From the IMG/VR virus record IMGVR_UViG_3300024262_006558, positions 186,001 through 250,000 of that record: a DNA stretch of 64,000 nt. The stretch is one strand, 5' to 3'. The position numbers and the translations under genes are program-made. How positions within the stretch are numbered: the first letter of the stretch is position 1; every line of letters starts with the position of its first letter. Below are positions 1 to 64,000 of the stretch, in pieces. The notes below the pieces were generated by a model. That model was not told where the DNA came from, ran no database searches, and saw only the letters and a list, made by a program, of their open reading frames with translations.

Positions 1-130
1 CAAGTTCATTAAAGAACAGTTTGAGGATTCAAACAAAATGTATATCTTAGACTATAAAACTAATGAGTATGTTTCGAATCCAAACTGGATTACTCCAGAG
101 AGGTAATCTCAATTTATATTCAATTTTAAA

Positions 131-160
131 AGCCATGAATTAACGTTCATGGCTTTTTTA
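131..160 (+). terminator. Intrinsic terminator
   Basis: AGCCATGAA-ttaacg-TTCATGGCT hairpin followed by a T-run. Confidence 0.7.
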
Positions 161-208
161 TTGATTTTTTTAAAGTATATAACTACATTATCTTAAAAAG
201 ACAAACTA

Positions 209-811
209 ATGAGAATTGTAAGTAAAGCATTAGACAGGAGGCCAATTGACTTCTTTGCCAAAGACGAGGCTGGAAACGATATATCTATATCACTAGGATA
301 TCATCAATTTATTTTTACTCCAACTAATGAAAAAACTAGAACCATTAACATTCTAGGAAGAAGAGGAAATATATTTATAGATTTTGAAGAAAAACCAGAC
401 TTTGCGGAATACTTTAAAGCGTATACCGTAGCAGATCTAGACAGAATCAAAGCCATTCTTAATGGAGAACTCAAACCAACTACCTCAACCGCTACTAACA
501 GCGTTCAAGTTGAGATGGATGCGAATGAGGCAAAGAATCAGATGATAGAAGAGATTCAAAATGCGGATCCATATGAAGCTTTAAATGTGGCAAAACTAGC
601 TGAAGAAATACCAGCAGCAATACCTAGTTTGCAAGACATATTCGCAAATGATCTTTCTGAATCAGGATTTGAGGATGACGAAATAGAAGAGGTGATCGAA
701 GAAGAAAAACCTAAGAAAAAAATAGCTTCAAAAAAAGGTCCAGGACGCCCAAAGAAAAGAGGTAGACCTAAAAAGAAAAACCCTAGAGGAAGACCTCCTA
801 AAAAGAAATAA
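209..811 (+). CDS. Hypothetical protein with acidic region and C-terminal AT-hook-like repeats
   Basis: Ends KKGPGRPKKRGRPKKKNPRGRPPKKK (three GRP cores) after an E/D-rich tract. Confidence 0.6.
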   Translation: MRIVSKALDRRPIDFFAKDEAGNDISISLGYHQFIFTPTNEKTRTINILGRRGNIFIDFEEKPDFAEYFKAYTVADLDRIKAILNGELKPTTSTATNSVQVEMDANEAKNQMIEEIQNADPYEALNVAKLAEEIPAAIPSLQDIFANDLSESGFEDDEIEEVIEEEKPKKKIASKKGPGRPKKRGRPKKKNPRGRPPKKK

Positions 812-813
812 TT

Positions 814-1074
814 ATGAACTCAAAAGCTTTTAAAATAACAAGAGACGAGTTTGGCAGGAGAAAAAAGACAATCATTCAACATAAGTTAAGAGTGGTCTTA
901 AAATGTTACACTGTATTTAATTTTGTTCTTAATGAAGAAAATGATAATTTTACGTTTAGTAAGAGTTATAAAATTAGAGGTAGAAGAATAGAAGATCAAA
1001 ATATATTACAAGGCTTCTATGAATTGGAAGATCTTGATGATGATCATTTAAAATTGAAGATTTCAGTTCTATAA
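814..1074 (+). CDS. Hypothetical protein
   Basis: ORF tightly packed in an operon, TAATG overlap with the next gene. Confidence 0.6.
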   Translation: MNSKAFKITRDEFGRRKKTIIQHKLRVVLKCYTVFNFVLNEENDNFTFSKSYKIRGRRIEDQNILQGFYELEDLDDDHLKLKISVL

Positions 1075-1778
1075 TGGAGTTAACAAAAAAAGAACAGCAT
1101 ATTATTGACACCTATAAATTAGAAATGGGAGACATTTCTAAAATAAGGGGTATATCTGAAAAACTAGGGACCAACAAGTACTCAGTGTGGATTGCTAAAG
1201 AAGCTAGAAAGAATCCAGAATTACTAGAGGACTACCAAGGTATGTCTAGCGTAATAGATTGGGCTACTGCAAACAAAGCTGATATTTTTCGTTTCTCTTT
1301 TGAAGAAGCGAAAAAAGAAGAGGAAAATTGGCACGAGTCTTTAATTAACAATCCAGTCATATCTGAAAAAATAAAGAACAAAGAAATCGATGAAGATCGA
1401 ATTATTTTTAGATGCAGTGACAATAAATATTTCTTTTATTTATTAAACGAATACGACCTATCAGTAGAAGGTAATCAAATGATGCATTGTGTAGGCGGAG
1501 CTAACTATAAACAAAAAGTTAGGAATGCTGCAGAAAATAAAGGAGGATCCTTTATAGTTTCTTTGAGAGATGAACAGAATAGACCTCATGTTACAATTGA
1601 GATAAATTCCAATACGGGAAACGAAATTCAGATACGAGGAAAAGGGAATAGCAACCTTTCTAGCAAGCTTAAAAAAAAGATAATTGAATTTGCACTTTTT
1701 GCCAGCGGATATCAAAATATCAAAGACAAAGAAATACTGGATCTAATAAACATGAACCTCACACATTTCAACCAATAA
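1074..1778 (+). CDS. PcfJ-like domain protein
   Basis: EGNQMMHCVGG...SLRDEQNRPHVTIEI...QIRGKGN motif typical of PcfJ-like phage proteins. Confidence 0.7.
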   Translation: MELTKKEQHIIDTYKLEMGDISKIRGISEKLGTNKYSVWIAKEARKNPELLEDYQGMSSVIDWATANKADIFRFSFEEAKKEEENWHESLINNPVISEKIKNKEIDEDRIIFRCSDNKYFFYLLNEYDLSVEGNQMMHCVGGANYKQKVRNAAENKGGSFIVSLRDEQNRPHVTIEINSNTGNEIQIRGKGNSNLSSKLKKKIIEFALFASGYQNIKDKEILDLINMNLTHFNQ

Positions 1779-1840
1779 ACTATAAATCTTTTTCTATTTA
1801 TTAAAATAAAGCATTTATTTCAATAAATAATACATAAGAT

Positions 1841-3916
1841 ATGGGGCTGGGTTTACAAACAATCAATGACAGTGATGATCCTAACGCTGGAAAGGATAAG
1901 ATAAATTATAATTTTGGTATACTTGAAAATTTTTCTCCAAGTGGAATAACAAGCGCAAGCTCAGTTTCTTTTAGCGCAACATCAATTAGTGCTACCACGT
2001 TTTATTCAGGAGCTACAGATTTATCATTACTATTTGGATCAGGCGGGGGCGGAAGCAGTGATATCACAAGAGTGCAAAGCGGTGTAAACACATTCACTGG
2101 CGGGACGGATAATTTACCAACGATAAATGTTACTGGATTAACTGTCGACAACATAACGGTTAGCGGAGAGTCATCTTTCACTTCATTAAGTGCGACTACT
2201 TTGTATTCTGGGAGCACAGATTTATCTGACTTGTTCCAAGTCGCTGGAGGTTCAAGTTCACCATTTAGCGGTAATCCAACATTTGGGTCTATTATGGCTA
2301 TTAGTGGAAGCAGTATAGCAACTGGTATAAACTCATTCGCTTCAGGCTATGAAACTATAGCTTCAGCTAACTTCTCTAACGCTGAAGGTTATAGAACTAC
2401 AGCATCAGGTTTAGGATCTCACACCGAAGGTAATACTACAACAGCTTCTGGTTATCAAGCTCATGCTGAAGGTAACAGTACAATAGCGTCAGGTAATAGA
2501 GCTCACGCTGAAGGTCAAGGTACACTAGCATCAAGTGACACAGCTCACGCTGAAGGGTTAAATACAAGAGCAATAAATGCTCCAGGTGCTCACGCTGAAG
2601 GGGTTTCAACCCTAGCTTCTAATTATTGTTCTCACGCTGAAGGTGGATCAACATCAGCTACTACTGCATTTGCTCACTCAGAAGGTAGACAAACTTTAGC
2701 TTCAGGGCTTGCGTCTCACGCTGAAGGTTATCAGACTATAGCATCTAACTCATCTTCACACGCTGAAGGTCAACAAACAACTGCCTCTGGTATTTTCTCA
2801 CACGCTGAAGGACTCGGTTCTGATGCAACTGGATCACAATCTCACGCAGAAGGGCAAGATACCTTAGCATCAGGAAACACATCTCACGCTCAGAACTTTG
2901 GCACTGTTGCTGGAGGTGTATTTTCTCACGCAGAAGGTTATAGAACAACAACTACAGGAAATAATTCTCACGCTGAAGGGTGGAATACGTTAGCTATTGG
3001 CGTAACTTCTCACGCTGAAGGGTATAGAACTCAAGCTTCTGGGCAATACTCTCACTCTCAAGGGTGGTTAACATCAGCTACAACACAAGCCTCTCACGCT
3101 GAAGGGTATAAAACATTATCTTCAGGGTCAAGATCTCACGCTGAAGGAACAAGGACTACAGCTATTGGAGGGGCTTCACACGCTGAAGGTTCATACAATA
3201 GAGCTATAGGGCAAAATTCTCACGCTGAAGGTAATGACACTGAATCCATAGGCGTTTCTTCTCACGCTGAAGGTTTTTCCACATCATCTACAGGTGATCA
3301 TTCTCACGCTGAAGGTGGACAAACGGTTTCCCACGGATTCCGATCACACGCTGGTGGAGATAATTCAATAGCATCTGGGATAACATCTTTTGTTCATTCA
3401 CTTAGATCCACCGTTGAAGCTAATTATGCTGTTATACTTGGTGGCAGCAACAATAGACTAACATCTTTAGCTACTGGATCTACCATACTTGGAGGCACTG
3501 GAATAACTGGTGAAACGGAGAATACTGTATATGCTCCTAATTTTTATGTTCAAGGATCAGTTTCAGCTACTACGTTTTATTCTGGATCTACGGATTTGGG
3601 AGATTTAATTTTAAGCACAAATTCTATATTACCTTTAGTCAATGTTACCGCTGGAGACTCTTTAACGGCGACAACATCAAATAATGTAATAGCAATTAAT
3701 ATAGCGTCTGGAGTTACATACTCACTGCCTGATAATCCAGCACATGGACAATCTTTTGTTATAAAAGACGCCTCTGGACTAGCATCATCAAACAATATAA
3801 CTGTAGACGTTGTCGGAGGCGCCTATCTTATTGATGGCGCCGCTCAAGAGGTTTTGAGCGTTAATTATGAATGGGCTAAATATGTGTTTAACAGTATTCA
3901 ATATCTAAAGATATAA
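1841..3916 (+). CDS. Tail fibre/adhesin-like protein with YadA-head-like 14-aa SHAEG repeats
   Basis: More than 20 tandem xSHAEGxxTxAxG repeats; S/T/G-rich; C-terminal LPDNPAHGQSFVIKDASG fibre-type segment. Confidence 0.7.
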   Translation: MGLGLQTINDSDDPNAGKDKINYNFGILENFSPSGITSASSVSFSATSISATTFYSGATDLSLLFGSGGGGSSDITRVQSGVNTFTGGTDNLPTINVTGLTVDNITVSGESSFTSLSATTLYSGSTDLSDLFQVAGGSSSPFSGNPTFGSIMAISGSSIATGINSFASGYETIASANFSNAEGYRTTASGLGSHTEGNTTTASGYQAHAEGNSTIASGNRAHAEGQGTLASSDTAHAEGLNTRAINAPGAHAEGVSTLASNYCSHAEGGSTSATTAFAHSEGRQTLASGLASHAEGYQTIASNSSSHAEGQQTTASGIFSHAEGLGSDATGSQSHAEGQDTLASGNTSHAQNFGTVAGGVFSHAEGYRTTTTGNNSHAEGWNTLAIGVTSHAEGYRTQASGQYSHSQGWLTSATTQASHAEGYKTLSSGSRSHAEGTRTTAIGGASHAEGSYNRAIGQNSHAEGNDTESIGVSSHAEGFSTSSTGDHSHAEGGQTVSHGFRSHAGGDNSIASGITSFVHSLRSTVEANYAVILGGSNNRLTSLATGSTILGGTGITGETENTVYAPNFYVQGSVSATTFYSGSTDLGDLILSTNSILPLVNVTAGDSLTATTSNNVIAINIASGVTYSLPDNPAHGQSFVIKDASGLASSNNITVDVVGGAYLIDGAAQEVLSVNYEWAKYVFNSIQYLKI
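2370..3360 (+). repeat. 42-bp coding tandem repeat (TCTCACGCTGAAGG core)
   Basis: Core recurs every 42 nt in frame within 1841..3916. Confidence 0.85.
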
Positions 3917-3919
3917 AAT

Positions 3920-3952
3920 AAAAAAAGGGAAGTTAATAACTTCCCTTTTTTT
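3920..3952. terminator. Bidirectional intrinsic terminator
   Basis: AAAAAAAGGGAAGTTA-a-TAACTTCCCTTTTTTT between convergent genes. Confidence 0.8.
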
Positions 3953-4779
3953 TATTTTTCTCCAGCCATCTCGTTTATATCTGCATACTCTCTATCTATC
4001 CATTCACATACTTGCGGAGTGAGAATTTTTTCCCAATTTGGTCTCTTGTATTCTATTTCTTGCCTAATCTTGTGAAGCTCCATACCATGAACGGTATCAT
4101 CCTCTTTAGTTATTTGCTGAACATTGCTTGGATCATAGTCAAAGTGAGGCAAGCCTAATTGATCATGTAATTGATTCATAACTACATTAGTATTAGTTGT
4201 TAGCTCTTTATAGGGAAGTATTATTAACCTATCAGACACCCCTCTATCCAAAGCGTCTCTTGTTCTAGTTATTGAAAGACCAGCCACCGCCTTTACATCA
4301 AGCAGCTGCCTTGCTCTACCACCTATACTTTGAAGATCGTAGAAAGCATTTCCAGAAGGGCTTGGTTTTGTCAAATGATTCTCTCTATGTTTCATTTCAA
4401 AAGAAGCCACAATAGCTTTAACATCTCTTACAGTTACAATAACTTTAATCGGTCTTTGCAAGATATCTTCTAGTAATTCTATATTTGCAATCCACCCTCT
4501 GGATTTATCAAATACAATTTTGTTATTCAAAAACTCTTCAGAATAAAATCCCCACATCATAGCCTTCATAGCGTTTATAATACGAGGCTCTACAGTCTTT
4601 AGACCTTGAGCTTTAAAGCTAATATGGTTTTGCCAGCTATTTCTCAAAGTAACTATCAGCTCTATGAGATCATTAGTGGGTGTAACGTGATTTTGAGAGT
4701 TTTGACCCAATAGATTCATGAGAAGTGTGGAACCACTTCTAGGAAGGCCAGAAACAAAGAATATTGGTAAGTTTTTCAT
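3952..4779 (-). CDS. Sulfotransferase family protein
   Basis: N-terminal PAPS-binding loop SGLPRSGSTLL; DKSRGW; VRDVKAIVASF. Confidence 0.85.
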   Translation of the reverse strand: MKNLPIFFVSGLPRSGSTLLMNLLGQNSQNHVTPTNDLIELIVTLRNSWQNHISFKAQGLKTVEPRIINAMKAMMWGFYSEEFLNNKIVFDKSRGWIANIELLEDILQRPIKVIVTVRDVKAIVASFEMKHRENHLTKPSPSGNAFYDLQSIGGRARQLLDVKAVAGLSITRTRDALDRGVSDRLIILPYKELTTNTNVVMNQLHDQLGLPHFDYDPSNVQQITKEDDTVHGMELHKIRQEIEYKRPNWEKILTPQVCEWIDREYADINEMAGEK

Positions 4780-4833
4780 TAAGTTCTACTTTTTGTAAAA
4801 CTTAATGAAAATTACTTATATACCAAAAAGTTT

Positions 4834-5127
4834 TTAAAGATTGATGACTAAAACCTCATCATTACCAGAAGATTTTTTTGTAGACTCAGAAAGTATCTTT
4901 CCACTTTCCCTTTTTTTATTTTCAGCTAAGAATTTATCTACTTCACTAGCAGCATTCTCCTTTTGCTCACTAATAACCTGAGTACCCTCAGATGCTTTAG
5001 CTTTATTTTCGTTTATAGTTTTAAGAACGTCTTTGTCAGTAATGTAATCCTCAGAGTAAAGAGGTTTTTTCTCTGGATTAACTGATTCTCCTATAAGTTC
5101 TTCAAATCTTTTTGAGTTATTTGACAT
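4834..5127 (-). CDS. Hypothetical protein
   Basis: ORF with upstream TATTTATA. Confidence 0.6.
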   Translation of the reverse strand: MSNNSKRFEELIGESVNPEKKPLYSEDYITDKDVLKTINENKAKASEGTQVISEQKENAASEVDKFLAENKKRESGKILSESTKKSSGNDEVLVINL

Positions 5128-5154
5128 GATTCAATTTTTTCTTTATAAATATGC

Positions 5155-5985
5155 TTATAAAAAAGGAATTCTAAACAATTGATAATTTAAACCAATGCCA
5201 ATTTGAGGCCCCATTCTAACAACTCCGTTACCATCGGTTCCAAATCCATACCCGCCATATATTCCGACAGCTACATTTCCCTTCTTTTTATTTTTGCTAT
5301 TATTGTATTTGGATTTATAATACTCCTCTAACTGAACCGCGTCTAAATTATCAAAAGTAATTTTATTAGTATAAGGATTTGATTTAGCGAAAACTCGATC
5401 TATACCATCTTTATCCTCTTTTATCCCCAGGACAAGACCAATCTTTATTTCAGTGGAATCGAAGTAGGTTGTTCCAGGATCGATATCTAACCCTAGACGC
5501 GTTTTAGAGCCGTCTAAGAACTTTGGATTAGCTAAGAACTCTGATCTACCATGTATCTTTAAAATGCCGTCAGAATCGTTATAAACGAATTTAAGAGAAT
5601 ACTTATTTGAATCTAGTTTTGCCACCGTATTTTTTACGTATCCAGTATCTCTATAAACAATTTTAGTTTTAATTATAATTTTTGGCTTAGACTTCTCTTT
5701 CTTCAATATATCATATTGTTCTTTTAAGTCTTTATTAAGCGAGTCTAGCTCTTTTTTACCCGCAATCAAAGTCGCTTTCTGAGCTATTACTTCTCCATTT
5801 TTAAGAGTTACAGTCTCCACATTTTTGGTAAGAGCTTCTATATTTTGCCTATTCTTTTTGCGTTCATACTTTACTGATCCGCATTGCTTTAAATATAGTA
5901 TTGCTAATATAATAGCAATACCTAGAGTTATCTTTGTTCTATGCGTCCATAGAAATGTCCCTGTACTTTTTACTTTGTTTATCAT
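5155..5985 (-). CDS. Membrane-anchored coiled-coil protein (possible lysis accessory/spanin-like)
   Basis: N-terminal TM helix, coiled coil, C-terminal GxYGGYG..GPQIGIGLNY beta-strands. Confidence 0.5.
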   Translation of the reverse strand: MINKVKSTGTFLWTHRTKITLGIAIILAILYLKQCGSVKYERKKNRQNIEALTKNVETVTLKNGEVIAQKATLIAGKKELDSLNKDLKEQYDILKKEKSKPKIIIKTKIVYRDTGYVKNTVAKLDSNKYSLKFVYNDSDGILKIHGRSEFLANPKFLDGSKTRLGLDIDPGTTYFDSTEIKIGLVLGIKEDKDGIDRVFAKSNPYTNKITFDNLDAVQLEEYYKSKYNNSKNKKKGNVAVGIYGGYGFGTDGNGVVRMGPQIGIGLNYQLFRIPFL

Positions 5986-6003
5986 GGCAATTATAAATAT
6001 CCA

Positions 6004-6258
6004 TTATTTAATAATATCACCAACTCTCCCAAACCACCCTCGTTTTTCCTTAGCTTCTTGCGCAGCTTCCCCTGGAGCTTCTATTCCAACATTTGTTTGA
6101 ACTTCAAGGCCAGACAAAGCTTCATTAAGAAGGTCTTCAACTATTTCTTGAGATAAAACTTTTAACCCCTCTTTTGTAGAGTCATCATTGTGCCAAATAG
6201 CAATTTTGTTATATGTTTTCAAAATTGCGTTATCCATGCTAATTTTCTTTGTATTCAT
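6004..6258 (-). CDS. Hypothetical protein
   Basis: ORF in minus-strand operon. Confidence 0.55.
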   Translation of the reverse strand: MNTKKISMDNAILKTYNKIAIWHNDDSTKEGLKVLSQEIVEDLLNEALSGLEVQTNVGIEAPGEAAQEAKEKRGWFGRVGDIIK

Positions 6259-6694
6259 AATTTATTAATTTAATCCAGTTATTAATTATCGCGTGATCAA
6301 CATTAAACAAAATATTACTCTCAATCAACTTATCCTTTTCATAATATTCTGAATAAGCAATCTTTTTATCGCCTAATATTTTAGTTTTCTTTTTCCATAC
6401 AGTTTCTTTTTCAATATTCAATCGATATTCGTAACTATACTCACCATCTATCCAGATAGAGGATAAATATTTGCTATCTATACTCTTTTCTGTTGAATTT
6501 TCATCAGATCCATTGTATCTTTTTAAATATACTACTCGATCGCTATTGTCTATTTTAACCTCTTCAACATAATTATCATAGTATTTATATAAAGATATGA
6601 TTCCGAATTTGCTAACATAAATTCGCCTTCTACCTTGTTTATCATACACTCTTACTGAAGGGTTCATGTTAAAATGTAATAAACAAATGAGCAA
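6239..6694 (-). CDS. Hypothetical protein (start probably about 6667)
   Basis: ORF track; overlaps the downstream gene. Confidence 0.5.
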   Translation of the reverse strand: MLICLLHFNMNPSVRVYDKQGRRRIYVSKFGIISLYKYYDNYVEEVKIDNSDRVVYLKRYNGSDENSTEKSIDSKYLSSIWIDGEYSYEYRLNIEKETVWKKKTKILGDKKIAYSEYYEKDKLIESNILFNVDHAIINNWIKLINYEYKEN

Positions 6695-7589
6695 ATTACA
6701 AGCTAAGGATGTTTACGGTAAAATAAAGTTCACGTTTATAAACTATGTGATCAAAGCATGTCAAGATGAAATTGAAGTTAAAGAACTTGCTCATCTCATA
6801 AAGAATGCTGATTGGTCCCGTATGGCTGATCATATTTTAACTGATGATAACATAATAGATTACGTAGACTGGTCTCAAATAAAGCCAGCTCAAGCTTTAC
6901 GATCAGCAGCCAGATACAGGGATGTGGCTGAAAAAATTCCTTTGGAAATATACCTTTTTAAAATAAGTGATGTTTTATCATCACTCACTATGCAGCCACA
7001 TTTAATCAATAGAGTTAGAATTGATTTAGAGAACGCTAGTAAAGATGAAATGCTACAATTATGCATGATTGGAAAAGATGAGATTCTTGAAAAAATTAAT
7101 CTTGAGTCTTACGGGTTGAAACCTGCTGATAAGCTAAAGATTTTGAAAGCATTTAACTTTTCAAAGTTATCTGTAGAAAAAACTCAAATACTAACTAAAA
7201 AAATTAAAGATAGATATACTATTAAAGAAATATTATTTTATACTGGAGATAAATATATTGATGATATTGACATAGGTCTATTGGCAAATCAAGATTGGGT
7301 TAACCTATTAAAGGAAAGACCTGAGCTGGTGAGCTATGTAAACATAAACGCCCTTTTAAAGGGCGATATGTATTACTTAGTTATTATTTCTATAAATTTT
7401 CCTGAATTTCTTCAGTATATTACTGATGATAATATCTATAAATTAAGTTCTTTAGGATGGGAAAAGTTAATTATTAAATATCCAGAACAATTTATACATA
7501 GATGCACAACATCTAGCTTAGAGAATAGTAGTTGGCTTAGGATACGGGAGCATTATCCAAATCTTGTACCTTCCTCACTAGGTTCATAA
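6666..7589 (+). CDS. Hypothetical helical-repeat protein
   Basis: 307 aa ORF with recurring W-xx-L-I-xx-xPE segments. Confidence 0.6.
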   Translation: MLKCNKQMSKLQAKDVYGKIKFTFINYVIKACQDEIEVKELAHLIKNADWSRMADHILTDDNIIDYVDWSQIKPAQALRSAARYRDVAEKIPLEIYLFKISDVLSSLTMQPHLINRVRIDLENASKDEMLQLCMIGKDEILEKINLESYGLKPADKLKILKAFNFSKLSVEKTQILTKKIKDRYTIKEILFYTGDKYIDDIDIGLLANQDWVNLLKERPELVSYVNINALLKGDMYYLVIISINFPEFLQYITDDNIYKLSSLGWEKLIIKYPEQFIHRCTTSSLENSSWLRIREHYPNLVPSSLGS

Positions 7590-8127
7590 ACTCGAAATCA
7601 TATTGGCCCTCGATAAATTCTGAGTATTCAGATGAAATGTTTACTTTCTCTTTTTCAGTTAAGTTATTAGCAGTTTCATATACTTGTCGGTGCGATTCTA
7701 GATTTTCTATCCCCCAAGTATTTTCGAAATCAATAAAAGGAAAATAAGTATCCCCTTCTACAATTTCTTGAACTCTAGTTAAATATATTTTATCAGCTAG
7801 ATCCATTGATTGATCATATATGTTTCCGCCTCCAGCGATAAATAACTCTTGTTCACCAGCCATTCTTGCTAATGCTATACCGCTCGCCAAACTATGACAC
7901 ACGTGACACCCTGGAGCTTTATAATCTTTATTTCTTGTCAGGACTATTATTGTTCTACTTGGCAAGGGTTTACCAATTGATTCATACGTGGACCTACCCA
8001 TTATAACATGGTGCCCAGTAGTTATTTTTTTAAATCTTTTAAGGTCTTCAGGGATATGCCATGGCATGTCATTATCTTTACCAATTACCCCATTTGCTGA
8101 CGCAGCTACAATTATTGAAATATTCAT
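7537..8127 (-). CDS. folA: Dihydrofolate reductase
   Basis: IVAASANGVIGKDNDMPWHIPEDLKRFK, VIMGRSTYESIGKPLP, IAGGGNIY, EGDTYFP. Confidence 0.95.
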   Translation of the reverse strand: MNISIIVAASANGVIGKDNDMPWHIPEDLKRFKKITTGHHVIMGRSTYESIGKPLPSRTIIVLTRNKDYKAPGCHVCHSLASGIALARMAGEQELFIAGGGNIYDQSMDLADKIYLTRVQEIVEGDTYFPFIDFENTWGIENLESHRQVYETANNLTEKEKVNISSEYSEFIEGQYDFEFMNLVRKVQDLDNAPVS

Positions 8128-8136
8128 AATTTTAAA

Positions 8137-8409
8137 TTACCCCAAATAATCGGAATTATCAATAGTAGTAGTTAAATTTTGACTTCCCCGCCCCGCTATG
8201 TGAACGCTTGAATCATTAGTAACCCAAGTAATTAAATCCTGTTGAGGAGGACCTATCATAGGCATTGTATTAGGATTAAAACTTGGAGTTTGCGTAAAAG
8301 GAGCTCTTACTGAGTCATTATTTCTATTTTCCTCTTTTAGGGATTTTATTTCTTTCTCAAGACTCTCTAATTTGTTGAGTATCTTTTCAAGCATATAAGC
8401 GTTGTCCAT
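8137..8409 (-). CDS. Hypothetical protein
   Basis: ORF track. Confidence 0.55.
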   Translation of the reverse strand: MDNAYMLEKILNKLESLEKEIKSLKEENRNNDSVRAPFTQTPSFNPNTMPMIGPPQQDLITWVTNDSSVHIAGRGSQNLTTTIDNSDYLG

Positions 8410-8488
8410 AATTAGTTTTTAAATAAATATAACAATCACAATTAATTAAATCAATTATGTTGATAATATATTACCAGTTCCAGACATT

Positions 8489-8752
8489 TTAGTCCAATTG
8501 CTTATTAATCTTTTTCTTCCAAATCTTCAGACTTCCAGTTACCTTATCGATCAGAATTACACCTTTCTTGTACTCGTCATCTTCAAGATGCTTCATGAGC
8601 ATAACCATATCAGATCTTAGCTCTTTTTTTGCTTGACTCCAATCTTCTTTCTTTTTATAAATCAAGTCATATTCCTGGATTTCTTCATCGTTCATGATCA
8701 TATCTTTGATCATTTCTTTGATTTCAGCTTTTAATTTGTCGTTATTATCCAT
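8489..8752 (-). CDS. Hypothetical protein
   Basis: ORF track; upstream TATTTATA. Confidence 0.55.
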   Translation of the reverse strand: MDNNDKLKAEIKEMIKDMIMNDEEIQEYDLIYKKKEDWSQAKKELRSDMVMLMKHLEDDEYKKGVILIDKVTGSLKIWKKKINKQLD

Positions 8753-8860
8753 TATTGTATTCTTTTATTATAAATAGTGCTCTAAAACTCTTTTTGGCTT
8801 ATTCTTTATAATGGTCTCTTTTTTTCCTAATATTTATTTAGGAGAACAAATGCGCGTTTT

Positions 8861-10057
8861 ATGAATGAAAAAATCAACCTTGACTATTGTATCATGAAAA
8901 ACCCATTTGGGTTTGACTGCGAAGATGACTACAGCATATTTTTCACTAAAAAAGGCTTAGTTGATATAGATGATTCCCTTAAGCAGGAAGATCAGTATAG
9001 TAAGTTAGTGGACTTTCTTAAATCTAAAGGATACCTTGAAACGGATGACTTTAAATTTGAGTACATAGATAATAAGCTTAAATTAAAAAGGCTTAATATT
9101 GACCAAATCAAAAATATGTTAGAAAAAGCTGGAGCTAGATACAATCCCAAATTCGAACAAACTATTCAGGAAAGCTATGACCAGATCATGGGAGACTTAG
9201 ATCCAGAACTTCTAAGGGGAGCTTTTGAGATCATGCAAAATGATACTGATTTAGTAGAAATACTTCAAAGCCCAGAAGAATACATAGAAGAAGCTAAGAT
9301 GGAAGAAAATAAAGAAAACAAAAAAAAGAAAATAACAGATAAGATCAAAAGAAAGATAAATGTCCCCAAAGTTGGAGACAAGATTATGCTGAGTCTTTAT
9401 CTATTTTTGCAATGCACCTATCTTGAGGATGAGTCTGACTTTGACATAGACCTTCACACATCATTGACGCTTAAGAACAAAAAGAGTCAAGCATATAGAA
9501 GCTATATAAAGGTAATAAATACAGAATTTGAAAGAACTGAAGATTTAGACGGTGTAATGGTTTTAAAATCAGTTAGAGACAAAGGGGATTTCTTAAAAGA
9601 AATAAGCTTCTTATATGATGGCTTTTTTGATATAGTTAAATTGAAAGATTATACTAATGAACAATTATTCTTTGAAAAGAATAGATTCTTTTTTTGCATG
9701 ATGGATGTTAAAGATAGAATTAGAGAAGAGGAACGCTTAGTTCTTGAAATAGAAGATAATGATGAATACTTTGGTATGATAGATATTTCTGATGAGATAC
9801 TTGAAGAGCTTGAAGAGCAGAAAGATCACATGTTAAAAATTGAAGACATTGAAGACATGACTGAAGACGTATTAGATATATTAGAAAGTAAAATGTTTGA
9901 CTTCTCTGAAGATGAAGAATTTTTAGAAGCAGCAAGAGTAAAAAAAGAAATCGGTTATATAAAAAATGTTGTTGACAAGTTAGTTGAGGATAAAGGTGAG
10001 GATGGGGAGATTAACTTCCACGAGTTCCACGCTTTATTACCAGTGAAACCAAGTTAA
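8861..10057 (+). CDS. Acidic hypothetical protein with C-terminal UVR-like motif
   Basis: 398 aa; EEFLEAARVKKEI resembles a UvrB/C coiled-coil motif. Confidence 0.6.
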   Translation: MNEKINLDYCIMKNPFGFDCEDDYSIFFTKKGLVDIDDSLKQEDQYSKLVDFLKSKGYLETDDFKFEYIDNKLKLKRLNIDQIKNMLEKAGARYNPKFEQTIQESYDQIMGDLDPELLRGAFEIMQNDTDLVEILQSPEEYIEEAKMEENKENKKKKITDKIKRKINVPKVGDKIMLSLYLFLQCTYLEDESDFDIDLHTSLTLKNKKSQAYRSYIKVINTEFERTEDLDGVMVLKSVRDKGDFLKEISFLYDGFFDIVKLKDYTNEQLFFEKNRFFFCMMDVKDRIREEERLVLEIEDNDEYFGMIDISDEILEELEEQKDHMLKIEDIEDMTEDVLDILESKMFDFSEDEEFLEAARVKKEIGYIKNVVDKLVEDKGEDGEINFHEFHALLPVKPS

Positions 10058-10155
10058 CAAAATTTACCTACCGCATTATTAAAAGACGACTATTTGTAAT
10101 GGTCGTCTTTTTTAGTATATTTGATGTTCGAAGTAATAAACATTTAAAAAAAACT

Positions 10156-10818
10156 ATGAACAACACCACTGAGATAATCTGCGTATTAGACAGATCTGGA
10201 TCCATGAGCAGCATCAAAGCAGCTTCAATAGAAGGATTCAACACTTTCCTACAAGATCAAAAAGAAGAGGAAGGGGAAGCATTTATATCCGTACACCTTT
10301 TTGATGATCAATTTGAAACTCTTCAAGAAAGAGTTGCTATAAAAGATGCTCAAGAATTAAACGAAGGCAACTTTGTGCCAAGAGGGATGACAGCCCTCTA
10401 TGATGCGGTTTGCAAAACAATAAATGAAACAAACGGAGCTCATGCTTTATTAGCTGAAGACGAAAGGCCTTCAAAAGTTTTGTTTATAATCTTGACTGAT
10501 GGTGACGAAAACTCTTCACGAGAATATTCTTCTGAAAATCTTAAACAACTAGTTCAAGAACAGACTGACAAAGGGTGGGCATTTGTTTATCTTGCCGCAA
10601 ATCAAGATGCTGTAGAAACGGCTCAGAGCATGAATATTTCCGCATCTAACGCTATGAACTTCTCAGCTTCAGACAGCAGTTCTAAAGCGTTATACAGCTC
10701 TCTATCTAACAAGACCAAGATGTATAGATCAATGTCTAGCGTTCAAGCTAGATCAGCTTCACTGAACTTGTTTGACGCCGATGAGCAAGACGTTAGAGAT
10801 GACATTGACAAAAAATAA
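10156..10818 (+). CDS. vWA domain protein
   Basis: MIDAS motif LDRSGSM, TALYDA, ILTDGDENSS; ATG at 10156 lies downstream of a TATATTTG promoter. Confidence 0.9.
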   Translation: MNNTTEIICVLDRSGSMSSIKAASIEGFNTFLQDQKEEEGEAFISVHLFDDQFETLQERVAIKDAQELNEGNFVPRGMTALYDAVCKTINETNGAHALLAEDERPSKVLFIILTDGDENSSREYSSENLKQLVQEQTDKGWAFVYLAANQDAVETAQSMNISASNAMNFSASDSSSKALYSSLSNKTKMYRSMSSVQARSASLNLFDADEQDVRDDIDKK

Positions 10819-10926
10819 TTTTAGTATTTATTCTGAAGGGAAGATAAAAAGTTTATCTTCCCTTCTTGCTAAGAAGTAAAAATATCTTTAACTTTGACTA
10901 CATCTAGTCATTAAATAAATAAACAA

Positions 10927-11247
10927 ATGGGAGAAAACACAGTAGAGCTTACTAAAGATAATTTCGATGAAATCATATATGGAGAAAAGCCAGTAATAGT
11001 AGATTTTTGGGCTGAATGGTGCGGGCCTTGTAGATCAATAGCTCCATTGCTAGAAAAATTTGCAGGAGAACATGAAGAGGTTGTAGTTGGTAAGGTTAAT
11101 ATCGAAGATCAAACAGAATTAACATCTAAGTACGGAATTAGATCATTACCAACTTTCGCCTTATTTAGGGAAGGTAAGCTAGTTGCAACTAAAGTTGGAA
11201 TGCAATCAAATGAACAGTTGTTAGAATTAATAAAAGAAGAAAAATAA
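10927..11247 (+). CDS. trxA: Thioredoxin
   Basis: VDFWAEWCGPCR active site; GIRSLPT. Confidence 0.95.
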   Translation: MGENTVELTKDNFDEIIYGEKPVIVDFWAEWCGPCRSIAPLLEKFAGEHEEVVVGKVNIEDQTELTSKYGIRSLPTFALFREGKLVATKVGMQSNEQLLELIKEEK

Positions 11248-11251
11248 TAAG

Positions 11252-11629
11252 ATGGATAAAATTAATCACGCAGACATGGTTGCGGCTTTAGTTAAGCCAG
11301 GTCAAGACATTAAAGACTCTATAACTCCTGAGGAATGCGATTTATTGCATATGGCTGTAGGAGTTGCTGGTGAAGCTGGAGAATTGCTAGACGCAGTTAA
11401 AAAGCACATCATATACAGAAAGCCACTTGACATGGTTAACATGAAAGAGGAGTTAGGTGATTTAGAATTTTATATGGAGAGAATTCGACAAATTTGTAAA
11501 TTTTCTAGAGAAGAAGTTCTTGAAGCTAATATAGAAAAGTTAATGACTAGCGACAAGGCTAGGTATAAGCTAGGAAAATATACAGATGATGCGGCTCAAA
11601 ATAGAGCAGATAAAGAATCAGGAGAATAA
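11252..11629 (+). CDS. MazG-like nucleotide pyrophosphohydrolase
   Basis: GVAGEAGELLDAVKK...EELGDLEFY...NIEKL. Confidence 0.85.
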   Translation: MDKINHADMVAALVKPGQDIKDSITPEECDLLHMAVGVAGEAGELLDAVKKHIIYRKPLDMVNMKEELGDLEFYMERIRQICKFSREEVLEANIEKLMTSDKARYKLGKYTDDAAQNRADKESGE

Positions 11630-11644
11630 ACCCCATATATAATA

Positions 11645-12757
11645 ATGCAGCAATTCGTAGATTTAATTACCCGTATAATCAAAGAAGGCACTAGGAAAGA
11701 AGATAGAACTGGTACAGGGACAGTTTCTATATTCGGCCATCAATCCACATACAATATGGACAAAGGCTTTCCTTTACTTACTCTAAAAAGAACTTATTAT
11801 AGAGGGATATTCCATGAACTTTTATGGTTTTTAAATGCGGTTCCAGAAAAATATAAAGACTTTGGAAATACTAACATCAGATATTTAGTAGATAATAAAG
11901 TCAATATTTGGAATGAATGGCCTCATAAAAACTATAATGAAAAAAATCCAGACAGCCAACTAACTTTGGAAGAGTATGTTGATAAAATTAAAAATGATGA
12001 CGACTTTGCTTTTGAATGGGGCGATCTTGGCCCAGTTTATGGCAAGCAGTGGACAGCTTGGGAGCCTCCAGCTTGGAACATTGAAGGTGGCTTAATAAAC
12101 CAAGTTGACAAAGCGATTGATCAACTTAAGAACAATCCAGATTCAAGAAGAATTATTGTATCAGCTTGGAACCCTGGAGAAATTGATCAGATGCTATTGC
12201 CTCCATGTCATGCATTCTTTCAATTTTGCGCAGAGACATTATCTGATAACGAAAGATATCAGCTATACAATGTTAAAATGAGGGACATGGGCTGGGCTCT
12301 TAGAGCTTTTGATGATATACCAGAAGATGAGTTATCTCTGCATGAAATACCATCAAGAAGGTTAAATCTTCAATTATACCAAAGAAGCGCTGATGTATTC
12401 CTGGGAGTACCATTCAACATAGCTTCATATGCTTTATTGCTGCATATGGTGTCTCAAGTTGTTAATATGAAGCCAGGCAATTTTGTTCACACCATGGGCG
12501 ATGCTCACCTATATATGAATCATGAAAATCAAGTCAATGAATTCTTAAGTAGAACTGATAAGGATTGTGAAAAGGTTTTCGATTACTTCAACAACCCTAA
12601 AACAGCAGAGTCTATGCTAGGGTCTTATGAGGGACCTCCCTTGCCAACGCTTAAGCTAGATGATTCTATTAAAAATATTGAAGATTTTAGAATGGAGCAT
12701 ATAAACGTTGTAGATTATACTCCTTTAAAAACAATTAAAGCTCCAGTTGCAATTTAA
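11645..12757 (+). CDS. thyA: Thymidylate synthase
   Basis: DRTGTGT, GDLGPVYGKQW, SRRIIVSAWN, LPPCH, YQRSADVFLGVPFNIASY, GDAHLY. Confidence 0.97.
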   Translation: MQQFVDLITRIIKEGTRKEDRTGTGTVSIFGHQSTYNMDKGFPLLTLKRTYYRGIFHELLWFLNAVPEKYKDFGNTNIRYLVDNKVNIWNEWPHKNYNEKNPDSQLTLEEYVDKIKNDDDFAFEWGDLGPVYGKQWTAWEPPAWNIEGGLINQVDKAIDQLKNNPDSRRIIVSAWNPGEIDQMLLPPCHAFFQFCAETLSDNERYQLYNVKMRDMGWALRAFDDIPEDELSLHEIPSRRLNLQLYQRSADVFLGVPFNIASYALLLHMVSQVVNMKPGNFVHTMGDAHLYMNHENQVNEFLSRTDKDCEKVFDYFNNPKTAESMLGSYEGPPLPTLKLDDSIKNIEDFRMEHINVVDYTPLKTIKAPVAI

Positions 12758-12793
12758 ATGCATCTGTAGTATATTTAATTTAAAATTAAAACT

Positions 12794-13597
12794 ATGGGAA
12801 AAACCTTACAAGAGAAAATAGATGGAATAGATCTAAAGATACCAGAAGAGTTCTTTGTTTCTGAAAAGCAAGATAAGATTGACTTTACTCTATTAGAAGG
12901 GAAGACTCTCGTAGGTCTTCTTGGATATGCTAAAAGCGGAAAGGATACTGTTGCTGAAACTCTTGAGTCTAAGTATGGATATCATAAAATAAAATTTGGA
13001 GACGCTCTTAAGCAGGTTTTAAATAAGAATTTTAAAGAAATTGTATTTGAAGACCTTCAAAAAAAAGGTGAATATATCGAATTTAGTCAAGTAGACTTTT
13101 TAATAGAGGAAGATCGTATAATAAAAGAGAAGCTGAGACCTTATATGATATGGTTAGCTGAAACTCTGAGGCGAGAAAATGGGGTTCACTTCTGGACCAA
13201 CAAAGCTCTTAAGTCTATTGGTCCAGAAATAAAAAAAATTGTTGGCGCTGACTTTAGGCGAACTGATGAATTGGACTTCTTTAGAGGAAACTACAACTCT
13301 CTTAAAAGAGAGTGGAATAGCAGCTCTAAAGCTGGAATGCTTACTAAAAGTGTTAGAGATGAATTTGAAGCAAGAGAACTTGAAGTTAAAGGTTATTCAA
13401 CAAATCTATTCCTTGTTAATCAATATGGTTTAGAAGAAGAGGATTCTCTAACTAAAGACACTATTTTATTAGCATTGCATGAGTGGTTAATTGATGGAAC
13501 AGTAAATGTAGACTCAAGAATACCAGATGAGGGAGAGTATAGAAAAATCTTCATGGAGAACACCGTGACAAATCTTGCTCTAGATCACAAACTTTAA
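12794..13597 (+). CDS. Deoxynucleoside monophosphate kinase-like protein
   Basis: P-loop GYAKSGKDT, KFGDALK, ADFRR; adjacent to thyA. Confidence 0.75.
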   Translation: MGKTLQEKIDGIDLKIPEEFFVSEKQDKIDFTLLEGKTLVGLLGYAKSGKDTVAETLESKYGYHKIKFGDALKQVLNKNFKEIVFEDLQKKGEYIEFSQVDFLIEEDRIIKEKLRPYMIWLAETLRRENGVHFWTNKALKSIGPEIKKIVGADFRRTDELDFFRGNYNSLKREWNSSSKAGMLTKSVRDEFEARELEVKGYSTNLFLVNQYGLEEEDSLTKDTILLALHEWLIDGTVNVDSRIPDEGEYRKIFMENTVTNLALDHKL

Positions 13598-14016
13598 TTT
13601 GAAGGACCTAATGGGGCATTAGCTCTATTAGGTGTAACTTCATTAACATTATTAATAGCCGTTCTAATACCTAATTGTTTTTCTATAATTAGCTTTACAT
13701 CACCTTTTATTTCACCCTGCTCTTTAACGATTTCTAGAATGTTTTGATTCATAGGGTTTACTATCACAAGAATATCATTTTTAAAAGACTTCAAGTCCTC
13801 TCTTATCTCTAATCTAACCTCCTTTTTACTGGCTTCCATATCTTTCTTTAGCTGAGCTCTCTCTGAGCTAGAATTAAAGTAAAACCATGTAAATAATAAA
13901 CTTAGCAATCCAAGAAAGCCTCCTAATATCCAAATAGCCACTTTAACGGTTAGCGTGATCTTTGTAGATTCTCCAATGACTCTAGTTCCTATTTGTAGTT
14001 CTTTATCGTCAGACAT
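13594..14016 (-). CDS. Membrane protein with coiled coil (holin/hemolysin-like?)
   Basis: Single TM segment then coiled coil; ATG at 14016 avoids overlap with the upstream gene. Confidence 0.5.
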   Translation of the reverse strand: MSDDKELQIGTRVIGESTKITLTVKVAIWILGGFLGLLSLLFTWFYFNSSSERAQLKKDMEASKKEVRLEIREDLKSFKNDILVIVNPMNQNILEIVKEQGEIKGDVKLIIEKQLGIRTAINNVNEVTPNRANAPLGPSN

Positions 14017-14018
14017 GC

Positions 14019-14453
14019 TTAATAAGGGACTGGTGATGTATATGTAACTTTCACAATGGAGTTTGAATTTATACTCCAATAAGAAGCATAATAATAATCT
14101 CCCGTGACTAGCATCCAATTAGGGCCTATAACTATACCGTCTATTGTAATAGTGTAAGAAGGGATGTAAGTACCCATCTTTACCCATTGATTGTTTATTT
14201 TATTATAACTTTGATTGTAAAAATATACGTAATAGTAGTATACATAAATATACTTACCATTATAAAACATTTCATATGTATTTACAGATCTATCTACCTG
14301 ATAAGCTGTTTGCCCATACGAGTAAGAGTTAACCCAATTCTTTGAACCCTGAACTTTAGAAATATAGCGTACAGTGGATACTTGAGCATGGCCCAAGAAT
14401 CCTATAAAAAATAACGCTATAAATAATATAAGTTTAGAGATCGTAGATTTCAT
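14019..14453 (-). CDS. Secreted Tyr-rich hypothetical protein
   Basis: Signal peptide MKSTISKLILFIALFFIGFLGHA|Q. Confidence 0.6.
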   Translation of the reverse strand: MKSTISKLILFIALFFIGFLGHAQVSTVRYISKVQGSKNWVNSYSYGQTAYQVDRSVNTYEMFYNGKYIYVYYYYVYFYNQSYNKINNQWVKMGTYIPSYTITIDGIVIGPNWMLVTGDYYYASYWSINSNSIVKVTYTSPVPY

Positions 14454-16683
14454 CGTATCCGTTATTATGTGTAAAGTCTTTAATTAGCATGCCAGCAACA
14501 GAGTCAGCCTCATTTTCAATTTCACCCCCAATGTTCTGAACCTCTTCACCTAAGTTAAATTTACCTATTTCAATCTGTCTATTGTGAGTGAGTTCATGCG
14601 CTATAGATCTGCAAATATCAACTAGTGATCTACCTTGATAATTTATATGGTTGGAGTTCTCACTTGGAACATAAGACGCAGTAGTTTTAATGTACTCATC
14701 TCTTCCGTTTCTAAAGTGTATAGTAATAGGATTTTCCATACCAACCTTCAAACAGACAAATTCAACGAAATCCCTTAACAGCTCCATCTTTTCAGGAGTC
14801 ATCCCATCCCCTTTGTGGAAGAAAATAGAATTATCTCCATTTTTGGAATTATATTTAACCAATCTATCAACAGGTATATTTGGATTAAGAGGCCAATTTA
14901 TTCTTTTCCCACTAGGAGCAGAGTAAGACATCTCAGCACCCTCAAGCACTAAAGCTTGCGGTTTAAATTTGCTTGCATATCTTTTACCCATTCCTGGCTT
15001 AAGATAAGCTATAGTAATGTGCGGTTGATAGTTAGGGTAATCATTACTATGAGAAAACCCTTCCTTCATCACACCATTTAATCTATGAAGCTCTTTCCCA
15101 TCCACATCAAATTTTAGGACGTCATATTTATCCCCCTCGAAGCAAGACGCTCCTTTAACTTCTATTTTAAGAGGCCCTGAGCAATTATCTCTAGTTTTCT
15201 GTATAATGTCTTCGTAATCTATTTCATCATCGTGAAAGCCAAATAAAACAGTTGCATGAGGATCTTTTTCTAAGCCGAATCCAGGCTCATCTTCATACAG
15301 ATCTCCCTCTTCTATTTTAGATAATATTTTACTATCCCATGTAGGAATATCCATTTGCAACATTAAACACCCTTTTTCATACTTGTGATTTACACTACTC
15401 TCATTTAGATCTCCAGATTCCATTCTATCAAGCTTGTCGTAATATTTAGGATCTTCTAATAAATGATCTAAAGCTATTTCTTTAGCCATAGCCGCATCAT
15501 CAGTGTGCTCCATTTCTACTTGAACCCCTTTGTGTAATTGCGATATTATTTCCCATGAAGAAACACCATGCTTATTTGCGATGTCCTCATAAGTCATATC
15601 ATCAGATAAACCTCCAGGCACCATGTCTTCTTTAACTTTCTCTGGAAGCCCATCGTGATCGGTAGACGCGAAGTCTTCCACATCTTTATGACTCATATCT
15701 TTAGCCGCTTTACGAGCCTTTTTAGATGCTTTACTTAAAGGTATTTCTCCTAATTGTAAACCTCTAACTATACCAAAGAATCTCTGCTGAGATTTACTAC
15801 TTGATTCTTCATCTATAAGTTTAAACGCTTCAGCAAAGTCTTCATCTAAAGTGAGAGACTTGTCGAAAGAATTTATTTTAGTATCGGACAATTTTTCAAG
15901 GTAACCGCTATTTCTCAATGTTTTGAACGCGAGGTTTTCAACTGAGTATTCTCCCGCTGAAGAAAGTCCAGTTTGCCTCATTTTCCTAATCTTCTCTTTG
16001 ATAGCATCTGATTCACTCTCTCTTTCTTCATCATCTTTGATTCCAGCAAGAGCGTTAATCATATCAGCCATCATTTGAGATTTTTTTCTTACAGATTCTT
16101 TGTCTACTTTGACGTTTTCTTTCTCTGGCTTAACTATCCAGTCATCATTTTTAATAGAATAAATTCCAGAAGAATGATGCTCTTCTCTTTCATCCTGCAC
16201 ATACAATTCAACATCATGCCCTTTAACAGTGATGTCATGCTTCAAACCCCATAGAGCTTTCTGTATATCAAAGTAATCTCTTACAAATTCAGTGTTATCA
16301 TCGACATCATCAAAGTTGATGACGATGTGCAAGTCAATATCACTCGTATCAGTCCAGTTGTAGTTTGCCATACTACCAGTAAAGATAACGTCTTTAATAG
16401 GAGCTTTAAGACCAATGGATTCAATAAATTTAACAGCAATCTTCTTTAGCTGCTTTCTAATTTCAGACTTTAATTTATCTTGGTCATCCCATAATTCTCT
16501 ATTAAGATCATCCTGCACCCCAGAAGGCACAAACTTTTCTAAAGATTTATCAACAGCCTCACCAATCTCTTTTTTACTTTCACCTCTTCCTTTGTGGAAT
16601 CTGTAATAAGGATTATTTCTCCATTTAGCGCTATTAGCTGAAGCTAATGACATGTTTTTTGGTTGTTCGTTAATTCCAGGCAT
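14434..16683 (-). CDS. Multidomain protein: Pol-beta-like nucleotidyltransferase + DUF3008-like + DUF5661-like + 2H phosphoesterase + HExxH domain
   Basis: GSMANYNWTDTSDIDLH; SKSQQRFFG..DFASTDHDGLPEKV; VEMEHTDD..EIALDHLLEDPKYY; PHATV and PHITI; AHELTH. Confidence 0.75.
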   Translation of the reverse strand: MPGINEQPKNMSLASANSAKWRNNPYYRFHKGRGESKKEIGEAVDKSLEKFVPSGVQDDLNRELWDDQDKLKSEIRKQLKKIAVKFIESIGLKAPIKDVIFTGSMANYNWTDTSDIDLHIVINFDDVDDNTEFVRDYFDIQKALWGLKHDITVKGHDVELYVQDEREEHHSSGIYSIKNDDWIVKPEKENVKVDKESVRKKSQMMADMINALAGIKDDEERESESDAIKEKIRKMRQTGLSSAGEYSVENLAFKTLRNSGYLEKLSDTKINSFDKSLTLDEDFAEAFKLIDEESSSKSQQRFFGIVRGLQLGEIPLSKASKKARKAAKDMSHKDVEDFASTDHDGLPEKVKEDMVPGGLSDDMTYEDIANKHGVSSWEIISQLHKGVQVEMEHTDDAAMAKEIALDHLLEDPKYYDKLDRMESGDLNESSVNHKYEKGCLMLQMDIPTWDSKILSKIEEGDLYEDEPGFGLEKDPHATVLFGFHDDEIDYEDIIQKTRDNCSGPLKIEVKGASCFEGDKYDVLKFDVDGKELHRLNGVMKEGFSHSNDYPNYQPHITIAYLKPGMGKRYASKFKPQALVLEGAEMSYSAPSGKRINWPLNPNIPVDRLVKYNSKNGDNSIFFHKGDGMTPEKMELLRDFVEFVCLKVGMENPITIHFRNGRDEYIKTTASYVPSENSNHINYQGRSLVDICRSIAHELTHNRQIEIGKFNLGEEVQNIGGEIENEADSVAGMLIKDFTHNNGYDEIYDL

Positions 16684-17177
16684 TAGTTCATAAATATTTT
16701 GTATCTATCCTTTGGAGTGTTCTCCAGGGAATTAATTGCTTTCATTGTGTTCTTACCCAATTTCTCTCTCAATTCTTCAATGGAGTTATTATAGTCATAA
16801 ACTATGTCTTTTAGGTTTTCGATAATGCTAACATACATGTTTATTTTTTCAGCCAAATCCTCAGCTACATACATGTCTTGCTCAGAAACATCGTCTATAG
16901 TAAGAAAGTGGTCCATATAATTTTGAACAGCTTTAAATGGCTCACCTAAAGCTGTTAACTTTTCATCATACCCCTTTAGTTTTGAGGATGCATCCCCTCC
17001 AATACCTATTTTAAATATGCCTTGCTCTATCTTCTTGAGATCTTCGTGATTATCTTCGATTAGCTTGTTAAATACATTAACCTTTTCTTTCAGGTCTGGG
17101 TATTTCTCTAAAAGCTCTTCTAACTCGAACAGTTTGGCAATTTCTTCTTTGATGATTTTTTTTATACTAAGACTCAT
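16683..17177 (-). CDS. Hypothetical coiled-coil protein with N-terminal KKIIKEE motif
   Basis: MSLSIKKIIKEEI. Confidence 0.65.
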   Translation of the reverse strand: MSLSIKKIIKEEIAKLFELEELLEKYPDLKEKVNVFNKLIEDNHEDLKKIEQGIFKIGIGGDASSKLKGYDEKLTALGEPFKAVQNYMDHFLTIDDVSEQDMYVAEDLAEKINMYVSIIENLKDIVYDYNNSIEELREKLGKNTMKAINSLENTPKDRYKIFMN

Positions 17178-17257
17178 GTTGATCCACTTTTTTAATAAAT
17201 AGTCTATTTTTTTAGTGTCTTTGACAACAAATTCCTTACATTAGCGTTAATAGCAAT

Positions 17258-17611
17258 ATGGAAGCAAAAGGAACAATTTGGATCAACAATAAATTTGAGC
17301 ATACTGAAATATGGCCAGAGAAACAAACTTTACCCAGCCTAGCTGCTGGGGTACCTGATTTAGAAGAGCACTATAAAGAGTGTCTTGCTGGAAAAGTATG
17401 CACAGTAATGGACATCTCTAAAGCTGGGCCAAAGTCATATCTCGTTTTAGGGAATAGTGATAAAATGGGGCAATTTATATGGCTAATTGATGAGAAAGAC
17501 ACTAAAGGATTTGTTCCAATCATAAAAAAGAATGGAGTAGTTATGCCAGCGGGAATGAGCCCTATGGAACAATTCGCTTGGATGGCAAGAAGTGATAAAT
17601 CAGGAAAATAA
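17258..17611 (+). CDS. Hypothetical protein
   Basis: ORF track. Confidence 0.6.
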   Translation: MEAKGTIWINNKFEHTEIWPEKQTLPSLAAGVPDLEEHYKECLAGKVCTVMDISKAGPKSYLVLGNSDKMGQFIWLIDEKDTKGFVPIIKKNGVVMPAGMSPMEQFAWMARSDKSGK

Positions 17612-17994
17612 TGAGAATAAAACCTAGAGAATTCATTGTGTTATTAGCGCTATCATCAGCAGTATCATTTTCTACATTAAGCTGTTCTTCAGGAGAAAAG
17701 GACCTTTCCTATAAGAATGGTGAGAAATTTGAAGAAGTTATAGATCCACCTATCCTATGGAGAGTGGTACTTCTTTCCCCTAGTGGACATTTGGTGAAAC
17801 AGTGGCATTTAACAAAAAAACCAACTTGGTCAGGGGGTGAAGTGTTAAGATGCTATTTCTATGATCCGATCACTGGCGCTAATATAGTTTCCAAATACAC
17901 ATATATAGAGCCTTATTACGCGACAGAACCCAAAGATTCTATAGGATTGATAGATGGTCGTAATGATTCATTTTACGCAGATACCATAAAATAA
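17611..17994 (+). CDS. Putative lipoprotein
   Basis: Hydrophobic N-terminus ending TLS-C. Confidence 0.55.
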   Translation: MRIKPREFIVLLALSSAVSFSTLSCSSGEKDLSYKNGEKFEEVIDPPILWRVVLLSPSGHLVKQWHLTKKPTWSGGEVLRCYFYDPITGANIVSKYTYIEPYYATEPKDSIGLIDGRNDSFYADTIK

Positions 17995-18006
17995 TTCAAG
18001 ACACAT

Positions 18007-18040
18007 GCAACAAAAGTATGCATTTTACGTTCCTATATTA
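18007..18040 (+). promoter_or_regulatory. Putative promoter, motif C (GCAAC-N16-CGTT)
   Basis: Same motif and spacing at 21099, 29515, 31870, 33836, 52282, 59898 (+) and about 45297-45322 (-). Confidence 0.6.
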
Positions 18041-18059
18041 GGAACTAACTTGTAATGCT

Positions 18060-18911
18060 ATGAAAAATTTGATAATAATTTTATTGTTTACTTCATTTAT
18101 ATCTTCTGCCAATAAGATTAATTGGGAGAACTTCAACTATGAAGATTATAATACTGCCCTAACGGAAGAGATTTCAAAAGTAAGAGCTAATTTGCTAGCT
18201 CCTAAGTATGATACAATTTTATTAAAAGCGGCTCAATACCATGGATACTACACGGCTTCAAATGAGTTAGTTGGTCACTATGACACCTCTAATGTTATGT
18301 CTAAAACTTGTTCTGATAGAATAAGAATGTTCCTTCCTAGCGCAAGCATTGTAAGTTACTACACTTTATGTGAATTAGGCTCTAGCAATGTAATAGATGA
18401 TAGCTATAGCCGTGAAATAATTTGTTCATTCACATTTAACAAAAGCATAAAAACTTATAGAGACTTAGCTGTTTATGTGTTGAGCATTTACAAAACATCT
18501 CCAGGGCATTGGCAGAGAGTTGTATATGGAAACAATAACAATAACACTAGCGCTAGTGAAAGGGTGGCAGGGTTTGCTGGAATGATAGATGGTAAAGTTT
18601 ACTCAGTTATATTATTCTATGATGATTCATATTACCATGATAATCAAAAGTGTTTTATTTCATTGATAGATCAAATGGGTGAAGGTATCCACAACGATGC
18701 ATATGATTATGTGCAATTAAACAATGTGGCCGCAAAAAACAACTCTACTTTAAAAGTATTAGATATTGGGGGTGAGAAGTTTGAAATAAAAGTATCTATA
18801 GATTACATAAATCATATAGACGAAGGCTTAATAGATTCTAACTTAAGAGATAGAATAGATAGAGATCTTCAGAAAAGAAAAAGTGATTACATAAAAAAAG
18901 CGGGATTTTAA
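18060..18911 (+). CDS. Secreted CAP (SCP)-like domain protein
   Basis: Signal peptide; LLKAAQYHGYY...GH; SPGHW. Confidence 0.6.
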   Translation: MKNLIIILLFTSFISSANKINWENFNYEDYNTALTEEISKVRANLLAPKYDTILLKAAQYHGYYTASNELVGHYDTSNVMSKTCSDRIRMFLPSASIVSYYTLCELGSSNVIDDSYSREIICSFTFNKSIKTYRDLAVYVLSIYKTSPGHWQRVVYGNNNNNTSASERVAGFAGMIDGKVYSVILFYDDSYYHDNQKCFISLIDQMGEGIHNDAYDYVQLNNVAAKNNSTLKVLDIGGEKFEIKVSIDYINHIDEGLIDSNLRDRIDRDLQKRKSDYIKKAGF

Positions 18912-18925
18912 ATCCCGCTTTAGTT
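18894..18925. terminator. Bidirectional terminator
   Basis: AAAGCGGGATTT-t-AAATCCCGCTTT between convergent genes. Confidence 0.75.
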
Positions 18926-18926
18926 T

Positions 18927-20501
18927 TTACTTAACCGTTTTCAGTGTGATATTTGCAAATTGATCAGGTGCATACTTCTGAGCATTTTGCGGATCATTAG
19001 CATATTCAATGTCCCCAATTTTAGAAGTTGTATTTACTCCTGTAATTCTTTTAAGAATATCTGGATCTTTAACTTTAAGATCAACTAGAACTTGTTTTAA
19101 TAAAGCATCAGCTCTATCTTGCGCAAGCATTTTGTTGTTATCTACTCCAGCTTGTCCTGGAAGAGATTTAAAATTGTCACCAAGATTGTTGTTATCCTTA
19201 GTGTTGTCATATGATGTAGGAACTTGAGAAGAGTTACCATGAACCGTAATCTCAAATTTAGCTTCAGGATACTTTTCTACAAATACTTCAATTTGATTAA
19301 TCATTTCTTTGTAAGAATCCTTGTCAGTTTGAACGGTTGTTCTATTGTATTTGAAAAGATCATTCTCTTTAACAGACAGCTGTTCTGTAGAAGTTGAATC
19401 ACCTGGAGTCTCATTGCCTTCTATCCCTTTTCCATAAACCAATCCAATACTAATACTATTTCCCTTTACAGAAAAAGAAGTTTTACCTGGAGCTGCAATG
19501 AAATCTTTTGAACCTCCTTTTAATTTAGCAAAGTTAACGCCTTTTTTATCATAAAACGCGTTCTTGTTTCTAGGATTAGATTTTATTATGAAAAAACCTA
19601 CAAACTGCATAGTTTCTCCATTATTTGTTATCTCTTGAGGATAATCTGAAACCGTATATATAATAGGGGATTCATCCTCACTAGCAACAACTACATAATT
19701 TTTATTATCAGTAACACCTTTTACTGTATCTGTTTTATAAGCGTCATAGCTTCTTGATAATTGATGACCCCATCCAGCGCTTAACTTCTCTGATGTCTTC
19801 AACGTATAAGGAACTGCTATACCTCCAATATCGCTTCCATATTGATAATCTGAAACATCAATAGAAGCTTTCATGTCACTAATATTTTGATTAGTTAATG
19901 TATCTTGTACGAACATACCTCTTACAATACCAAAATTAAACACATCAGGTTTACCTTGAACATCAATACCTGCTTTCTCAGCAGCCATTTCTATTTTATC
20001 AGGATCAATACCAGCTTGTTCTAATTGTTGAGCGCTTGCTAAATTAGTACCTAACAAGTTAGCCATTATAGCAACAGTAAGCACTCCTCTTCTAAGATAC
20101 CTTTTAAGAACGTCAGTAATAGCCTCCTCAAGCATGCTAACCTCTTGTATTTTGTGCATTTCTGCCTCTAGAGCTAATTTAATTTCATTAAACACTCTTT
20201 CTTCTTGTATAACCTCAGACAAAATATCTCTGTCACCATCTGGCACAACTTGGTATTCAACCAAGTTGGAGAATCTACTTGTTTGTTCTGTAGGTATTAA
20301 TTTTTGCTTAGGCTTAGCGTCTTCAGCAACAAATTTGTCATTAAATTCATAAGAATTAGTAACTATCTTACATTGCTCAGTAAGACTTTTTATATCATCA
20401 AGTGTGATGTTTTTAAGTTCCTGGCGTTTTTTATCCGCTTCTTCTTTAAGCATTTGTCTTGCTTCAGAAATTACGTGCTTTTCGAAATCTTCTCTGTTCA
20501 T
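18927..20501 (-). CDS. Hypothetical protein with C-terminal OmpA-like domain
   Basis: LFKYNRT..ITVHGNSSQVP..NKMLAQDRA resembles the OmpA_C fold; E-rich N-terminus. Confidence 0.55.
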   Translation of the reverse strand: MNREDFEKHVISEARQMLKEEADKKRQELKNITLDDIKSLTEQCKIVTNSYEFNDKFVAEDAKPKQKLIPTEQTSRFSNLVEYQVVPDGDRDILSEVIQEERVFNEIKLALEAEMHKIQEVSMLEEAITDVLKRYLRRGVLTVAIMANLLGTNLASAQQLEQAGIDPDKIEMAAEKAGIDVQGKPDVFNFGIVRGMFVQDTLTNQNISDMKASIDVSDYQYGSDIGGIAVPYTLKTSEKLSAGWGHQLSRSYDAYKTDTVKGVTDNKNYVVVASEDESPIIYTVSDYPQEITNNGETMQFVGFFIIKSNPRNKNAFYDKKGVNFAKLKGGSKDFIAAPGKTSFSVKGNSISIGLVYGKGIEGNETPGDSTSTEQLSVKENDLFKYNRTTVQTDKDSYKEMINQIEVFVEKYPEAKFEITVHGNSSQVPTSYDNTKDNNNLGDNFKSLPGQAGVDNNKMLAQDRADALLKQVLVDLKVKDPDILKRITGVNTTSKIGDIEYANDPQNAQKYAPDQFANITLKTVK

Positions 20502-20625
20502 AGCTATTAATTGATCAATAATCGCAAACCGATTTACTTATAAATATCAAAAAAAACAGTATATTCAACTTTTTAATTTTTTTGTTGTAATTTGTTTTTT
20601 CACTTTCCTTTCTTTAGATTTAAGC

Positions 20626-20811
20626 ATGGAATTTTCAGATTTAAATATAGACACATTTATTGAGAATAAAGATAGTAAATTACAAGTGAAATATCACTGT
20701 GTTTGCGATGATCCAGAGAACCCTAAATTCACATTATTAAACGAGTCTGGAGAAGTAGTTTTTAAAACTCTTCAGGAAATAAAAAAAGAAGAATATGTCA
20801 AATGTAGTTGA
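20626..20811 (+). CDS. Hypothetical protein
   Basis: ORF track. Confidence 0.5.
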   Translation: MEFSDLNIDTFIENKDSKLQVKYHCVCDDPENPKFTLLNESGEVVFKTLQEIKKEEYVKCS

Positions 20812-21091
20812 AAGCTTACAGAAAATACTTGATAAGTCTAGCGGTAATGGTTTTGAGTTTAGAACTGGTTCAGAAATAACAAACATAGAATATTTAGGTT
20901 TTGGTAGATTTGATGTTGGGATAATACCTTCAGATTCAGACACGGAAATTTCTTTTATTTTTCATTGGAACGAGTTGTTTTTTAATCACAATTTTGCTAA
21001 ATGTTTTTTCGGAGAAGACTCGTATAAACAACAGTTGCAAATTATGGTGCTGGAAGAGAATCCTTTAGAGTATCTTTTGAAATTAATCTAA
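20795..21091 (+). CDS. Hypothetical protein
   Basis: ORF track. Confidence 0.55.
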   Translation: MSNVVESLQKILDKSSGNGFEFRTGSEITNIEYLGFGRFDVGIIPSDSDTEISFIFHWNELFFNHNFAKCFFGEDSYKQQLQIMVLEENPLEYLLKLI

Positions 21092-21148
21092 ACATTTAGC
21101 AACAATTAATTGTTTTTTTCGTTTTATAATTGAACGTGCAATTAATTT

Positions 21149-21667
21149 ATGTTAAAAAAGATTATAAGTGGAGGTCAGACTGGGTCTGACCTAGGAGGAT
21201 TAGAAGCAGGTAAAGATCTCGGTCTAGAAACTGGCGGAACGGCTCCAGAAGGCTGGCTGACAGAACTAGGCCCACAAAAAGAGCTACTACAACAGTATGG
21301 TTTATCTGAAGGTCCAAAGGATGTTAGAAAGTTTGTTAAAAGAACAATGCTGAATGTAGATTGTTCTGATGCTACTATTGCATTTAGATTGAAGAAAAGC
21401 CCTGGCACTGATAAAACCATTGGATATGCTCACAATAAAAAGTGGGAATATCCAAATGACATCTTGGAAACAAGCAATTATAAACCTATATTTGTCATCC
21501 ATAATCTCAACGCTGTGCCTATTAGAAAAATTGCCGCATGGTTAATAGATAATAAAGTTAAAGTTCTTAACGTTGCTGGGCATAGGGAAAAATCTTGGCC
21601 AGGACTACAACAGATAACAAGAGAAATAATTAAAGCAATATATTATGAGCAAAAATCTAAAGCCTAA
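21149..21667 (+). CDS. SLOG-superfamily protein ('putative molybdenum carrier' family)
   Basis: KKIISGGQTGSDLGGL, TGGTAPEGW, RTMLNVDCSDAT, VLNVAGHRE. Confidence 0.8.
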   Translation: MLKKIISGGQTGSDLGGLEAGKDLGLETGGTAPEGWLTELGPQKELLQQYGLSEGPKDVRKFVKRTMLNVDCSDATIAFRLKKSPGTDKTIGYAHNKKWEYPNDILETSNYKPIFVIHNLNAVPIRKIAAWLIDNKVKVLNVAGHREKSWPGLQQITREIIKAIYYEQKSKA

Positions 21668-23162
21668 AGATTGTGCAGTTCCATCCGCTTCAGCACCTAT
21701 GGTAGCTGATGCATATGAATACACTATGGCGGAAGCCAATATTGTAAACCAAATAACAGGAATCAAGTCTATATTCAACGCAGCCTTAAGAGGTATGCCA
21801 ACTAATAAGGTAGTTGGAGAGTTTGAGCATAAAGGTATTAAATACCCTGAGTTGCAAAAAAGGAGCTTCATGATTAATTGCGGACTTGAACAAGTACTAG
21901 CTCTTGTGACAAACACAACCCCAGAGGGGATGGTAGTCATAAAGAATTATTTCAAAGACATTCTAGGGAACAAAAATCAAGAATTTCTAGATTGGATTGA
22001 GCAATTTTCATTCAAAGGCGATTTATATGCCATGGATGAAGGGATTCCATTTTTCTCTCATGAGCCACTAGTTAAAGTGGTTGATGATTTTGAGAGCGGT
22101 CAATTATTCGAAAGCGTAATACTATCGGTCCTTAATAGGGAAATAAATGTAGCAACTACCGCACATGACGTTTATAATGCATGCAAGGATAAGGTGTTGC
22201 TGGAAGGAGCTTCTCGTAGAGCAATGTCTCAACAGGATGCGATAATGCTGTCAAGAGCAGCTTTAATAGGCGGATTCACAGCAACTTCAAATGTGGGATA
22301 TGGAATTCAAAACGATACAAAAGTAGGGGGTACTCACGGCCATTCTTACGTATTGCTTTATGGAAGCGAATACGAAGCTTTTACAGCGCAAGCAAAACTG
22401 CATGGCGATAACACCACTTTCCTTTTAGATACTTATGGAAACGTCAAGAGAGCCATGTTTATAGCGCTTATAGTAGCGGAAGAGCAAGGTTTAAACCATT
22501 GGAAGTACAGATTAGATAGCGGAGACCTACTAAAGCAAGCTATATGGATCCATAGCGCTATGAAAAAGTGCAATTTCAAAAGGAATCAATACGACATTGT
22601 AGCTAGTGATGATCTTAATGCGGGTAAAATCGCAGCAATAGAAGCTGGCGGAGGGGATATTGCATCATATCTAATGGGCACATTTCTAAGTATTCAATCG
22701 AAAGGTCCAGGTATTGTATTCAAGCTTACAGCAAGGGAAGGTGAAGAAGGTAGATGGATTCCTACAGCTAAGTATTCAGAGAACCCAGCAAAATCAACTA
22801 TTGGAGGAGATCTTCAAATTTACAGAATAGAAGGGTCTGATGGGTTCTATGTGAAAGACATAATCGCATTAGCTGATGAAGAAATAGGAGGGTTGATTAA
22901 AGAGGGGGAAAAGGCTAAAGGGTTATTGAAGCAAAGGATTCAAGGGGGTAAGTTAATATATCCAATACCTACTATATCTGAAATACAGCAAATAAGAGAT
23001 GAGGAGTTAGCTAAATTCAAAGATATTGAAAACTACCCTGTTTTTAGAAGCAATAAAGTTAAAGATACTCAGGATGAAATAAAGCGAGAGATTGACTCTC
23101 AAAATTCTAAAGTAATTATTCCTGAAAAATTCAGAAAAATATTTGAAGAAGAGTGTAAATAA
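21645..23162 (+). CDS. pncB: Nicotinate phosphoribosyltransferase
   Basis: ADAYEYTM (PncB-type DxYxxTM), EGASRR, ATSNV, GTHGHS, LLDTY, RLDSGDL. Confidence 0.85.
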   Translation: MSKNLKPKDCAVPSASAPMVADAYEYTMAEANIVNQITGIKSIFNAALRGMPTNKVVGEFEHKGIKYPELQKRSFMINCGLEQVLALVTNTTPEGMVVIKNYFKDILGNKNQEFLDWIEQFSFKGDLYAMDEGIPFFSHEPLVKVVDDFESGQLFESVILSVLNREINVATTAHDVYNACKDKVLLEGASRRAMSQQDAIMLSRAALIGGFTATSNVGYGIQNDTKVGGTHGHSYVLLYGSEYEAFTAQAKLHGDNTTFLLDTYGNVKRAMFIALIVAEEQGLNHWKYRLDSGDLLKQAIWIHSAMKKCNFKRNQYDIVASDDLNAGKIAAIEAGGGDIASYLMGTFLSIQSKGPGIVFKLTAREGEEGRWIPTAKYSENPAKSTIGGDLQIYRIEGSDGFYVKDIIALADEEIGGLIKEGEKAKGLLKQRIQGGKLIYPIPTISEIQQIRDEELAKFKDIENYPVFRSNKVKDTQDEIKREIDSQNSKVIIPEKFRKIFEEECK

Positions 23163-23173
23163 ACATTATTATT

Positions 23174-23776
23174 ATGGATAAATTAAATATAAAAAAAGAA
23201 GAAACGGTTTTTGACAATTACTTTCAAATAGTTCAAGCTGATATTGAAGTAGGGAAAGGCGATGGCGCTAGGATTATTAAGCGTTTAAAACTTGACAGGC
23301 CTGACGCTGTATCTGTGTTAATTTTTAATTCTGACACAAATGAGTTTGTTTTGGTAAAACAAAATAGGTATCCTATTGTAGCTAAAAATGGAAACGATCC
23401 AATCTATGAAACACCAGCGGGTATTGTAGATCCAGGTGAAGAGCCAATAGAGGCTGCTATTAGAGAAACTAGGGAAGAGGTTGGGTATGAAGTTAAAGCT
23501 GACAATATGGATCTTTTCCGTGAATACTATTCTGGGGTAGGTTATTCTTCTGAAAGAATTTTTCTTTATTTCACAACTGTCACCAACAAAGATAGAGTGG
23601 AAGAAGGCGGGGGTCTAGAAGATGAAGGGGAATTCCTTGAAGTTATACATGTTTCAAAAGATGAAGTGTTTAGAATGTTAGACACAAATGAGATAGTCGA
23701 TGGTAAAACAATCATTTCTCTTTTCTTTATAAGAACGGCTCTTATGGATGCTGAAATCGAAAATCTAAACGGATAA
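23174..23776 (+). CDS. Nudix hydrolase, ADP-ribose pyrophosphatase family
   Basis: Nudix box AGIVDPGEEPIEAAIRETREEVG; GGGLEDEGE; IVDGKT. Confidence 0.9.
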   Translation: MDKLNIKKEETVFDNYFQIVQADIEVGKGDGARIIKRLKLDRPDAVSVLIFNSDTNEFVLVKQNRYPIVAKNGNDPIYETPAGIVDPGEEPIEAAIRETREEVGYEVKADNMDLFREYYSGVGYSSERIFLYFTTVTNKDRVEEGGGLEDEGEFLEVIHVSKDEVFRMLDTNEIVDGKTIISLFFIRTALMDAEIENLNG

Positions 23777-23780
23777 TAAA

Positions 23781-23984
23781 ATGTCAAACATAACGTTATT
23801 TAGCATGAGTATGGGGGCTTTATGGTCCGCATACTCATGGCTTGTTATTGGCGACTCGTTAGTTTGGGGATGGAAAATTCCAATAGGAATAGTTGTGTGC
23901 GTGATTTCTCAAGCGTTAATTGAGATTTCTTTAAACGGTTTAGGTATTTTAATCCAAATGTTATGGAAAAAAATAAGAAAATAG
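23781..23984 (+). CDS. Small membrane protein
   Basis: Two hydrophobic segments. Confidence 0.55.
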   Translation: MSNITLFSMSMGALWSAYSWLVIGDSLVWGWKIPIGIVVCVISQALIEISLNGLGILIQMLWKKIRK

Positions 23985-24604
23985 GATTATATTTTGGATC
24001 ATTTAACCCAATAACTAATGCTCACATAATGGTATCTTTACAAGCTATAGAGTATAAAAATAAATTCGAATTAGATGAAGTTTGGTTTGTGGTTTCTCCG
24101 CAAAACCCTCACAAGGACCCAATCGATCTCGCCCCTGTAGAAGATAGAGTGAAAATGATAAGGGGTGCAATAGAGGATATAGGTGGCTGGAGTGATGAAA
24201 ATCATCGTTTAAAATGCTGCACTAAAGAGCTTGAGCTTCCCTCACCATCTTACACCCACATTACATTCGAAGAACTTGAAAAAGAGAATCAAGATTGTGA
24301 ATTCGTTATTGTTTGTGGAGCTGATACTTACGACAATATTCCTAAATGGAAATATGGAGAAAGCATTTGGAAAAAATATAACTTTCTTATCGTTGAGAGG
24401 GGTGACAGTGGAAAGGGAGGGTTTTACCGAAAGTCTGGAGATGATTTTATTCCTGGTCATTTTAGCGTTTCAGCATCCCTAGTGAGAGAGCGTTTGAAAA
24501 ACGGATTGAATATAACTCCTCTGGTTTCAGAAACAGTAAAAAAGCACATATTAAATAATAAGCTTTACGTAAGTTCAGCATCAACAAGCAATGAACTTAA
24601 TTAA
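23963..24604 (+). CDS. nadD: Nicotinate-nucleotide adenylyltransferase
   Basis: IGLYFGSFNPITNAH, VWFVVSPQNPHK, PSYT, GADT..KWK, VSASLVRERL. Confidence 0.9.
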   Translation: MEKNKKIGLYFGSFNPITNAHIMVSLQAIEYKNKFELDEVWFVVSPQNPHKDPIDLAPVEDRVKMIRGAIEDIGGWSDENHRLKCCTKELELPSPSYTHITFEELEKENQDCEFVIVCGADTYDNIPKWKYGESIWKKYNFLIVERGDSGKGGFYRKSGDDFIPGHFSVSASLVRERLKNGLNITPLVSETVKKHILNNKLYVSSASTSNELN

Positions 24605-24926
24605 GCCTCATATATTATTTGTAATATCAGCATTCCTATTTAGCACACTGTTCATAGTTGTCTCAGTAACAACTATGACAGCTAATAGTAATATTAAAAC
24701 CTATCACAAAGACAATAAACAATTATTATCACTCTACATAGATGAATATAGTGATAGCTTATATTGCGCAGTAACTGTTGAGCAGATACAGGTTCATATA
24801 ATGTTTCTTAATAGAGTTTATGAAGAAGTTGATGTTGAAAATGCAACAATTGAGTACTTTCTCTCGTTATACGTTATAAGGTACGGATCAACCATATATG
24901 AAGAAGAGCATCAAATAAAAAATTAG
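24591..24926 (+). CDS. Membrane-anchored hypothetical protein
   Basis: N-terminal TM segment. Confidence 0.5.
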   Translation: MNLIKPHILFVISAFLFSTLFIVVSVTTMTANSNIKTYHKDNKQLLSLYIDEYSDSLYCAVTVEQIQVHIMFLNRVYEEVDVENATIEYFLSLYVIRYGSTIYEEEHQIKN

Positions 24927-24932
24927 AATAGC

Positions 24933-26747
24933 ATGAAATTAAAAACAGCAATTAGTCAGATTAAGCCAGTTACTGGAGATATTGATGGGAATACCCATCA
25001 AATAATCACGGACATTAGAAAAGCTATTAATGAAGGCGTTGATATTATCGTTTTTCCAGAATTAGCAATTACTGGATATTGTTGCGGAGCTCTTTTTGCA
25101 CAAAAACACTTCATTCAATATAATCTTGATTTCCTTTACAAAAAAATATTGCCAGAGGTGACTGGCGACCTTATTTGCGTAATAGGTCACGCGTCTTTCC
25201 ACAAAATAGATGAAGATAACCCTTTCGACAAAGGTGTTGAAAATCAAGACTTTGCATTATACAATTCATGTTCAGTCATTCAGAGCGGGGAGATATTGAA
25301 AAAATACAATAAAGTGTTTCTAGCAAATGATGGACATCATGAGGATAGAAAATATTTCACCCCAGGCATTCATAGCGATAATCTAGATGAAAACCCAATA
25401 GGGCTTTCCATTAAAGTCAAAGGTCAATACATACGTCTTAACACGCTTATTTGTGAAGACATATGGCAAAATCCTGAAGTGTATGATTATGCATTTGACT
25501 CAGTACACACGCAAGGTTTCCCATCAGTAACTATCGCATTAAATCATTCTTATTTCTATTATGGAAAAACAAAAGAAAGATTAAAGATTTGTGAAAAGAT
25601 AGCTAATACATTTGGGCATTCGGTTATCTATTGTAATCCAGTGGGGGTCGGAGACATTGTCAAAAACATCATGATATATGATGGAAACAGTTTTGCTATA
25701 GATGGGTTTGGTCAACTAGTATATCAGGCCCCAGCTTTTAAAGAGGAGTTAGGTATATTTAATCTTGACATCAAAAATGCTAATGAAACAATTAAAGAAA
25801 ATCACCCCAGCAAATACGAAGAAATATTTGACGCCCTAGTATTTACTCAAAAAGAATTCTTTAGAGTTTGCGGATTGAAAAGAGCTCAAGTTCACATAAG
25901 TGGCGGCTTAGATTCAGCGGTTGCTGCAGTTATTAGCGTAAAAGCTATGGGGGCTGAAAATTGCTTTTTCATCTCTAATCCAACATCCTTCAATGGCGAG
26001 GAAACTAGGAGGGCAGCTCAAAGTATATCTCAATTCTTAAGAGTTAAGTTGTGGTGGAATCCAACTGGTGAAATAGTTAATCTTATTGAAAGAGTTCATG
26101 AGAAATCTTTCAATGATAAACCTAATCAAACTGGATTAGCATCTATACACGCTGTCTCTAGAACTGTTCAAGGTTTAGCTGCGTCACACTTCTTCTCTAG
26201 CGGTATAGTAGCTGCAGGCAATCATACAGAGATAGTTTTAGGATGGGCTAGTTTCCATGATATAGGTAGCATTGGGGTCATGTCTATAATAGGAGACCTT
26301 ACTAAAGTTGAAGTGTTCGAGTTAGCTAAATATATTAATGAAAGACTTGAATTAGAAGTGATACCTTCAGAACTGTATGATGGAAGAATGAAGCCTGCGG
26401 CTGAATTGCCAGATGCAAATGAAGACCCGTTTGATTACTTTGTGGTAAGCGGTATATGCGCAGAGATTATAAGAAATAAAAAAGGTATTAAAGAATTAAC
26501 CGAAGCATTCAATACTAAAACTTTAACTGAAGAGTTTTTCCCGCTAGACTGGGATAATAAGACCGTTTATGAAAAGCTAACGTTAGAACAATTTAAGAAG
26601 CAGTTAGAGGGATGTTTTCACCTCGCTAGAGTGAGTGTTTACAAAGCCGCTCAAAGTGCTCCAGTTCCATTGATATCTAGATTTAGTAGAGGGTTCTCAA
26701 GTAGAGAGACCCTTATTAATCACTACAAAGGAGATTATAAATTATAA
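24933..26747 (+). CDS. nadE: Glutamine-dependent NAD+ synthetase
   Basis: Nitrilase triad motifs FPELAITGY, YNKVFL, ICED; synthetase motifs SGGLDS, GDLTK, PAAEL. Confidence 0.9.
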   Translation: MKLKTAISQIKPVTGDIDGNTHQIITDIRKAINEGVDIIVFPELAITGYCCGALFAQKHFIQYNLDFLYKKILPEVTGDLICVIGHASFHKIDEDNPFDKGVENQDFALYNSCSVIQSGEILKKYNKVFLANDGHHEDRKYFTPGIHSDNLDENPIGLSIKVKGQYIRLNTLICEDIWQNPEVYDYAFDSVHTQGFPSVTIALNHSYFYYGKTKERLKICEKIANTFGHSVIYCNPVGVGDIVKNIMIYDGNSFAIDGFGQLVYQAPAFKEELGIFNLDIKNANETIKENHPSKYEEIFDALVFTQKEFFRVCGLKRAQVHISGGLDSAVAAVISVKAMGAENCFFISNPTSFNGEETRRAAQSISQFLRVKLWWNPTGEIVNLIERVHEKSFNDKPNQTGLASIHAVSRTVQGLAASHFFSSGIVAAGNHTEIVLGWASFHDIGSIGVMSIIGDLTKVEVFELAKYINERLELEVIPSELYDGRMKPAAELPDANEDPFDYFVVSGICAEIIRNKKGIKELTEAFNTKTLTEEFFPLDWDNKTVYEKLTLEQFKKQLEGCFHLARVSVYKAAQSAPVPLISRFSRGFSSRETLINHYKGDYKL

Positions 26748-27068
26748 TAAAGTTTCTAAAAAAGCAACAACTTCTCTATAAGGAGAAGTGTTGCTTTTTT
26801 TACTATCTTTTAAAGTAAGCGTGACATAATTTAATATATCTTGTCCAGACAATTGCATTTCTTCACCTGAAGAATCAAACATATCCATCTCATAAAAACT
26901 AGCAGGTTTTTTCTCAAAGTAATTATCTTTAGCCTTCAATATTTGATCAATAGCCTGGTCATTCATTGGTGAAAGAGCTTGAGACATTTCTTCATCAGTG
27001 TAAGCTGGAGCTCCATACTCATTTAAGTAGCTCACTAATTCTTCTTTAACTATTTTTTTTAAATCCAT
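26742..27068 (-). CDS. Hypothetical protein with N-terminal KKIVKEE motif
   Basis: MDLKKIVKEEL. Confidence 0.6.
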   Translation of the reverse strand: MDLKKIVKEELVSYLNEYGAPAYTDEEMSQALSPMNDQAIDQILKAKDNYFEKKPASFYEMDMFDSSGEEMQLSGQDILNYVTLTLKDSKKSNTSPYREVVAFLETLL

Positions 27069-27316
27069 TATCTATTAATTTTTTTCCAAAATTTACGTAC
27101 ATGTCGTTTAATATACCCCCAAATCCCCTCTTCCGCATTTAGAATAGATAATTCTTTTTTTAGCTCAAATGCTAAATCATACTTCTCTTCTTCTACGCAT
27201 ATTGATATCCAGCTATTTAGAATAACTCTCCTCTTATCTTGAGTAAAGTTAGCCTTTTCCCTTACATACCACGTTAGGATATCCTCATTTTTATTTTTAT
27301 CAGATTCTACAATCAT
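27068..27316 (-). CDS. Small protein with UVR-like motif
   Basis: EEEKYDLAFELKKEL. Confidence 0.55.
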   Translation of the reverse strand: MIVESDKNKNEDILTWYVREKANFTQDKRRVILNSWISICVEEEKYDLAFELKKELSILNAEEGIWGYIKRHVRKFWKKINR

Positions 27317-27951
27317 TTTGTTTTATAAGCCTGAAGTTTTTTGTAATATTTTATTTGAGGTATTTTGTTTAATGTGTTAATTAACCCATTATACTTCCAT
27401 TCATACCTATCTTTTAACATCTTCACCAAATCATCATCATCTGAATCATCTCCTAAGGTTTTAAGAGTTCTGTACACATCTTTCAAATCTTCTAAATCCC
27501 CTTCAGGAACGGCTTTCAAATCATCCCCCATGCTTAATAGCATTTTAGAAAGCGTTATTACTTCAGAATTCAATGCTCCAAAGTAATCATTGCTCAGATT
27601 TTTAGGGTCTAACAATGGGTTTTGAGGCAGTTTTTTATTTAACTCGTACACTAACTCTTTATATTCAATAAAAGGCCCCCACTTCAACTCCCCGCCAGTA
27701 GCGTGTTTCAGGCTGTTAGCATATTTTAAATCACAACTCCACCCTGAATCAGATTTGCTAATAGTCACAACTATGTCATTGTGATTTTTTGATTTACTAA
27801 AACTAAATAGCATATTTTCTGGATCAGCATCTACAGCAACAATTTCTAAATCTTGAAGATATACAATGTCTTTTTGTATCTGAGACACAGCTTGTTTACC
27901 ATTGTAGATAGCAAGCTCTTCTTTTATTATTTTCTTGATCCAACTTTTCAT
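27313..27951 (-). CDS. Hypothetical protein with N-terminal KKIIKEE motif
   Basis: MKSWIKKIIKEEL from ATG at 27951. Confidence 0.6.
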   Translation of the reverse strand: MKSWIKKIIKEELAIYNGKQAVSQIQKDIVYLQDLEIVAVDADPENMLFSFSKSKNHNDIVVTISKSDSGWSCDLKYANSLKHATGGELKWGPFIEYKELVYELNKKLPQNPLLDPKNLSNDYFGALNSEVITLSKMLLSMGDDLKAVPEGDLEDLKDVYRTLKTLGDDSDDDDLVKMLKDRYEWKYNGLINTLNKIPQIKYYKKLQAYKTK

Positions 27952-28099
27952 AAATGCTTTTACCTGCGGAAACCCATTCATCAACTAAGTTGTGAAAGGG
28001 TCATTGACTTTAAATAAATATAAACAAATAGATTGTAATTGACTTTGTCTTTGGTTTTTAGTATATTTTTTTAACTATTATTTAAATAAAACATTATTC

Positions 28100-28390
28100 A
28101 TGGTATCAGTATACGTAATTATTAAAGGCACTTATCCAGATCAATACGAACCAGTAGCAGTTGCTGGCAATTTATCAATAGCAAAAAAAACAGCATTAGA
28201 ATGGGTAAATAAATTTAATCTAGAAAATGATGGATTTAATAATGAACTAAGCAAAGATGGGGACAATGGAGCAAGGATATCGGATTATGAATTTAAAAAA
28301 CCGCTTACAGAAAAAGGGGCAAGCGGAGACTATTGGGACAATGACATGGACTTCGTAACATTCAAACAAATGGAAATAGTTACAGAATAA
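28100..28390 (+). CDS. Hypothetical protein
   Basis: ORF track. Confidence 0.55.
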   Translation: MVSVYVIIKGTYPDQYEPVAVAGNLSIAKKTALEWVNKFNLENDGFNNELSKDGDNGARISDYEFKKPLTEKGASGDYWDNDMDFVTFKQMEIVTE

Positions 28391-28392
28391 AC

Positions 28393-29148
28393 ATGGTTAC
28401 ATTAAACACTTCAGATTTTACAAATCTATTACACGACATATATACTATATACGCTCCAGATAAGATGGACGGGATAGATGTTCTTATTGCAAAGTATGAT
28501 GGAGAATACACATCTCAGAGAAACGCAATTCAAATGGCTTACATAATATATAACAAGCCTAAACACCCTAGTTTTAACCCAGAATCTGGCACTGAGATGT
28601 ACATCACTAAGTTGATGGAAAAATATGCTAGAGGAGAGAGAATAATCTCTCAGGAGACTATAAATGAGGAAAAGTCATTAGCGGCTCAAGCAGCAGAAAG
28701 GCAAAGTGAAGAATCTCAACGTGAAGCTGAGGAAAGAGCTATGAGAGAAATTGAAGCAAGAAATGCTTCAGAGGACGAAAAGAAAAAAGCTTTAAAAGAA
28801 ATATTAGAACAAACTAATGAGCAAAGTAAAAAGCTAAAAGAACTGGATGAACTAAAAAAGCAAATTGAACAACAGAAAGAATTCATTAAAAGTGAGAGTC
28901 AGAATTTGCAAAAAAACATCACATCTACTGGGAGTTTGTTTTCTGAAATAACACTGGAATGCGATATACCTATAAACTTTCCTGGAGGAAATGATTATCT
29001 AACAACTCTATGCATAGGGCAACGTTTAATCTATCAAAACCCAGATTCTGGAGCCATAATAGGTTTAGAGGTTGAAGATATTAATGATGACCTTTTTTCT
29101 TCTGAAGATAAAAAGCCAATTAGGATAATGAAAATAAAGAGAATATGA
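28393..29148 (+). CDS. Hypothetical coiled-coil protein
   Basis: Central E/K/Q-rich coiled coil. Confidence 0.6.
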   Translation: MVTLNTSDFTNLLHDIYTIYAPDKMDGIDVLIAKYDGEYTSQRNAIQMAYIIYNKPKHPSFNPESGTEMYITKLMEKYARGERIISQETINEEKSLAAQAAERQSEESQREAEERAMREIEARNASEDEKKKALKEILEQTNEQSKKLKELDELKKQIEQQKEFIKSESQNLQKNITSTGSLFSEITLECDIPINFPGGNDYLTTLCIGQRLIYQNPDSGAIIGLEVEDINDDLFSSEDKKPIRIMKIKRI

Positions 29149-29450
29149 TTTGTTATGGGCATATTTCTTCCGTTGATGATGATCAGTCGTATATTGTGGC
29201 TAGTCCAAAGAATAAAATTATAAAATATACACTTAGAATAGATCATGATTGTGAGGAGCTAGGCCCAAAGCAGAGAGTTTGGATTAAAACTTTGGGAAGA
29301 ATAGTAAAGCTTAACATCACTAAGAATGAGGATGATAGCCTAGAGTTAGATTCAATAACTTTCCCGCGAGGTAAAAACATGACTCAAGAAGAGCATCAAA
29401 ACGTAATGAATCAAACTGAAAAATTGTTTAAAGGAATATCTTGGGAATAA
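29145..29450 (+). CDS. Hypothetical protein
   Basis: ATGA overlap with the upstream gene. Confidence 0.55.
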   Translation: MICYGHISSVDDDQSYIVASPKNKIIKYTLRIDHDCEELGPKQRVWIKTLGRIVKLNITKNEDDSLELDSITFPRGKNMTQEEHQNVMNQTEKLFKGISWE

Positions 29451-29580
29451 TAATTTATTTATGGAATTAGAGTTGTCTATTTTGGAAACTTATAAAACTT
29501 ATTCATTAAACAAGGAAACAAAATAGAATTTTTGGCGTTATATGTCCTAGAAGGAAGTTAAACTAAACAGGAAACATATA

Positions 29581-30444
29581 ATGAAACAACTTAAGATACA
29601 GCACAAAATCTCTAATAGAGACTCAGAGTCAATTAACAAATATTTTACAGAGGTGTCTCAGATTCCAATGATTACAATAGAGGAAGAAAGAATCTTATCC
29701 GAAAAAATACAACAAGGAGATCAATTAGCAAAAAATAAATTGGTTAGCGCTAATCTTCGTTTTGTTATATCTGTCGCTAAACAATATCAAACTGGTAACG
29801 TATCTTTATCTGATGTAATTAATGAGGGCAATCTAGGGTTAATGGTGGCCGCAGAACGATTTGATCACACTAGAGGCTTCAAGTTTATTTCATACGCAGT
29901 ATGGTGGATTAGGCAAAGTATAATTGCATCAATCGACAAAAACAGCAGAGTTGTTAGGCTGCCAGGAAATCGCTCATCACTTCTTAATAAGATAAATCAA
30001 TTTGTAGACCTTAGAGTAAAGGAAACTGGAGAAATTCCAGGTCCAGACGAAATATGTCAACATGTTGAAATAGAGCATAGCACATATATTTTAATCATAG
30101 AAACTTCACTTCCTCACGCGTCTTTAGATAAACAATTGACGGAAGGAGAGTCTTCCACATTAGCTGATGTGATTGAATCTGATCTTTTTGAAGCTCCCGA
30201 CAACGATATAATCTGCGAAGGTAGAGACAAAAGAATAAATAATATGCTTTCTCAACTAAGCGTTCGTGATGCTGAAATAATCACATTAGCATTTGGAATT
30301 GGAGAAACTCAACCATGGACTCTTGAGGCTATTTCTGAAAAGCTAGGCTTATCTAGAGAGCGAGTTAGACAAATAAAAGAGAAGGCAATATCTCGATTAG
30401 GACGAACTCAAGGGTTGAGAAAGAATTATGCTGAATATTTATAA
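29581..30444 (+). CDS. RNA polymerase sigma70 factor (RpoD/RpoS family, Bacteroidota type lacking region 1.1)
   Basis: MKQLKI..NRDSESINKY, ANLRFVISVAKQY, NEGNLGL, GFKFISYAVWWIRQSI, LSRERVRQIKEKA. Confidence 0.92.
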   Translation: MKQLKIQHKISNRDSESINKYFTEVSQIPMITIEEERILSEKIQQGDQLAKNKLVSANLRFVISVAKQYQTGNVSLSDVINEGNLGLMVAAERFDHTRGFKFISYAVWWIRQSIIASIDKNSRVVRLPGNRSSLLNKINQFVDLRVKETGEIPGPDEICQHVEIEHSTYILIIETSLPHASLDKQLTEGESSTLADVIESDLFEAPDNDIICEGRDKRINNMLSQLSVRDAEIITLAFGIGETQPWTLEAISEKLGLSRERVRQIKEKAISRLGRTQGLRKNYAEYL

Positions 30445-30549
30445 ATAACCCCGATCATTATTCAATTGTTTTTAGAGAACCTCAGAGGTTCTCTAAAAAC
30501 AATTAGGTCAAAATTTGTTTTTTAATATTAAAATTTTAAATTTTGCATT

Positions 30550-30867
30550 ATGAATAAGTATCAAACACTAATTCAACAATTAGAAGAAAAAGGAGAAGGA
30601 GAAATGACCTGTTTTGGTCAGAGTATGAAACCTATCCTAAAAAGCGGAAGCACGCTTAAATTCAAGAAGCAGGAAACCTACGAAAAAGGTGATATTGTAT
30701 TCTGTAAAGTCAAAGGGCGATTTATAGACGCTCACAAGATCATTAAGACTAATAAGGTGAAAGGTTTTCTTATAGCCAATAATCAAGGTTGGGAAAATGG
30801 GTGGACTACAACTATTTACGGACGAGCAGTAGAAGCAACTCACAAAGGAGAAAGTAAGAAATTATGA
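30550..30867 (+). CDS. S24/S26 peptidase-like protein
   Basis: GQSMKPIL..KGDIVFCKV..AHKI. Confidence 0.65.
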   Translation: MNKYQTLIQQLEEKGEGEMTCFGQSMKPILKSGSTLKFKKQETYEKGDIVFCKVKGRFIDAHKIIKTNKVKGFLIANNQGWENGWTTTIYGRAVEATHKGESKKL

Positions 30868-31292
30868 GTGAAGAAAGAAAGAGTGTTGATATTAAACAAG
30901 TCATCGTCCTCAGGAAAGATTTAAAAAACCAGGAAGGTCATAAAATTAGAACGGGAAAGCTGGTAACTCAGGGTTCTCACGCCTCTAGTCAAGTGTTCTT
31001 CCAAAGAGGGATTGTAATAGAAGAGGGTGGGAATAAATTCTTAAAAATCCCATTAACCGATGAGATGGGAAAGTGGCTAGAAGACAGGTATGCAAAGATA
31101 ACTCTTAAAGTAGAAAGTGAAGAGCAGCTGCTTGACACCTATCAGCAAGCTCTTGACCAAGGACTTCCTTGCGCTTTAATACAAGATGCTGGTTTAACCG
31201 AGTTTAATGAGCCTACATATACAGCTATTGCTATTGGTCCAGCTCACAAAAATGATCTGGATAAAATTACAGGAGGGTTAAGTCTATTATAA
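30864..31292 (+). CDS. Peptidyl-tRNA hydrolase, Pth2 family
   Basis: KQVIVLRKDL, GKLVTQGSHAS, KITLKV, IQDAGLTEF, TAIAIGP. Confidence 0.9.
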   Translation: MSEERKSVDIKQVIVLRKDLKNQEGHKIRTGKLVTQGSHASSQVFFQRGIVIEEGGNKFLKIPLTDEMGKWLEDRYAKITLKVESEEQLLDTYQQALDQGLPCALIQDAGLTEFNEPTYTAIAIGPAHKNDLDKITGGLSLL

Positions 31293-31871
31293 ATGAGAAT
31301 TCACGCCTTTATTAAAAAATGCATTAAAGACGTTTCTCAGAAAATAACGTCTCTACCAGACCTAGGAGAACATGAGATCTATTGCTGGGAACAGTCATGG
31401 CCAAATAACTCTAAAGGTTTTTCAAATATTGGAGCAGACATGCTAACAACATCTATGAGCTGCGTAATTTCATTTGAGGAAATTTCCTTTGTGTATCACG
31501 ATGATTTTGCTTATGCATGTAAAACAGATAACAGTCTAAAGAAAACCCTTAAAGAAAAGTATATACCTGGACTTGTAGAGACTCATGACGCTAAAATAAC
31601 ATTGATGCAATACAGAGTGCATCCATTTAAATCTTTAGATCACACTAAAAAAAAGCCTCCCCTGTCAATCACATCCAAAAGTGAGTCAACATTAGAGAAG
31701 GTTAAAGGTATAGTTACCATATCCGTTCGAGTTAATACAGAAAAAGCTAAAGAAATATATGAGTCGGAGAAAGAACATAATGATGTGTTTACTAGATCAG
31801 GAATGACTTTCGACCAATGGATAGACCATCAAAAATGGCTAGCTCTTAGAGAAAGAATTAACAAATTATAA
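31293..31871 (+). CDS. Hypothetical protein
   Basis: ORF track. Confidence 0.55.
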   Translation: MRIHAFIKKCIKDVSQKITSLPDLGEHEIYCWEQSWPNNSKGFSNIGADMLTTSMSCVISFEEISFVYHDDFAYACKTDNSLKKTLKEKYIPGLVETHDAKITLMQYRVHPFKSLDHTKKKPPLSITSKSESTLEKVKGIVTISVRVNTEKAKEIYESEKEHNDVFTRSGMTFDQWIDHQKWLALRERINKL

Positions 31872-31932
31872 AACAAATATAAGTTTTATGCGTTATACAA
31901 GTATAAATTATTACACTATAAACCATGAAGTT

Positions 31933-32553
31933 ATGGCAAGACCTGATTTTAACATACCAAACGATTTAGAGACTAAAGATTATAAAAAATTTTTAGACAA
32001 TTTTATCAAAATCCTTAGAGGATACGAGAAAGTAGAGGATAGAGGAGAATTCTACGCTACCATGATGCACAAGTTTAGGAGATATGATTATAATGGCAAT
32101 GAATATTCATTTCACTTAAACATGGTTAAAGATGCGGCTATGAAACACATTAACTTCTTTCCAAAAGAAGTTAGAGGGCATGTTATAGCATCTATTTGGG
32201 TTCACGATATCATAGAGGACTGCGGAGAGACTTATAACAACGTTAAAGATATATGCAGTAGAATGACCGCAGATATTGCCTTAGCCGTCACTAATATTCC
32301 AGATAAAAACAGAGACCTTAGATCGCTAAGAACTTATCCTCACATTATTAAAGAAGGAATTCTTGCAATGTTTGTTAAGTGCTGCGACAGATATGCGAAC
32401 ACTAAATTCTCTAAAGATTCTGGTTCAGGTATGTACAAAAAATATAAATCAGAATATCCAGGTTTTAGAAAAGCATTCCACCAATATTCTCCAAACAATC
32501 CAATATGGAATGATCTGGATGAAATAAACGAATATTCAGATGATAGAGGTTGA
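31933..32553 (+). CDS. HD-domain hydrolase (RelA/SpoT-hydrolase-like)
   Basis: YSFHL, WVHDIIED, VKCCDRYAN; ATG 31933 lies downstream of a motif-C promoter. Confidence 0.75.
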   Translation: MARPDFNIPNDLETKDYKKFLDNFIKILRGYEKVEDRGEFYATMMHKFRRYDYNGNEYSFHLNMVKDAAMKHINFFPKEVRGHVIASIWVHDIIEDCGETYNNVKDICSRMTADIALAVTNIPDKNRDLRSLRTYPHIIKEGILAMFVKCCDRYANTKFSKDSGSGMYKKYKSEYPGFRKAFHQYSPNNPIWNDLDEINEYSDDRG

Positions 32554-32675
32554 AGTTAAAATACTCCCTCATGGACAATGAAAAATGTATAGGCTATAAA
32601 AAGAGTTAAAAATATTGTATAACAAATTTATTCGACATACATTTGTTGTCTCATAATTAATATAAATTAGAAAAC

Positions 32676-33506
32676 ATGTCAGAAATTTCACTACATGAAG
32701 AGCTGAAGCAAACCAAAAAAAAATTTACTAAAAAAAGTTTAATTCAGAAAAATTCCAGCCCAACACTTTTATTAGCTGAAACTAATGAAATTAGGGAAAC
32801 GGAAGCACTTCGAGCAATGGGTCTTGTTCCAGAAGTTGAGGAAGACCTCGCGGAGAGAGGTCGTCAAATTGTTAGGAAAAATTTAGAAGACAAATATGAC
32901 ACTTTATATTCGGGAGAAGAAATAAAAGATCTCTGCATTAAGTATGGATTAAGATTTCTTCCTACAAAACATTATTCTGGACCTCTTACTGAAGATTTCG
33001 GAAACAAGATAGTGGAATTCAATGAAATTCATGGAGTTAATTCAAACTTAAGTGAACATGAGGCTATGAACTATAAAATTTTAGCCCCATCTGAAGCGTT
33101 TGGTAAATCTTCTAGAAAATCACACCTTTCCACGGACCCTATTCTATTCTATAAAGTAGATGATAATGACAATGGAACTTCCAGTCACGATAGTCACACT
33201 AAAGAACAGTATTACACAATCGTTTACGAATGGGGCAATAAATTTAACACATGGAGAATGATTACTTCTTATAAAAACAGAAGTACTGAATCTAATTTAA
33301 TTCACACATTCTTTACAGTATTTTCACTATCCCTAATTGTAGCAGGGCTTATCGGATTTAGATCAACACCAGTAGCAATGGCATCATCTATGGCGGTAAG
33401 TTTTATTGCAACCATAATTAAAATGTCAGCACTCACTGGTTCAAACTCAAGTTTTGGAAATAATATAATAGCAAGAAATTGGAACAAAGAAAAAACAATA
33501 ATATGA
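32676..33506 (+). CDS. Hypothetical protein with two C-terminal TM helices
   Basis: 276 aa ORF; TACATTTG promoter upstream. Confidence 0.6.
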   Translation: MSEISLHEELKQTKKKFTKKSLIQKNSSPTLLLAETNEIRETEALRAMGLVPEVEEDLAERGRQIVRKNLEDKYDTLYSGEEIKDLCIKYGLRFLPTKHYSGPLTEDFGNKIVEFNEIHGVNSNLSEHEAMNYKILAPSEAFGKSSRKSHLSTDPILFYKVDDNDNGTSSHDSHTKEQYYTIVYEWGNKFNTWRMITSYKNRSTESNLIHTFFTVFSLSLIVAGLIGFRSTPVAMASSMAVSFIATIIKMSALTGSNSSFGNNIIARNWNKEKTII

Positions 33507-33823
33507 AAAAAGATATCTTAAAGCAATTTATTGAAAGACGTGGGATATTTATGTATTATGCATTCTTCATCCTATTGTCAACAGCATCCTTTCTAGGAAT
33601 AAGATGGACTAAGTATAAAACTAATCCTGATGTTTATTCAGAAACAGTAGAAAGGCAAATACCTGAAAATCAACTTGAATCTAGAGTCAAGAACCCTCAA
33701 AGTAATAGAAATTATTTTGAGACCGTTGAAATTGTATACGTTACTGAAGCGTTAAATTTTCCCAACGTTATAACAAGGGAAAAGGAACAAATAGTTAAAG
33801 GCGGGAAGTCGAAACCTAAATAA
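33479..33823 (+). CDS. Membrane-anchored hypothetical protein
   Basis: Single TM segment. Confidence 0.5.
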   Translation: MEQRKNNNMKKDILKQFIERRGIFMYYAFFILLSTASFLGIRWTKYKTNPDVYSETVERQIPENQLESRVKNPQSNRNYFETVEIVYVTEALNFPNVITREKEQIVKGGKSKPK

Positions 33824-33889
33824 GTTTCTATTTTAGCAACATTTTATACTATAATTACGTTATATAATTAGAAACTAACTTATAAAATT

Positions 33890-34108
33890 ATGTTGATAAC
33901 CGAAAATAACGAATTATATTACCCTAATCCAGATGGAACAATACAACTAGGTCAAGTAATAGCTCCTCCAGCTAATGTAACATGGACTCTGTGTACTATT
34001 AAAATAGACGATGGGCATTATGGTATTTATCCAGGAGAAGCTATTCTTAAGGCTCAGCTACAAATTATGGCCGAAGAAGAAGGTTTAGAAAATAAAGAAG
34101 TTAATTAA
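33890..34108 (+). CDS. Hypothetical protein
   Basis: Follows a motif-C promoter; terminator at about 34162-34199. Confidence 0.55.
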   Translation: MLITENNELYYPNPDGTIQLGQVIAPPANVTWTLCTIKIDDGHYGIYPGEAILKAQLQIMAEEEGLENKEVN

Positions 34109-34428
34109 GTTTTTGAATATATTGACATATTTATATAAGCATTCAGGCTTTCACAACTTTGAAAAAGCTCTAACCTTAAAAAGTTAGAGCTTTTTTTTTA
34201 CTTTAAATCAGGGTTGTGCTATATTTACAATATGGAATTAAATAAAGAAATCTCAACACATGTAACAGGTAAGTATGAAGAATGGTTAAGTAGCGCAGCT
34301 TTAAACGACTTTCAGAAAGAAGAAATAGCCTTAATAGTTAGCATGGCTTATTCGGATGGTAAATCAAAAGGTAAAAGAGAGGGCAGCATAATGTCCAATA
34401 AAATAGGACCTTACCTTAATAGGTAATA

Positions 34429-35382
34429 TTATTTATTAATATCATCTTTATTTTTTACAGAACGTAATTCATCAAGGAAATCTAAAATACAGCATGTAGA
34501 AAGCAATAAGAAAGAAAAAGGTCCAAATAAAAAAAAGATAGCACACCCAAACATGACTTCATCATCCTCCCAATTTACAAAACCATTAACCCACACTAAT
34601 GCAACAGACATAATGCTAAAAAATAAATATATAATAGAAAATTCTATAAAACTCATATCTGTTTTTTTCTAAAATCTACATATCTTGTAACTTCCTCTCC
34701 TAACAAAACAGGGAAGACAGCTATTCCAAATATAATTAGAATTATACATAATAAAGCGTGGAAAAAATACCCTCTAAACGCCCACTCCGCAGGTCCAGTA
34801 CTAACGTATATCATGACTATAGACATTAATCCAAATACTAAGTCCAAACACGCTAATTCTTGCCAAATATTCATTTCTTTTTGCTTTTTATCTCATTTAT
34901 GCATTCTTGCGCGTCGTCATCTTCAATCCATGATAATAAAATCATAGGCACCACAAAAAAACCCATGATAATATAAATAGGAATAATCAAAAACAGATAA
35001 GGCCATTTTTTAACCTCTTCCCAATCTCCCCATATAAAAATAAATGTAGAAATACACCCAGCTAACAAGTAAAGAGAAAGTATAATGTAAATAAAGATTA
35101 ACATTCCCACCATTTTTTCTTAGTAAACAACAGATTAATAAAAGGCTTTACTACAGCATCATACAAAATAGCGATTAAAACAATATACCCTAACCCTAAA
35201 GACCCTATCAACATCACCCATTGAGGGTAAGGGTCAGTTTTTATCTTTTTATGCAACCCGTCTTCATCAGGGAATAAAAGTGTAGCCAGGTAAATCGCTA
35301 TCTTTTTAAAGCAAAACCCCATGAACCCAGATATGAAATGCCATATAAATATTGTTAACCACATATATTCTAATTTAACCAA
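34429..35382 (-). CDS. Four consecutive small two-TM membrane proteins (35098-35382, 34871-35113, 34653-34874, 34429-34656)
   Basis: Overlapping start/stop codons; each 73-94 aa with two hydrophobic helices. Confidence 0.6.
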
Positions 35383-35444
35383 AACTTTAAAGGTAAATAT
35401 ACTAATTTATTTGACATTTACCATAAGTATATCGATATTGAATT

Positions 35445-35933
35445 ATGAAAAAGACATTCTTTTGGCTTTCTATTTTAATTATGTTACTAGTAAGTTGTGC
35501 AGATAAAGTGATCACAGCCACATACACGTCAGATAAATATTTATACGAACAAACATTTAATTTGCCATATGTTGTCATCTATCAATCGCAAATAGACAGT
35601 AATGAATACGTATTCTGGAAAGACTCTTGCTCTCATGAATTAAATCTAAATATAAAACAGGTTAACCAAAGATTTGGATCATGGTTTATAGATACTAATG
35701 GAGACGCTAATTTAGACCAAATGAAGACCTATATAATTGGATCAAAAGGCACCTTCACAGTTTTACAGACATATTACACAACAGTAAACTATTCATACAG
35801 TAAGTATACACAGGATATGGTAACAACATATTTTGCAGAGGCAGATTCAATCCTGCAAATAGGAATTATGCACATGAAGAGTGATCTTGAAATAAAAATA
35901 GAGAATGATAGTTTAGAATTAATTACTCGTTAG
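35445..35933 (+). CDS. Putative lipoprotein
   Basis: MKKTFFWLSILIMLLVS-C lipobox. Confidence 0.65.
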   Translation: MKKTFFWLSILIMLLVSCADKVITATYTSDKYLYEQTFNLPYVVIYQSQIDSNEYVFWKDSCSHELNLNIKQVNQRFGSWFIDTNGDANLDQMKTYIIGSKGTFTVLQTYYTTVNYSYSKYTQDMVTTYFAEADSILQIGIMHMKSDLEIKIENDSLELITR

Positions 35934-36789
35934 ACTTCCCCATTTCATTAGCCAATTCTTCTCTGACATCCGTCATTCCATGCATGCTATGGAATCGGAA
36001 CCAGTTATTCTTTACTATTCTTATATAGTTTTCCTTTTCCATATAAGCAAACTCTTTAGCTAACAAACTTATATACCTTTCTGGGAAAAAAGTTTTAAAA
36101 TTAGCATGAGTTAACATGCTCCTATTATTTATTTTATTTTTTAATATCTTAATTAAATTATCAAATAAATATTTTTCTTGAGTTTTAAAAGAAAGAGTAA
36201 GAAGACTCCTGATATCTTTTGAAGTCAGACTCTCATTAACCGAGTTCCACTCCAAAAAAACATCTATTAATTCTTTGTATTTACTCTCATTGTAAGGGAT
36301 AAGTTTATCATCATTTTTGTTCATCTTATCAATAGCCGACGAAAATACGCGAACCACTTTATCCTTTAATGTGAGTTTCATGCCAAGTAAATGGATGCTT
36401 TTACTTACGCCAGTCTCTATATTTAATAAATCTTTATATTCACTAGCAATATGCTGAGCGCCATCTATATCACTATGAAGGATAGCCTTAATAAATAACT
36501 CAACCTTATCATCCCACAATAAACCAGTCTCCTCCTCATAAGTCGGAGTCCACATATTAACTAATTTAACAAAACCTTGCTTCTCCCATAAGAGAAGCAA
36601 GGTTTGTAAATTGGGTTTTATATTTAATTCGCTAGAAAACTCTAGTAAAAAATCTTCTGAAAACTGCTTTATAGCACTCACGCTCAACTGACTTAGGTCT
36701 ATTATATCAGAATTACATCTAATCATCTCTTGAGCCTGCTCAAACTCTCGACCCATACTAACCTCTATTCTTAAAATAACCTTTTCCAT
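35923..36789 (-). CDS. Hypothetical protein
   Basis: 288 aa ORF. Confidence 0.6.
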   Translation of the reverse strand: MEKVILRIEVSMGREFEQAQEMIRCNSDIIDLSQLSVSAIKQFSEDFLLEFSSELNIKPNLQTLLLLWEKQGFVKLVNMWTPTYEEETGLLWDDKVELFIKAILHSDIDGAQHIASEYKDLLNIETGVSKSIHLLGMKLTLKDKVVRVFSSAIDKMNKNDDKLIPYNESKYKELIDVFLEWNSVNESLTSKDIRSLLTLSFKTQEKYLFDNLIKILKNKINNRSMLTHANFKTFFPERYISLLAKEFAYMEKENYIRIVKNNWFRFHSMHGMTDVREELANEMGKSNE

Positions 36790-36858
36790 AAGAGCAAATA
36801 TATAGAAACTAAACTAAACTTTCAAAAGTCAAAGTTAAATACTATCTTTACTTAATAG

Positions 36859-37299
36859 ATGGGAAGAAAATTGTTTTATGTAAACGCTCCTAGTAATGCG
36901 GAGATAATGAACTGGCACAAGCAAGGTCAGATGCAAATAAAGATACCATCCAGGCCCGCTACGGACATCTCTCTTCTAACCGAGAAGATTGTATCAAAGG
37001 AAGATATGGAGAGCATGTACGCATGGGCATTTGGCTCAAACTGGAGAATGGAGATACAGTGGAAAGACTTATCGCTATTTGTTGGAACAAAAAGATCATT
37101 CTTCACTAAGAACATTGGATTGTTTGAAATAATAGAGGCGGAGTGGTGGTGGACGCTAAATGTCGTAAGCGAAAACAAAGACCTAATAAAGATAACGCAC
37201 CAAATCTGGACATATTTCAAAAATAAAGCATCACAACAATCAAACTACATAATCTCTAGGAAAAATTATGAGGAAACAGTTTTACATACAACCAAGTAA
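36859..37299 (+). CDS. MRKxFY-family protein
   Basis: MGRKLFYV. Confidence 0.7.
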   Translation: MGRKLFYVNAPSNAEIMNWHKQGQMQIKIPSRPATDISLLTEKIVSKEDMESMYAWAFGSNWRMEIQWKDLSLFVGTKRSFFTKNIGLFEIIEAEWWWTLNVVSENKDLIKITHQIWTYFKNKASQQSNYIISRKNYEETVLHTTK

Positions 37300-37729
37300 T
37301 TTAAGCTTCATAGCAAGAAGGCACACAGGTAATATGTACTCCCTGGAAAAGGATGTGAGAAACTTCTATGAAGATCATGTAACCTGGAAAGTAATAGACG
37401 TACTAATGTCTTGGGCGGCTCAAAACAAAGAATGGTACAAGATGGGGCATAATGAATTTAAAAAAGCTTTTCATTCTCACGCCAAACCAATTAACCACAT
37501 CCCTAAAAACGCCAGCGTAAATATAGGGCTCAAACAAGTCGAAACCGCTTATTTCTCATACTTGCTAAGCCCAAAAAGAATTAGCATAGAAGAAGAAAAG
37601 AAGTACTATATCACAAAGTCCCTGAAAAACGCAGAGCGAATTCGCGACCATATTTTTTTTAGGCAATTCTTTAGATATCCAAAACAAAAATCCTATATTT
37701 ACTCAAAATATATTAACTATGTCAAATAA
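37268..37729 (+). CDS. MRKxFY-family protein
   Basis: MRKQFYIQP. Confidence 0.7.
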   Translation: MRKQFYIQPSNLSFIARRHTGNMYSLEKDVRNFYEDHVTWKVIDVLMSWAAQNKEWYKMGHNEFKKAFHSHAKPINHIPKNASVNIGLKQVETAYFSYLLSPKRISIEEEKKYYITKSLKNAERIRDHIFFRQFFRYPKQKSYIYSKYINYVK

Positions 37730-37982
37730 AACCGAAGTATTTCAATATACCATAACAGGAATGAGCGAACTATCTAATCAGGTAAAAGATGTGTTCCTAT
37801 CCAATATGCTAAAACAAAATATAATTACCAATTCTCAATACGAAGAAATGATTAAGTATTCGGTAATAGCCGCTGAAGAAAAAATGTTAGGTAATATTTG
37901 GAAAAAGCTTTGGTCAAAAGACAAAACAACAACCAAATTAGTGGTGGTAAAAGTAATTCAAGAAATAGAAGAAGAATCATGA
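37719..37982 (+). CDS. Hypothetical protein (no MRKxFY motif)
   Basis: ORF track. Confidence 0.55.
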   Translation: MSNKTEVFQYTITGMSELSNQVKDVFLSNMLKQNIITNSQYEEMIKYSVIAAEEKMLGNIWKKLWSKDKTTTKLVVVKVIQEIEEES

Positions 37983-38284
37983 GAAGATTTATACAAAAAA
38001 ACAAGTTCCCATTTGTACTAATAGGAATAAATGTAGGTATATATTTTTTGTTCGGAGGGTTTTTTAGCCTATTCATAGCATTAGCAATAATAGGAATGAT
38101 AATCTGGAAAAAGTAAATATATGAACCCTGCGCTAATACTAATTATTTATACGTTTGCAATATTGTCTAATTTATTGCCCCTACTTAAACGTAACAACCT
38201 TAAAAAATTCTGGGTAAACTGGCATTCGACACTACTCGGATATTTCATGTTTATGTTTTCCGTTAGAATAGTATCTTACATATT

Positions 38285-38500
38285 TTGAGAAAACTGTTCT
38301 ACATAAGACAAGGAGGCAATGCTATACCATACTACATCACAAGAGCAAAAGAGTTAAACGCGATTATACTTGCTCACAGAAGAGGAGGGTCAAGAGTTAG
38401 AGCCGCTATGCTAAGCATATCCTTCTATAAAGCTAAAGATGAAGCAAGAAGAGATAATTATTCAGAATCATTAAAAATTCTTATGAAACATGGGCTCTAG
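38285..38500 (+). CDS. MRKxFY-family protein
   Basis: TTG start, MRKLFYIR. Confidence 0.65.
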   Translation: MRKLFYIRQGGNAIPYYITRAKELNAIILAHRRGGSRVRAAMLSISFYKAKDEARRDNYSESLKILMKHGL

Positions 38501-38717
38501 AAAACTATTCTACATAGGATCTAAAAAAGCTCCATCAAAAGAAACAAAGGTGTTCAAAAAGATTGTGTGCAACTGTTCAGAATGCCCATTAGTCTCCAGA
38601 ATCGCTATACCCCATAAAGGAATGCTAAATGAAATGTATAGATGCGAAGAACTAAACATCAATCTATATGCGGCTAAAAATACCATACACCCAGATTGTC
38701 CACTAGATAAAAAATGA
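38490..38717 (+). CDS. MRKxFY-family protein, Cys-rich (possible zinc binding)
   Basis: MGSRKLFYIG; CNCSECP...C...HPDCP. Confidence 0.7.
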   Translation: MGSRKLFYIGSKKAPSKETKVFKKIVCNCSECPLVSRIAIPHKGMLNEMYRCEELNINLYAAKNTIHPDCPLDKK

Positions 38718-39043
38718 GAAAGCAGTTTTATATTTCAAATGGGTGGAGTATATACCACATCATAGTAACAATAACTCAAGAAGGCGGGGGTCACGCCTTT
38801 GACTTGGAAGTGTATGCTCAAAATGAAAGTGGAGCAAGAAATAAAATATACAAAGAAGTGTTAGGAGTTTCCGATGGAGAAAAAGAAGGGGATACATTCG
38901 AATATAAAGGAATCACGTTCACGGACCCATGCCACATAAGTTTCAAAAAAGGACCGCTTAATAAATTGAGGAGCCCGCTAGATGCATCCTCTACTTCAGA
39001 CGAAAACTATTACCCTGGAGGTGAAGAATATGATATAAATTAA
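38714..39043 (+). CDS. MRKxFY-family protein
   Basis: MRKQFYISN. Confidence 0.7.
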   Translation: MRKQFYISNGWSIYHIIVTITQEGGGHAFDLEVYAQNESGARNKIYKEVLGVSDGEKEGDTFEYKGITFTDPCHISFKKGPLNKLRSPLDASSTSDENYYPGGEEYDIN

Positions 39044-39092
39044 TATGGAAAAGATTATTGACATTGTCCTCTAAATTCCGTATTTTTGCCGA

Positions 39093-39308
39093 GTGAGGAA
39101 ACTGTTCTACTATTCTATGTCATACAATATCAGAGTCGAAGTTAGACCCAAAAGAGGAGGCGTTCCAGAAAATATCATTTTCAAAAATGTAGAAGGAATA
39201 AACCCAGACGAAGCCATAAAGAACATTAAATCTACGGCTCTAGATATCGCAGAAGACCTAAAAGACTTCTGGGAATGTAGAGTAGTGGTTAAATACTTCA
39301 TAGTATGA
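39093..39308 (+). CDS. MRKxFY-family protein
   Basis: GTG start, MRKLFYYS; TATTTTTG promoter-like site immediately upstream. Confidence 0.65.
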   Translation: MRKLFYYSMSYNIRVEVRPKRGGVPENIIFKNVEGINPDEAIKNIKSTALDIAEDLKDFWECRVVVKYFIV

Positions 39309-39739
39309 GAAAGCAGTTCTATATATCCAATAAAGACAATAGGCTTACAAAGAATTCTTTCTTAGCGGTAAATAGAGCCTTCCTATCGGCTTCCGAGAAA
39401 TTCTATAAGAAAAAGAAAGAACTTCATGAGAAGTTTCCAGCCCTAGAAAAGAAATCTATGAAAGATATATTCAAATGGGCCTTCGCCAATAAAAAACAAG
39501 AGGTATACCTCTTCAATATGGACCAGTTTAGAACAACCTGGAATAATAAGTTTCCAAAATCTAAACTGTCTAAAGGTAAAGCTGGAGCCCTCTCCGAAGG
39601 AGAGATATCTTTTATAATTAGAGAGTACGTGAGGATTGGCGCCCTAGAGCCAAAGACTCACATAGAACAAGCAATCGATAAAACAATTAAAGTGTCATAC
39701 ATGACGCGCGAAATAATAAACCAATGGAAGAATACTTAA
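39305..39739 (+). CDS. MRKxFY-family protein
   Basis: MRKQFYISN. Confidence 0.7.
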   Translation: MRKQFYISNKDNRLTKNSFLAVNRAFLSASEKFYKKKKELHEKFPALEKKSMKDIFKWAFANKKQEVYLFNMDQFRTTWNNKFPKSKLSKGKAGALSEGEISFIIREYVRIGALEPKTHIEQAIDKTIKVSYMTREIINQWKNT

Positions 39740-40005
39740 TAACCACAGACAACGAACCCCACTACACATGCACCGTAAAAGAAAACGATGTTAAAAAGTT
39801 CACCCTTAAAAAAATTAAATCAGAATCTTTCCATGATGCTGGAGAAACCCTAATAACCATAAAAGATACTGGAGATGGAATTAAAGTAGGTAAACATAGT
39901 TATGAATACCATGAACTGCAAGAACTATACTGCATCCTTAAAGTGGTAATGGAACATAATGATTCAGAATTTGGAGGAGAAGTAAGTCTGTATAAAAAAC
40001 AATGA
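39724..40005 (+). CDS. Hypothetical protein (no MRKxFY motif)
   Basis: ORF track. Confidence 0.55.
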   Translation: MEEYLITTDNEPHYTCTVKENDVKKFTLKKIKSESFHDAGETLITIKDTGDGIKVGKHSYEYHELQELYCILKVVMEHNDSEFGGEVSLYKKQ

Positions 40006-40211
40006 GGAAGCTATTCTATATAAAGCCCTCTAAGAGAACTTTTAGCTTTAAAGCCGCTATGAGCTGGGATGAATATGGAAACCCTTTATTCGACTACCTT
40101 GAAACTTTAACGGGGTATTACACAAAGAAGGAAGCAAATAACATATTTCAAAAAAACATTAAAAGAACTTATTCATTAGACCCATTAGATTATTCAATAG
40201 AAGAAGTATGA
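40002..40211 (+). CDS. MRKxFY-family protein
   Basis: MRKLFYIKP. Confidence 0.7.
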   Translation: MRKLFYIKPSKRTFSFKAAMSWDEYGNPLFDYLETLTGYYTKKEANNIFQKNIKRTYSLDPLDYSIEEV

Positions 40212-40507
40212 GAAAACTGTTTTACATAGGACCAAATCCGTTAGCGTATAACATACACATGATATTCTATGTAGCAGATAACTCAGATTTTAGAAATCAT
40301 AATATAGTACATCAACATTGCTTTCCATTTACAACAATTTACTTGCTGGATAAAGTCATGGAAGAATGTAAACCTAAAGCTAAAGAGTTTGCAAGAGAGG
40401 TAGCTGGAGAATGCGGATTCACTCACTACACAATAGATATTTCAATTGGACTCGTAACATTAATTAAAAGCGTCACATTAAAAAGAGAAGAGATATTCAA
40501 GCCATGA
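40208..40507 (+). CDS. MRKxFY-family protein
   Basis: MRKLFYIGP. Confidence 0.7.
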   Translation: MRKLFYIGPNPLAYNIHMIFYVADNSDFRNHNIVHQHCFPFTTIYLLDKVMEECKPKAKEFAREVAGECGFTHYTIDISIGLVTLIKSVTLKREEIFKP

Positions 40508-40800
40508 GAAAACTTTTCTACATAGCGCCAAGATTTAGATTGTATGTGGCTCTAACTACAGATTATATATTCGACATTACAGATGATAGATACTATTTCT
40601 TATGCTACGGACCATTCAATAAAAAAGAAGCTACCGATATATCAATAAGAGAATTAGCTATGCATAAAGATTATATATTCCAAGAAGTGATGGAAGTTGA
40701 GGATTTAACCGATCTAGTTATTCCATATAAACCCTGCTTTTATAAATACCTACTTGGAGAAAGTGTAGAAAAAGCAATAAGCAATATTATATACCTATGA
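40504..40800 (+). CDS. MRKxFY-family protein
   Basis: MRKLFYIAP. Confidence 0.7.
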   Translation: MRKLFYIAPRFRLYVALTTDYIFDITDDRYYFLCYGPFNKKEATDISIRELAMHKDYIFQEVMEVEDLTDLVIPYKPCFYKYLLGESVEKAISNIIYL

Positions 40801-41186
40801 GAAAACAATTCTACATACCATTTACTAAACAAGTATACGATGTTGTATTTAAATGCGAAGGTTATGATGTGTTTATAGGAGGGCATCATGATTTTACAGC
40901 AATAGCTAGCGTAGAATCTCTCAATTGGAAAGATTTAGTAGAAAAACAAAACCACCTTAGCGAAATGCTCGGCTTCATTCCAGGCAATATAGAAATTACC
41001 GACTATTATCTGTACAGCATAAGAAACAAACATGGTGAAAAACTATGGGAAACAACTAGGCCAGATAAAAAACCTACACACCGCGCCTTGCGAATATTTA
41101 AAGAGTACTTGAGCATATTTTACTCACCATTTCTTTTGTTAGCCGTAGGAGCAGCTTATATTTGTAATAGATTTAATAAAAAATGA
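40797..41186 (+). CDS. MRKxFY-family protein with C-terminal TM segment
   Basis: MRKQFYIPF. Confidence 0.7.
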   Translation: MRKQFYIPFTKQVYDVVFKCEGYDVFIGGHHDFTAIASVESLNWKDLVEKQNHLSEMLGFIPGNIEITDYYLYSIRNKHGEKLWETTRPDKKPTHRALRIFKEYLSIFYSPFLLLAVGAAYICNRFNKK

Positions 41187-41455
41187 GAAAACAATTCTAC
41201 TTACAAACAACCGTACCCGTAGAATCGGCGGCTAAAGAATGGATTGAAAGGTGGTCTAAGAAAAACCCATATTTATCCATGGATTACAATGACTATGACC
41301 AGCTATTACAATTAGGCAAGTATATAGAACTAAGGTCTGGAGTAGCAAGCTGCTTAGCAACCCTTGAAGAAATAACGCACAGTTATATATTCCTTAAACT
41401 ACACATACACAAATGGAATAAAGAACAAATAACTATAAACGAAATTATAATTTAA
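41183..41455 (+). CDS. MRKxFY-family protein
   Basis: MRKQFYLQ. Confidence 0.7.
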   Translation: MRKQFYLQTTVPVESAAKEWIERWSKKNPYLSMDYNDYDQLLQLGKYIELRSGVASCLATLEEITHSYIFLKLHIHKWNKEQITINEIII

Positions 41456-41564
41456 CAACACTAGATAAACTATCCATTGCAATCACTAAATTTAACAACC
41501 TCATACAATATCCTAGTAGAAAAATATTAGAACTAGCTACTAAACTATGGAGCAAGTATATCCC

Positions 41565-41792
41565 ATGAGAAAACAATTCTACATATCACCGCCTGAAGTA
41601 AACTATTACTTCAATACCACAGTAAAAGATATGCATACGCATAATGAAAGTCTTACAAGCTATGAATCCATCACTATGTTAGATTTCCTGGGACAAAAAG
41701 AAAGAGCTCTCAAAAGAGCGGAGAAATTCGCCCCAACAGTATTTAGTTATACAATAGTAAAAATTGAACTAGCTCGATATGAAATTATATGA
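41565..41792 (+). CDS. MRKxFY-family protein
   Basis: MRKQFYISP from the internal ATG at 41565. Confidence 0.7.
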   Translation: MRKQFYISPPEVNYYFNTTVKDMHTHNESLTSYESITMLDFLGQKERALKRAEKFAPTVFSYTIVKIELARYEII

Positions 41793-42112
41793 GGAAACTA
41801 TTCTATATAGGTCCAAAGATAGGATACTCCATAATACAATGCGGATCATCTGAAAGAATAGCGGGAACCCCATTCTGTACCAGAACTATAAAATCATACA
41901 ATCAGTATTCTAGAAAAGAATTACTCAGTATGTTTGAAATAGAACTTGAAGCTGAACTATGGGAAAAGTTTGATGAACATCTCTTCATATTTGACTTTAC
42001 CACAATATTTGTTGAAGAATATCTCCTGCCAAAACCAAACAAAGTACTACAAATTAGAATATCCCACTTCACGGAAGATCGACCAAGAAAAGGAGTAACA
42101 ATAATAACATGA
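41789..42112 (+). CDS. MRKxFY-family protein
   Basis: MRKLFYIGP. Confidence 0.7.
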   Translation: MRKLFYIGPKIGYSIIQCGSSERIAGTPFCTRTIKSYNQYSRKELLSMFEIELEAELWEKFDEHLFIFDFTTIFVEEYLLPKPNKVLQIRISHFTEDRPRKGVTIIT

Positions 42113-42366
42113 GAAAACACTTCTATTATAGACCACCAAAATCTACATGGAGAGTAACCTTCAAACCCTTTATAATGATAGGGTATAGAGAAGAAATGTC
42201 TACAGAGTATATCTCTGGAGTATTCATGAATAAAAACAGAGCAATTGAATCTTACTTCCAAACATTACAACACAGAGGAATCAAAGAAGCTCTTATAACG
42301 GATATATATGCTATAGAAGTAAAAGGTAGACCAATAGTATTTAATTATGAAAACATTATAATTTGA
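42109..42366 (+). CDS. MRKxFY-family protein
   Basis: MRKHFYYRP. Confidence 0.7.
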   Translation: MRKHFYYRPPKSTWRVTFKPFIMIGYREEMSTEYISGVFMNKNRAIESYFQTLQHRGIKEALITDIYAIEVKGRPIVFNYENIII

Positions 42367-42617
42367 GAAAAAGATTTTACATATCACCAGCATATAAGAA
42401 GTATAAATACTCATTCATAGCCGAAAGCCCTAAAGCTACACCTAACAGACAAAAATTCCACGTAATCAGAGCATATGTGAATTCCGCATTCGGAAAAGAA
42501 ATCGCCGAATTAGCTGGAGCCAAAAAAATAAAACATCTCATAACAAAACTCAAAAAGAAAGATGAACGAGAAGGGAAGTTTAGAATTTATTACACAGAAT
42601 TTGTAGAAGTGACTTAA
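42363..42617 (+). CDS. MRKxFY-family protein
   Basis: TTG start, MRKRFYISP. Confidence 0.65.
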   Translation: MRKRFYISPAYKKYKYSFIAESPKATPNRQKFHVIRAYVNSAFGKEIAELAGAKKIKHLITKLKKKDEREGKFRIYYTEFVEVT

Positions 42618-42658
42618 AAACGCTATTTTTAAAAAGGGCGCTAAAGCCCTTTTTAAAA

Positions 42659-42949
42659 ATGAGAAAAAGATTCTACTTTATGCCGCACAAAGAAACTAAG
42701 GTGACGCTAACCTTTCTAGCTCAAGGGACAAACTTTAGGGGAGCCGTGGAAAATGTATATAAAAATATAGAAACCACGTTGCTTAGAAGAAATATAGTAG
42801 AACAAGCTAAGAGATATGCGGAAGCCAGCTCATACCTAAGGCCATGCTTTGTAATACACGACTACCTGGCCGACTGCAAATCTATGCTAGTGAATATTAA
42901 AGGCCCGCAAGGAGATATCATCTGGGAAAATGATATGCAAGAAATATGA
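42659..42949 (+). CDS. MRKxFY-family protein
   Basis: MRKRFYFMP. Confidence 0.7.
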   Translation: MRKRFYFMPHKETKVTLTFLAQGTNFRGAVENVYKNIETTLLRRNIVEQAKRYAEASSYLRPCFVIHDYLADCKSMLVNIKGPQGDIIWENDMQEI

Positions 42950-43149
42950 GAAAAGTATTCTACCTAGGAATTAGAAGATACACAATAATAGGAACCGTGC
43001 AAAAATATGACAATGGAGGATACTCAATGCACACAATGAAAAAAACCTACTTTGGACTACATATCACATCAGCTGACGTGTTTGAAAGATTTAGTGAAGA
43101 AGCAGAAGGAACACTAATACTTTCATCAGTAAAAATAATACCATTTTGA
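42946..43149 (+). CDS. MRKxFY-family protein
   Basis: MRKVFYLG. Confidence 0.7.
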   Translation: MRKVFYLGIRRYTIIGTVQKYDNGGYSMHTMKKTYFGLHITSADVFERFSEEAEGTLILSSVKIIPF

Positions 43150-43361
43150 GAAAAGTATTCTACATAGCCCCTCACAAAAAAGATCCAATGCATATTATTT
43201 ATAATACGCCATTCGAAGATCTACTGGCAATTAATATAGCAGACATATTAAAAACAAAAGATATAACAATAGAATTTGTGGAAAAACCCGAAGATCACCT
43301 TAGTAACGCGTACACAGTACACTACAAAGACGGAACCAGCGTACCACTTGAATGGATTTAA
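43146..43361 (+). CDS. MRKxFY-family protein
   Basis: TTG start, MRKVFYIAP. Confidence 0.65.
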   Translation: MRKVFYIAPHKKDPMHIIYNTPFEDLLAINIADILKTKDITIEFVEKPEDHLSNAYTVHYKDGTSVPLEWI

Positions 43362-43364
43362 TAT

Positions 43365-43682
43365 ATGAGAAAAGTATTCTACATAGCGCCCTCCTTCTCT
43401 GGATACGAATTATCCACCCCAGTACACATACACTCTAAAGTAGGATTCGTTTCTAACAGTCTCATAGGACGCTACGTAGGGCCTTCGATTGATTTAGATA
43501 AAGTACGAGCTGATTATAAAGAAAAAGTCCTTAAATACATACAACATAGGCGAGCAGAGGGGTGTGGGTTAACCTTGGGAGATCTTAATATTAATCTAGT
43601 TAGAAATGTTTGTGAATATTCATACAGTTTCGATTCTGTAATGATTTTTCTTAATGAGGACAAGTTGGTGTCTGAATTTTAG
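43365..43682 (+). CDS. MRKxFY-family protein
   Basis: MRKVFYIAP. Confidence 0.7.
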   Translation: MRKVFYIAPSFSGYELSTPVHIHSKVGFVSNSLIGRYVGPSIDLDKVRADYKEKVLKYIQHRRAEGCGLTLGDLNINLVRNVCEYSYSFDSVMIFLNEDKLVSEF

Positions 43683-44060
43683 ACCTAAAAATTTGGGGAA
43701 AAAATTTTAAGACCTCACTATTTGGATAAGTCGAAAAGAGGAGGGGGTGTTGTTTTTAGACATAGTGTTCCCTAAAGAAATCTTTCCTGGAGAAGTGCGT
43801 TTCTGGGTCAAAATAGATGGTGGGATTTTTTGGGAAAAAATTTGGTAGAAAATTTCTCTACGCACTGGGCCTCCCCACCACACCCCCCTGTTTAGGGGGT
43901 TAATTATTGATACGACCCTAAATAGACCCCCTAATTAGACCCCTTAAATACCACATTAGACCCCCTAACCGCTTGCTTAAGGGGCTTAAATAACCAAACC
44001 CCCTTACAGGGTTTGGATTCATTAGGGGCTTAATTAGACCCCTTAAGATTAGACCTCTAA
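43680..44060. repeat. Non-coding region with TAGACCCC iterated repeats and G/C runs
   Basis: TAGACCCC at 43923, 43936, 43957, 44035; variants at 43680 and 44050; opposing TWAGGGG elements. Confidence 0.75.
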
Positions 44061-44276
44061 AACACCGTCCTCTATATGTCCAAAGAATGGTGAAAGACCA
44101 TTATAAACATTACTGTCAAAGTTACGAGGGAATTCAATAGCTTTTACTTTGCCTATCTTTTTTACGTTCGCCTCTTTAGAGTATAAGCCGTCTACGAATT
44201 TAAAAACTTCACCTTTGGAGTTTTTAAAGTAAGGTGTATTGTTTCCTTTGTTGTCGTTAATTGCTGCAAATATCAT
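44049..44276 (-). CDS. Hypothetical protein behind repeat A
   Basis: ATG at 44276 just downstream of the minus-strand repeat copy. Confidence 0.55.
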   Translation of the reverse strand: MIFAAINDNKGNNTPYFKNSKGEVFKFVDGLYSKEANVKKIGKVKAIEFPRNFDSNVYNGLSPFFGHIEDGVLEV

Positions 44277-44327
44277 AATCCTTTGTTTTGATTCACCAAT
44301 ATATACCACGAGTGGGATATTATGTAC

Positions 44328-45095
44328 TTACTCATAGAAGTTCAATTTATTTTGTAGTGCTACTAACATGTTAATATCTTGTATTGGGGTCATTGTATTT
44401 ACGCTCTCTATTTCTTTTGTTGATATAGGTGTTTTGTTTCTTTTTATATCTACAATCATAATAGTATTATCTAAAAATGAATGAGATATATTTATGACGT
44501 CTATACGTTTGTCTTTAACTATTATTGTGTTACCAATAAATTCATAGACAGGTAGGATTCCAGTATTTACTTTTACAGTATTTTTATTCTTATAAAAGTT
44601 CTTTTTAAATCTTGTTAAGTTTGGCACGTTACAAGTCGCTCTTTTACATAAGTGAATTGATTTTTTAACGTTATCTAGTGAAATATCTTTTACAAAGACG
44701 TTTCTTAGTGGCATATCATTTACATATATGGCTATTTTGTCTCCATACATAAAAGCGTTTACAGTAACGTTATTAAAAACAAATGTAGTGTGTTTAGATT
44801 CTCTATGTATGTTTATGCGTTCGATTTGTTTTTTACTTCTATATTCTATTTCAGAATCAATTTTACTTTTTACATATTCTAGGCTTGTTCCGTCAACAGG
44901 TTTAGGTGAATAGCATCCTGTTTGAAATGTGTAGTTTTTATATTTACCAACACTAACGGAATAATAAGGGTTGTCGATTGAGTTAAGCTTTAACCCATCC
45001 TTGTCAGTTATAGACACGCTATTGGAGATAGGCTCATCGTTCATAAAAATATCTACACCTCTATATGTTTCAATTACTGTTTTTTGATTAATCAT
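44328..45095 (-). CDS. Hypothetical protein behind repeat A
   Basis: 255 aa; its stop abuts the next repeat copy. Confidence 0.6.
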   Translation of the reverse strand: MINQKTVIETYRGVDIFMNDEPISNSVSITDKDGLKLNSIDNPYYSVSVGKYKNYTFQTGCYSPKPVDGTSLEYVKSKIDSEIEYRSKKQIERINIHRESKHTTFVFNNVTVNAFMYGDKIAIYVNDMPLRNVFVKDISLDNVKKSIHLCKRATCNVPNLTRFKKNFYKNKNTVKVNTGILPVYEFIGNTIIVKDKRIDVINISHSFLDNTIMIVDIKRNKTPISTKEIESVNTMTPIQDINMLVALQNKLNFYE

Positions 45096-45472
45096 AATGC
45101 GTTTCTTTTTGATTCGATAATATATACGTTGGAGGGGATATTGTGTACTAAATAAGAAAAACCCTTAGTATGGGAGTACTAAGGGTTTTATAGCGAAAAT
45201 GAAAACAAAACTTTAGAAGTGATATCTAATTATAATTTTGAAGAAATAAGTTAATCAAGTATCTACGAAGTTTTATCATTTCATTTATATATACACTAAC
45301 GAAGTAATTTTAAATTTGTTGCCACATATGAAACATTTATATTTCTCTTAGTAATTCCGCACCTTCGTATACCATGATATTCAATACACTATAGGGTTGG
45401 AGCTTGTATCCTGGAAAGTACATAATGTCCCCGTGGTCGTATATATTGTTGAATCAAAAAAACATACATATT

Positions 45473-45853
45473 ATGAAAGCTCACATGGAAATCGCAAATA
45501 CAATTTTATCACAGTTAAAAACTGGACAACAAAGCAAAATTAGAATGATGCGTTGGGGTGCAACTGGTTTTATGGGAATGAAGAAAGAAGGCAAGCTTGG
45601 CACGCTTAGATTTAAAGTGAACGGTTTGAAGTTCAAAGGATTTGTTTATATCTCTTTGAATGGCTCAGATACTTACGACATTGAATTTGTGAAAGTTAAG
45701 AGACGTAAAGATGAAGAGCTTAGCAAATTATACGGAAGAACTAAGTTTGAAGAGTACACTGAAACGGTGAAAGAGATGAACGGTATCTATTGCGACCAAA
45801 TGAATGAGTTGATAGATGAATATGTAGAGAAACAAAGTAACTATGCGTTTTAG
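45473..45853 (+). CDS. Hypothetical phage protein
   Basis: ATG after repeat A; IANTILSQL..FKVNG..SDTYDIEF..IYCDQM. Confidence 0.65.
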   Translation: MKAHMEIANTILSQLKTGQQSKIRMMRWGATGFMGMKKEGKLGTLRFKVNGLKFKGFVYISLNGSDTYDIEFVKVKRRKDEELSKLYGRTKFEEYTETVKEMNGIYCDQMNELIDEYVEKQSNYAF

Positions 45854-45905
45854 TACATAGTTTCCCCTTGGGGGTATATATTATTGAATTTTAAAAGAAG
45901 ATATT

Positions 45906-46124
45906 ATGTCACTTATAAAAAATGCAAAGTATAAAGATAACACCACTTACAAGTATGGGACACTTACTTATACGGGTAAAAAGAAAGATATTAATTATGG
46001 CATGGGTTCTTTTGAAATGTCTCATTGTTTTGATTACGTAGATAACAACTTCCCAAAAGAGTTTGGAGTAACAAAGAAATGGCTTACAGAATCTTATATT
46101 AAAAATCATTTAACAGCTCTTTAG
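45906..46124 (+). CDS. Hypothetical protein
   Basis: Behind repeat A. Confidence 0.6.
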   Translation: MSLIKNAKYKDNTTYKYGTLTYTGKKKDINYGMGSFEMSHCFDYVDNNFPKEFGVTKKWLTESYIKNHLTAL

Positions 46125-46289
46125 TTAGAGCTGTTTTTTTATTTGTGTATCTCTGAATTTTTCCGCAACTGCGTAAACCTTATCAGATACAGAGGGAGAG
46201 ATTGAGGTCACAAAAGCTGAAAAGTAAACTTTCCTATAAGTACATAGTTTCCCCCTCGTGGTATATATTGGTGAATCAAATTTAAAGAC

Positions 46290-46529
46290 ATGAAAACCAT
46301 TAAAGATTATAAAGTAGATTTTAAAGTAGCCAATAGTGATTATGGAACTTTAACTATACCAAAAGGAACAAGTGTGACAAATCAAACAGCAATGGGAATT
46401 GATAAAAACTATCATTTTGTTAATGATTTTTCATGGGTGAAAAAACATGAATGCGGTACTATACAACATGGCTTATTGCATGATTTAAAACACTATGGAA
46501 TTAATGTCCCAAAAGAATATGTGTCTTAG
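46290..46529 (+). CDS. Hypothetical protein
   Basis: Behind repeat A; stop overlaps the next copy. Confidence 0.6.
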   Translation: MKTIKDYKVDFKVANSDYGTLTIPKGTSVTNQTAMGIDKNYHFVNDFSWVKKHECGTIQHGLLHDLKHYGINVPKEYVS

Positions 46530-46797
46530 TACATAGTTTCCCCCTCGTGGTATATATTGGTGAATCAAATTTAAAGACATGAATCAATTACTTAGTACTC
46601 CGAACAAAAGCAAACAAGCATCAAAGGTTTTACAGTTGATGGATAGAGATTATAGTTATGAAGAATCTTTAGCAATCATATTGAATGCTGACAAAAGGCT
46701 TAGTAAGTCGAAGTTAGAAACTGAATTAAATCTTTACATATAAAGTACACAGTTTCCCCTTGGGGGTATATATTGGTGAATCAAAACAAAAAAAGTT

Positions 46798-47130
46798 ATG
46801 TGTTATTATTCAGATGAATTAAAAAGAATTAGTACAAAGTCAGAATTTCCAGCTCAAGTAAAATTATCTGATGCGGAAGGGAATAAGACAAAATTCTTAA
46901 GTCTCAATAAAGAGAGTGCAAAGGTTTTAGTTGAGTGGTTAACTACTAACTTTTTAGAAGCACCCGCAACTTTAAACGAAGTTATTGAAGGTGGTAAAAT
47001 GGTTGCCGAATATGAAACGCAGGATTTTGATGATACAGAAATGTATTTAGTAGAAGTCTATCATTTTGAGGATTCTCTTTATTATATCGCAAATGGCGCA
47101 ATAATCAGAAGAGGCCCTATAAAGAAATAA
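46798..47130 (+). CDS. Hypothetical protein
   Basis: Behind repeat A. Confidence 0.6.
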   Translation: MCYYSDELKRISTKSEFPAQVKLSDAEGNKTKFLSLNKESAKVLVEWLTTNFLEAPATLNEVIEGGKMVAEYETQDFDDTEMYLVEVYHFEDSLYYIANGAIIRRGPIKK

Positions 47131-47519
47131 AGTACACAGTTTCCCCTTGGGGGTATATATTATCGAATCAAAAAAACATTAAGATTATGAAGACTAATAA
47201 AAGACAAGAGAGAAGAGACGTTTCAGAAAAGAAAAAAGAAACATTCAATCAAAGTGCTAAAAAAGGGATGACTCCTTACAAGAGCAGAAAGCCTAAGCAC
47301 AAGAATGAAGATTTATTTGCTCATCTTGATGCTGTCTTAAAATACTAAAAGTACCATAGCGATAGTTCAAATAAAGAGGTTTCTAACCTCTTTTTTTTGT
47401 TTACTTGCTTCTCTGGTTTTTTCCGCACATTCGTAAACCTTGATGTCCCCCTATGCTGTTTGACCAAAAGTACATAGTTTCCCCGTCACCGTATATATTA
47501 GCGAATCAAAACAAACATT

Positions 47520-48419
47520 ATGAAAACGGCTGATATTTACCAAAAAGTTACAGATAGAATTTTAGACCTAATAGATAATGGCGGTAAATTGCCATGGGAA
47601 AAGCCATGGGACTATAATGGTCAGCTACCTTGTAACTATGCAAGTAAGAAGCCTTACAGAGGTATTAATTTAATTATGACTGCATTCGATGAATTTAATA
47701 GTCCTTTTTACTTAACTGCAAATGAGATCAAAAAGCGTAAAGGCTCTTGGAGCGGTAAGGGTACTTTAATAGTATTTTGGAAGTTCTTAAAATTCAAAGA
47801 CAAAGATGATGAAAACAAGTTAAAGACTGTACCAATGTTAAAACATTACTATGTTTGGAATGAAGAACAAATAACGGGTATAGAGTTCAAGCATAACGAT
47901 AAGCATGAAATAAAAGATTTCGGCACAATCAATGAAGTAGAAGACATTTTTGCAAATATGCCTAATAAGCCTTCTATCATTCATGAAGAACAAGACAGAG
48001 CTTGTTATTCTCCAATTGCTGATACTGTAATGATGCCTTTAAAAGGTCAGTTCAAATGTTTAGAGTCTTATTACAAAACATTTGCGCATGAATTAATTCA
48101 TTCTACTGGTCATGAAGACAGATTAAATAGAGATGGTGTTGCAAACTTTGACAAATTCGGTTCACATCAATATTCTAAAGAAGAACTAGTTGCTGAAATG
48201 GGTGCATCTTTTATTATGGGTATGGCTGGATTAGAGTCAACTCAAGAAAATTCAGCATCTTATATTAAAAGCTGGAGAAACAAAATAGCTGGAGATAATA
48301 AGTTAATTATTCAAGCTGCTGGACAGGCTCAAAAAGCGGTGGACTATGTTTTGGGAACTTACAAGGATTACGCTGAAATTGAGAAGGAAAACGATAATTC
48401 AAAAGCAATGGCGGTTTAA
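47520..48419 (+). CDS. ardC: ArdC-like antirestriction ssDNA-binding protein with zincin domain
   Basis: IYQKVTDRI..PWEKPW..YRGIN; AHELIHSTGH..RLNR; YSKEELVAEMGA; NSASYIKSW; AAGQAQKAVDY. Confidence 0.85.
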   Translation: MKTADIYQKVTDRILDLIDNGGKLPWEKPWDYNGQLPCNYASKKPYRGINLIMTAFDEFNSPFYLTANEIKKRKGSWSGKGTLIVFWKFLKFKDKDDENKLKTVPMLKHYYVWNEEQITGIEFKHNDKHEIKDFGTINEVEDIFANMPNKPSIIHEEQDRACYSPIADTVMMPLKGQFKCLESYYKTFAHELIHSTGHEDRLNRDGVANFDKFGSHQYSKEELVAEMGASFIMGMAGLESTQENSASYIKSWRNKIAGDNKLIIQAAGQAQKAVDYVLGTYKDYAEIEKENDNSKAMAV

Positions 48420-48573
48420 TAAAAAGGGTGGATTATTTTCCACCTTTTTTATTGGGGAGAGTTCTCTGAAAAATTCCGCATTATCGTAAACCTTAACCTC
48501 GTAATACATACCAATAACAAAGTACATAATATCCCCTTCGCCGTATATATTGATGAATCTAAACAAAATCATC

Positions 48574-48894
48574 ATGAAAATAGAGTTAATAAACAAAAAA
48601 CAGCATAAAGTTCTAAAAGACATTCAATCTAATCACCCATTGTTAACATTTCAAAATGTAGGTTACGAATACATTAACAAAGACAAATTAAGCAATGATG
48701 ATTTAGAGGCTTTAGAAGTGATAAAAGGTATTTTAAAATCGCACGTTTGCGGTTTCTCAAAATTCTTCAATTTCAAAATAGATAGTGATAATGATATAGT
48801 TATGCGATTTGATTATAATTATGGTTATGATGGTGGTCAATACTTCATTGGGGTTGGATATCTAAAGTTAGATGAATTACTAAAGGGGTTTTAG
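48574..48894 (+). CDS. Hypothetical protein
   Basis: Behind repeat A. Confidence 0.6.
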   Translation: MKIELINKKQHKVLKDIQSNHPLLTFQNVGYEYINKDKLSNDDLEALEVIKGILKSHVCGFSKFFNFKIDSDNDIVMRFDYNYGYDGGQYFIGVGYLKLDELLKGF

Positions 48895-48971
48895 AAATAA
48901 GGTACATAATATCCCCCTCACCGTATATATTAGTGAATCAAAAGTTAAACAAAACCAAAACAAATACAATT

Positions 48972-49226
48972 ATGAAAAAGACTTATGCAATCATCGCAAT
49001 TTATCTATTAGCTGGTCTTGCAGGACACGCAGGAAACAGCACTGAGGTTACTGAGTTTATGACTCAAACGGTTAACGTCAACGGTCATGGGGTGAACAGT
49101 TCACTTCAAATGTGGCAAAGCTTATTAGCATTAGCTACACCCGTTATCCTCATAGGAGGTGCAACGCTAATCGGTTACGTAAAGTATCGTAATGCAGAAG
49201 CAAAAAAAGCTACACAATTAGGTTGA
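48972..49226 (+). CDS. Small membrane protein
   Basis: Signal/TM segment plus a second TM; behind repeat A. Confidence 0.6.
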   Translation: MKKTYAIIAIYLLAGLAGHAGNSTEVTEFMTQTVNVNGHGVNSSLQMWQSLLALATPVILIGGATLIGYVKYRNAEAKKATQLG

Positions 49227-49519
49227 AACCCTTCGGGGTTTTCACATTCAGACAAGGAAGGCGAATATGGCTGAATGCGTTAAGTCCGCGAAGTACGGCT
49301 AAGTATAACATAAGAAAAGAAATAAACTTAATTGAAAGCATAAAAAACCCATCTATTAAATTAGATGGGTTTTTTATTAGGGAGAGTTCTCTAAGTATTT
49401 CCGCAATATCGTAAACCTTAATCTCATGATACATATCCAGAAAAGCTGAAAAGTAAACTTTCCTATAAGTACATAGTTTCCCCATTACCGTATATATTGG
49501 TGAATCAGAATTTAAAGAG

Positions 49520-49996
49520 ATGAAAAAGATAGCATTAGTAGACGTATTCAATGGAGAGGGATATTCAGACCCTACGGTCAAAGTAGTAGAAGATTGTAGT
49601 CAAGAAATGTTTGACTCAATAGAGGAAATGCGTACTTCTTATGGGGGAGATGACTTCGAGCAAGTGGAGGGAGAGTTAGAAGATTATTCTGATACCGTTC
49701 ACATGGCTTTTAATGGGATAGGTCATTCAGAAGATGATAACGGAGCAATTCATGTTATTGAAATTCCTAAAGGGAGAGTTTTACTTTTGTTATTGCAACC
49801 GTGTGAATGTGAGGTTAAAGTTTTTGGAACGTATGATTCAAAAGAAGAAGCTGAAATTGCTATGAAAGAAGAGGTTTATAAGGATTCAAACGGATATGAT
49901 TCTGATGAAGTAGAAGAATGGGAAGAAGAAGAAATTACTGATAGCTTTTCAGCACATGGAAAAGATAGTTTTGATTTTTATAAAATCATTAGTTAG
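49520..49996 (+). CDS. Acidic hypothetical protein
   Basis: Very D/E-rich; behind repeat A. Confidence 0.65.
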   Translation: MKKIALVDVFNGEGYSDPTVKVVEDCSQEMFDSIEEMRTSYGGDDFEQVEGELEDYSDTVHMAFNGIGHSEDDNGAIHVIEIPKGRVLLLLLQPCECEVKVFGTYDSKEEAEIAMKEEVYKDSNGYDSDEVEEWEEEEITDSFSAHGKDSFDFYKIIS

Positions 49997-50046
49997 TACA
50001 TAGTTTCCCCATCACCGTATATATTGTTGAATCAAAAATTAAGAAC

Positions 50047-50289
50047 ATGGAATTATTAAATGCAAAAGAAATGGCAAATAAAGTAGTTATTGACGAAAGT
50101 TTTCTTAAAGAAATAACTAAAAAAATTAATGAAAACGCTAAAAGTGGACGAATAGCTATTAACTGCGGTTGGAGATGGTGTTCCGCACAAGCAAAGTCTC
50201 ACGCTATTAACGTTTTAAAAAGTAATGGATATGGTATTGGATTTAGTACAAATTGTCATGGTGTGGACAGGCTGATAGTGACTTGGTAA
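50047..50289 (+). CDS. Hypothetical protein
   Basis: Behind repeat A. Confidence 0.6.
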   Translation: MELLNAKEMANKVVIDESFLKEITKKINENAKSGRIAINCGWRWCSAQAKSHAINVLKSNGYGIGFSTNCHGVDRLIVTW

Positions 50290-50427
50290 CAATATATAAC
50301 TTAAAAATAAAGATAACTCTATAGGGTTATCTTTATTTTAGTTATCGGTACATAATATCCCCATCACCGTATATATTGGTGAATCGGACAAACAGATAGT
50401 TTGCCAGTAAACGAAACAAAATCAGTT

Positions 50428-50739
50428 ATGAATAAGTCGGAAGAAAAGTTACACAATCAAGCGGTTAAGTATTTGGAATCTATAGGAGCAAAAGCTATAG
50501 ACAAAGAAGATATGCAAAGGTCGTATACTCACGCTTATGAATGTGCTATTGGAACTTTGTTTTTGAGAGTGGATACAGAGGGAACTATTTTCACTTTGTT
50601 TGGAAACTTTTTAAATGACATAGAAAAAGCAAAGAAAGAAATTGGGCATTGGAAACACAATTTACATATGTCAAAGAAATGTTTGAAATTAGTAGGATAT
50701 AAGAATGCTATTGATGAGCATTTAGAAATCGTGTCATAA
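50428..50739 (+). CDS. Hypothetical protein
   Basis: Behind repeat A. Confidence 0.6.
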   Translation: MNKSEEKLHNQAVKYLESIGAKAIDKEDMQRSYTHAYECAIGTLFLRVDTEGTIFTLFGNFLNDIEKAKKEIGHWKHNLHMSKKCLKLVGYKNAIDEHLEIVS

Positions 50740-50822
50740 GTACATAGTCTCCCCATCACCGTATATATTGTTGAATCGGACAAACAACAAGTTTGCCAGT
50801 AAACGAAAAACAAACAAACATT

Positions 50823-51035
50823 ATGAAAAGAGCATTATTTATCGCATTAAAAGAAAACGGTCAAGTTGTAGATTACGTTGATAGCGTAGGGGTAAAGAAC
50901 AGAACCGTTGAAGACCTTATCGAAATGATTGTTGCTAAAGGCGACAAAGTAACCAACATGGTTATTAACAAAGTAAAAACAGCTCCAAAGGAGACTTGGA
51001 ACAAATTGAAAGCGGGATTCGCTAGAGCAAACTAA
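50823..51035 (+). CDS. Hypothetical protein
   Basis: Behind repeat A. Confidence 0.6.
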   Translation: MKRALFIALKENGQVVDYVDSVGVKNRTVEDLIEMIVAKGDKVTNMVINKVKTAPKETWNKLKAGFARAN

Positions 51036-51212
51036 TTGTTTGATTCAAAGATTCGGGGACTTGTTCCCCTTTCTTTTTGTTTGTGCATCTCTGAGTTTTT
51101 CCGCATCTTCGTAAACCTAATCTTTTGTTAACCAGATCCAGGAAAGCTGATCTTTCCCATAAGTACATAATATCCCCATGGTCGTATATATTACCGAATC
51201 AAAAGTAAAAAC

Positions 51213-51545
51213 ATGAACTATTCAAAAAACAATCGTTTAATAGCAGAATTTATGCAAGCGCCATTTTATTCTCCAAATGATTTTGATTTATATAGCACTA
51301 GCGGTTTAAATCATATCTTTAGAGATGTTGAAAGTGATGATGCTAATGCTCAACACTTCTTTAGAGGTGAACAAATGTTATTTCATAATTCATGGGACTG
51401 GTTAATTCCTGTAATACAAAAAATTAAAGAGATTGATTCTTCTATTGGTATAGAGCAAAGGCTTAATCCTTTTACTTACAACTTAGATTCTGTTTATGCT
51501 GGAGTTATTGAGTTCATTAAATCTTATAACCATAAAAGTACATAA
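51213..51545 (+). CDS. Hypothetical phage protein
   Basis: NNRLIAEFM..FHNSWDWLIPVIQKI; the stop is supplied by the next repeat A. Confidence 0.65.
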   Translation: MNYSKNNRLIAEFMQAPFYSPNDFDLYSTSGLNHIFRDVESDDANAQHFFRGEQMLFHNSWDWLIPVIQKIKEIDSSIGIEQRLNPFTYNLDSVYAGVIEFIKSYNHKST

Positions 51546-51590
51546 TTTCCCCCGTACCGTATATATTGGTGAATTTAAACAAAGCATATT

Positions 51591-52163
51591 ATGAAAACTA
51601 TTGAACTATCAAATAATCGAGTATTAAAGATTGAGCAAGATACAGATTTAGAAAGTCCACGTAATTGGGATAACTTAGCTAAAATGATTTTCTTTGGCAA
51701 GTATTCTCATTTAGGAGATAGTCACGAGATTAACAGTAGAGACTATGAAAGTTTTGAAGAAGTTGAAGCTGCAATCAAAAGAAAGTATAATGTAGCTTGC
51801 ATTAAAAAAATATATGGTTATTCGCATGGTGGATTAACAATAGCAACAACGCCTTTCTCTTGCTCTTGGGATAGTGGAGTTTTAGGATTTGCTATTATCA
51901 CAAAAGAAGACCTTAGAGAAAATTACTCTATCAAAAGAGTAACAAAACAATATGTTAAAAAAGGAAATGGGCATATTGAAGGTGAAGTAAAAACATTAGA
52001 TCAATTCATTAGCGGTGACGTTTACGGCTTCACGCTAGAGAAAGAGGGCGAATATGAAGATTCATGTTGGGGGTTCTATGGGGACAACGTATTAGAAAAT
52101 GGTATGCTTGACCACATAACCGAAGAAGTAAGTGAAGAAATTAAAAAAGCCTTAGCGGCTTAA
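51591..52163 (+). CDS. Hypothetical phage protein
   Basis: SPRNWDNL, YSHGG, WDSG, DSCWGFYG. Confidence 0.65.
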   Translation: MKTIELSNNRVLKIEQDTDLESPRNWDNLAKMIFFGKYSHLGDSHEINSRDYESFEEVEAAIKRKYNVACIKKIYGYSHGGLTIATTPFSCSWDSGVLGFAIITKEDLRENYSIKRVTKQYVKKGNGHIEGEVKTLDQFISGDVYGFTLEKEGEYEDSCWGFYGDNVLENGMLDHITEEVSEEIKKALAA

Positions 52164-52371
52164 AAAGAATTGTGTTTGATTCAAGAACTAAGGGGCGAAA
52201 GTCCCTTTTTTCTTTTTCTTGTTTCTCTGAGTTTTTCCGCATTTTCGTATACCTAGGTTTTAAATTCAAGTTTCCATTTTGGCAACAAAAAGCAAAAAAT
52301 TTCGTTATAGTAAAAGTACATAGTTTCCCCACCACCGTATATATTGGTGAATCAAAAAACAAATAGAAGTT

Positions 52372-52920
52372 ATGAAAAATGAAGTTAAAAGAATATCGCA
52401 AGAACAATTTATCGCACTTATCAACGGTAGTTCAGATGTAACAATCAACGGTAACACGTTTATCAACATCGAAACAATGACCGCAGTAAGTGATCTTGTT
52501 AAGCCAAAAAGCAATCCTTTTAACGGTGCAATGAAAATGAACATATCAAATGTTCAAATCTTTCAAAACAAAAACGGTTCATCTTATGAAGCGAAAGTTA
52601 AAAGAGAGATGGCGAAAGAGGGTAAAGATCCAGAGTCTTTCGAGTTACAGCCTAGAACGTGGGGCGAAAGAATCAAAAACACTCCATTAGTAATGCACAA
52701 AGGAGAATTTTACTTGGAAGTTATGTTTAACTCACAAGTGGGAGCAACAAAATTCTTCCACGAAGGAAAAGAAATTTCAGCCGAAACTTTAAAGCCTCAT
52801 AGAAGAATAAAGGTAGAAGGTAAGCAAGGAGGATTAGAAAACAAAGTAATCATTAGAACTTACAAAGTAGCTTCTATTCAATCAATCACTATCGCAAAAC
52901 AAAAGTATGTGATAATGTAA
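52372..52920 (+). CDS. Hypothetical protein
   Basis: Behind repeats B, C and A; terminator follows. Confidence 0.65.
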   Translation: MKNEVKRISQEQFIALINGSSDVTINGNTFINIETMTAVSDLVKPKSNPFNGAMKMNISNVQIFQNKNGSSYEAKVKREMAKEGKDPESFELQPRTWGERIKNTPLVMHKGEFYLEVMFNSQVGATKFFHEGKEISAETLKPHRRIKVEGKQGGLENKVIIRTYKVASIQSITIAKQKYVIM

Positions 52921-53069
52921 AAACAAAAAAGGAACTTTAATTAGTTCCTTTTTTTTGCTTGTTGTTTCTCTGAATTTTTCCGCAACTGCGTAAACCTAGT
53001 CCACTCCATAGGGAGAGGTGCAGATCACCATTAGTACATAATCTCCCCACCACCGTATATATTGTCGAG

Positions 53070-53333
53070 ATGAAAAGAAAACTATTCAAATACAAGTATA
53101 CTCGAAGAACTTTCTCTAAGGATGGAAGTTTTTGCACGGAGGAACATACTAGGGAGAGCGACTTTAGCTTAAAAGCTTTTGAGGGAGAGGTTGCTGACTG
53201 GCATCGACAAGGGCAAATGATGAAGCACAGAGACACTCTAAGCGAGATTCAAGGCTATGACTACTTCATCACTAAGGAGCAGGGAGAGTTTAACGAGAGA
53301 GCCTATAAAGTTAGAGTACTAGTAAGTACATAG
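53070..53333 (+). CDS. Hypothetical protein
   Basis: ATG directly after repeat A; stop lies inside the next copy. Confidence 0.55.
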   Translation: MKRKLFKYKYTRRTFSKDGSFCTEEHTRESDFSLKAFEGEVADWHRQGQMMKHRDTLSEIQGYDYFITKEQGEFNERAYKVRVLVST

Positions 53334-53377
53334 TCTCCCCATGGTCGTATATATTGGTGAATCTAAATAAAGGAATC

Positions 53378-53545
53378 ATGTATCAAAAACAATATGCAGA
53401 TAGAAGATTGGAATCTTTGATTAAAAGTCACATAGGAGCATCTGACTCTTATATAGAAGCGGTTGCTTGGGCTAGTTTTAGCGGAACTCATAGTATTACT
53501 GAAATAGCAAATGAGGTAGCTAGATTAAAAAAATGTCATTCATGA
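53378..53545 (+). CDS. Hypothetical protein
   Basis: Behind repeat A. Confidence 0.5.
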   Translation: MYQKQYADRRLESLIKSHIGASDSYIEAVAWASFSGTHSITEIANEVARLKKCHS

Positions 53546-53868
53546 AAAACATTATAATCATAGGAGCTGTAAGCGTTAGTCAATCAGTCCATATAATGAA
53601 TGTATTGGCTGGTATGGATACGGATATTTCTATTGTCGTAAACGCTAAAGGCGGCATGATGCAAAACTTCATGGATATGGAGAGAGGAACGAGTCTTTCA
53701 TCTCTTAAGTTTGATGTCACAAAAGATTATTGTTTAGAAGATATTCCCGAATTTGAATATGAAAAGATTGGAGACCGTAAACAGTTAACCTCAAAGCAGC
53801 GTAAAAATAGAAAAGCTAAAAGAAGGCAAGTAAAGCAGTCAAGGAATTTTATGCACAAAAGTACATAG
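53533..53868 (+). CDS. Hypothetical protein with basic C-terminus
   Basis: Stop lies inside the next repeat A. Confidence 0.55.
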   Translation: MSFMKNIIIIGAVSVSQSVHIMNVLAGMDTDISIVVNAKGGMMQNFMDMERGTSLSSLKFDVTKDYCLEDIPEFEYEKIGDRKQLTSKQRKNRKAKRRQVKQSRNFMHKST

Positions 53869-53914
53869 TCTCCCCATCACCGTATATATTAGTGAATCGA
53901 AAAACAAGACACAA

Positions 53915-54259
53915 ATGGAAAGTTCAGCATCTTATACGCATTTACCTTTAGCATCATTAGAAAGCTTATTACAAACGGCTTTAAAATCAGAGAATTATAA
54001 GAAGGCTCACCATGTGCAAAAAGCAATGGAGCATAACTTACTACATTCAACTATATCTTTCACTAAGAATGGAGATATGATATTGACTCCCGCATTTGAA
54101 GAGGTTGTTGAGTACTGGTTGAATGGTAAGGTTATTTTAAGAGAAAGCGTTGATGGGTCAAGTGTTGAATCCGTTGGATTAACTAGAGGGTTATTAGCTT
54201 TTGAGAATGAAGTTAGAGAAACTGAAATTAGTATCAACGTAAACATGAGGAGGGTATAA
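53915..54259 (+). CDS. Hypothetical protein with UVR-like motif
   Basis: LQTALKSENYKKAHHVQ. Confidence 0.55.
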   Translation: MESSASYTHLPLASLESLLQTALKSENYKKAHHVQKAMEHNLLHSTISFTKNGDMILTPAFEEVVEYWLNGKVILRESVDGSSVESVGLTRGLLAFENEVRETEISINVNMRRV

Positions 54260-54261
54260 TT

Positions 54262-54729
54262 ATGAATCATTTATCATTAGCAACAGTAGCAGCAATCATA
54301 TCGGATACAATCATAAAAAAGTTGTATAAGCACGTTCAGAAAAACATTGGAGAAGGTTATATCTATACGGTTGACCTTATTGGTCAATGGGCGGTGGAGT
54401 TTGAAACTAAGTATGGAGAGGTAGATTGGGAGGATTTCCAAATGAATCCTACTAAGTACGGATTTGATGAAAGTCATTGTGCATGGGATGATGCGGTTAT
54501 GTCATTCGCTAAAAAGAAATTTAAAGAGTTAAAGGGAGAGGTTGAGAAAGAGGTAAATGAGTTTACCCCTGTTCCCAAAGAAGAAAGAAGCTTAACGCAT
54601 TGTGTATGTCCTAAATGCGACAAGAAACATGAGTACACAAAGTACGCTTTGGCTCAAATGGCTTCGGGCGTTCATTTAAAGAAGGCTTGTGATTGTGGAA
54701 AGAATATTGTAATAGCACCATTTAAGTAG
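54262..54729 (+). CDS. Hypothetical protein with C-terminal zinc ribbon
   Basis: CPKC...CDCG. Confidence 0.6.
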   Translation: MNHLSLATVAAIISDTIIKKLYKHVQKNIGEGYIYTVDLIGQWAVEFETKYGEVDWEDFQMNPTKYGFDESHCAWDDAVMSFAKKKFKELKGEVEKEVNEFTPVPKEERSLTHCVCPKCDKKHEYTKYALAQMASGVHLKKACDCGKNIVIAPFK

Positions 54730-54959
54730 GGAGAGTTATGGAAAGATTAGGCTACTATGCAAAAGATGTTGAAGACAATTTGTTTCAATTCAAATGGGGA
54801 GAGGATGATAAATTCTATATCTTCAAGAATCAAAAGTATCATTTAGATAATCCTAATAACTATGTGATATTAGAGGTAGGTTTCTTTACGGCTGATAATC
54901 CAAGTACATAATATCCCCATCACCGTATATATTGTTGAATCAAAAAACAAACAAACATT

Positions 54960-55355
54960 ATGGAAAAGCATTTAGTAACAATTGAGTTCAGATATTCAAG
55001 TGCTCCCGATAAATTCGATTCTACTAGTCAAGACAAAGTAGTGACAATAGGGGTTTATGACGATTTTGATGAAGCTTGTAAAGAGGGAAACAAAGCCCTT
55101 GAATTACTTGAGAGTAAATTTGACATTCATACTTTCCCTCAAGGAAATAAGGCTAAAAAAGAAAGATTTAGTAAAAATGGCGGTTGCTTTGGAAGTAAGA
55201 ACACCTTAGTTTCAAACTTGGCTTATTTGAAAACACCATTTCAGTTTTTTGCAAAGATAGAAACATTAAAGCTTGATTCGTTAGAGGATGCAGTTAATGA
55301 AGTAGTTGATTCTGTAAAAGGATATAGAAAATATAAAGCCTCAATTGAGGATTAG
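54960..55355 (+). CDS. Hypothetical protein
   Basis: Behind repeat A. Confidence 0.6.
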   Translation: MEKHLVTIEFRYSSAPDKFDSTSQDKVVTIGVYDDFDEACKEGNKALELLESKFDIHTFPQGNKAKKERFSKNGGCFGSKNTLVSNLAYLKTPFQFFAKIETLKLDSLEDAVNEVVDSVKGYRKYKASIED

Positions 55356-55407
55356 TACATAGTTTCCCCATCACCGTATATATTTTTGAATAGAAACAAA
55401 AGCAATC

Positions 55408-55599
55408 ATGAAAAAGCAATTTAGAAAAACTTGGAGACACGAAGTAATTATTGAAGCTGAAACAAAAGAAGAAGCACAACAGATGTGGGAAAGTATTTCA
55501 CTTGGTAAACTTGACAAAGAAGTAGCTGATGGAGAAATATATTCACACGAATTTGTGGAGAACGTTTCTTTTGAAGATGAAAACTACGATGATGTATAA
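55408..55599 (+). CDS. Hypothetical protein
   Basis: Behind repeat A; followed by the first attC-like site. Confidence 0.6.
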   Translation: MKKQFRKTWRHEVIIEAETKEEAQQMWESISLGKLDKEVADGEIYSHEFVENVSFEDENYDDV

Positions 55600-55710
55600 T
55601 GGCATACAACGGCTTGGATATGCACCGTAAAGCGTAGCACAATGTTTAATCTTAACACTTCACTATCACGCTTAATGGTGTATAGGTTGTGTTAGCAAAT
55701 CGTTTTAATT

Positions 55711-55956
55711 ATGGAATTTAGGGAAGAAACAATACAAGAATTTAACTCATACAGAGATACAACATTAACAGAAGATATGACTTTTGCAGACGCAGTTGAA
55801 AATATTGAAAATGCAAATAATAGTTATTTTTATATTTCACTTAGTCAAAATGATGTTATTGAAGCTATTAATGATGAAAAAGAAATAGCAGAGCAGTTTG
55901 ATTTAGATTTAGTTTACTTGTTACCTCAAGGAATAGCTATTGCATTACAGGTGTAA
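55711..55956 (+). CDS. Cassette-borne acidic hypothetical protein
   Basis: Between GTTAGCAAA and TTTGCTAAC. Confidence 0.6.
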   Translation: MEFREETIQEFNSYRDTTLTEDMTFADAVENIENANNSYFYISLSQNDVIEAINDEKEIAEQFDLDLVYLLPQGIAIALQV

Positions 55957-56047
55957 TGTTTGCTAACGTTTAGTGTATGGTGTCGTTTGAGGCACGAAAA
56001 TGCACTATACATATTGTTGTGTGTAGTGCGGAATTTAAAAACTAAAC

Positions 56048-56236
56048 TTGATTAAAATGAAATACAAAAGTAAAACCACAAATAATATTGTAACCGTTAT
56101 TGAAAAAATAGGTGCTGGAATGTGTAGTAAAACATTAGGTATGACTTTAGTTATATTTAAGTTTGAAGACGATTTAGACTTTCATAGAGTAATGGAACAT
56201 AGAGAGTTCTATGCTAAATACGAAGAGGTAGAGTAG
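56048..56236 (+). CDS. Cassette-borne hypothetical protein
   Basis: Between GTTGTGTGTAGTGC and GCATTACACACAAC. Confidence 0.55.
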   Translation: MIKMKYKSKTTNNIVTVIEKIGAGMCSKTLGMTLVIFKFEDDLDFHRVMEHREFYAKYEEVE

Positions 56237-56336
56237 CATTACACACAACGTTTTGGCTATGTGCTGAACGTAGAGCAACGGAGTTTTGCATATAGGTAGT
56301 GTTATATGCTTTTATTAACAATTAAAATTAAACAAG

Positions 56337-56915
56337 ATGAAAATATTATTTCAAAGAGAAAGTGAAAACCTTAACTGTATTGTTTCTTGTAAAGACAATT
56401 CAAGAATAGAGACACCAAATGAGAGTAAGAGTTTATTGAATGAGAATGATTTATATGAAATTGCAAAATGGGGATTAGAAGGTGAATATTCATCGAGTGG
56501 GTGTTGGGATGATACTGATAATCTTGAAGATGCTATAAAATGTGCTGTTGAAGATTTTAAACTGTTTTTATCAAAACCATATCCGATTGAATTGGGTAAC
56601 ATACCAAATAATCCAATAATATATAGATTAGTTAGATTAAAAAACATAAATGACCTAAGAAAAAACGAATTAGGTAATAGTTGGTTTTCAAATCCAAACC
56701 AAATCCACGAAGAAGGGTTTTTTCAGATGTTAGATTATTTAAAACCGTTTAAAAATAAAGATGGTCAAGTTTATATAATCAAAGGACAGATAAATAAAGA
56801 CAATATTGATATGAAAAGAACTTTATGGGAACGAAGCACACAGTGGTGGGAAAACGAAATAGTGGTAATTGATGATTCCAACATAAAAATAATTTCAATC
56901 GAAGCACTATCTTAG
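56337..56915 (+). CDS. Cassette-borne hypothetical protein
   Basis: 192 aa between attC-like sites with non-matching ends. Confidence 0.6.
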   Translation: MKILFQRESENLNCIVSCKDNSRIETPNESKSLLNENDLYEIAKWGLEGEYSSSGCWDDTDNLEDAIKCAVEDFKLFLSKPYPIELGNIPNNPIIYRLVRLKNINDLRKNELGNSWFSNPNQIHEEGFFQMLDYLKPFKNKDGQVYIIKGQINKDNIDMKRTLWERSTQWWENEIVVIDDSNIKIISIEALS

Positions 56916-57061
56916 TATTGGTGCTAACGTTTAGTATAAGATTAGTTGCGATTAATAGCACTCACCTACGCAAACTACAACAGTTGATTAAAAGTAAAAT
57001 GATTAAATAACCAAACAACGTAGCAATTAATTTTATACGTTGTTATAAATCTGTAAAAATT

Positions 57062-57244
57062 ATGGAATGGATAGTAGTACCAAAGATTGGATTTAAACAT
57101 AAAATTGGTAACATGATATGTGGATTATTAAAAGTGATTGATGGATTGATTATGGTAATTTCATTCGGAAATTTAGCAACCAATTTTTGTTTAAATTTTA
57201 CAATAGTTAGAAAAAGGCACAACTTTATGTTAGACAATAAATAA
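57062..57244 (+). CDS. Cassette-borne hypothetical protein
   Basis: Between GTTATAAA and TTTATAAC. Confidence 0.55.
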   Translation: MEWIVVPKIGFKHKIGNMICGLLKVIDGLIMVISFGNLATNFCLNFTIVRKRHNFMLDNK

Positions 57245-57441
57245 TTTTTATTGTTTATAACACGAAAATAAAGATAAGCGTTAAGCGACCCGAAGGGTTA
57301 TCTTTTATTTTCTGTTATGATCTGATAGTCCAAGTACATAGTCTCCCCATCACCGTATATATTGGTGATGGGGAAACAGAAAAATGGTAATGGGTTATAC
57401 ATTGTGTTATAGCCTTTTAATTAACAATTAAATAAACAAAA

Positions 57442-57639
57442 ATGAAAGATTTAGATTTAACAAAAGACCAACACTTAATGAGTATTAGAGTTGATGGGGA
57501 ATGTATAGGACACGTTGAAATAGAGGATGGTAAAATAATTACAAATGGCACAGTAGGAGAAAACACTTACGAGAATTTTGTAGACTTAATATACGGACTA
57601 CAAGGGTTTGGGATAAGTGTAGATGACTTCTTCTTTTAA
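57442..57639 (+). CDS. Cassette-borne hypothetical protein
   Basis: Between GTTATAGCC and GGCTATAAC. Confidence 0.6.
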   Translation: MKDLDLTKDQHLMSIRVDGECIGHVEIEDGKIITNGTVGENTYENFVDLIYGLQGFGISVDDFFF

Positions 57640-57764
57640 TTGGCTATAACGGTTAGTATATGAGCCTGTACTTGTATGGCTTATATACATTGTTGTATGC
57701 TGGTGCGGTTTTGAAGCACTAATTTTCAAATAATAACTAAAGTAATAATTAAATATTTTGAGCG

Positions 57765-58130
57765 ATGGAAAAACAAAAAAATCAAACAAGTGCAATAAAT
57801 GCACAAGTTGGTGTAAAAAATGCACATACTGAACTAATCGGAAATTCCGAACAGTTGAACTTTACAAAAGGCGAATGGAAAGCCGAAAGAAAATCAGAAA
57901 ACCAAACTTGCCACTTAGTAAAAACAGGCGCTAAATACACTATTCACGTGTACGACTCTAAATATGGGATAGAAGAGTCTGAAAGTTGGCAAAATGCTAA
58001 ATTAATAGCAAAAGCACCTAATTTGCTGGAAATGCTAAAAAAAGTAACTGATGAATTAGAATTTTACGCAGGGAATGAAATTATAAAACACCCACTTATA
58101 AATGAATCAAGAAATTTAATGAAATTATGA
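57765..58130 (+). CDS. Cassette-borne hypothetical phage protein
   Basis: FTKGEW...NAKLIAKAPNLLEML; between GTTGTATGC and GCATACAAC. Confidence 0.6.
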   Translation: MEKQKNQTSAINAQVGVKNAHTELIGNSEQLNFTKGEWKAERKSENQTCHLVKTGAKYTIHVYDSKYGIEESESWQNAKLIAKAPNLLEMLKKVTDELEFYAGNEIIKHPLINESRNLMKL

Positions 58131-58805
58131 AAAACTTTATAACAAAAGCAAATGAGTTGAAAGTTAGTTATTCAACACTATACAAACTAATTTTAGGAAA
58201 AGAAATTGAGTGTATATTAGTTTGTGGTAGGTATTATTTTAATTAAGAGCGAGGGCAAAAATATTTAATTATGGTATTAGAAGCACTAAACTTGAATATT
58301 AGCACTAATGTAGCACTTGCATACAACACGAAAATAAAGATAAGCGTTAAGCGACCCGAAGGGTTATCTTTTATTTTCTGTTATGATCTGATAGTCCAAG
58401 TACATAGTCTCCCCATCACCGTATATATTGGTGATGGGGAAACAGAAAAATGGTAAAGCGTTATATGGATTGTATCTATATAACTAACGTGGGGAAATAA
58501 ATAGACGACTGATTTGAGTACTTGAAAAAGTTTAAAAGATTCCTAAGATGTTGGAATATCATAAAAAACTCTGTTAACTGTTGGGCAGTCGAGCCAATTG
58601 CGTCTATAACGTAGTATTGTTGAATACAATCTGTCCCAATTACCTAGGAAGTCTGATTAATTTCAGGCTTTCTTTTTTTATATTTGTTTCTCTGACTTTT
58701 TCCGCAACTGCGTAAACCGATCGATTATATTCCCTGGAGGAACCAATCAACAAAGTACATAATATCCCCATCACCGTATATATTGGTGAATCTAAACTTA
58801 AAGAC

Positions 58806-59228
58806 ATGAAAGACTTATTTGAACATTACGAAGAAATGCCTAGCCACCTTACCGCTATTTGCGATAAGTGGACAGAGAAGCATTTGGATGAAGGTTTAAG
58901 TTACATTGACTGTGCAGACTTCCTAAAAGAATTGGAAGCGATTGGATATACTTTCGAGTATGGTTTGGATGCAGAGCCGTATGGATTAGTTGAAATTTCT
59001 AAAAAGAAAGTATTTGTTTACTTGGCAAAACTTGGAGTTGTGGTAAGTACAGATGAAAATGGAGAAACGGAGGTTCAAAGAATTGACAGTCCCGAAGAGT
59101 TTAGAGATGACAACGAATTGTTTTTGGATTTCACTCCTCCATTATTGGAGAGCGACCAAGAAGCAAAAGACATTTATAATAGCATCACGCATTCAATGTG
59201 GATTCATTTAACTGGAGACAAAACGTAA
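58806..59228 (+). CDS. Hypothetical protein
   Basis: Behind repeat A. Confidence 0.6.
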   Translation: MKDLFEHYEEMPSHLTAICDKWTEKHLDEGLSYIDCADFLKELEAIGYTFEYGLDAEPYGLVEISKKKVFVYLAKLGVVVSTDENGETEVQRIDSPEEFRDDNELFLDFTPPLLESDQEAKDIYNSITHSMWIHLTGDKT

Positions 59229-59283
59229 AAGTACATAATATCCCCGCCACCGTATATATTGGTGAATCTAAACAAAGGAAATT

Positions 59284-59781
59284 ATGAAAACTATAAAAGT
59301 AAGACACTACAACGGAACGGAATTACAAGTTAGTCTTGGAGATGTTATAATAGGCGAAGGTACTATGGGAACATCAAAAGGTAGAGATGTAACTGGGGTA
59401 GTTCACAAAATAGAAGTAGGTAACATCACGTTGAAAAGAGGTAACACTTTACACTTGGTAGACCACACGACTTTAAAAGTTGCTCAAATGAGAGAAAACA
59501 ACTTTGAAGTGTATACTAAGAATCCGAAAACGGGTGAAGAAGGTTGGGAAATTGAAATGGTATCGGTAATAGCATATAGTACATATCACGCTAGGCAGAT
59601 ATTGAAGAAGTGGAATTTGTTTGACGAAGTTATCTTGTTTAATTTCTCTGCTCCACTCGCAGAATCTAACGAAGCAGGATTGTACACTTTAAATGAAACG
59701 ATGAAAGCAGTAGAAGGTACAATTCTTGAAACGGATTACCACAACAAATATTATAAACCATTAGCACACATTAAAGCATAA
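59284..59781 (+). CDS. Hypothetical protein
   Basis: Behind repeat A. Confidence 0.6.
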   Translation: MKTIKVRHYNGTELQVSLGDVIIGEGTMGTSKGRDVTGVVHKIEVGNITLKRGNTLHLVDHTTLKVAQMRENNFEVYTKNPKTGEEGWEIEMVSVIAYSTYHARQILKKWNLFDEVILFNFSAPLAESNEAGLYTLNETMKAVEGTILETDYHNKYYKPLAHIKA

Positions 59782-59955
59782 GTGTTTGATTCAGAAATTT
59801 AGAGGGCGAGAGTCCTCTATTTTTCGTTATTGATTTCTCTGAGTTTTTCCGCAGCTGCGTAAACCATACGATCGGAATCCCTGGAGGATCCGATCATGCA
59901 ACAAAGTACATAGTTTCCCCGTTAGTGTATATATTACTGAATCAAAAGAATTATA

Positions 59956-60762
59956 ATGAATATCCCAAAAGAACAATTAAAGCGAATAGTGGACTTACTT
60001 AATAGCGATGTCTTTGCGGTAACGTTTAGACTGGAAACGGGTAATAAGTTAGAAACGGCAGAACAAGCCGTTGACGCGCTCTTTGATGGGGTAGTCACTT
60101 TAGAGGATATGTTCTTTTGTAGATTGGACGAGTCATTTAGACACGCAACCCAAGAGGTAAATGATACATGGGAGGATAATATGGAAATGTTTGCTCCAGA
60201 AAACTATCTTCCAAGTGAAAAAACATTACCCGAAGGTGGAGCGTGGATAAAGGTTAGGCATGAAACTGGATACCAATTACATTTTGCAAAGGTTTCAAAT
60301 AGAAAAAGAAGATTTGCCGAAGAGATAAAGAAAGTTTCTCAAACTCTCAATAAAGAGATGGAAAAAGTAAGAGAGTTCAATTGTTCTATGGACAAAGCTG
60401 AAGCTCTCCACAAAAAGATGGACATTCTTTTTGTTTATCATGAGATTGATATTCCTTTATATGAAGTTAGATATCAGAGAACTAAAACAAAAGTCGAATA
60501 TTTAAACCCATTTCAATATGAGATTTGCAGCGATGAAGATTTGCAAATGATATTGGATGCGGTTAGAAAGAAAACCTTTGGCGTTAAGATGAGAAATCTT
60601 TACACGTCAGTAAACAAGGACCAAATCTTTTATTTGAGAAGCAGAGGTATAAGCGAGCAAGAAGCGATGATTATGGCTAACTTGAAACAATGTTACTTTG
60701 ATGTTGATATTATGGGCATGAACGAGGTTTTTAATGAGTCATTCAGACTTGTAAAAGCATAA
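59956..60762 (+). CDS. Hypothetical protein with SufB/SufD C-terminal-like motif
   Basis: VNKDQIFYLRSRGISEQEAM. Confidence 0.6.
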   Translation: MNIPKEQLKRIVDLLNSDVFAVTFRLETGNKLETAEQAVDALFDGVVTLEDMFFCRLDESFRHATQEVNDTWEDNMEMFAPENYLPSEKTLPEGGAWIKVRHETGYQLHFAKVSNRKRRFAEEIKKVSQTLNKEMEKVREFNCSMDKAEALHKKMDILFVYHEIDIPLYEVRYQRTKTKVEYLNPFQYEICSDEDLQMILDAVRKKTFGVKMRNLYTSVNKDQIFYLRSRGISEQEAMIMANLKQCYFDVDIMGMNEVFNESFRLVKA

Positions 60763-60826
60763 CTCTCCCCATAGTACATAATATCCCCCGTACCGTATAT
60801 ATTGGTGAATCTAAACAAACAAAGTC

Positions 60827-61156
60827 ATGAATATTATAGTTTTCACATTAAACACTAAAGCGAAATCAGAGTACAGAAATGGAAATGGTGAAATTGATCG
60901 CAATGAATATCCAGTTCATATCAAATTAGATACTGATTATTCACATGGTTTTATTTTGAAAATTGAAGACACTCCAGGCTCTTGGCATATGTCTACTCTT
61001 ATGGGTGATCGTTATGGTAATGCATACAATGAAGACAATCAAGTTTTAAGTATTCATGGTACGGAGTGGATGTGCGTTAACATATTTGATTTAATCAAGG
61101 AAGCGAATGAAACGCTAGAAAAAATGGATATGAAAGTAATTCCCGACAATAGATAA
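60827..61156 (+). CDS. Hypothetical protein
   Basis: Behind repeat A. Confidence 0.6.
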   Translation: MNIIVFTLNTKAKSEYRNGNGEIDRNEYPVHIKLDTDYSHGFILKIEDTPGSWHMSTLMGDRYGNAYNEDNQVLSIHGTEWMCVNIFDLIKEANETLEKMDMKVIPDNR

Positions 61157-61214
61157 CGGAAGTACATAATATCCCCACCACCGTATATATTGGTGAATCT
61201 AAACAAAACTCATT

Positions 61215-61730
61215 ATGGCAACAGATTATAAAAAATTAGCACTAGAAGCATTAAGTTTCATTAGAGATAACACCGACAACGAAGCTTTTCAAAGCACCGT
61301 TGATGGAACGGAGATTGACATAGATAAAACTATCCAAGAACTTACTCCTATCTTGCCAGATGTTGACTTTACATTATCTCAAATAGTCGAAGGCAAAAGA
61401 CAACTTAATCTAGCATCTCAAATTGTTAAACAAAACATGAAACTTCTTATCATGCACTACATGAAAGAGGCGGGCTTAGAAGAAATAATCATTGAAGATT
61501 TAGATGTTATCCACAGTGATGCAGGAATTTCAGCTGGAGATTATATGGATTCGGTTACTAGAGTCCTAGCAAATGGAGATTACTTCTATACTCACAATGG
61601 CGAAAGAAGCGAAGAAACGGAAGCAGGCGGAATTGAAAGCTTGCCAGTAAATTCTTTAGACAAATTATTAAAAAGATTACAGGATTATAATGGTAGTAAT
61701 TTAGCATTAAGCACAACGCTTACTGTATGA
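61215..61730 (+). CDS. Hypothetical protein
   Basis: Behind repeat A; followed by an attC-like site. Confidence 0.6.
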   Translation: MATDYKKLALEALSFIRDNTDNEAFQSTVDGTEIDIDKTIQELTPILPDVDFTLSQIVEGKRQLNLASQIVKQNMKLLIMHYMKEAGLEEIIIEDLDVIHSDAGISAGDYMDSVTRVLANGDYFYTHNGERSEETEAGGIESLPVNSLDKLLKRLQDYNGSNLALSTTLTV

Positions 61731-61853
61731 TTAGAATTTGAAACTAAATCTTAGTTGTTGCTAACGTACCGTATAAGAAGCGTTGAGAGGTACGAACAAT
61801 GATTTTTATACATTGTTATATGCTTTTATTAATAACAATTAAAATTAAACAAG

Positions 61854-62102
61854 ATGAAAAAAGTAACCCATTGCATAGTATATAGATTACACAAAGACAA
61901 TTCACCAACTGTAATAGATTGTTCTTCGGAAAAGGAACAAGGTGAACAGTTATCTAAAATAATAAAAGAGGGGTATAAAAATGCGTATAAAGCAACACCT
62001 GAACAAGCTACGAAAGTCTTGAATGATTACGGAAAACAATTTGAACCTAAGCCATTAACACAACAGGAAAGATGGGATAATTGGGCTATAGGTAAAGGGT
62101 AA
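61854..62102 (+). CDS. Cassette-borne hypothetical protein
   Basis: Between GTTATATGC and GCATATAAC. Confidence 0.6.
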   Translation: MKKVTHCIVYRLHKDNSPTVIDCSSEKEQGEQLSKIIKEGYKNAYKATPEQATKVLNDYGKQFEPKPLTQQERWDNWAIGKG

Positions 62103-62196
62103 TTGCATATAACGAATTGTATATGAGGCGTGAGGAACGAATGACTGCATATACGCTGTTATATGCTTTTTTATTAACTAATTAAAACAGATTAAA

Positions 62197-62520
62197 ATGA
62201 TTATAGGATTAATACAAGGAAATAGAGTTGAATTAGGAGAAACTGATAACGGATATGTATACAAAAACAGTTTTGCGTTTGACAAAAAGACTGATGAAAT
62301 ATGTTATATACCAGAGTTAGGGATTGAGGGAGATATAATTACAGAAGACACTTCTGTTTATAGATATTCCGACTTTTTAGAAATAGCTACTGATTATGTA
62401 AAAAGAAATGGGTTAAGTAATACACCTCAAGATATGGCTGAACAATTATTTGAATGTGTTGATTGGCAACATCCAAGTACATTACTTGATGAATGGGAAA
62501 TTCATTTAGAAGATGAGTAA
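62197..62520 (+). CDS. Cassette-borne hypothetical phage protein
   Basis: ICYIPE..LFECVDWQHPSTL; between GTTATATGC and GCATATAAC. Confidence 0.6.
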   Translation: MIIGLIQGNRVELGETDNGYVYKNSFAFDKKTDEICYIPELGIEGDIITEDTSVYRYSDFLEIATDYVKRNGLSNTPQDMAEQLFECVDWQHPSTLLDEWEIHLEDE

Positions 62521-62604
62521 TTGCATATAACGGTTAGTATATGAAATGTGGAGCAAAGCGGAATTTTTTATATACCGTGTTATGCTCTTTTAAATTAGAT
62601 AATT

Positions 62605-62760
62605 ATGATAAGTTTTAAATATTACAAGAATTACGGAATTGAATACTGCTTTGGTAGTGCAACTGTACAGGGATTTATGGGTAGACCTCTTAAAACTTTT
62701 ACAGGTGGATGTATAAAGGCAGTAGAAAAAGCAGAAAAGTATATAGATAGCCTTAATTGA
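62605..62760 (+). CDS. Cassette-borne 51-aa protein (not in ORF track)
   Basis: MISFKYYKNYGIEYCFG...YIDSLN*; between GTTATGCTC and GAGCATAAC. Confidence 0.55.
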   Translation: MISFKYYKNYGIEYCFGSATVQGFMGRPLKTFTGGCIKAVEKAEKYIDSLN

Positions 62761-62858
62761 GCATAACGGTTAGCGTATAGTGACGTGAAACGAAGTGAAA
62801 TGCACTTATACGCCTTGTTGTGGTGAGTACGGGTTATTAACCAATAAATTAAATTGAA

Positions 62859-63080
62859 ATGATACAAGACAAATTAGAAAATCAAATCCATAACGTAATT
62901 ATGGAAACGGCAAGAGAACCTAAACTTATTGTAATGCACCCACAAACATGGGTTGACCTTGCAAAAGAAGTTACTGGCAAAGATGGGATGACAATAAATA
63001 GATACGACCCAAATATGAAGTACAGAGGGATTAAGGTGATTAGAAGTTTGGATTTGTTGGAGGGTGAGTTTGAAATGTAG
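62859..63080 (+). CDS. Cassette-borne hypothetical protein
   Basis: Between GTTGTGGTGAGTAC and GTATTCACCACAAC. Confidence 0.6.
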   Translation: MIQDKLENQIHNVIMETAREPKLIVMHPQTWVDLAKEVTGKDGMTINRYDPNMKYRGIKVIRSLDLLEGEFEM

Positions 63081-63205
63081 TATTCACCACAACACGAAAA
63101 TAAAGATAAGCGTTAAGCGACCCGATAGGGTTATCTTTTATTTTCTGTTATCGGTACATAATATCCCCCGTACCGTATATATTGGTGAACTTAAATAAAA
63201 ACATC

Positions 63206-63472
63206 ATGGCAAAGCAAAACTTTAAAAAGAGATATAGAGATTTAGAGGTACAAGTATTCGCAACCCTTAGGGATGCGATTGAGAATAGTGAGTTTAAATC
63301 TGAACACTTAAGCGAAAAAGCTATTAAGGTAAATGTGTTTGATTATACAGAATTATCAATACTTAATGACCGCTTGGTATTATTAGACCATAAAGGTTTC
63401 CATTATTCAATTTATTCTGATTGTACGTTGGAAGATTTAATTGACATCATTAACAAATTGGAAGATGAATAA
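63206..63472 (+). CDS. Hypothetical protein
   Basis: Behind repeat A. Confidence 0.6.
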   Translation: MAKQNFKKRYRDLEVQVFATLRDAIENSEFKSEHLSEKAIKVNVFDYTELSILNDRLVLLDHKGFHYSIYSDCTLEDLIDIINKLEDE

Positions 63473-64000
63473 ATATTCAAATACCGTAAAAATGTTAGGT
63501 GTAGATACTAGAAGCTCATTTCTTTTTGGGGATGCGTGCGACAATTTAATTAAGTGTAGCAGTAAAGAAATCCAACAAGAAGCAAAGGACGAAATTAGTC
63601 AGATACTAATCAAGCTAAAGCCCGTTGAAGGCGGTATAACTATTCAAATGGTTGACGCGCTTTTACATGGTATGATTACGGAACATGCACACAAAGATAC
63701 TTTGCCTTTAAAAGGGTTTAGTATAAAAGTACATAATTCCCCCGAAGCCGTATATATTGGTGAATCAAAAGAAAAGAATATGCACACTATAAGAAAAAGA
63801 ACGCCAGTATTTGAAACCGATGACTTTCAAGAAGTATTCAATACAGATTCTTACAATGTATTTGTGAAACCTGAATTTGAATCTAAATTCAAAAGCTCTT
63901 TATCTTATCCTGATATCGTACTAAGAAAGTATGACCACGAAAATGGAATGACTACAGTAGTGGCGGACTATCAAAACAAAATAGGAAGCAAGATGCTTGC
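63465..64000 (+). CDS. Partial ORF reading in frame through repeat A into the ORF starting at 63780
   Basis: No stop from ATG 63465 to the window end; in-frame ATG at 63780. Confidence 0.5.
   Translation, partial: MNKYSNTVKMLGVDTRSSFLFGDACDNLIKCSSKEIQQEAKDEISQILIKLKPVEGGITIQMVDALLHGMITEHAHKDTLPLKGFSIKVHNSPEAVYIGESKEKNMHTIRKRTPVFETDDFQEVFNTDSYNVFVKPEFESKFKSSLSYPDIVLRKYDHENGMTTVVADYQNKIGSKML

What the first reader, a model, noticed from the sequence alone, without database searches (positions are those of the whole stretch)
14434..16683. Five-module protein joining a nucleotidyltransferase, an Acb1-like 2H phosphoesterase and an HExxH domain
Seen: Pol-beta-type GS...DxD motif, two short phage modules, two HxT motifs (PHATV near 15255, PHITI near 15018) and AHELTH (near 14590), joined by E-rich linkers. 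Established: 2H phosphoesterases with paired HxT/S motifs include the anti-CBASS enzyme Acb1, which cleaves cyclic oligonucleotides. Inference: a polyvalent protein, possibly virion-packaged and processed, that degrades nucleotide signals or repairs RNA ends.
Basis: partly seen in the sequence, partly recalled or inferred. Interest (0 to 1): 0.6.

Follow-up and report, generated by a model that had tools for sequence, protein, structure and literature searches.

The report
Modular phage nucleotidyltransferase–phosphodiesterase–zincin protein
A jumbo phage encodes one 749-residue protein that strings together a nucleotidyltransferase, two small helical modules, a 2H phosphodiesterase and a zinc-protease-like domain; it belongs to a large unnamed phage family that keeps the first and last domains and swaps the middle ones, and is probably a counter-defence or RNA-end-processing enzyme.

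Summary
Window 14434-16683 (-) is one intact 749-aa ORF in a 388.6-kb phage record. All five modules are real: a Pol-beta nucleotidyltransferase (GS, DxD and a third acidic residue invariant), DUF3008, DUF5661, a 2H phosphodiesterase (both HxT motifs invariant; 2H fold confirmed) and a C-terminal gluzincin-type zincin (HExxH plus a downstream Glu invariant; zincin fold, no Pfam family).

In 120 relatives the NTase head and zincin tail are always present. The middle modules come and go: 2H in 78, DUF3008 in 39, DUF5661 in 4. The closest relative lacks exactly the DUF5661 module. The zincin module is a promiscuous hub: 2,706 50%-identity clusters, found alone or fused to M23, SLT, SOD, Zeta-toxin, exonuclease and other domains. 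This matches the grammar of "polyvalent proteins".

"Acb1-like" is only loosely right. The 2H domain is a separate phage clade; its nearest solved relative by sequence profile is phage BCSR5 PDE-9. Its substrate is unresolved: immune nucleotide signals or RNA 2',3'-cyclic ends. Virion packaging and self-processing have no direct support, and the neighbouring genes are nucleotide and NAD metabolism, not head genes.

Verdict: a new variant of a known kind, of moderate interest.

The parts
14434..16683 (-). Whole ORF, 749 aa plus stop (P0001)
   Evidence: 100% match in own genome at G000:C1:200437-202683
16534..16683 (-). N-terminal region, residues 1-50; low-confidence start followed by a long helix that packs on the NTase helical bundle
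   Evidence: pLDDT 39-77, helix 25-51; conserved only in the nearer relatives
15829..16533 (-). Pol-beta-fold nucleotidyltransferase core plus helical bundle, residues 51-285
15634..15798 (-). DUF3008 helical module, residues 296-350
   Evidence: PF11450 E 4.9e-5, 28.3 bits; three short helices, pLDDT 86-88; present in 39 of 120 relatives
15418..15585 (-). DUF5661 helical module, residues 367-422
   Evidence: PF18905 E 2.5e-17; four helices, pLDDT 91-97; residues ~354-427 precisely absent from closest relative P0002
14875..15393 (-). 2H phosphodiesterase domain, residues 431-603, with H476xT478 and H555xT557
14437..14874 (-). C-terminal zincin (gluzincin-type) domain, residues 604-749, with H696ExxH700 and E723
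16683..17177 (-). Upstream 164-aa ORF, translationally coupled (TAATG); function unknown
   Evidence: homologous only to the equivalent ORF of the P0004 locus (31% identity)
14019..14453 (-). Downstream 144-aa ORF overlapping the 3' end by 20 nt; hydrophobic signal-like N-terminus, Tyr-rich; no family

Best explanation
This is a modular, polyvalent-type effector enzyme of a jumbo phage. It belongs to a large unnamed family built on a constant scaffold: a Pol-beta nucleotidyltransferase at the N-terminus and a gluzincin-type zincin domain at the C-terminus. Optional cargo modules are inserted between them. In this phage the cargo is DUF3008, DUF5661 and a 2H phosphodiesterase.

Shown:
- All three enzymatic domains keep their catalytic residues and are therefore probably active.
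- The cargo has been gained or lost repeatedly on the scaffold.
- The zincin module recurs alone and fused to many unrelated enzymes in phage proteins.

Inferred mechanism:
- The 2H domain uses its HxT/HxT tetrad for metal-independent cleavage of a phosphodiester through, or at, a 2',3'-cyclic phosphate. The most likely substrates are host cyclic or 2'-5'-linked oligonucleotide immune signals.
- The NTase nucleotidylates a separate target, either a host protein or an RNA 3' end.
- The zincin acts as a protease, on the protein's own linkers or on a host protein. This would uncouple or activate the modules after synthesis or delivery.
For: Architecture and catalytic residues.

Constant head and tail with variable middle: all 120 listed relatives carry NTase plus zincin. 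2H is in 78, DUF3008 in 39 and DUF5661 in 4.

On a tree of the NTase+zincin backbone, 2H needs at least 6 gains or losses, DUF3008 at least 11, and DUF5661 4 for 4 occurrences. There is a clean 74-residue DUF5661 indel against a collinear relative.

Zincin as a hub: 2,706 representative clusters at E<=1e-3, with the module at N-terminal, internal, C-terminal or stand-alone positions. Its partners include M23, PG_binding, SLT, muramidase, 2H, NTases, Fe/Mn SOD, Zeta toxin, RNase_T, PAP2 and HAD. This matches the polyvalent-protein grammar of PMC5512222.

Anti-signal reading of the 2H domain:
- The best solved sequence relative is phage BCSR5 PDE-9 (9Q2G, E 1.6e-4). It cleaves 3'3'-cGAMP and groups with T4 Acb1.
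- The Foldseek top hits are the penguinpox cGAMP PDE and PDE-9.
- The Acb1 Pfam model is above its cut-off.
- No RNA ligase is adjacent; the nearest is 118 kb away.
- PMC5512222 likewise found that 2H domains of polyvalent proteins never pair with RNA ligases and predicted signal degradation.
- An NAD-salvage block lies 5-10 kb away, and an ArdC-N/MPTase protein lies in the same window.
Against: - No experiment, transcript or virion proteome bears on this protein. Only the source metagenome holds the sequence.
- Generic RNA 2',3'-cyclic phosphodiesterase models score better than the Acb1 model (PF13563 37.2 vs 28.6 bits; TIGR02258 E 4.5e-6).
- VIA ranks CPDase, Usb1, LigT, AKAP18 and Acb1 as ties.
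- The cited preprint reports that substrate range differs between viral 2H structural groups, and that some tested groups cleaved none of 18 messengers.
- The NTase subfamily is unresolved.
- The zincin does not match the Pfam MPTase-PolyVal model.
- The genomic context is nucleotide metabolism rather than head morphogenesis.
- Protease activity of the zincin is inferred from motif and fold only.
Confidence: 0.5

Rival explanations
1. RNA-end repair or remodelling enzyme. The 2H domain opens 2',3'-cyclic phosphate ends left by host anticodon or tRNA nucleases, or trims 3' ends as Usb1 does. The fused NTase then adds nucleotides to the healed 3' end.
For: - The best Pfam and NCBIfam matches are the LigT / RNA 2',3'-cyclic phosphodiesterase models.
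- The NTase core resembles terminal nucleotidyl/uridylyl transferases (TENT5, Tailor, TUT1, PAPD1) as much as anything else.
- In four relatives the gene lies 1-2 small ORFs downstream of a CCA-adding enzyme. In one of these that enzyme is fused to a cREC domain, and in another a cREC gene is adjacent.
- The phage has an Rnl2-type RNA ligase.
Against: - The RNA ligase is 118 kb away and this phage has no CCA-adding enzyme.
- The NTase is not RlaP: no PF10127 hit at E<=10.
- About a third of the family lacks 2H altogether, so NTase and 2H are not an obligate pair.
- The neighbourhood is conserved across a whole lineage of related large phages and may be inherited synteny.
- This reading does not explain the zincin.
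Confidence: 0.3
2. Virion-packaged, injected polyvalent protein that the zincin domain cuts into separate effectors at the acidic linkers.
For: - The zincin family is fused in other phage proteins to M23, SLT, muramidase and PG-binding domains, which are typical of ejected virion proteins.
- PMC5512222 argues for capsid packaging and MPTase-mediated processing of phage polyvalent proteins.
- Two linkers are disordered and acidic.
Against: - No portal, MuF or head gene is adjacent. The flanks are ThyA, a dNMP-kinase-like gene, NAD salvage and small ORFs. The same holds in six related loci.
- No cleavage-site motif was identified.
- No proteome data exist.
- The zincin is more conserved (46-93% identity) than the NTase or 2H domains, and no conserved cleavage site was found in the linkers. 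To me this fits a fixed external substrate better than self-cleavage.
Confidence: 0.2
3. Second-messenger toggle. The NTase synthesises a (cyclic) oligonucleotide, as a CD-NTase or OAS does, and the fused 2H domain degrades it. This would let the phage emit or quench a nucleotide signal.
For: - Foldseek's best PDB hits for the N-terminal half are CD-NTases (CdnE 6wt9 E 9.5e-4; CdnD, CdnC).
- CdnD, CdnG and OAS appear among the tied VIA rows.
- The jumbo-phage survey PMC7824862 proposes synthase-hydrolase fusions as 'toggles'.
Against: - TM-scores are 0.16-0.26 with rmsd above 13 A.
- 42 of 120 relatives have the NTase without 2H.
Confidence: 0.07
4. The C-terminal HExxH domain is not a protease. 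It would be a metal-dependent hydrolase acting on RNA or nucleotides (YbeY-like), cooperating with the nucleotide enzymes it is fused to.
For: - Many fusion partners act on nucleotides: NTases, CTP_transf_like, Zeta/AAA_33 kinases, 2H, exonuclease, phosphatases.
Against: - The metal-binding pattern is HExxH plus a Glu on the next helix, as in gluzincin peptidases. It is not the three-histidine motif that I recall for YbeY (own knowledge, not tested here).
- Peptidase catalytic domains (M30, M1, M9, Wss1, SPRTN, LF, thermolysin) dominate the matches.
- Partners also include M23, SLT and SOD, which have nothing to do with nucleotides.
Confidence: 0.12

Closest known systems
Polyvalent proteins of phages and conjugative elements (Iyer, Burroughs, Anand, de Souza, Aravind 2017, PMC5512222)
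   Same: - Several unrelated enzymatic domains sit in one polypeptide.
- A zincin-like metallopeptidase acts as the hub domain, with the same core described there: a three-stranded sheet, an HExxH helix and a Glu helix.
- 2H phosphoesterase and Pol-beta NTase domains are among the recorded cargo.
- The same domains recur alone and in other combinations.
   Different: - The zincin here is not matched by Pfam MPTase-PolyVal PF18818. It gives only 12% hhalign probability against the window's own PF18818 protein.
- The NTase is a ~230-residue phrog_36119 type with a helical bundle, not the minimal firmicute ArdC-linked NTase described there.
- The gene context is nucleotide and NAD metabolism, not portal/MuF or T4SS.
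- The fixed NTase...zincin scaffold with an exchangeable middle is not described in the passages of that paper that I read.
Phage 2H phosphodiesterases: Acb1 (T4 gp57B, FBB1; PMC9117128) and BCSR5 PDE-9 (9Q2G/9Q2Y; bioRxiv 10.1101/2025.08.21.671373)
   Same: - 2H fold with an HxT/HxT tetrad.
- A shared 'D-aromatic-x-x-Y-x-P-H-I-T' stretch around the second motif.
- PDE-9 is the best solved sequence relative (E 1.6e-4).
- Foldseek E values of 4e-6 to 8e-5.
   Different: - About 170 residues and internal to a 749-aa protein, against about 150 residues and stand-alone.
- The spacing between the catalytic histidines is 79 residues, against 69 for Acb1 H44/H113 and 73 for PDE-9 H50/H123.
- The terminal lid that closes over the ligand could not be identified.
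- The Acb1 Pfam score is marginal and lower than the generic 2H score.
- The nearest viral models are Maribacter and Tenacibaculum phage '2'-5' RNA ligase' proteins.
LigT / RNA 2',3'-cyclic phosphodiesterase and Usb1 (cellular 2H enzymes)
   Different: The score is far below the NCBIfam equivalog cut-off (26.7 vs 65.7 bits). Identity to the structural matches is 7-15%. The domain is phage-encoded and fused.
Stand-alone phrog_36119 nucleotidyltransferases of cyanophages (S-CRM01, S-B68), Lak megaphages, Maribacter phages Molly/Colly and huge uncultured phages
   Same: 35-43% identity over residues ~40-290, with the same NTase core and helical bundle.
   Different: They are single-domain proteins of ~230-265 residues. 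No zincin module was found in the 50,697 phage records searched. Where present, 2H is a separate, distant gene.
Small zincins: IrrE/ImmA (Peptidase_M78), SprT/Wss1/SPRTN, minigluzincins
   Same: - A compact ~130-residue zincin with HExxH and a downstream Glu.
- Atlas and BFVD neighbours are labelled IrrE-N-like or SprT-like.
   Different: No hmmscan hit to any of these families. The family has its own invariant set: R661, R685, D689, S693, N701, Q703, G731, K735.

Membership tests
2H phosphoesterase superfamily | Two H-x-T/S motifs | tested here: met
   H476xT478 and H555xT557. Both His and T557 are invariant, and T478 is conserved in at least 90% of 78 sequences.
2H phosphoesterase superfamily | 2H fold (two lobes with a central beta-sheet cleft) | tested here: met
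2H phosphoesterase superfamily | Family model above the curated cut-off | tested here: met
   PF13563 37.2 bits vs 27; 40.6 bits.
Acb1 (anti-CBASS nuclease, PF23474) | Family model above the curated cut-off and the best-scoring 2H model | tested here: inconclusive
   28.6 bits vs cut-off 27, but lower than PF13563. phmmer to 7T26 E 0.44; profile E 0.11. hhalign to T4 Acb1 58% probability over 20 columns.
Acb1 (anti-CBASS nuclease, PF23474) | Terminal lid and aromatic residues stacking on the bases (Y12, W74, F107, W147 in FBB1) | tested here: inconclusive
   Only F107 has an aligned aromatic counterpart, Y549. W449, Y463 and Y552 are conserved aromatics of unknown role. No C-terminal lid can exist as such, because the domain continues into a beta-hairpin and the zincin.
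Acb1 (anti-CBASS nuclease, PF23474) | Cleavage of 3'3'-cGAMP and other CBASS signals; protection of phage from CBASS | not testable with these tools
   Needs enzyme assays and a phage-host system.
Pol-beta superfamily nucleotidyltransferase | hG[GS] ... DxD plus a third acidic residue on a neighbouring strand | tested here: met
   G103, S104, D115, D117 and E159 are invariant in 112 sequences. Strands 96-102, 116-122 and 156-164.
Pol-beta superfamily nucleotidyltransferase | Family model and fold | tested here: met
RlaP (RNA-ligase-associated Pol-beta NTase, PF10127) | Match to PF10127 and adjacency to an RNA ligase | tested here: not met
   No PF10127 hit at E<=10. The nearest RNA ligase is 118 kb away.
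CD-NTase (cGAS/DncV-like) | Bilobed CD-NTase fold that stands out from other NTases | tested here: inconclusive
Zincin / gluzincin metallopeptidase | HExxH on one helix and a Glu ligand on the following helix | tested here: met
   H696, E697, H700 and E723 are invariant in 48 sequences and in 65 distant multidomain members. Helices 687-705 and 721-741.
Zincin / gluzincin metallopeptidase | Zincin fold | tested here: met
Zincin / gluzincin metallopeptidase | Peptidase activity | not testable with these tools
   Needs an assay with an E697A control.
MPTase-PolyVal (PF18818) | Match to the family model | tested here: not met
   No hit at E<=10. hhalign gives 12% probability against the window's own PF18818 protein at 47520-48419.
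Polyvalent proteins (sensu PMC5512222) | Two or more unrelated enzymatic domains in one chain, each recurring alone or in other combinations | tested here: met
Polyvalent proteins (sensu PMC5512222) | Phage-type context: encoded with portal/MuF/head genes, packaged in the capsid | tested here: not met
   The neighbours are ThyA, a dNMP-kinase-like gene, NAD salvage and small ORFs, both here and in six related loci. Packaging itself is not testable here.

The most novel reading that the evidence does not exclude
The NTase-head / zincin-tail scaffold could be a general phage 'cargo carrier'. A self-activating zincin would release or switch on whichever enzyme is inserted between the two ends (2H phosphodiesterase, DUF3008, DUF5661 or unknown modules). 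The invariant NTase would mark a common host target by nucleotidylation. The wider zincin family would do the same for SOD, kinases, exonucleases and lytic enzymes. That would make this a previously unnamed, very widespread delivery and activation system for phage counter-defence enzymes.
Probability: 0.12. Interest if true: 0.75.

Novelty: new variant of a known kind. Interest (0 to 1): 0.5.

Why it matters
Viral 2H phosphodiesterases are an active topic in immune evasion, and their substrate range cannot be read from sequence. This protein gives a defined, catalytically intact 2H domain from a clade not yet assayed. In nature that domain occurs both with and without two flanking enzymes.

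The finding also exposes a large, unnamed family. There are at least 266 full-length relatives and at least 2,706 clusters carrying the zincin module, with no Pfam model. Its fixed NTase and zincin ends and exchangeable middle make it a natural experiment in domain shuffling.

If the zincin proves to process or activate its partners, that would provide a testable mechanism for the long-standing prediction that polyvalent phage proteins are proteolytically matured.

Tried and rejected
- Nucleotide search of the phage collection with the gene found nothing.
- tblastn of the 2H+zincin half against 50,697 phage records found only 2H matches. The zincin is absent from isolated phages at E<=1e-3.
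- Profile search of solved structures with the zincin alignment gave only spurious UFL1 hits.
- hmmscan of the C-terminal 150 residues at E<=10 gave nothing relevant.
- PADLOC gave only weak NTase-like hits.
- VIA wide search with the 430-residue N-terminal model was swamped by helical-bundle noise. The NTase subfamily could not be resolved.
- Complex prediction of NTase (20-285) against zincin (604-749) returned 'no answer' (score 0.01). This is no evidence either way.
- Literature searches for DUF5661/DUF3008 and for BCSR5 found no paper. No paper in the held library that these searches found describes an NTase-2H-zincin fusion.
- Pfam scans of the unexplained inserts of relatives (P0022, P0085, P0003, P0034 and others) found no families.
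- The run search found only the source sample (a subsurface metagenome) and no RNA. Expression could not be examined, and read laying was not used.
- The upstream 164-aa ORF is conserved only in the nearest lineage, so it was rejected as a conserved partner.
- RlaP membership was rejected.
Only genetic code 11 was used.
Full report
**1. What is there**

Window 14434-16683 (minus strand) is a single 749-codon ORF under the standard bacterial code. The window is positions 186001-250000 of a 388,594-bp IMG/VR virus record, so this is a jumbo phage. G+C is about 33%. The only public run that holds the gene is the probable source sample, a subsurface metagenome, and no RNA run holds it.

The ATG overlaps the TAA of an upstream 164-codon ORF (TAATG). 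A 144-codon ORF overlaps the 3' end. The gene therefore sits inside a four-gene minus-strand block.

**2. The five modules are real**

- *NTase.* phrog_36119 covers residues 51-279 (E 4.8e-50). It contains a Pol-beta nucleotidyltransferase signature (PF01909, just above its cut-off).
- *DUF3008* covers 296-350 and *DUF5661* covers 367-422 (E 4.9e-5 and 2.5e-17).
- *2H.* Residues 474-562 match the 2H models PF13563 (E 3.8e-9) and Acb1 PF23474 (E 1.4e-6; 28.6 vs 27 bits).
- *HExxH region.* It matches no family.

In alignments of relatives the catalytic residues never vary:

- NTase: G103, S104, D115, D117, E159 (112 sequences).
- 2H: H476, H555 and T557 invariant; T478 at least 90% (78 sequences).
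- C-terminal domain: H696, E697, H700, E723 (48 sequences).

AlphaFold models are confident: residues 431-749 at pLDDT 93.5 and pTM 0.87, and residues 1-430 at pLDDT 85.4 with disordered linkers at 287-294 and 345-356.

Fold searches gave the following:

- The secondary-structure order is helix, three strands, HExxH helix, Glu helix. This is the zincin core as described for polyvalent-protein metallopeptidases.

**3. The family: constant ends, exchangeable middle**

The word-indexed search found 266 relatives within its length window. I mapped the six segments of P0001 onto the 120 listed. Every one has both the NTase and the C-terminal zincin. The middle varies:

| Architecture | Count |
|---|---|
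| NTase-2H-zincin | 63 |
| NTase-DUF3008-zincin | 24 |
| NTase-zincin | 17 |
| NTase-DUF3008-2H-zincin | 12 |
| All five modules | 3 |
| NTase-DUF5661-zincin | 1 |

The zincin tends to be the best-conserved part: 46-93% identity, against 36-91% for the NTase and 36-77% for 2H.

On a FastTree tree of the concatenated NTase+zincin backbone, three N-terminally truncated rows were left out, leaving 117 rows. On that tree 2H needs at least 6 gains or losses and DUF3008 at least 11. Each of the four DUF5661 occurrences is separate. Two caveats apply. 'Absent' means not detected by BLAST with this protein's module. The tree is a quick one.

The closest relative, P0002, is 91-93% identical in NTase and zincin and lies in a collinear locus. 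It lacks precisely residues ~354-427, the DUF5661 module, and the flanks are conserved.

In isolated phages the NTase occurs as a stand-alone ~230-265-residue protein. Examples are cyanophages, Lak megaphages and Maribacter phages. The 2H occurs there as a separate gene, and the zincin is not found at all.

**4. The zincin is a hub**

A profile of the zincin module scored against 1.84 billion representatives finds 2,706 clusters at E<=1e-3 and 960 at E<=1e-10. The module lies alone (about 120-160 residues), or at the N-terminus, the C-terminus, or inside proteins of up to 1,877 residues.

Pfam scans of 65 multidomain members show these partners: Peptidase_M23 (8), 2H (6), DUF5661 (5), PG_binding_1 (3), NTases (3), SLT (2), DUF3008 (2), Fe/Mn SOD, Zeta toxin/AAA_33, RNase_T, PAP2, muramidase and HAD phosphatase.

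The ESM Atlas independently lists virus-only clusters. These are stand-alone forms and fusions to SOD, CTP_transf_like and NTP_transf_2. It also lists the NTase fused to Zeta toxin. BFVD neighbours are labelled IrrE-N-like or SprT-like.

This is the pattern that Iyer et al. call polyvalent proteins, with a zincin metallopeptidase as the hub and with 2H and NTase among the cargo. However, the module is not the Pfam MPTase-PolyVal family. It gives only 12% hhalign probability against a bona fide ArdC-N/MPTase-PolyVal protein encoded in the same window.

**5. Is the 2H domain 'Acb1-like'?**

Only loosely.

For:
- The Acb1 model passes its cut-off.
- The best solved relative by profile is phage BCSR5 PDE-9 (9Q2G, E 1.6e-4), with FBB1 Acb1 at E 0.11.
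- PDE-9 is placed with T4 Acb1 in one structural group and cleaves 3'3'-cGAMP.
- The stretch around the second HxT is shared with T4 Acb1.

Against:
- Generic 2H and LigT models score higher.
- VIA ties CPDase, Usb1, LigT, AKAP18 and Acb1.
- The nearest viral models are '2'-5' RNA ligase' proteins of Maribacter and Tenacibaculum phages (30% identity, TM 0.84). Acb1-labelled entries rank 32nd and 46th.
- The Acb1 lid and most stacking residues could not be mapped.

The same preprint reports that substrate range differs between viral 2H structural groups. It also reports that some tested groups cleaved none of 18 messengers, and that 13 of 75 phage 2H PDEs are multidomain, some with proteases. 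The substrate here therefore cannot be called from sequence.

**6. Context**

Six related loci and this window share an order. An NAD-salvage block is followed by a gap, then the NTase-...-zincin gene and 0-3 small ORFs, then, read on the opposite strand, a dNMP-kinase-like P-loop gene and, in five of the seven loci, thymidylate synthase beyond it. In four relatives the gap holds a CCA-adding enzyme. In one of them that enzyme is fused to a cREC domain, and in another a cREC gene is adjacent.

This phage lacks the CCA-adding enzyme. Its only RNA ligase is 118 kb away. Each of the four modules searched (DUF3008, DUF5661, 2H, zincin) is single-copy in the genome, and the whole-protein search found one place only.

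The conserved order spans contigs of up to ~540 kb, so it may simply be inherited synteny of one lineage of very large phages. No head, portal or MuF gene is nearby.

**7. Explanation and rivals**

*Best-supported reading (0.5).* This is a modular, polyvalent-type phage effector with three active enzymes. The 2H domain most likely removes host nucleotide immune signals. The NTase nucleotidylates a separate target. The zincin is a protease acting on the protein itself or on a host protein. The architecture, catalytic integrity, modular exchange and hub behaviour are shown. The substrates and the processing step are inferred.

*Main rival (0.3).* RNA-end healing and tailing. It is supported by the better LigT-type scores, the terminal-transferase-like NTase matches and the CCA-enzyme neighbourhood in relatives. 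It is weakened by the missing ligase linkage, by the many family members without 2H, and by the unexplained zincin.

*Smaller possibilities.* A synthase/hydrolase messenger toggle (0.07) and a non-protease zincin (0.12).

**8. Novelty**

Polyvalent proteins with zincin, 2H and NTase domains, and multidomain viral 2H phosphodiesterases, are already described concepts. The following appear in none of the passages I read from the papers those searches returned:

- the specific NTase...zincin scaffold with exchangeable cargo;
- the five-module version, seen in 3 of 120 relatives;
- this zincin clade, which has no Pfam model despite thousands of clusters.

I rate it a new variant of a known kind, interest 0.5.

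**9. Limits**

- AFDB and HHsearch against Pfam/PDB were not available.
- The complex-prediction job gave no verdict.

Noticed in passing
window 47520-48419 (+): 299-aa protein with ArdC-N (E 6.4e-22) plus MPTase-PolyVal zincin (E 1.1e-33). This is a textbook two-domain polyvalent anti-restriction-type protein, unrelated in sequence to the zincin of the finding.
   Followed up: partly
window 21645-26747 (+): NAD-salvage block: a NAPRTase-like protein (21645-23162, N- and C-domain hits only) and a glutamine-dependent NAD synthase (24933-26747, CN_hydrolase + NAD_synthase). Relatives carry NAPRTase, Nudix, NMNAT-like and NadE genes in the same relative position. Phage NAD-salvage genes have been linked to countering NAD-depleting defences (my recollection, not checked here).
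   Followed up: partly
window 12794-13597 (+) and 11645-12757 (+); T4 locus L012 13953-15375: A dNMP-kinase-like P-loop gene lies two small ORFs from the 2H-bearing gene here and 0-3 small ORFs away in five of the six related loci (40% identity to the L003 copy), usually with thymidylate synthase next to it. In phage T4, acb1 (57B) likewise lies one gene away from dNMP kinase gene 1. The two kinases share only the P-loop region (E 1e-4), so this may be coincidence.
   Followed up: partly
P0001 residues ~354-427 (window ~15403-15624) vs P0002: Clean 74-residue indel. The closest relative, in a collinear locus, lacks exactly the DUF5661 module, and the flanks are conserved. This is direct evidence of recent module gain or loss.
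   Followed up: yes
window 29581-30444 (+): Phage-encoded full-length sigma-70 family factor (regions 1.2, 2, 3 and 4).
   Followed up: no
window 1074-4779: PcfJ-like protein (1074-1778), a 691-aa protein with YadA-head repeats (1841-3916) in a locally G+C-rich stretch (0.418 vs ~0.33), and a sulfotransferase (3952-4779).
   Followed up: no
window 13594-14453 (-): Two small ORFs lie between the finding and the kinase gene. One is a 144-aa Tyr/Asn-rich protein with a signal-peptide-like N-terminus; the other is a 174-aa protein with a hydrophobic segment. Neither has a family. Equivalent small ORFs of similar size are present in the collinear P0002 locus.
   Followed up: no
G000:C1:319463-319960 and 331027-331410: An Rnl2-type RNA ligase (PF09414, E 1.4e-28) and a weaker second hit lie elsewhere in the phage genome, about 118 kb from the finding. 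This bears on the RNA-repair rival.
   Followed up: partly
whole record G000: IMG/VR classes the 388,594-bp record as a 'provirus' with 100% completeness, whereas the protein collection lists the same protein on a 494,080-bp contig. The record may be a trimmed piece of a larger phage contig rather than an integrated prophage.
   Followed up: no
P0223 (1547 aa), P0201 (798 aa), P0180 (743 aa): Striking relatives of the zincin module: Fe/Mn SOD - zincin - Zeta-toxin/AAA_33 kinase in one chain; HAD phosphatase - DEDD exonuclease - zincin; and zincin - M23 peptidase.
   Followed up: partly

What the first reader, a model, noticed from the sequence alone, without database searches (positions are those of the whole stretch)
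21149..26747. Phage-encoded deamidated (Preiss-Handler) NAD+ salvage cluster with Nudix and SLOG genes
Seen: co-oriented SLOG protein, PncB-type PRTase, ADP-ribose-type Nudix hydrolase, NadD and Gln-dependent NadE behind one motif-C promoter. Established: PncB, NadD and NadE convert nicotinate + PRPP to NAD+. Several anti-phage systems (Thoeris, SIR2-type) deplete NAD+. The described phage NAD reconstitution pathways NARP1 (Adps + Namat) and NARP2 (Nampt + Nmnat) use the amidated route. Inference: this may be a distinct NAD-rebuilding counter-defence route, with the Nudix enzyme recycling ADP-ribose toward ribose-5-P/PRPP. No nicotinamidase or PRPP synthetase is visible in the window.
Basis: partly seen in the sequence, partly recalled or inferred. 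Interest (0 to 1): 0.7.

Follow-up and report, generated by a model that had tools for sequence, protein, structure and literature searches.

The report
Jumbo-phage nicotinate-route NAD+ salvage operon

Summary
The gene content is confirmed at the stated coordinates. Window 21149-26747 (+) holds tightly packed genes for a cpYpsA SLOG protein, a NaPRTase-type PRTase, a YffH/AdpP-type Nudix hydrolase, NadD and glutamine-dependent NadE. All catalytic motifs are intact. The 'motif-C promoter' could not be confirmed.

The PRTase is nicotinate-type. All seven NaPRTase active-site residues are kept, including Ser at the NAMPT Asp219 position. Its cellular sister clade sits in NrtR-pncB-pncA-nadE operons.

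The order SLOG-PRTase-Nudix-NadD-NadE recurs in related phage contigs. The host record is a phage of 388.6 kb with a portal protein.

The genome outside the window encodes the 'missing' steps:
- a divergent nicotinamidase
- a Prs-family PRPP synthetase
- a PncC NMN deamidase
- an NAD+-dependent DNA ligase
- a microbial-type PARG

Together these form a complete deamidated pyridine nucleotide cycle that can start from nicotinamide and ADP-ribose.

This is not new in kind. Li et al. 2024 (PMC11662467) described 'NAD-jumbo phages' with pncB-nadD-nadE clusters. The three experimentally shown NARP pathways are all amidated, so a counter-defence role for this route is plausible but untested. Supplying the phage's own ligase is an equally good reason for the genes.

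Verdict: a new member of a known kind, of moderate interest.

The parts
20626..20811 (+). 61-aa ORF, function unknown. It is co-oriented and may be the first gene of the transcription unit.
   Evidence: ORF list. No Pfam, NCBIfam, PHROG or PADLOC hit. A 61-aa gene sits in the same place in the closest relative. It follows the divergent intergenic region 20502-20625.
20795..21091 (+). 98-aa ORF, function unknown, co-oriented, 57 nt upstream of the SLOG gene.
   Evidence: No family hit. A 98-aa gene sits in the same place in the closest relative.
21149..21667 (+). cpYpsA-family SLOG protein (172 aa). It overlaps the PRTase gene by 23 nt. Biochemical function unknown.
   Evidence: PF12694, 2.8e-24. 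AF2 model pLDDT 96.9. 3IMK Z 22.8, then LOG, DprA, MCP, YpsA and ThsA-SLOG at Z 5.5-8.8. Invariant S7 G8 G9 Q10 G12 D14, N141 and G144. The same gene sits directly upstream of the PRTase in the relatives.
21645..23162 (+). Nicotinate phosphoribosyltransferase (PncB/NaPRTase type, 505 aa) of a divergent phage clade.
   Evidence: TIGR01513 1.5e-72 and NF006695 5.6e-75, both below the equivalog cut-offs. Best PDB match is 2F7F, E. faecalis NaPRTase, at 8.7e-44, with no NAMPT hit. Y24, S190, R191, H233, S234, R289 and K360 are conserved. The phage clade has 100/98 support and is sister to the cellular clade. The cellular clade sits in NrtR-pncB-pncA-nadE operons.
23174..23776 (+). Nudix hydrolase of the nucleoside-diphosphate-sugar (YffH/AdpP, ADP-ribose-type) subfamily, 200 aa.
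   Evidence: PF00293 6.4e-17. TIGR00052 85.7 bits against a cut-off of 79.55. The Nudix box is intact, read from the translation. Nearest PDB entries are NudK/YffH at 6e-21 and ADP-ribose pyrophosphatases at 3e-17.
23781..23984 (+). 67-aa hydrophobic ORF. Coding status is uncertain and it is not called in relatives.
   Evidence: ORF list and sequence. No family hit. The closest relative has an uncalled gap of about 190 nt here. L004 and L006 have no gap.
23963..24604 (+). Nicotinate-nucleotide adenylyltransferase NadD (213 aa).
   Evidence: TIGR00482 117.6 bits against a cut-off of 112.45. Nearest PDB entries are Firmicute NadD at about 2e-20. The nucleotidyltransferase motif reads T-N-A-H, and a C-terminal SxSxxxR-type motif is present. 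It is the only CTP_transf_like gene in the genome.
24591..24926 (+). 111-aa ORF, function unknown, between NadD and NadE.
   Evidence: No family hit. It is not similar to the GNAT gene that relatives carry at this position.
24933..26747 (+). Glutamine-dependent NAD+ synthetase NadE (604 aa: N-terminal nitrilase-type glutaminase plus C-terminal synthetase).
   Evidence: PF00795 1e-16 plus PF02540 3e-19. NF010588 1e-74. Glu (FPELAITGY), Lys (YNKVFL) and Cys (LICEDIW) contexts and the SGGLDS P-loop are read from the translation. PHROG 'NAD synthetase' 1.5e-41.
26770..26789 (+). Terminator-like hairpin followed by a T-run, just after the NadE stop.
   Evidence: Consensus scan only. It lies within the 3' end of a convergent minus-strand ORF, so its function is unproven.

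Best explanation
Window 21149-26747 is a phage-borne Preiss-Handler NAD+ salvage operon.

The inferred chemistry:
- The NaPRTase joins nicotinate to PRPP, giving NaMN.
- NadD adenylates NaMN to NaAD.
- Glutamine-dependent NadE amidates NaAD to NAD+.
- The co-transcribed Nudix enzyme most likely splits ADP-ribose into AMP and ribose-5-phosphate.

Genes elsewhere in the same 388.6-kb phage genome close the loop:
- A divergent nicotinamidase (G000 358842-359762) turns nicotinamide into nicotinate.
- A Prs-family enzyme (G000 351257-352237) turns ribose-5-P into PRPP.
- A PncC-domain protein (G000 311256-311846) turns NMN into NaMN. NMN is the by-product of the phage's NAD+-dependent ligase (G000 353023-355080).

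The phage therefore carries a full deamidated pyridine nucleotide cycle. It keeps NAD+ available during replication of a very large genome. Because it starts from nicotinamide and ADP-ribose, it should also buffer NAD+ breakdown by host NADase effectors.

What is shown: gene content, intact catalytic residues and conserved synteny. What is inferred: every enzyme activity, the substrate of the Nudix enzyme, the role of the SLOG protein, and any protection against defence.
For: - Family assignments and motifs.
- NaPRTase active-site residues are invariant, including Ser234 at the NAMPT Asp219 position.
- Cellular sister-clade genes lie beside pncA and nadE under NrtR.
- The order SLOG-PRTase-Nudix-NadD-NadE is conserved in relatives at 56-78% PRTase identity. 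A more distant relative (47%) keeps PRTase-Nudix-NadD-NadE.
- Nicotinamidase: phmmer best hit is Pnc1 at 1.6e-8. D11, D54, H56, H145, K179 and C242 are invariant. The model has pLDDT 94.6, and the top 16 structural hits are all nicotinamidases.
- Prs scores 188.7 bits against a cut-off of 113.
- PncC scores 92.6 bits against a cut-off of 68.9.
- LigA and PARG are present.
- Phage identity: portal protein and others.
- Precedent: NAD-jumbo phages (PMC11662467).
Against: - No activity, expression or infection data exist. The only run holding the sequence is a DNA metagenome.
- The PRTase, NadE and LigA score below NCBIfam equivalog cut-offs.
- The nicotinamidase is below the Pfam gathering score, 24.9 against 27 bits.
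- The Nudix enzyme's nearest solved relative is the GDP-mannose pyrophosphatase NudK.
- The accessory genes lie 100-150 kb from the operon, so co-regulation is unknown.
- The route is long and costly in ATP compared with NARP1, so it may be too slow to outrun an NADase.
Confidence: 0.65

Rival explanations
1. Dedicated counter-defence: a fourth, deamidated NAD+ reconstitution pathway. On this reading the genes are kept mainly because they rebuild NAD+ from the nicotinamide and ADP-ribose released by Thoeris, DSR, SIR2-HerA or SEFIR effectors. The SLOG protein would act on ADPR-derived signals or products.
For: - The pathway can start from both NADase products using phage genes alone.
- The neighbourhood holds an Acb1-like 2H-phosphoesterase polyvalent protein at 14434-16683.
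- Relatives insert ADP-ribosylglycohydrolase, or carry Macro (weak hit) and SIR2 genes, next to the cluster.
- NARP2 was first seen as ordinary salvage and later shown to counter defence.
- Viral YpsA-clade SLOG domains have been proposed to degrade cADPR-type signals (PMC9503650).
Against: - No experiment exists.
- No PADLOC or anti-defence family hit for the SLOG protein or the small ORFs.
- LigA plus PncC give a sufficient housekeeping reason for the genes.
- The route has many steps.
- The host and its defences are unknown.
Confidence: 0.3
2. Pure cofactor supply. The genes only top up and recycle NAD+ for the phage's own NAD+-consuming enzymes, above all the NAD+-dependent ligase, or they complement a host with poor salvage. 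They give no meaningful protection against NADase defences.
For: - LigA, PncC and PARG are encoded in the same genome.
- Li et al. found that over half of NAD-jumbo phages carry NAD+-dependent ligase, and found phage-host pathway complementarity.
- The nicotinamidase gene lies near LigA both here and in a relative.
Against: - A ligase consumes only modest amounts of NAD+.
- An ADPR-type Nudix, a SLOG protein and, in relatives, an ADP-ribosylglycohydrolase inside the operon point to ADP-ribose traffic rather than to ligase by-products.
Confidence: 0.3
3. The PRTase has shifted substrate. It would be a NAMPT-like or Namat-like enzyme using nicotinamide or ADPR-PP, with the Prs-like protein acting as an Adps. 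The cluster would then be a disguised NARP1/NARP2 variant.
For: - The PRTase belongs to a divergent clade that gets no PF04095 hit and falls below the equivalog cut-offs.
- Ser replaces the Leu or Thr that packs on the pyridine ring at position 190.
- A divergent Prs-family gene exists.
Against: - All NaPRTase active-site residues are kept, including Ser at the Asp219 position.
- NAMPT PHROG scores only 34.8 bits, against about 245 bits for NaPRTase models.
- The sister clade is operonic with pncA.
- NadD and NadE would be superfluous.
- Prs lies 140 kb away and aligns to within about 20 residues of the end of one canonical PRPS chain (6NFE), so the C-terminal module that Adps lacks is probably kept.
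Confidence: 0.05
4. The genes are cellular DNA: host flank of a 'provirus', or a mis-assembly.
For: IMG/VR labels the record 'provirus'. The same proteins occur on a 494-kb contig.
Against: - The operon lies mid-record (207-213 kb of 388.6 kb), among phage-type genes.
- The neighbourhood, including a sigma factor and an Acb1-like protein, is syntenic in several independent phage-like contigs.
- A portal protein, tail fibre and replication genes are present.
- The PRTase forms a phage-context clade separate from the cellular ones.
Confidence: 0.03

Closest known systems
'NAD-jumbo phage' Preiss-Handler gene clusters (pncB-nadD-nadE, e.g. Kuafu_71; Li et al. 2024, Microbiome, PMC11662467)
   Same: - A jumbo phage above 200 kb with clustered pncB, nadD and nadE giving a complete nicotinate route.
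- The genome also encodes an NAD+-dependent ligase.
- Phage pncA is mentioned in the paper.
- The host hint here (no Shine-Dalgarno use, Bacteroidota-like nicotinamidase) matches their Bacteroidota-infecting clade.
   Different: - Those phages come from animal gut and this one from a subsurface metagenome.
- No sequence relative was found in GenBank phages or IMG/VR.
- This operon adds a SLOG gene and an ADPR-type Nudix gene.
- The paper does not discuss Nudix, PRPP synthetase or PncC.
- Both descriptions are computational only.
NARP2 (NadV/NAMPT + NatV NMNAT-Nudix of vibriophage KVP40; Osterman et al. 2024)
   Same: A PRPP-dependent PRTase followed by an adenylyltransferase, with a Nudix activity associated. 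It rebuilds NAD+ from a pyridine base.
   Different: - NARP2 uses nicotinamide directly through NMN and needs two enzymes.
- The base here is nicotinate, the intermediates are NaMN and NaAD, and an amidation step (NadE) and a nicotinamidase are needed.
- There is no NAMPT-family gene in this genome.
NARP1 (Adps + Namat)
   Same: It re-uses ADP-ribose and involves a PRPS-fold enzyme. A Prs-family gene exists in this genome.
   Different: - NARP1 pyrophosphorylates ADPR and couples it directly to nicotinamide.
- ADPR here would be split by Nudix and only its ribose-5-P re-used.
- There is no Namat, and Prs is not adjacent to the operon.
NARP3 (PnuC + NadR; Sci Adv 2026, PMC13464706)
   Same: A phage-encoded route that restores NAD+.
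   Different: NARP3 imports nicotinamide riboside and uses a kinase/adenylyltransferase. This genome has no PnuC and only one adenylyltransferase, of NadD type.
Cellular NrtR-regulated pncB-pncA-nadE-(Nudix/NMNAT) salvage operons, as in loci L008 and L009
   Same: The PRTase clade is sister to these. The same pathway logic applies, with a Nudix enzyme in the operon.
   Different: - The phage operon has no NrtR regulator and no pncA in the operon.
- Its NadE is only 24% identical and its Nudix belongs to another subfamily, so it is not a recent wholesale capture.
YpsA-clade SLOG proteins paired with PRTases or NAD-salvage genes (Burroughs et al. 2015; Brzozowski et al. 2019, PMC6459960)
   Same: A SLOG gene directly coupled to a phosphoribosyltransferase gene in an NAD context.
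   Different: This is the circularly permuted cpYpsA family, in a phage, next to a NaPRTase. No member of this family has a known activity; the only solved structure, 3IMK, is unannotated.

Membership tests
Preiss-Handler pathway (PncB, NadD, NadE) | Type II PRTase with the NaPRTase active site (Tyr, Arg, His-Ser, Arg, Lys) and Ser rather than Asp at the NAMPT Asp219 position | tested here: met
   Y24, R191, H233, S234, R289 and K360 are conserved in P0002. H233, S234, R289 and K360 are invariant in all 118 aligned sequences; Y24 and R191 vary or are gapped in at most two.
Preiss-Handler pathway (PncB, NadD, NadE) | PRTase reaches the curated equivalog score for nicotinate PRTase | tested here: not met
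   TIGR01513 scores 244.9 bits against a cut-off of 297.4, and there is no PF04095 hit. The protein belongs to a divergent clade.
Preiss-Handler pathway (PncB, NadD, NadE) | NadD-type NaMN adenylyltransferase | tested here: met
   TIGR00482 is above its cut-off. Nearest structures are bacterial NadD. Preference for NaMN over NMN was not tested.
Preiss-Handler pathway (PncB, NadD, NadE) | NAD+ synthetase with a glutaminase domain (Glu-Lys-Cys) and an ATP pyrophosphatase P-loop (SGGxDS) | tested here: met
   PF00795 plus PF02540. The motifs were read in the translation.
Preiss-Handler pathway (PncB, NadD, NadE) | Measured conversion of nicotinate to NAD+ | not testable with these tools
   Needs enzyme assays or labelled-precursor tracing.
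NAD-jumbo phage (Li et al. 2024) | Phage genome above 200 kb encoding every step of one NAD+ salvage or Preiss-Handler route | tested here: met
   The record is 388.6 kb with a portal protein. pncB, nadD and nadE are present.
NARP1 | Adjacent Adps (a PRPS-like enzyme lacking the C-terminal alpha11-alpha12 module) and Namat (NAMPT family) | tested here: not met
   No NAMPT-family hit in the genome. The Prs-like gene is 140 kb from the operon and aligns close to the C-terminus of one canonical PRPS chain, 6NFE. Prs versus Adps activity itself is unresolved.
NARP2 | NAMPT (NadV) plus NMN adenylyltransferase | tested here: not met
   The PRTase is NaPRTase-type. It scores only 34.8 bits to the phage NAMPT PHROG.
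NARP3 | PnuC transporter plus NadR | tested here: not met
   No PF04973 hit. The single adenylyltransferase is of NadD type.
Phage counter-defence by NAD+ reconstitution (functional class) | Restores NAD+ and rescues phage in cells with an NADase defence | not testable with these tools
   No experiment or transcript data; only a DNA metagenome holds the sequence.
Nicotinamidase PncA/Pnc1 (protein P0244, outside the window) | Asp-Lys-Cys catalytic triad plus Asp-His-His metal site on the isochorismatase fold | tested here: met
   D11, K179, C242 and D54, H56, H145 are invariant in the family. The top 16 structural matches are nicotinamidases.
Nicotinamidase PncA/Pnc1 (protein P0244, outside the window) | Pfam isochorismatase gathering score | tested here: not met
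   24.9 bits against 27, and no genome-level hit. The protein has an insertion of about 70 residues.
ADP-ribose pyrophosphatase (Nudix) | Intact Nudix box and membership of the YffH/AdpP NDP-sugar subfamily | tested here: met
   Which NDP-sugar is preferred (ADPR or GDP-mannose) is not testable here.
SLOG superfamily, cpYpsA family | Pfam cpYpsA match and a SLOG Rossmannoid fold with a glycine-rich nucleotide loop | tested here: met
   PF12694 2.8e-24. 3IMK Z 22.8, with LOG, DprA, YpsA and ThsA-SLOG matches. The GGQxGxD motif is invariant.

The most novel reading that the evidence does not exclude
The operon is the core of a fourth, deamidated phage NAD+ reconstitution pathway.
- A phage nicotinamidase, NaPRTase, NadD and NadE rebuild the pyridine half.
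- Nudix and Prs recycle the ADP-ribose half into PRPP.
- The translationally coupled cpYpsA SLOG protein is a new enzyme or sponge that feeds the pathway. It might cleave or bind cADPR-type Thoeris signals, or release ribose-5-P from AMP.

On this reading a jumbo phage escapes NADase defences, including variants that defeat NARP1.
Probability: 0.2. Interest if true: 0.7.

Novelty: new member of a known kind. Interest (0 to 1): 0.42.

Why it matters
All three experimentally shown phage NAD+ reconstitution pathways use amidated intermediates. If the nicotinate route also protects phages, NAD+-depleting defences face a wider range of escape routes than now assumed. Defences tuned against NARP1, such as aRES, would then not stop such phages.

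This genome is a compact test case because every step from nicotinamide and ADP-ribose back to NAD+ is phage-encoded. It also offers a first functional handle on the cpYpsA SLOG family and on a long, Bacteroidota-type nicotinamidase family.

If the genes only feed the phage's own ligase, the finding is an ordinary auxiliary metabolic module.

Tried and rejected
- **Near-identity and protein searches.** GenBank phages gave no DNA match, and PRTase hits were all 36% identity or less. Most of those were unannotated fragments; Bacillus phage G gp277 was a real one. Two scans of IMG/VR viral contigs, one with the protein and one with a clade alignment, found no relative.
- **Promoter.** Sigma-70 consensus matches were no more frequent than in shuffles. 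The genome-wide enriched upstream motifs are absent near the cluster. An alignment of upstream regions from relatives showed nothing conserved.
- **Riboswitch.** Rfam at permissive E-values found nothing relevant in 20300-27300.
- **The 111-aa ORF as a remnant** of the GNAT gene found in relatives: no similarity.
- **Wholesale capture of the cellular pncB-pncA-nadE operon.** Rejected, because NadE is only 24% identical and the Nudix is of another subfamily.
- **A general SLOG link to NAD salvage.** Two more distant cpYpsA homologues (47-50% identity) sit in virus-like contexts without NAD genes.
- **PADLOC.** No hit for the SLOG protein or the small ORFs; the Nudix gave only a weak match, 22 bits, to a candidate-system model.
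- **The first genome-level isochorismatase search was negative**. The nicotinamidase surfaced only when neighbours of LigA and Prs were scanned one by one.
- **A 'BRCT protein'** seen at the edge of locus L002 turned out to be the C-terminus of LigA.
- **The NadD N-terminal motif** recalled eukaryotic NMNAT from memory, but PDB matches are all bacterial NadD, so the idea was dropped.
- **No complex prediction was run**, because no binding claim is made.

Full report
**1. The observation**

The ORF list shows seven tightly packed, co-oriented ORFs between 21149 and 26747, with overlaps or gaps of at most 23 nt. Pfam and NCBIfam assign five of them:

| Window coordinates | Assignment | Evidence |
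|---|---|---|
| 21149-21667 | cpYpsA SLOG | PF12694, 2.8e-24 |
| 21645-23162 | nicotinate PRTase | NAPRTase_N and _C domains; TIGR01513 1.5e-72; NF006695 5.6e-75 |
| 23174-23776 | Nudix, YffH/AdpP subfamily | TIGR00052, 85.7 bits against a cut-off of 79.55 |
| 23963-24604 | NadD | TIGR00482, 117.6 bits against a cut-off of 112.45 |
| 24933-26747 | glutamine-dependent NadE | CN_hydrolase + NAD_synthase; NF010588 1e-74 |

Two small ORFs of 67 and 111 aa inside the run, and two of 61 and 98 aa just upstream, have no family match.

Catalytic motifs read from the translations are intact:
- The Nudix box.
- A T-N-A-H nucleotidyltransferase motif in NadD.
- The Glu/Lys/Cys contexts and the SGGLDS loop in NadE.

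The gene content and coordinates are therefore confirmed. The 'motif-C promoter' is not:
- Consensus promoter matches are at the level of shuffled sequence.
- The strongly recurrent upstream motifs of this genome are absent from 18-30 kb.
- Relatives share no upstream motif.
- No riboswitch is present.

The transcription unit may start at 20626, after the divergent intergenic region.

**2. What genome this is**

The window is bases 186001-250000 of a 388,594-bp IMG/VR virus record. The same proteins also occur on a 494-kb contig. The genome encodes a portal protein (phrog_213, 6.4e-56), a tail-fibre protein, SbcCD-like proteins and a helicase. The window itself holds a sigma factor and a thymidylate synthase. 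The only public run holding the sequence is a subsurface metagenome.

Two observations hint at a Bacteroidota host, and neither proves it:
- Shine-Dalgarno cores upstream of genes occur at the random rate of 7%.
- The nicotinamidase described in section 5 has its closest named relatives in Bacteroidota.

**3. The PRTase**

The best solved relative is E. faecalis NaPRTase 2F7F (8.7e-44). No NAMPT chain matches.

The published NaPRTase active-site set is Y17, T162, R163, H205, S206, R262 and K333 in E. faecalis, equivalent to Y21, L170, R171, H213, S214, R318 and K396 in human (PMC4442680). The window protein has Y24, S190, R191, H233, S234, R289 and K360. Ser234 occupies the position where NAMPT has the nicotinamide-specifying Asp219. 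Apart from position 190 (Ser in the clade; Leu or Thr in canonical enzymes), the residues are conserved in both the clade and canonical NaPRTases. H233, S234, R289 and K360 are invariant in all 118 aligned sequences; Y24 and R191 vary or are gapped in at most two.

The protein belongs to a separate clade at 42-78% identity. This clade gets no PF04095 hit and is cut off sharply from canonical enzymes at about 30% identity. In a maximum-likelihood tree, the ten sequences that include all five with phage context form one clade with 100/98 support. That clade is sister to 39 others, two of them shown to be cellular by their context and three labelled DPANN archaea.

Two cellular members sit in NrtR - PRTase - isochorismatase (PncA) - NadE - Nudix operons. 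In one of them the last gene also carries a weak cytidylyltransferase hit. This ties the clade to nicotinate made from nicotinamide. The phage NAMPT PHROG scores only 34.8 bits. A nicotinamide-only or Namat-like enzyme is therefore unlikely.

**4. Conservation**

Contexts of PRTase relatives:

| Relative | PRTase identity | Context |
|---|---|---|
| Logan contig, 54 kb | 78% | cpYpsA - PRTase - Nudix - NadD/GNAT fusion - 101-aa ORF - NadE |
| L004, L005 | 64% | cpYpsA - PRTase - Nudix - NadD - GNAT - NadE; CinA-domain gene upstream in L004 |
| L006 (marine metagenome) | 56% | cpYpsA - PRTase - Nudix - NadD - NadE; CinA upstream; Macro (weak) and SIR2 downstream |
| L010 | 47% | no SLOG; 4HBT thioesterase and ADP-ribosylglycohydrolase inserted; GNAT between NadD and NadE |

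GenBank phages and IMG/VR hold no close relative. Glutamine-dependent NadE is rare in GenBank phages. Agrobacterium jumbo phage Atu_ph07 has one, two genes away from a DprA-like (SLOG-superfamily) gene.

**5. The rest of the pathway is in the genome**

*PRPP synthetase.* A Prs-family gene lies at G000 351257-352237. It scores 188.7 bits on TIGR01251 against a cut-off of 113, and its best PDB matches are canonical PRPS.

*Nicotinamidase.* A genome-level isochorismatase search was negative. Scanning the neighbours of Prs then turned up a 306-aa protein at G000 358842-359762 with a sub-threshold isochorismatase hit of 24.9 bits against 27. The case that it is a nicotinamidase:
- Its best solved relative by sequence is yeast nicotinamidase Pnc1 at 1.6e-8.
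- The catalytic residues D11, K179 and C242 and the metal ligands D54, H56 and H145 are invariant across 42 family members.
- The model has pLDDT 94.6.
- The 16 best structural matches are all nicotinamidases.
- Homologues at 37-41% identity in Bacteroidota MAGs are named nicotinamidase by their sources.
- Close relatives of the phage keep the gene. One relative carries two copies near Thg1 and LigA.

*Other NAD-related genes.*
- A PncC-domain NMN deamidase at G000 311256-311846 (TIGR00199, 92.6 bits against a cut-off of 68.9).
- An NAD+-dependent DNA ligase at G000 353023-355080.
- A microbial-type PARG at G000 355091-355993 (PF10021, 142 bits).

*Absent.* NAMPT-family genes, PnuC, SIR2, a Macro domain by the PF01661 model (the PARG above has a macro-type fold), and a second adenylyltransferase.

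**6. Mechanism**

Every step below is inferred from homology.

- Nicotinamide is converted to nicotinate by the nicotinamidase.
- Nicotinate plus PRPP gives NaMN (NaPRTase).
- NaMN plus ATP gives NaAD (NadD).
- NaAD plus glutamine and ATP gives NAD+ (NadE).
- ADP-ribose is split into AMP and ribose-5-P (Nudix), and ribose-5-P plus ATP gives PRPP (Prs).
- NMN released by the ligase is converted to NaMN (PncC).

This is a complete deamidated pyridine nucleotide cycle encoded by a phage.

The Nudix substrate is the least certain enzymatic step, because its nearest solved relative is NudK, a GDP-mannose pyrophosphatase, with ADP-ribose pyrophosphatases next.

The SLOG protein is confidently a SLOG fold (3IMK Z 22.8; LOG, DprA, YpsA and ThsA-SLOG at Z 5.5-8.8), but it has no known activity. 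The literature already notes YpsA-clade SLOG genes paired with PRTases and NAD-salvage genes (PMC6459960). It has also proposed that viral SLOG domains degrade cADPR-type signals (PMC9503650). More distant cpYpsA homologues are not next to NAD genes.

**7. What it is for**

Two readings fit, and they are not exclusive.

*Cofactor supply and recycling for the phage's own needs.* Li et al. argue this for NAD-jumbo phages. The ligase, PncC and PARG in this genome fit it.

*Counter-defence.* In its favour:
- The route starts from exactly the two products of NADase effectors.
- An Acb1-like polyvalent protein lies 4.5 kb upstream.
- Relatives place ADP-ribose-processing genes in or beside the operon.
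- NARP2 went from being seen as 'salvage' to shown counter-defence.

No data discriminate between the two. I commit to NAD+ maintenance as the function, with protection against depletion as a likely but unproven consequence.

**8. Novelty**

A full-text search found NARP1 and NARP2 (2024), NARP3 = PnuC + NadR (2026), and reviews up to November 2026. None included a deamidated route shown by experiment.

Li et al. 2024 did report 174 NAD-jumbo phages, some with a clustered pncB-nadD-nadE Preiss-Handler set, and they mention phage pncA. PHROGs already holds a phage 'NAD synthetase' family.

The finding is thus a new, divergent member of a computationally known kind. It adds a SLOG-Nudix operon architecture and a demonstrably complete cycle.

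**9. Verdict**

Interest is moderate at 0.42, and the value lies mainly in a clean, testable candidate for a deamidated reconstitution pathway.

Noticed in passing
window 44293-63763, both strands but mostly +: A composite promoter-like repeat: AAGTACATAATATCC, about 6 nt of spacer, then CCGTATATATTGGTGA. It occurs about 27 times upstream of small genes in the right half of the window, and 54 and 79 times for the two halves genome-wide. This is probably a phage-specific promoter class. None lies near the NAD operon.
   Followed up: partly
window 14434-16683 (-): A 749-aa polyvalent protein. It combines a nucleotidyltransferase (NTP_transf_2/MTPAP-like), DUF3008, DUF5661 and a 2H-phosphoesterase domain that also matches the anti-CBASS Acb1 family (28.6 bits). 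Counterparts with the 2H/Acb1 or DUF5661 hits lie at the same side of the cluster in three relatives.
   Followed up: partly
genome G000 350258-359762 (outside the window; locus L003): A second NAD/ADP-ribose neighbourhood, all on the minus strand: polynucleotide kinase-phosphatase, Prs, NAD+-dependent LigA, microbial-type PARG, Thg1-like tRNA-His guanylyltransferase, a radical SAM protein and the divergent nicotinamidase.
   Followed up: yes
window 23781-23984 (+): A 67-aa strongly hydrophobic ORF fills the 186-nt gap between Nudix and NadD. The closest relative has a gap of the same size with no gene called there. It could be a small membrane protein or non-coding spacer.
   Followed up: partly
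whole genome G000: Shine-Dalgarno core motifs upstream of long ORFs occur at the random rate (7%). With the Bacteroidota-like nicotinamidase, this hints at a Bacteroidota host. IMG/VR labels the record a 'provirus' although its proteins also lie on a 494-kb contig, which may be over-trimming of a huge phage.
   Followed up: partly
locus L012 (Agrobacterium phage Atu_ph07, NC_042013.1 99486-102423): This isolated 490-kb jumbo phage has a glutamine-dependent NAD synthetase two genes away from a DprA-like (SLOG-superfamily) gene. It is a second, independent case of SLOG next to an NAD-synthesis gene.
   Followed up: no
window 30864-31292 (+) and 29581-30444 (+): A PTH2-type peptidyl-tRNA hydrolase (PF01981, 2.8e-28) and a phage sigma-70-family factor lie downstream of the operon. 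The sigma factor is syntenic in relatives.
   Followed up: no
locus L010 9315-11072: In a more distant relative the NAD operon carries an ADP-ribosylglycohydrolase (PF03747) and a 4HBT thioesterase in place of the SLOG gene. This suggests the operon is a hotspot for exchangeable ADP-ribose-processing genes.
   Followed up: no

Follow-up and report, generated by a model that had tools for sequence, protein, structure and literature searches.

A shared N-terminal peptide as a probable address tag on otherwise unrelated proteins of a megaphage

Why should a run of small phage genes that have nothing else in common begin with the same few codons? This question was raised by an earlier note on a 64-kb window of DNA (64,000 nucleotides, here called the window), which described 20 tandem ORFs starting with Met-Arg-Lys-x-Phe-Tyr. 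The window is part of a 494-kb metagenomic contig of an uncultivated phage, here called phage A. We first tested whether the pattern is real. ORFs were found at all 20 positions listed in the note, and its observation holds. For 19 of the ORFs the start codon of the tag is the first start after the upstream stop, while the ORF at 41565 could also start at an ATG six codons earlier. In the six-frame translation of the window RK.FY occurred 20 times, every time at these N-termini between 36859 and 43682 and nowhere else. At the DNA level the pattern AGRAARNNNTTYTAY had 20 matches against 1.0 expected from shuffled sequences (maximum 4), and a 21-nt pattern had 15 matches against 0.03 expected. 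Start codons were 16 ATG, 3 TTG and 1 GTG, and 13 of 20 starts overlapped the upstream stop as NTGA.

The tagged ORFs all lie on the plus strand. ORF 1 (36859..37299, 146 aa) starts MG-RKLFYV, with one residue between Met and the tag, and ORF 2 (37268..37729, 153 aa) starts MRKQFYIQP. They are followed by an untagged 87-aa ORF (37719..37982, plus strand), a hydrophobic ORF (37898-38116) and an untagged small hydrophobic 55-aa ORF (38121..38288, plus strand), whose stop overlaps the next start as TTGA. ORF 3 (38285..38500, 71 aa) has a TTG start and reads (M)RKLFYIRQ. ORF 4 (38490..38717, 75 aa) starts MGS-RKLFYI and is Cys-rich, with four conserved Cys. ORF 5 (38714..39043, 109 aa) is acidic. 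A sigma-70-like promoter match (39058..39086, plus strand; TTGACA, 17 nt, TATTTT) ends 6 nt before the GTG start of ORF 6 (39093..39308, 71 aa, (M)RKLFYY). A like-spaced match is kept in the related phage B (see below), so the transcript may be leaderless. ORF 7 (39305..39739, 144 aa) is followed by an untagged 93-aa ORF (39724..40005, plus strand). Next come ORF 8 (40002..40211, 69 aa), ORF 9 (40208..40507, 99 aa), ORF 10 (40504..40800, 98 aa), ORF 11 (40797..41186, 129 aa, with a C-terminal hydrophobic segment), ORF 12 (41183..41455, 90 aa) and ORF 13 (41565..41792, 75 aa; the in-frame ATG at 41547 would add 6 residues). ORF 14 (41789..42112, 107 aa), ORF 15 (42109..42366, 85 aa) and ORF 16 (42363..42617, 84 aa, TTG start) precede a terminator-like G+C-rich hairpin flanked by A and T runs (42625..42660). 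The array ends with ORF 17 (42659..42949, 96 aa), ORF 18 (42946..43149, 67 aa), ORF 19 (43146..43361, 71 aa, TTG start) and ORF 20 (43365..43682, 105 aa).

Next, we asked whether the tag is confined to this array. It is not. The same contig holds a second array of 8 tagged genes and two tagged singletons, one encoding a stand-alone terminase-type ATPase and the other a 93-aa protein. Thus at least 30 proteins of phage A carry the tag. Across these 30 the motif extends further than the note had stated. Position 7 is hydrophobic in 90% (Ile in 16 of 30), position 8 is small, position 9 is Pro in 12 of 30, and the information falls to noise after position 10.

To test whether the tag is inherited with its genes, we compared phage A with two related phages, phage B (sequences L112, L117 and L120) and phage C (L119). 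Both keep the tag on the same genes, with 32-56% body identity and saturated synonymous sites. The tag was retained on the orthologues of 5 array genes, of the ATPase (MKKQFYT, MRKRFFLNP) and of the 93-aa gene. The orthologue of ORF 1 (L117:1340-1744) starts MR-RKRFYI and is 44% identical, and that of ORF 2 (L117:1741-2226) starts MRKAFYS. The orthologue of ORF 4 (L117:2413-2637) starts MSI-KKKFYI, with Arg replaced by Lys but the two-residue spacer kept. Orthologues of ORF 6 in L117 and L112 are 56-58% identical, and that of ORF 7 (L112:831-1298) starts MRKLFYF and is 44% identical. In contrast, about 33 neighbouring genes stay untagged, as does the orthologue of the untagged gene at 39724 (L112:1256-1528, 44% identical). 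Phage B also has a hydrophobic 92-aa ORF in the place of the small hydrophobic ORF at 38121.

We then asked whether selection acts on the peptide or on the nucleotides. dS between orthologues is saturated, yet R, K, F and Y are kept. Wobble identity in the tag codons was 19/29, near the expectation from codon bias alone. One Arg is encoded by CGT, Pro9 uses all four codons, and the replacements are conservative (R to K, Y to F). The note's claim that the constraint acts on the peptide is supported.

A common fold of the bodies had been named in the note as an outcome that would speak against its reading, and the bodies were compared with each other. Tagged-versus-tagged similarity was no higher than tagged-versus-control, and the best pairwise BLAST E value was 0.013. 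Profile comparison found only one weak pair, ORFs 1 and 2, which are probably paralogues (hhalign P = 0.004), and ORF 7 shares a WAF motif with them. With this correction, the bodies are unrelated by every test that we could run. One bearer of the tag has the predicted T4 gp17 ATPase fold (Foldseek E = 8e-11; Pfam Terminase_6N). Its AlphaFold model is confident (pLDDT 81.7), but residues 1-16 are below 50 and lack secondary structure. The model of the ORF 6 family is of low confidence (pLDDT 59) and shows strand-strand-helix-strand, again with residues 1-10 unstructured. Thus, the tag is predicted to lie in a floppy N-terminal tail.

What could such a tail be for? The second array gave a hint towards the head. 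Two adjacent tagged genes of this array are fragments of a T4-type (Gp23-type) major capsid protein, and one of them carries the tag directly ahead of the capsid protein's own N-terminal motif. However, 120 other Gp23-family capsid proteins have no such N-terminus, and no gp21-type prohead protease, scaffold or full-length capsid gene was found in the roughly 110 kb of the 494-kb contig that were read. The array starts 1 nt after a tRNA of a 10-tRNA cluster. Tagged proteins are mostly basic (median pI 9.0, against 6.7 for controls).

[quoted passage not shown] T4 internal proteins are unrelated small proteins that share only a 10-aa N-terminal targeting peptide (PMC3012670, PMC9026906). In T4 the N-terminal propeptides of head proteins and of internal proteins bind the core (PMC9026906). 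The T4 peptide, MKTYQEFIAE or MKTFKEF, is basic with two aromatic residues, of which residues 4 and 7 are decisive (PMC9026906). In both cases a peptide of about 10 aa at the extreme N-terminus, with Met, basic residue(s) and two aromatic residues within the first seven positions, is shared by small, mostly basic and otherwise unrelated proteins. These are encoded in variable loci of a phage with T4-type terminase and capsid genes, and the peptide is also present on head-protein N-termini, in phage A on that of a capsid-protein fragment. In both phages tagged genes lie on the same strand as a tRNA cluster, which the T4 ip genes flank at a distance of kilobases. This support is circumstantial. 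The tag (MRKxFYIxP) has no sequence similarity to the T4 peptide and is borne by 30 or more proteins rather than a handful. No conserved L/I-x-E or other fixed cleavage site follows it (13% of tagged proteins, against 32% of controls, have one in residues 8-30). A terminase-type ATPase is not expected inside a capsid, and one tagged protein has a C-terminal hydrophobic anchor.

Other systems were compared as well. The promoter/stem-loop cassettes (PeSLs) that shuffle orphan genes in T4-type hyperplastic regions (PMC2839356, PMC4122927) are likewise short conserved modules at gene boundaries, in regions full of small orphan genes with signs of local copying, and true cassettes of this type occur in the 45-64 kb region of the window. 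However, PeSLs are non-coding and conserved as nucleotides, while the tag is coding, conserved as amino acids and only about 20 nt long, and its flanks are not conserved. Twin-arginine (Tat) and Sec signal peptides share an N-terminal, basic-x-Phe-containing motif, but no hydrophobic core and no signal-peptidase site follow the tag, and the sequence after it is polar. It is not a membrane-export signal. Encapsulin cargo-loading peptides direct unrelated cargo proteins into an HK97-fold shell. They are usually C-terminal and have a different sequence, and no encapsulin context is present here. Terminal recognition tags of AAA+ proteases (ClpXP or ClpAP N-terminal signals) are also disordered terminal peptides with basic and hydrophobic residues, and the phage encodes ClpP and an AAA ATPase, but no family-wide use of such tags is known in phages, and there is no evidence of turnover. 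We found no description of the present motif.

The interpretation in the note, a sorting, packaging or docking signal that delivers a diversified effector library such as virion-packaged anti-defence proteins, is thus partly supported. The peptide-level constraint and the unrelated bodies hold up, and the T4 analogy gains circumstantial support. No evidence shows that the proteins are packaged, injected or anti-defence, and the tagged terminase-like ATPase is not predicted by a pure packaged effector library, so that this part remains inference.

Several alternatives were considered. The one that survives best, although we consider it unlikely, is a docking motif for a hub that is not the capsid. 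This could be a chaperone (the basic-plus-hydrophobic core may resemble Hsp70 or trigger-factor binding preferences), a sliding clamp or a compartment import receptor, and the arrays would then encode many adaptors or inhibitors that share one entry point. The peptide-level selection, predicted exposed tail, unrelated bodies and gene-specific conservation apply equally to this reading, and the tagged ATPase fits a cytoplasmic partner better than a capsid interior. However, no candidate receptor was identified. A generic docking motif need not always be at the extreme N-terminus, yet all 30 or more copies are, and the tagged capsid-protein fragments point towards the head.

Less likely still is a translation start cassette, in which the first 6-9 codons or their nascent peptide would ensure start-site selection or early elongation on leaderless, tRNA-punctuated or NTGA-reinitiating messages, without need for a common partner of the mature proteins. 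No Shine-Dalgarno sequence lies upstream of any tagged gene, many starts are NTGA-coupled, TTG and GTG starts occur, and the position is strictly N-terminal. The first gene of array 2, 1 nt after a tRNA, and ORF 6, 6 nt after a conserved promoter match, would both be near-leaderless, and Ile7 is ATA in 15 of 16 cases, against 59% in the bodies. On the other hand, synonymous sites of the tag drift at about the neutral rate, Arg is once CGT, and the tolerated changes are the conservative amino-acid ones. One to five extra residues between Met and the tag are tolerated, and the 1- and 2-residue spacers are kept in the phage B orthologues. Untagged genes in the same coupled operon also lack a Shine-Dalgarno sequence, and the tagged ATPase gene has a conserved 26-nt leader. 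A purely nascent-peptide effect is not excluded by these points.

Two further readings are equally doubtful. The tag could be an N-terminal degradation tag, recognised by a host AAA+ protease or the phage's own ClpP and AAA ATPase, giving about 30 proteins a common short or timed lifetime. It is terminal, predicted to be disordered and basic-plus-aromatic, as unfoldase tags often are, and a ClpP homologue and an AAA ATPase lie within 10 kb of two tagged singletons, an arrangement conserved in phage C. However, this link is only proximity to 2 of 30 genes, the ClpP homologue may be the prohead protease, and no phage is known to use a family-wide degradation tag. Alternatively, the arrays could be an ordinary paralogue expansion in which only a structurally essential N-terminal strand stayed recognisable. 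The arrays are tandem, ORFs 1 and 2 are probably paralogues, and neighbouring tags share free-site nucleotides more than distant ones (p about 0.016; runs of CAA x3, AGA x2, GTA x3). Many short members look compatible with a strand-strand-helix-strand pattern, but this is our reading of the sequences plus one low-confidence model. Against this, the tag is also on a terminase-fold ATPase, on capsid-protein fragments and on a Cys-rich protein, which cannot share one ancestor. Similarity drops from 80% to background exactly at the edges of the tag, there is no excess body similarity over controls, and in both models the tag lies outside the fold.

Very unlikely is a recombination handle without peptide function, in which 18-21 nt would serve as microhomology for cassette shuffling (precedent: PMC2839356): neighbouring tags are more alike and the capsid C-terminal fragment begins exactly where the native capsid strand resembles the tag, as a microhomology junction would, but the nucleotides are not conserved where the code allows change and conservation across saturated divergence requires selection on the amino acids, so that this mechanism probably explains how the arrays grow, not why the tag is kept.

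In summary, our best explanation is that the motif [M][0-5 aa]-(R/K)-K-x-F-(Y/F)-hydrophobic-small-(P/Y) is a portable N-terminal tag, read as a peptide and not as RNA, that marks a defined subset of proteins of this megaphage lineage for one shared interaction. It sits in a predicted flexible tail ahead of unrelated folded bodies, as a short linear docking motif does. The analysis itself establishes that the tag exists and is enriched, that it is conserved gene by gene across three phages, selected at the peptide level and placed on non-homologous proteins, and that it is predicted to be disordered and exposed. That one partner recognises it, that this partner is part of the procapsid, and that the cargo is packaged or injected are inferences. 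We consider a peptide tag read by one common partner likely, whereas the full head-targeting mechanism is only tentative, although the assembling head is in our view the most likely destination. The tag would then be a functional counterpart of the T4 capsid-targeting sequence, which attaches diverse small internal proteins, and head proteins, to the prohead core. On this reading the two arrays would be fast-evolving cargo loci whose members are loaded into the virion, and new members would arise by copying or recombining the roughly 20-nt 5' module onto new bodies.

The region from 36000 to 44500 of the window was first listed for open reading frames, which revealed a head-to-tail run of 24 plus-strand ORFs. 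Twenty of these begin with M, MG or MGS followed by RKxFY. In the six-frame translation of the whole 64-kb window, RK.FY occurs 20 times, and all 20 occurrences are at these N-termini. At the DNA level, AGRAARNNNTTYTAY had 20 matches against 1.0 expected from dinucleotide-preserving shuffles, with every copy in frame at a start and none elsewhere. The 21-nt pattern that includes the ATG had 15 matches against 0.03 expected. For 19 of the 20 genes the start codon of the tag is the first start codon of the ORF. Thirteen starts overlap the preceding stop as NTGA, three starts are TTG and one is GTG. No Shine-Dalgarno sequence precedes any of them. Thus the observation of the earlier note, a tandem array of 20 small proteins sharing this N-terminal tag, was confirmed, but the motif is longer than the note had described. 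Position 7 is hydrophobic in 90% of cases, position 8 is small, position 9 is Pro or Tyr and position 10 is N, K, P or S, after which the information content falls to sampling noise. The tagged genes (36859-43682) also use codons differently from the long genes of the window (TTC 49% versus 32%, TAC 44% versus 30%, GTA 53% versus 31%, CCA 68% versus 49%).

The IMG/VR record UViG 3300024262_006558, of which the window covers bases 186001-250000, is the first 388.6 kb of JGI contig Ga0210003_1000004 (494,080 bp). The window and the other stretches read encode thymidylate synthase, NAD-salvage enzymes and an ArdC-like protein, tRNA synthetases and RNA-repair enzymes, a ClpP homologue, homing endonucleases and at least 10 tRNAs. 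Candidate counter-defence and NAD-salvage genes lie at 14434-16683 (minus), 21645-23162, 24933-26747 and 47520-48419. They comprise a 749-aa protein that combines a nucleotidyltransferase, DUF3008/DUF5661 and an Acb1-like 2H phosphoesterase, a nicotinate/nicotinamide phosphoribosyltransferase, a glutamine-dependent NAD synthetase and an ArdC-like anti-restriction protein. This is a very large phage, here called phage A, with no close cultured relative; megablast of the array against 50,697 phage records gave no match. Its terminase ATPase is 27% identical to those of T4-like phages.

Outside the window, three more sets of tagged genes were found on the same contig. A second array of eight tagged genes lies at 12462-14504 (minus strand) of the stretch L004, and most of these share a longer version of the motif, RKxFY(F/H/V)(A/G)YN. 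A tagged 239-aa protein, starting MRKRFYIKPD, is encoded at 1583-2299 of the stretch L090. It matches Pfam Terminase_6N, and its AlphaFold model best matches the T4 gp17 ATPase domain (E = 8e-11). A tagged 93-aa protein is encoded at 14411-14692 (minus strand) of the stretch L102. This makes 30 tagged genes in about 110 kb read, and a relaxed scan of the same sequence found no further variants. A single-tag DNA pattern in IMG/VR gave, apart from four stretches of this contig, only single matches, mostly without a long ORF.

Next, relatives were searched. A two-tag DNA pattern found only this contig in IMG/VR. In metagenomes it found this contig, ten chance hits and two true relatives, the short contigs L117 and L112 from other samples, which are syntenic with the start of array 1 and are here called phage B. 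Five tagged genes have orthologues there at 32-56% identity. All five keep the tag, once as KK instead of RK, and the one- and two-residue spacers after Met are also kept. The untagged gene 39724 is untagged there too. An exhaustive HMMER search with the tagged ATPase found only two close relatives among 1.8 billion representatives. One is 46% identical, starts MRKRFFLNP and comes from a 36-kb Logan contig (L119, L123), here called phage C. The other is 33% identical, starts MKKQFYT and comes from the samples that yielded the phage B contigs (L120-L122). More distant terminase ATPases lack the motif. In phage C the 93-aa gene is also tagged, whereas the other roughly 33 genes in 22 kb are not. 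Tag status is therefore a stable, gene-specific character across three lineages. In all three phages the terminase-type ATPase domain is a stand-alone gene of about 240 aa (L090:474-2302, equal to L102:8892-10720, and L119:2174-2920), flanked by genes on the opposite strand and set among RNA-repair and tRNA-synthetase genes. Phage A alone has a GIY-YIG/NUMOD homing endonuclease inserted just upstream, and the nuclease half of the terminase was not seen in the sequence read.

Word-indexed protein searches with the tagged ATPase and with ORF 39305 returned only self hits. One reason is that gene callers misplace these starts. The public gene calls for the phage B contig (L118, identical to L112) start two tagged genes at downstream ATGs and so miss the tag (661 instead of 619; 885 instead of 831). 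Database searches by N-terminal motif will therefore under-count this family. Searches of IMG/VR with flanking genes and with the capsid fragments described below likewise found only the contig itself, and exact-protein look-ups for two small proteins found none on record. Pfam, PHROGs and NCBIfam gave nothing for the 20 array-1 proteins, a profile of the Trp-rich family found nothing below E = 0.36 among PDB sequences, and Rfam found no family in the window.

We then asked whether selection acts on the peptide or on the nucleotides. Between orthologues dS is saturated while dN is 0.34-0.81. The bodies are therefore real proteins under purifying selection, and the comparison spans long divergence. 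Wobble positions of the conserved R, K, F and Y codons are identical in 19 of 29 orthologue comparisons, close to what codon bias alone predicts. Within phage A one Arg is CGT, Pro9 uses all four codons and the x codon varies freely. The only amino-acid changes seen are R to K and Y to F. Ile7, as a mild oddity, is ATA in 15 of 16 cases, against 59% in the bodies. Selection therefore acts on the peptide, and the synonymous-site conservation and frame-independent position of an RNA-level start-region element (translational operator or downstream-box type) were not observed. A nascent-peptide effect on translation is not excluded by this argument.

The relatedness of the bodies was tested in several ways. 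All-against-all BLAST gave nothing better than E = 0.013. With phmmer, tagged-versus-tagged pairs scored no better than tagged proteins versus 19 untagged small proteins of the same window. Profile-profile comparison of orthologue pairs linked only 36859 with 37268 (P = 0.004), and 39305 shares a short WAF motif with them. The bearers also include a terminase-fold ATPase, a Cys-rich protein, a protein with a C-terminal hydrophobic anchor and capsid-protein fragments. A single ancestry is therefore excluded for the set as a whole. Several of the 67-110-aa members could still share a small strand-strand-helix-strand fold, although the one model obtained for such a member is of low confidence (pLDDT 59).

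To see where the tag sits in the protein, the ATPase was modelled from a 20-sequence alignment (pLDDT 81.7, pTM 0.78). Residues 1-16 have pLDDT below 50 and no secondary structure, and the predicted ATPase fold starts near residue 24. In the low-confidence model of the 39093 family, residues 1-10 are likewise unstructured ahead of the first strand. In these models the tag behaves as an exposed linear motif, not as part of a fold. A Tat, Sec or lipoprotein signal peptide was ruled out, since positions 8-13 are polar (G, S, N, K, P) and neither a hydrophobic core of at least 10 residues nor a cleavage site follows the basic N-region. Only the untagged lipoprotein-like ORF at 35445 has such a core.

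Neighbouring tags in array 1 share more nucleotides at free sites than distant ones (p about 0.016). The x codons run CAA three times, AGA twice and GTA three times, and identity falls to background (0.31) immediately on both sides of the tag. In array 2, five genes share a 10-15-residue N-terminal module. The capsid C-terminal fragment b12876 begins exactly where the native capsid strand (DKHFYVAGYKG in cyanophage S-MbCM6) resembles the tag. Together these data suggest that the 5' module is copied or recombined onto new bodies, but they leave open that the tag itself derives from that capsid strand. The conserved non-coding promoter plus stem-loop of a PeSL-type shuffling cassette does not flank the tagged genes. 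Such elements were instead seen elsewhere in the window. Between 44298 and 63758 there are 32 copies (30 on the plus strand, 2 on the minus strand) of a roughly 40-nt element, GTACA(T/C)A-R-T-N-TCCCC-N6-GTATATATT(GGTGAATC), each 10-25 nt upstream of a start codon, with 0 copies expected by chance. It is probably a phage-specific promoter driving about 30 one-gene units of small orphan genes. It is absent upstream of the tagged array (36-44 kb, plus strand). A second repeat family at 45342-59897, TTCTCTGA-N-TTTTTCCGCA-NN-T-N-CGTAAACC (7 or more copies), follows terminator-like hairpins and precedes the promoter element. Together they resemble the promoter/stem-loop shuffling cassettes of T4-type hyperplastic regions (PMC2839356). 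Just after the tagged array, a 370-nt non-coding, G+C-richer stretch (43683-44060) holds five direct copies of TTAGACCCC(T)TAA, several inverted copies (TTAAGGGG) and A/T-G runs. It looks iteron-like and may be an origin or a cluster of protein-binding sites.

Two tagged starts are close to upstream elements. A TTGACA, 17 nt, TAnnnT promoter match (39058-39092, and L117:2655-2710 in phage B) ends 6 nt before the GTG start of gene 39093 and of its phage B orthologue, which would imply a leaderless GTG-initiated message. On the stretch L110 (774-858, minus strand, and 2101-3895), tRNA-Leu(TAG) ends 1 nt before the ATG of the first gene of the second tagged array, downstream of a cluster of 10 tRNA genes. 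Here tRNA processing would leave an essentially leaderless mRNA.

A connection to the capsid was found in array 2, where two adjacent tagged genes (L004:12658-13397, minus strand) are pieces of a Gp23-family major capsid protein, with the middle roughly 200-300 residues missing. L004:12948-13397 (149 aa) has the tag, then the capsid protein's N-terminal L-x-E-K-W-x-P-x-L-E-type motif, then the RR...V-x-P-M-x-G-P-x-G segment, as seen in the alignment. L004:12658-12876 (72 aa) is the C-terminal 66 residues. Pfam Gp23 matched the two with E = 4.1e-5 (0.8 bit under the curated cut-off) and E = 0.008, on collinear parts of the profile, and PHROGs returned 'major head protein'. Matches by tblastn were found in 290 and 71 phage records, including capsid or vertex proteins of cyanophages and Rhodothermus phage RM378, and Lak megaphage records. 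BLASTP against three capsid proteins gave E = 1e-8 to 1e-4, while the 19 controls never fell below 0.026. A third gene, L004:13914-14156, matches the spine-helix motif only weakly (E = 0.005). The two pieces may be a remnant, a decoy or an assembly factor. Array 2 as one shattered, collinear capsid gene was rejected, since only two fragments are significant and the weak matches of the others are not distinguishable from controls. A split intein was also rejected, because too few residues lie before the homologous segment. The tag as the element's footprint or a homing-endonuclease target was rejected as well, as the flanks are not conserved and the tag is kept in phage C, which lacks the endonuclease. 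A protein search for the full-length capsid protein of this phage was swamped by 5,869 capsid proteins and did not show it; of the capsid protein, only the fragments are seen here with the tag. Among 120 other Gp23-family capsid proteins none has the tag.

In T4, internal proteins are diverse proteins that share only a capsid-targeting sequence (CTS), which attaches them to the scaffolding core (PMC3012670). Its first 10 residues suffice, residues 4 and 7 are decisive, and the gp21 protease removes it after L/I-x-E. Head proteins also carry N-terminal propeptides with affinity for the core (PMC9026906). Read directly from the T4 genes, the peptides are MKTYQEFIAE and MKTFKEF, and the ip genes flank the tRNA cluster on one strand, kilobases from it. 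The present system matches T4 in architecture. A short N-terminal peptide with basic and aromatic residues is shared by diverse, mostly basic small proteins (median pI 9.0 against 6.7), the arrays are variable and one of them starts 1 nt after a tRNA of a 10-tRNA cluster, and the tag occurs on a capsid-protein N-terminus. The gp17-type ATPase and the Gp23-family fragments place the phage in the T4-type head and packaging lineage. In contrast, the sequence is unrelated to the T4 peptide, with only the composition (basic plus two aromatic residues) being similar, there are many more bearers, and the tag is also on a terminase-type ATPase. The protease site is absent as well: [LI]xE occurs in residues 8-30 of 13% of tagged proteins against 32% of controls, with no fixed position and no Glu-enriched column. 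In the about 110 of 494 kb read, a ClpP-family protease but no gp21 homologue was seen. We therefore regard the tag as working like a CTS, not as a member of that family, and the proposal of the earlier note, a sorting, packaging or docking signal by analogy to T4 internal proteins, is partly supported. While the tag, its retention on orthologues and the selection on its residues follow directly from the sequences, recognition by a common partner, targeting to the head and packaging are inferred. Head targeting itself is put forward only tentatively, whereas the broader statement that the tag is a peptide read by one common partner appears likely.

Among the alternatives, docking to another hub comes first. 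A translation start cassette is opposed at the RNA level by the drift of synonymous sites, but not as a nascent-peptide effect. A degradation tag follows, and a paralogue family is excluded for the set as a whole, although not among some short members. A recombination handle is the weakest, since selection acts on the peptide.

Searches of curated families and of the literature found no match to the motif and no paper describing it; the closest known system is that of the T4 CTS and internal proteins, from which this one differs as set out here. There is also a real, though small, chance that it is a targeting system of a new kind. In this view, megaphages of this lineage would use a genome-wide N-terminal sorting code of their own, in which one pentapeptide marks about 5-10% of the proteome, including a stand-alone terminase ATPase, capsid-protein pieces and two diversifying cargo arrays. 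The marked proteins would be directed to a dedicated receptor that is not the T4-type scaffold route, such as a new loading, import or reassembly machine. This would be a phage-encoded protein-targeting system with no described counterpart, but we consider it unlikely on present evidence.

If the tag is an address label, then a five-residue pattern lets anyone read, from sequence alone, which proteins a huge uncultivated phage sends to one destination. If that destination is the virion, the pattern reveals the repertoire of proteins delivered into the host with the DNA, which are prime candidates for anti-defence and takeover functions. It would show that the T4 principle of one short targeting peptide on many unrelated cargoes was reinvented, or diverged beyond recognition, and was scaled up roughly tenfold in megaphages. 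It would also give a ready-made handle for loading foreign proteins into large capsids. Even if the function differs, the system is a clean natural example of a short linear motif under strong purifying selection on fast-evolving orphan genes, and the arrays suggest how such gene sets grow, by copying a 20-nt 5' module.
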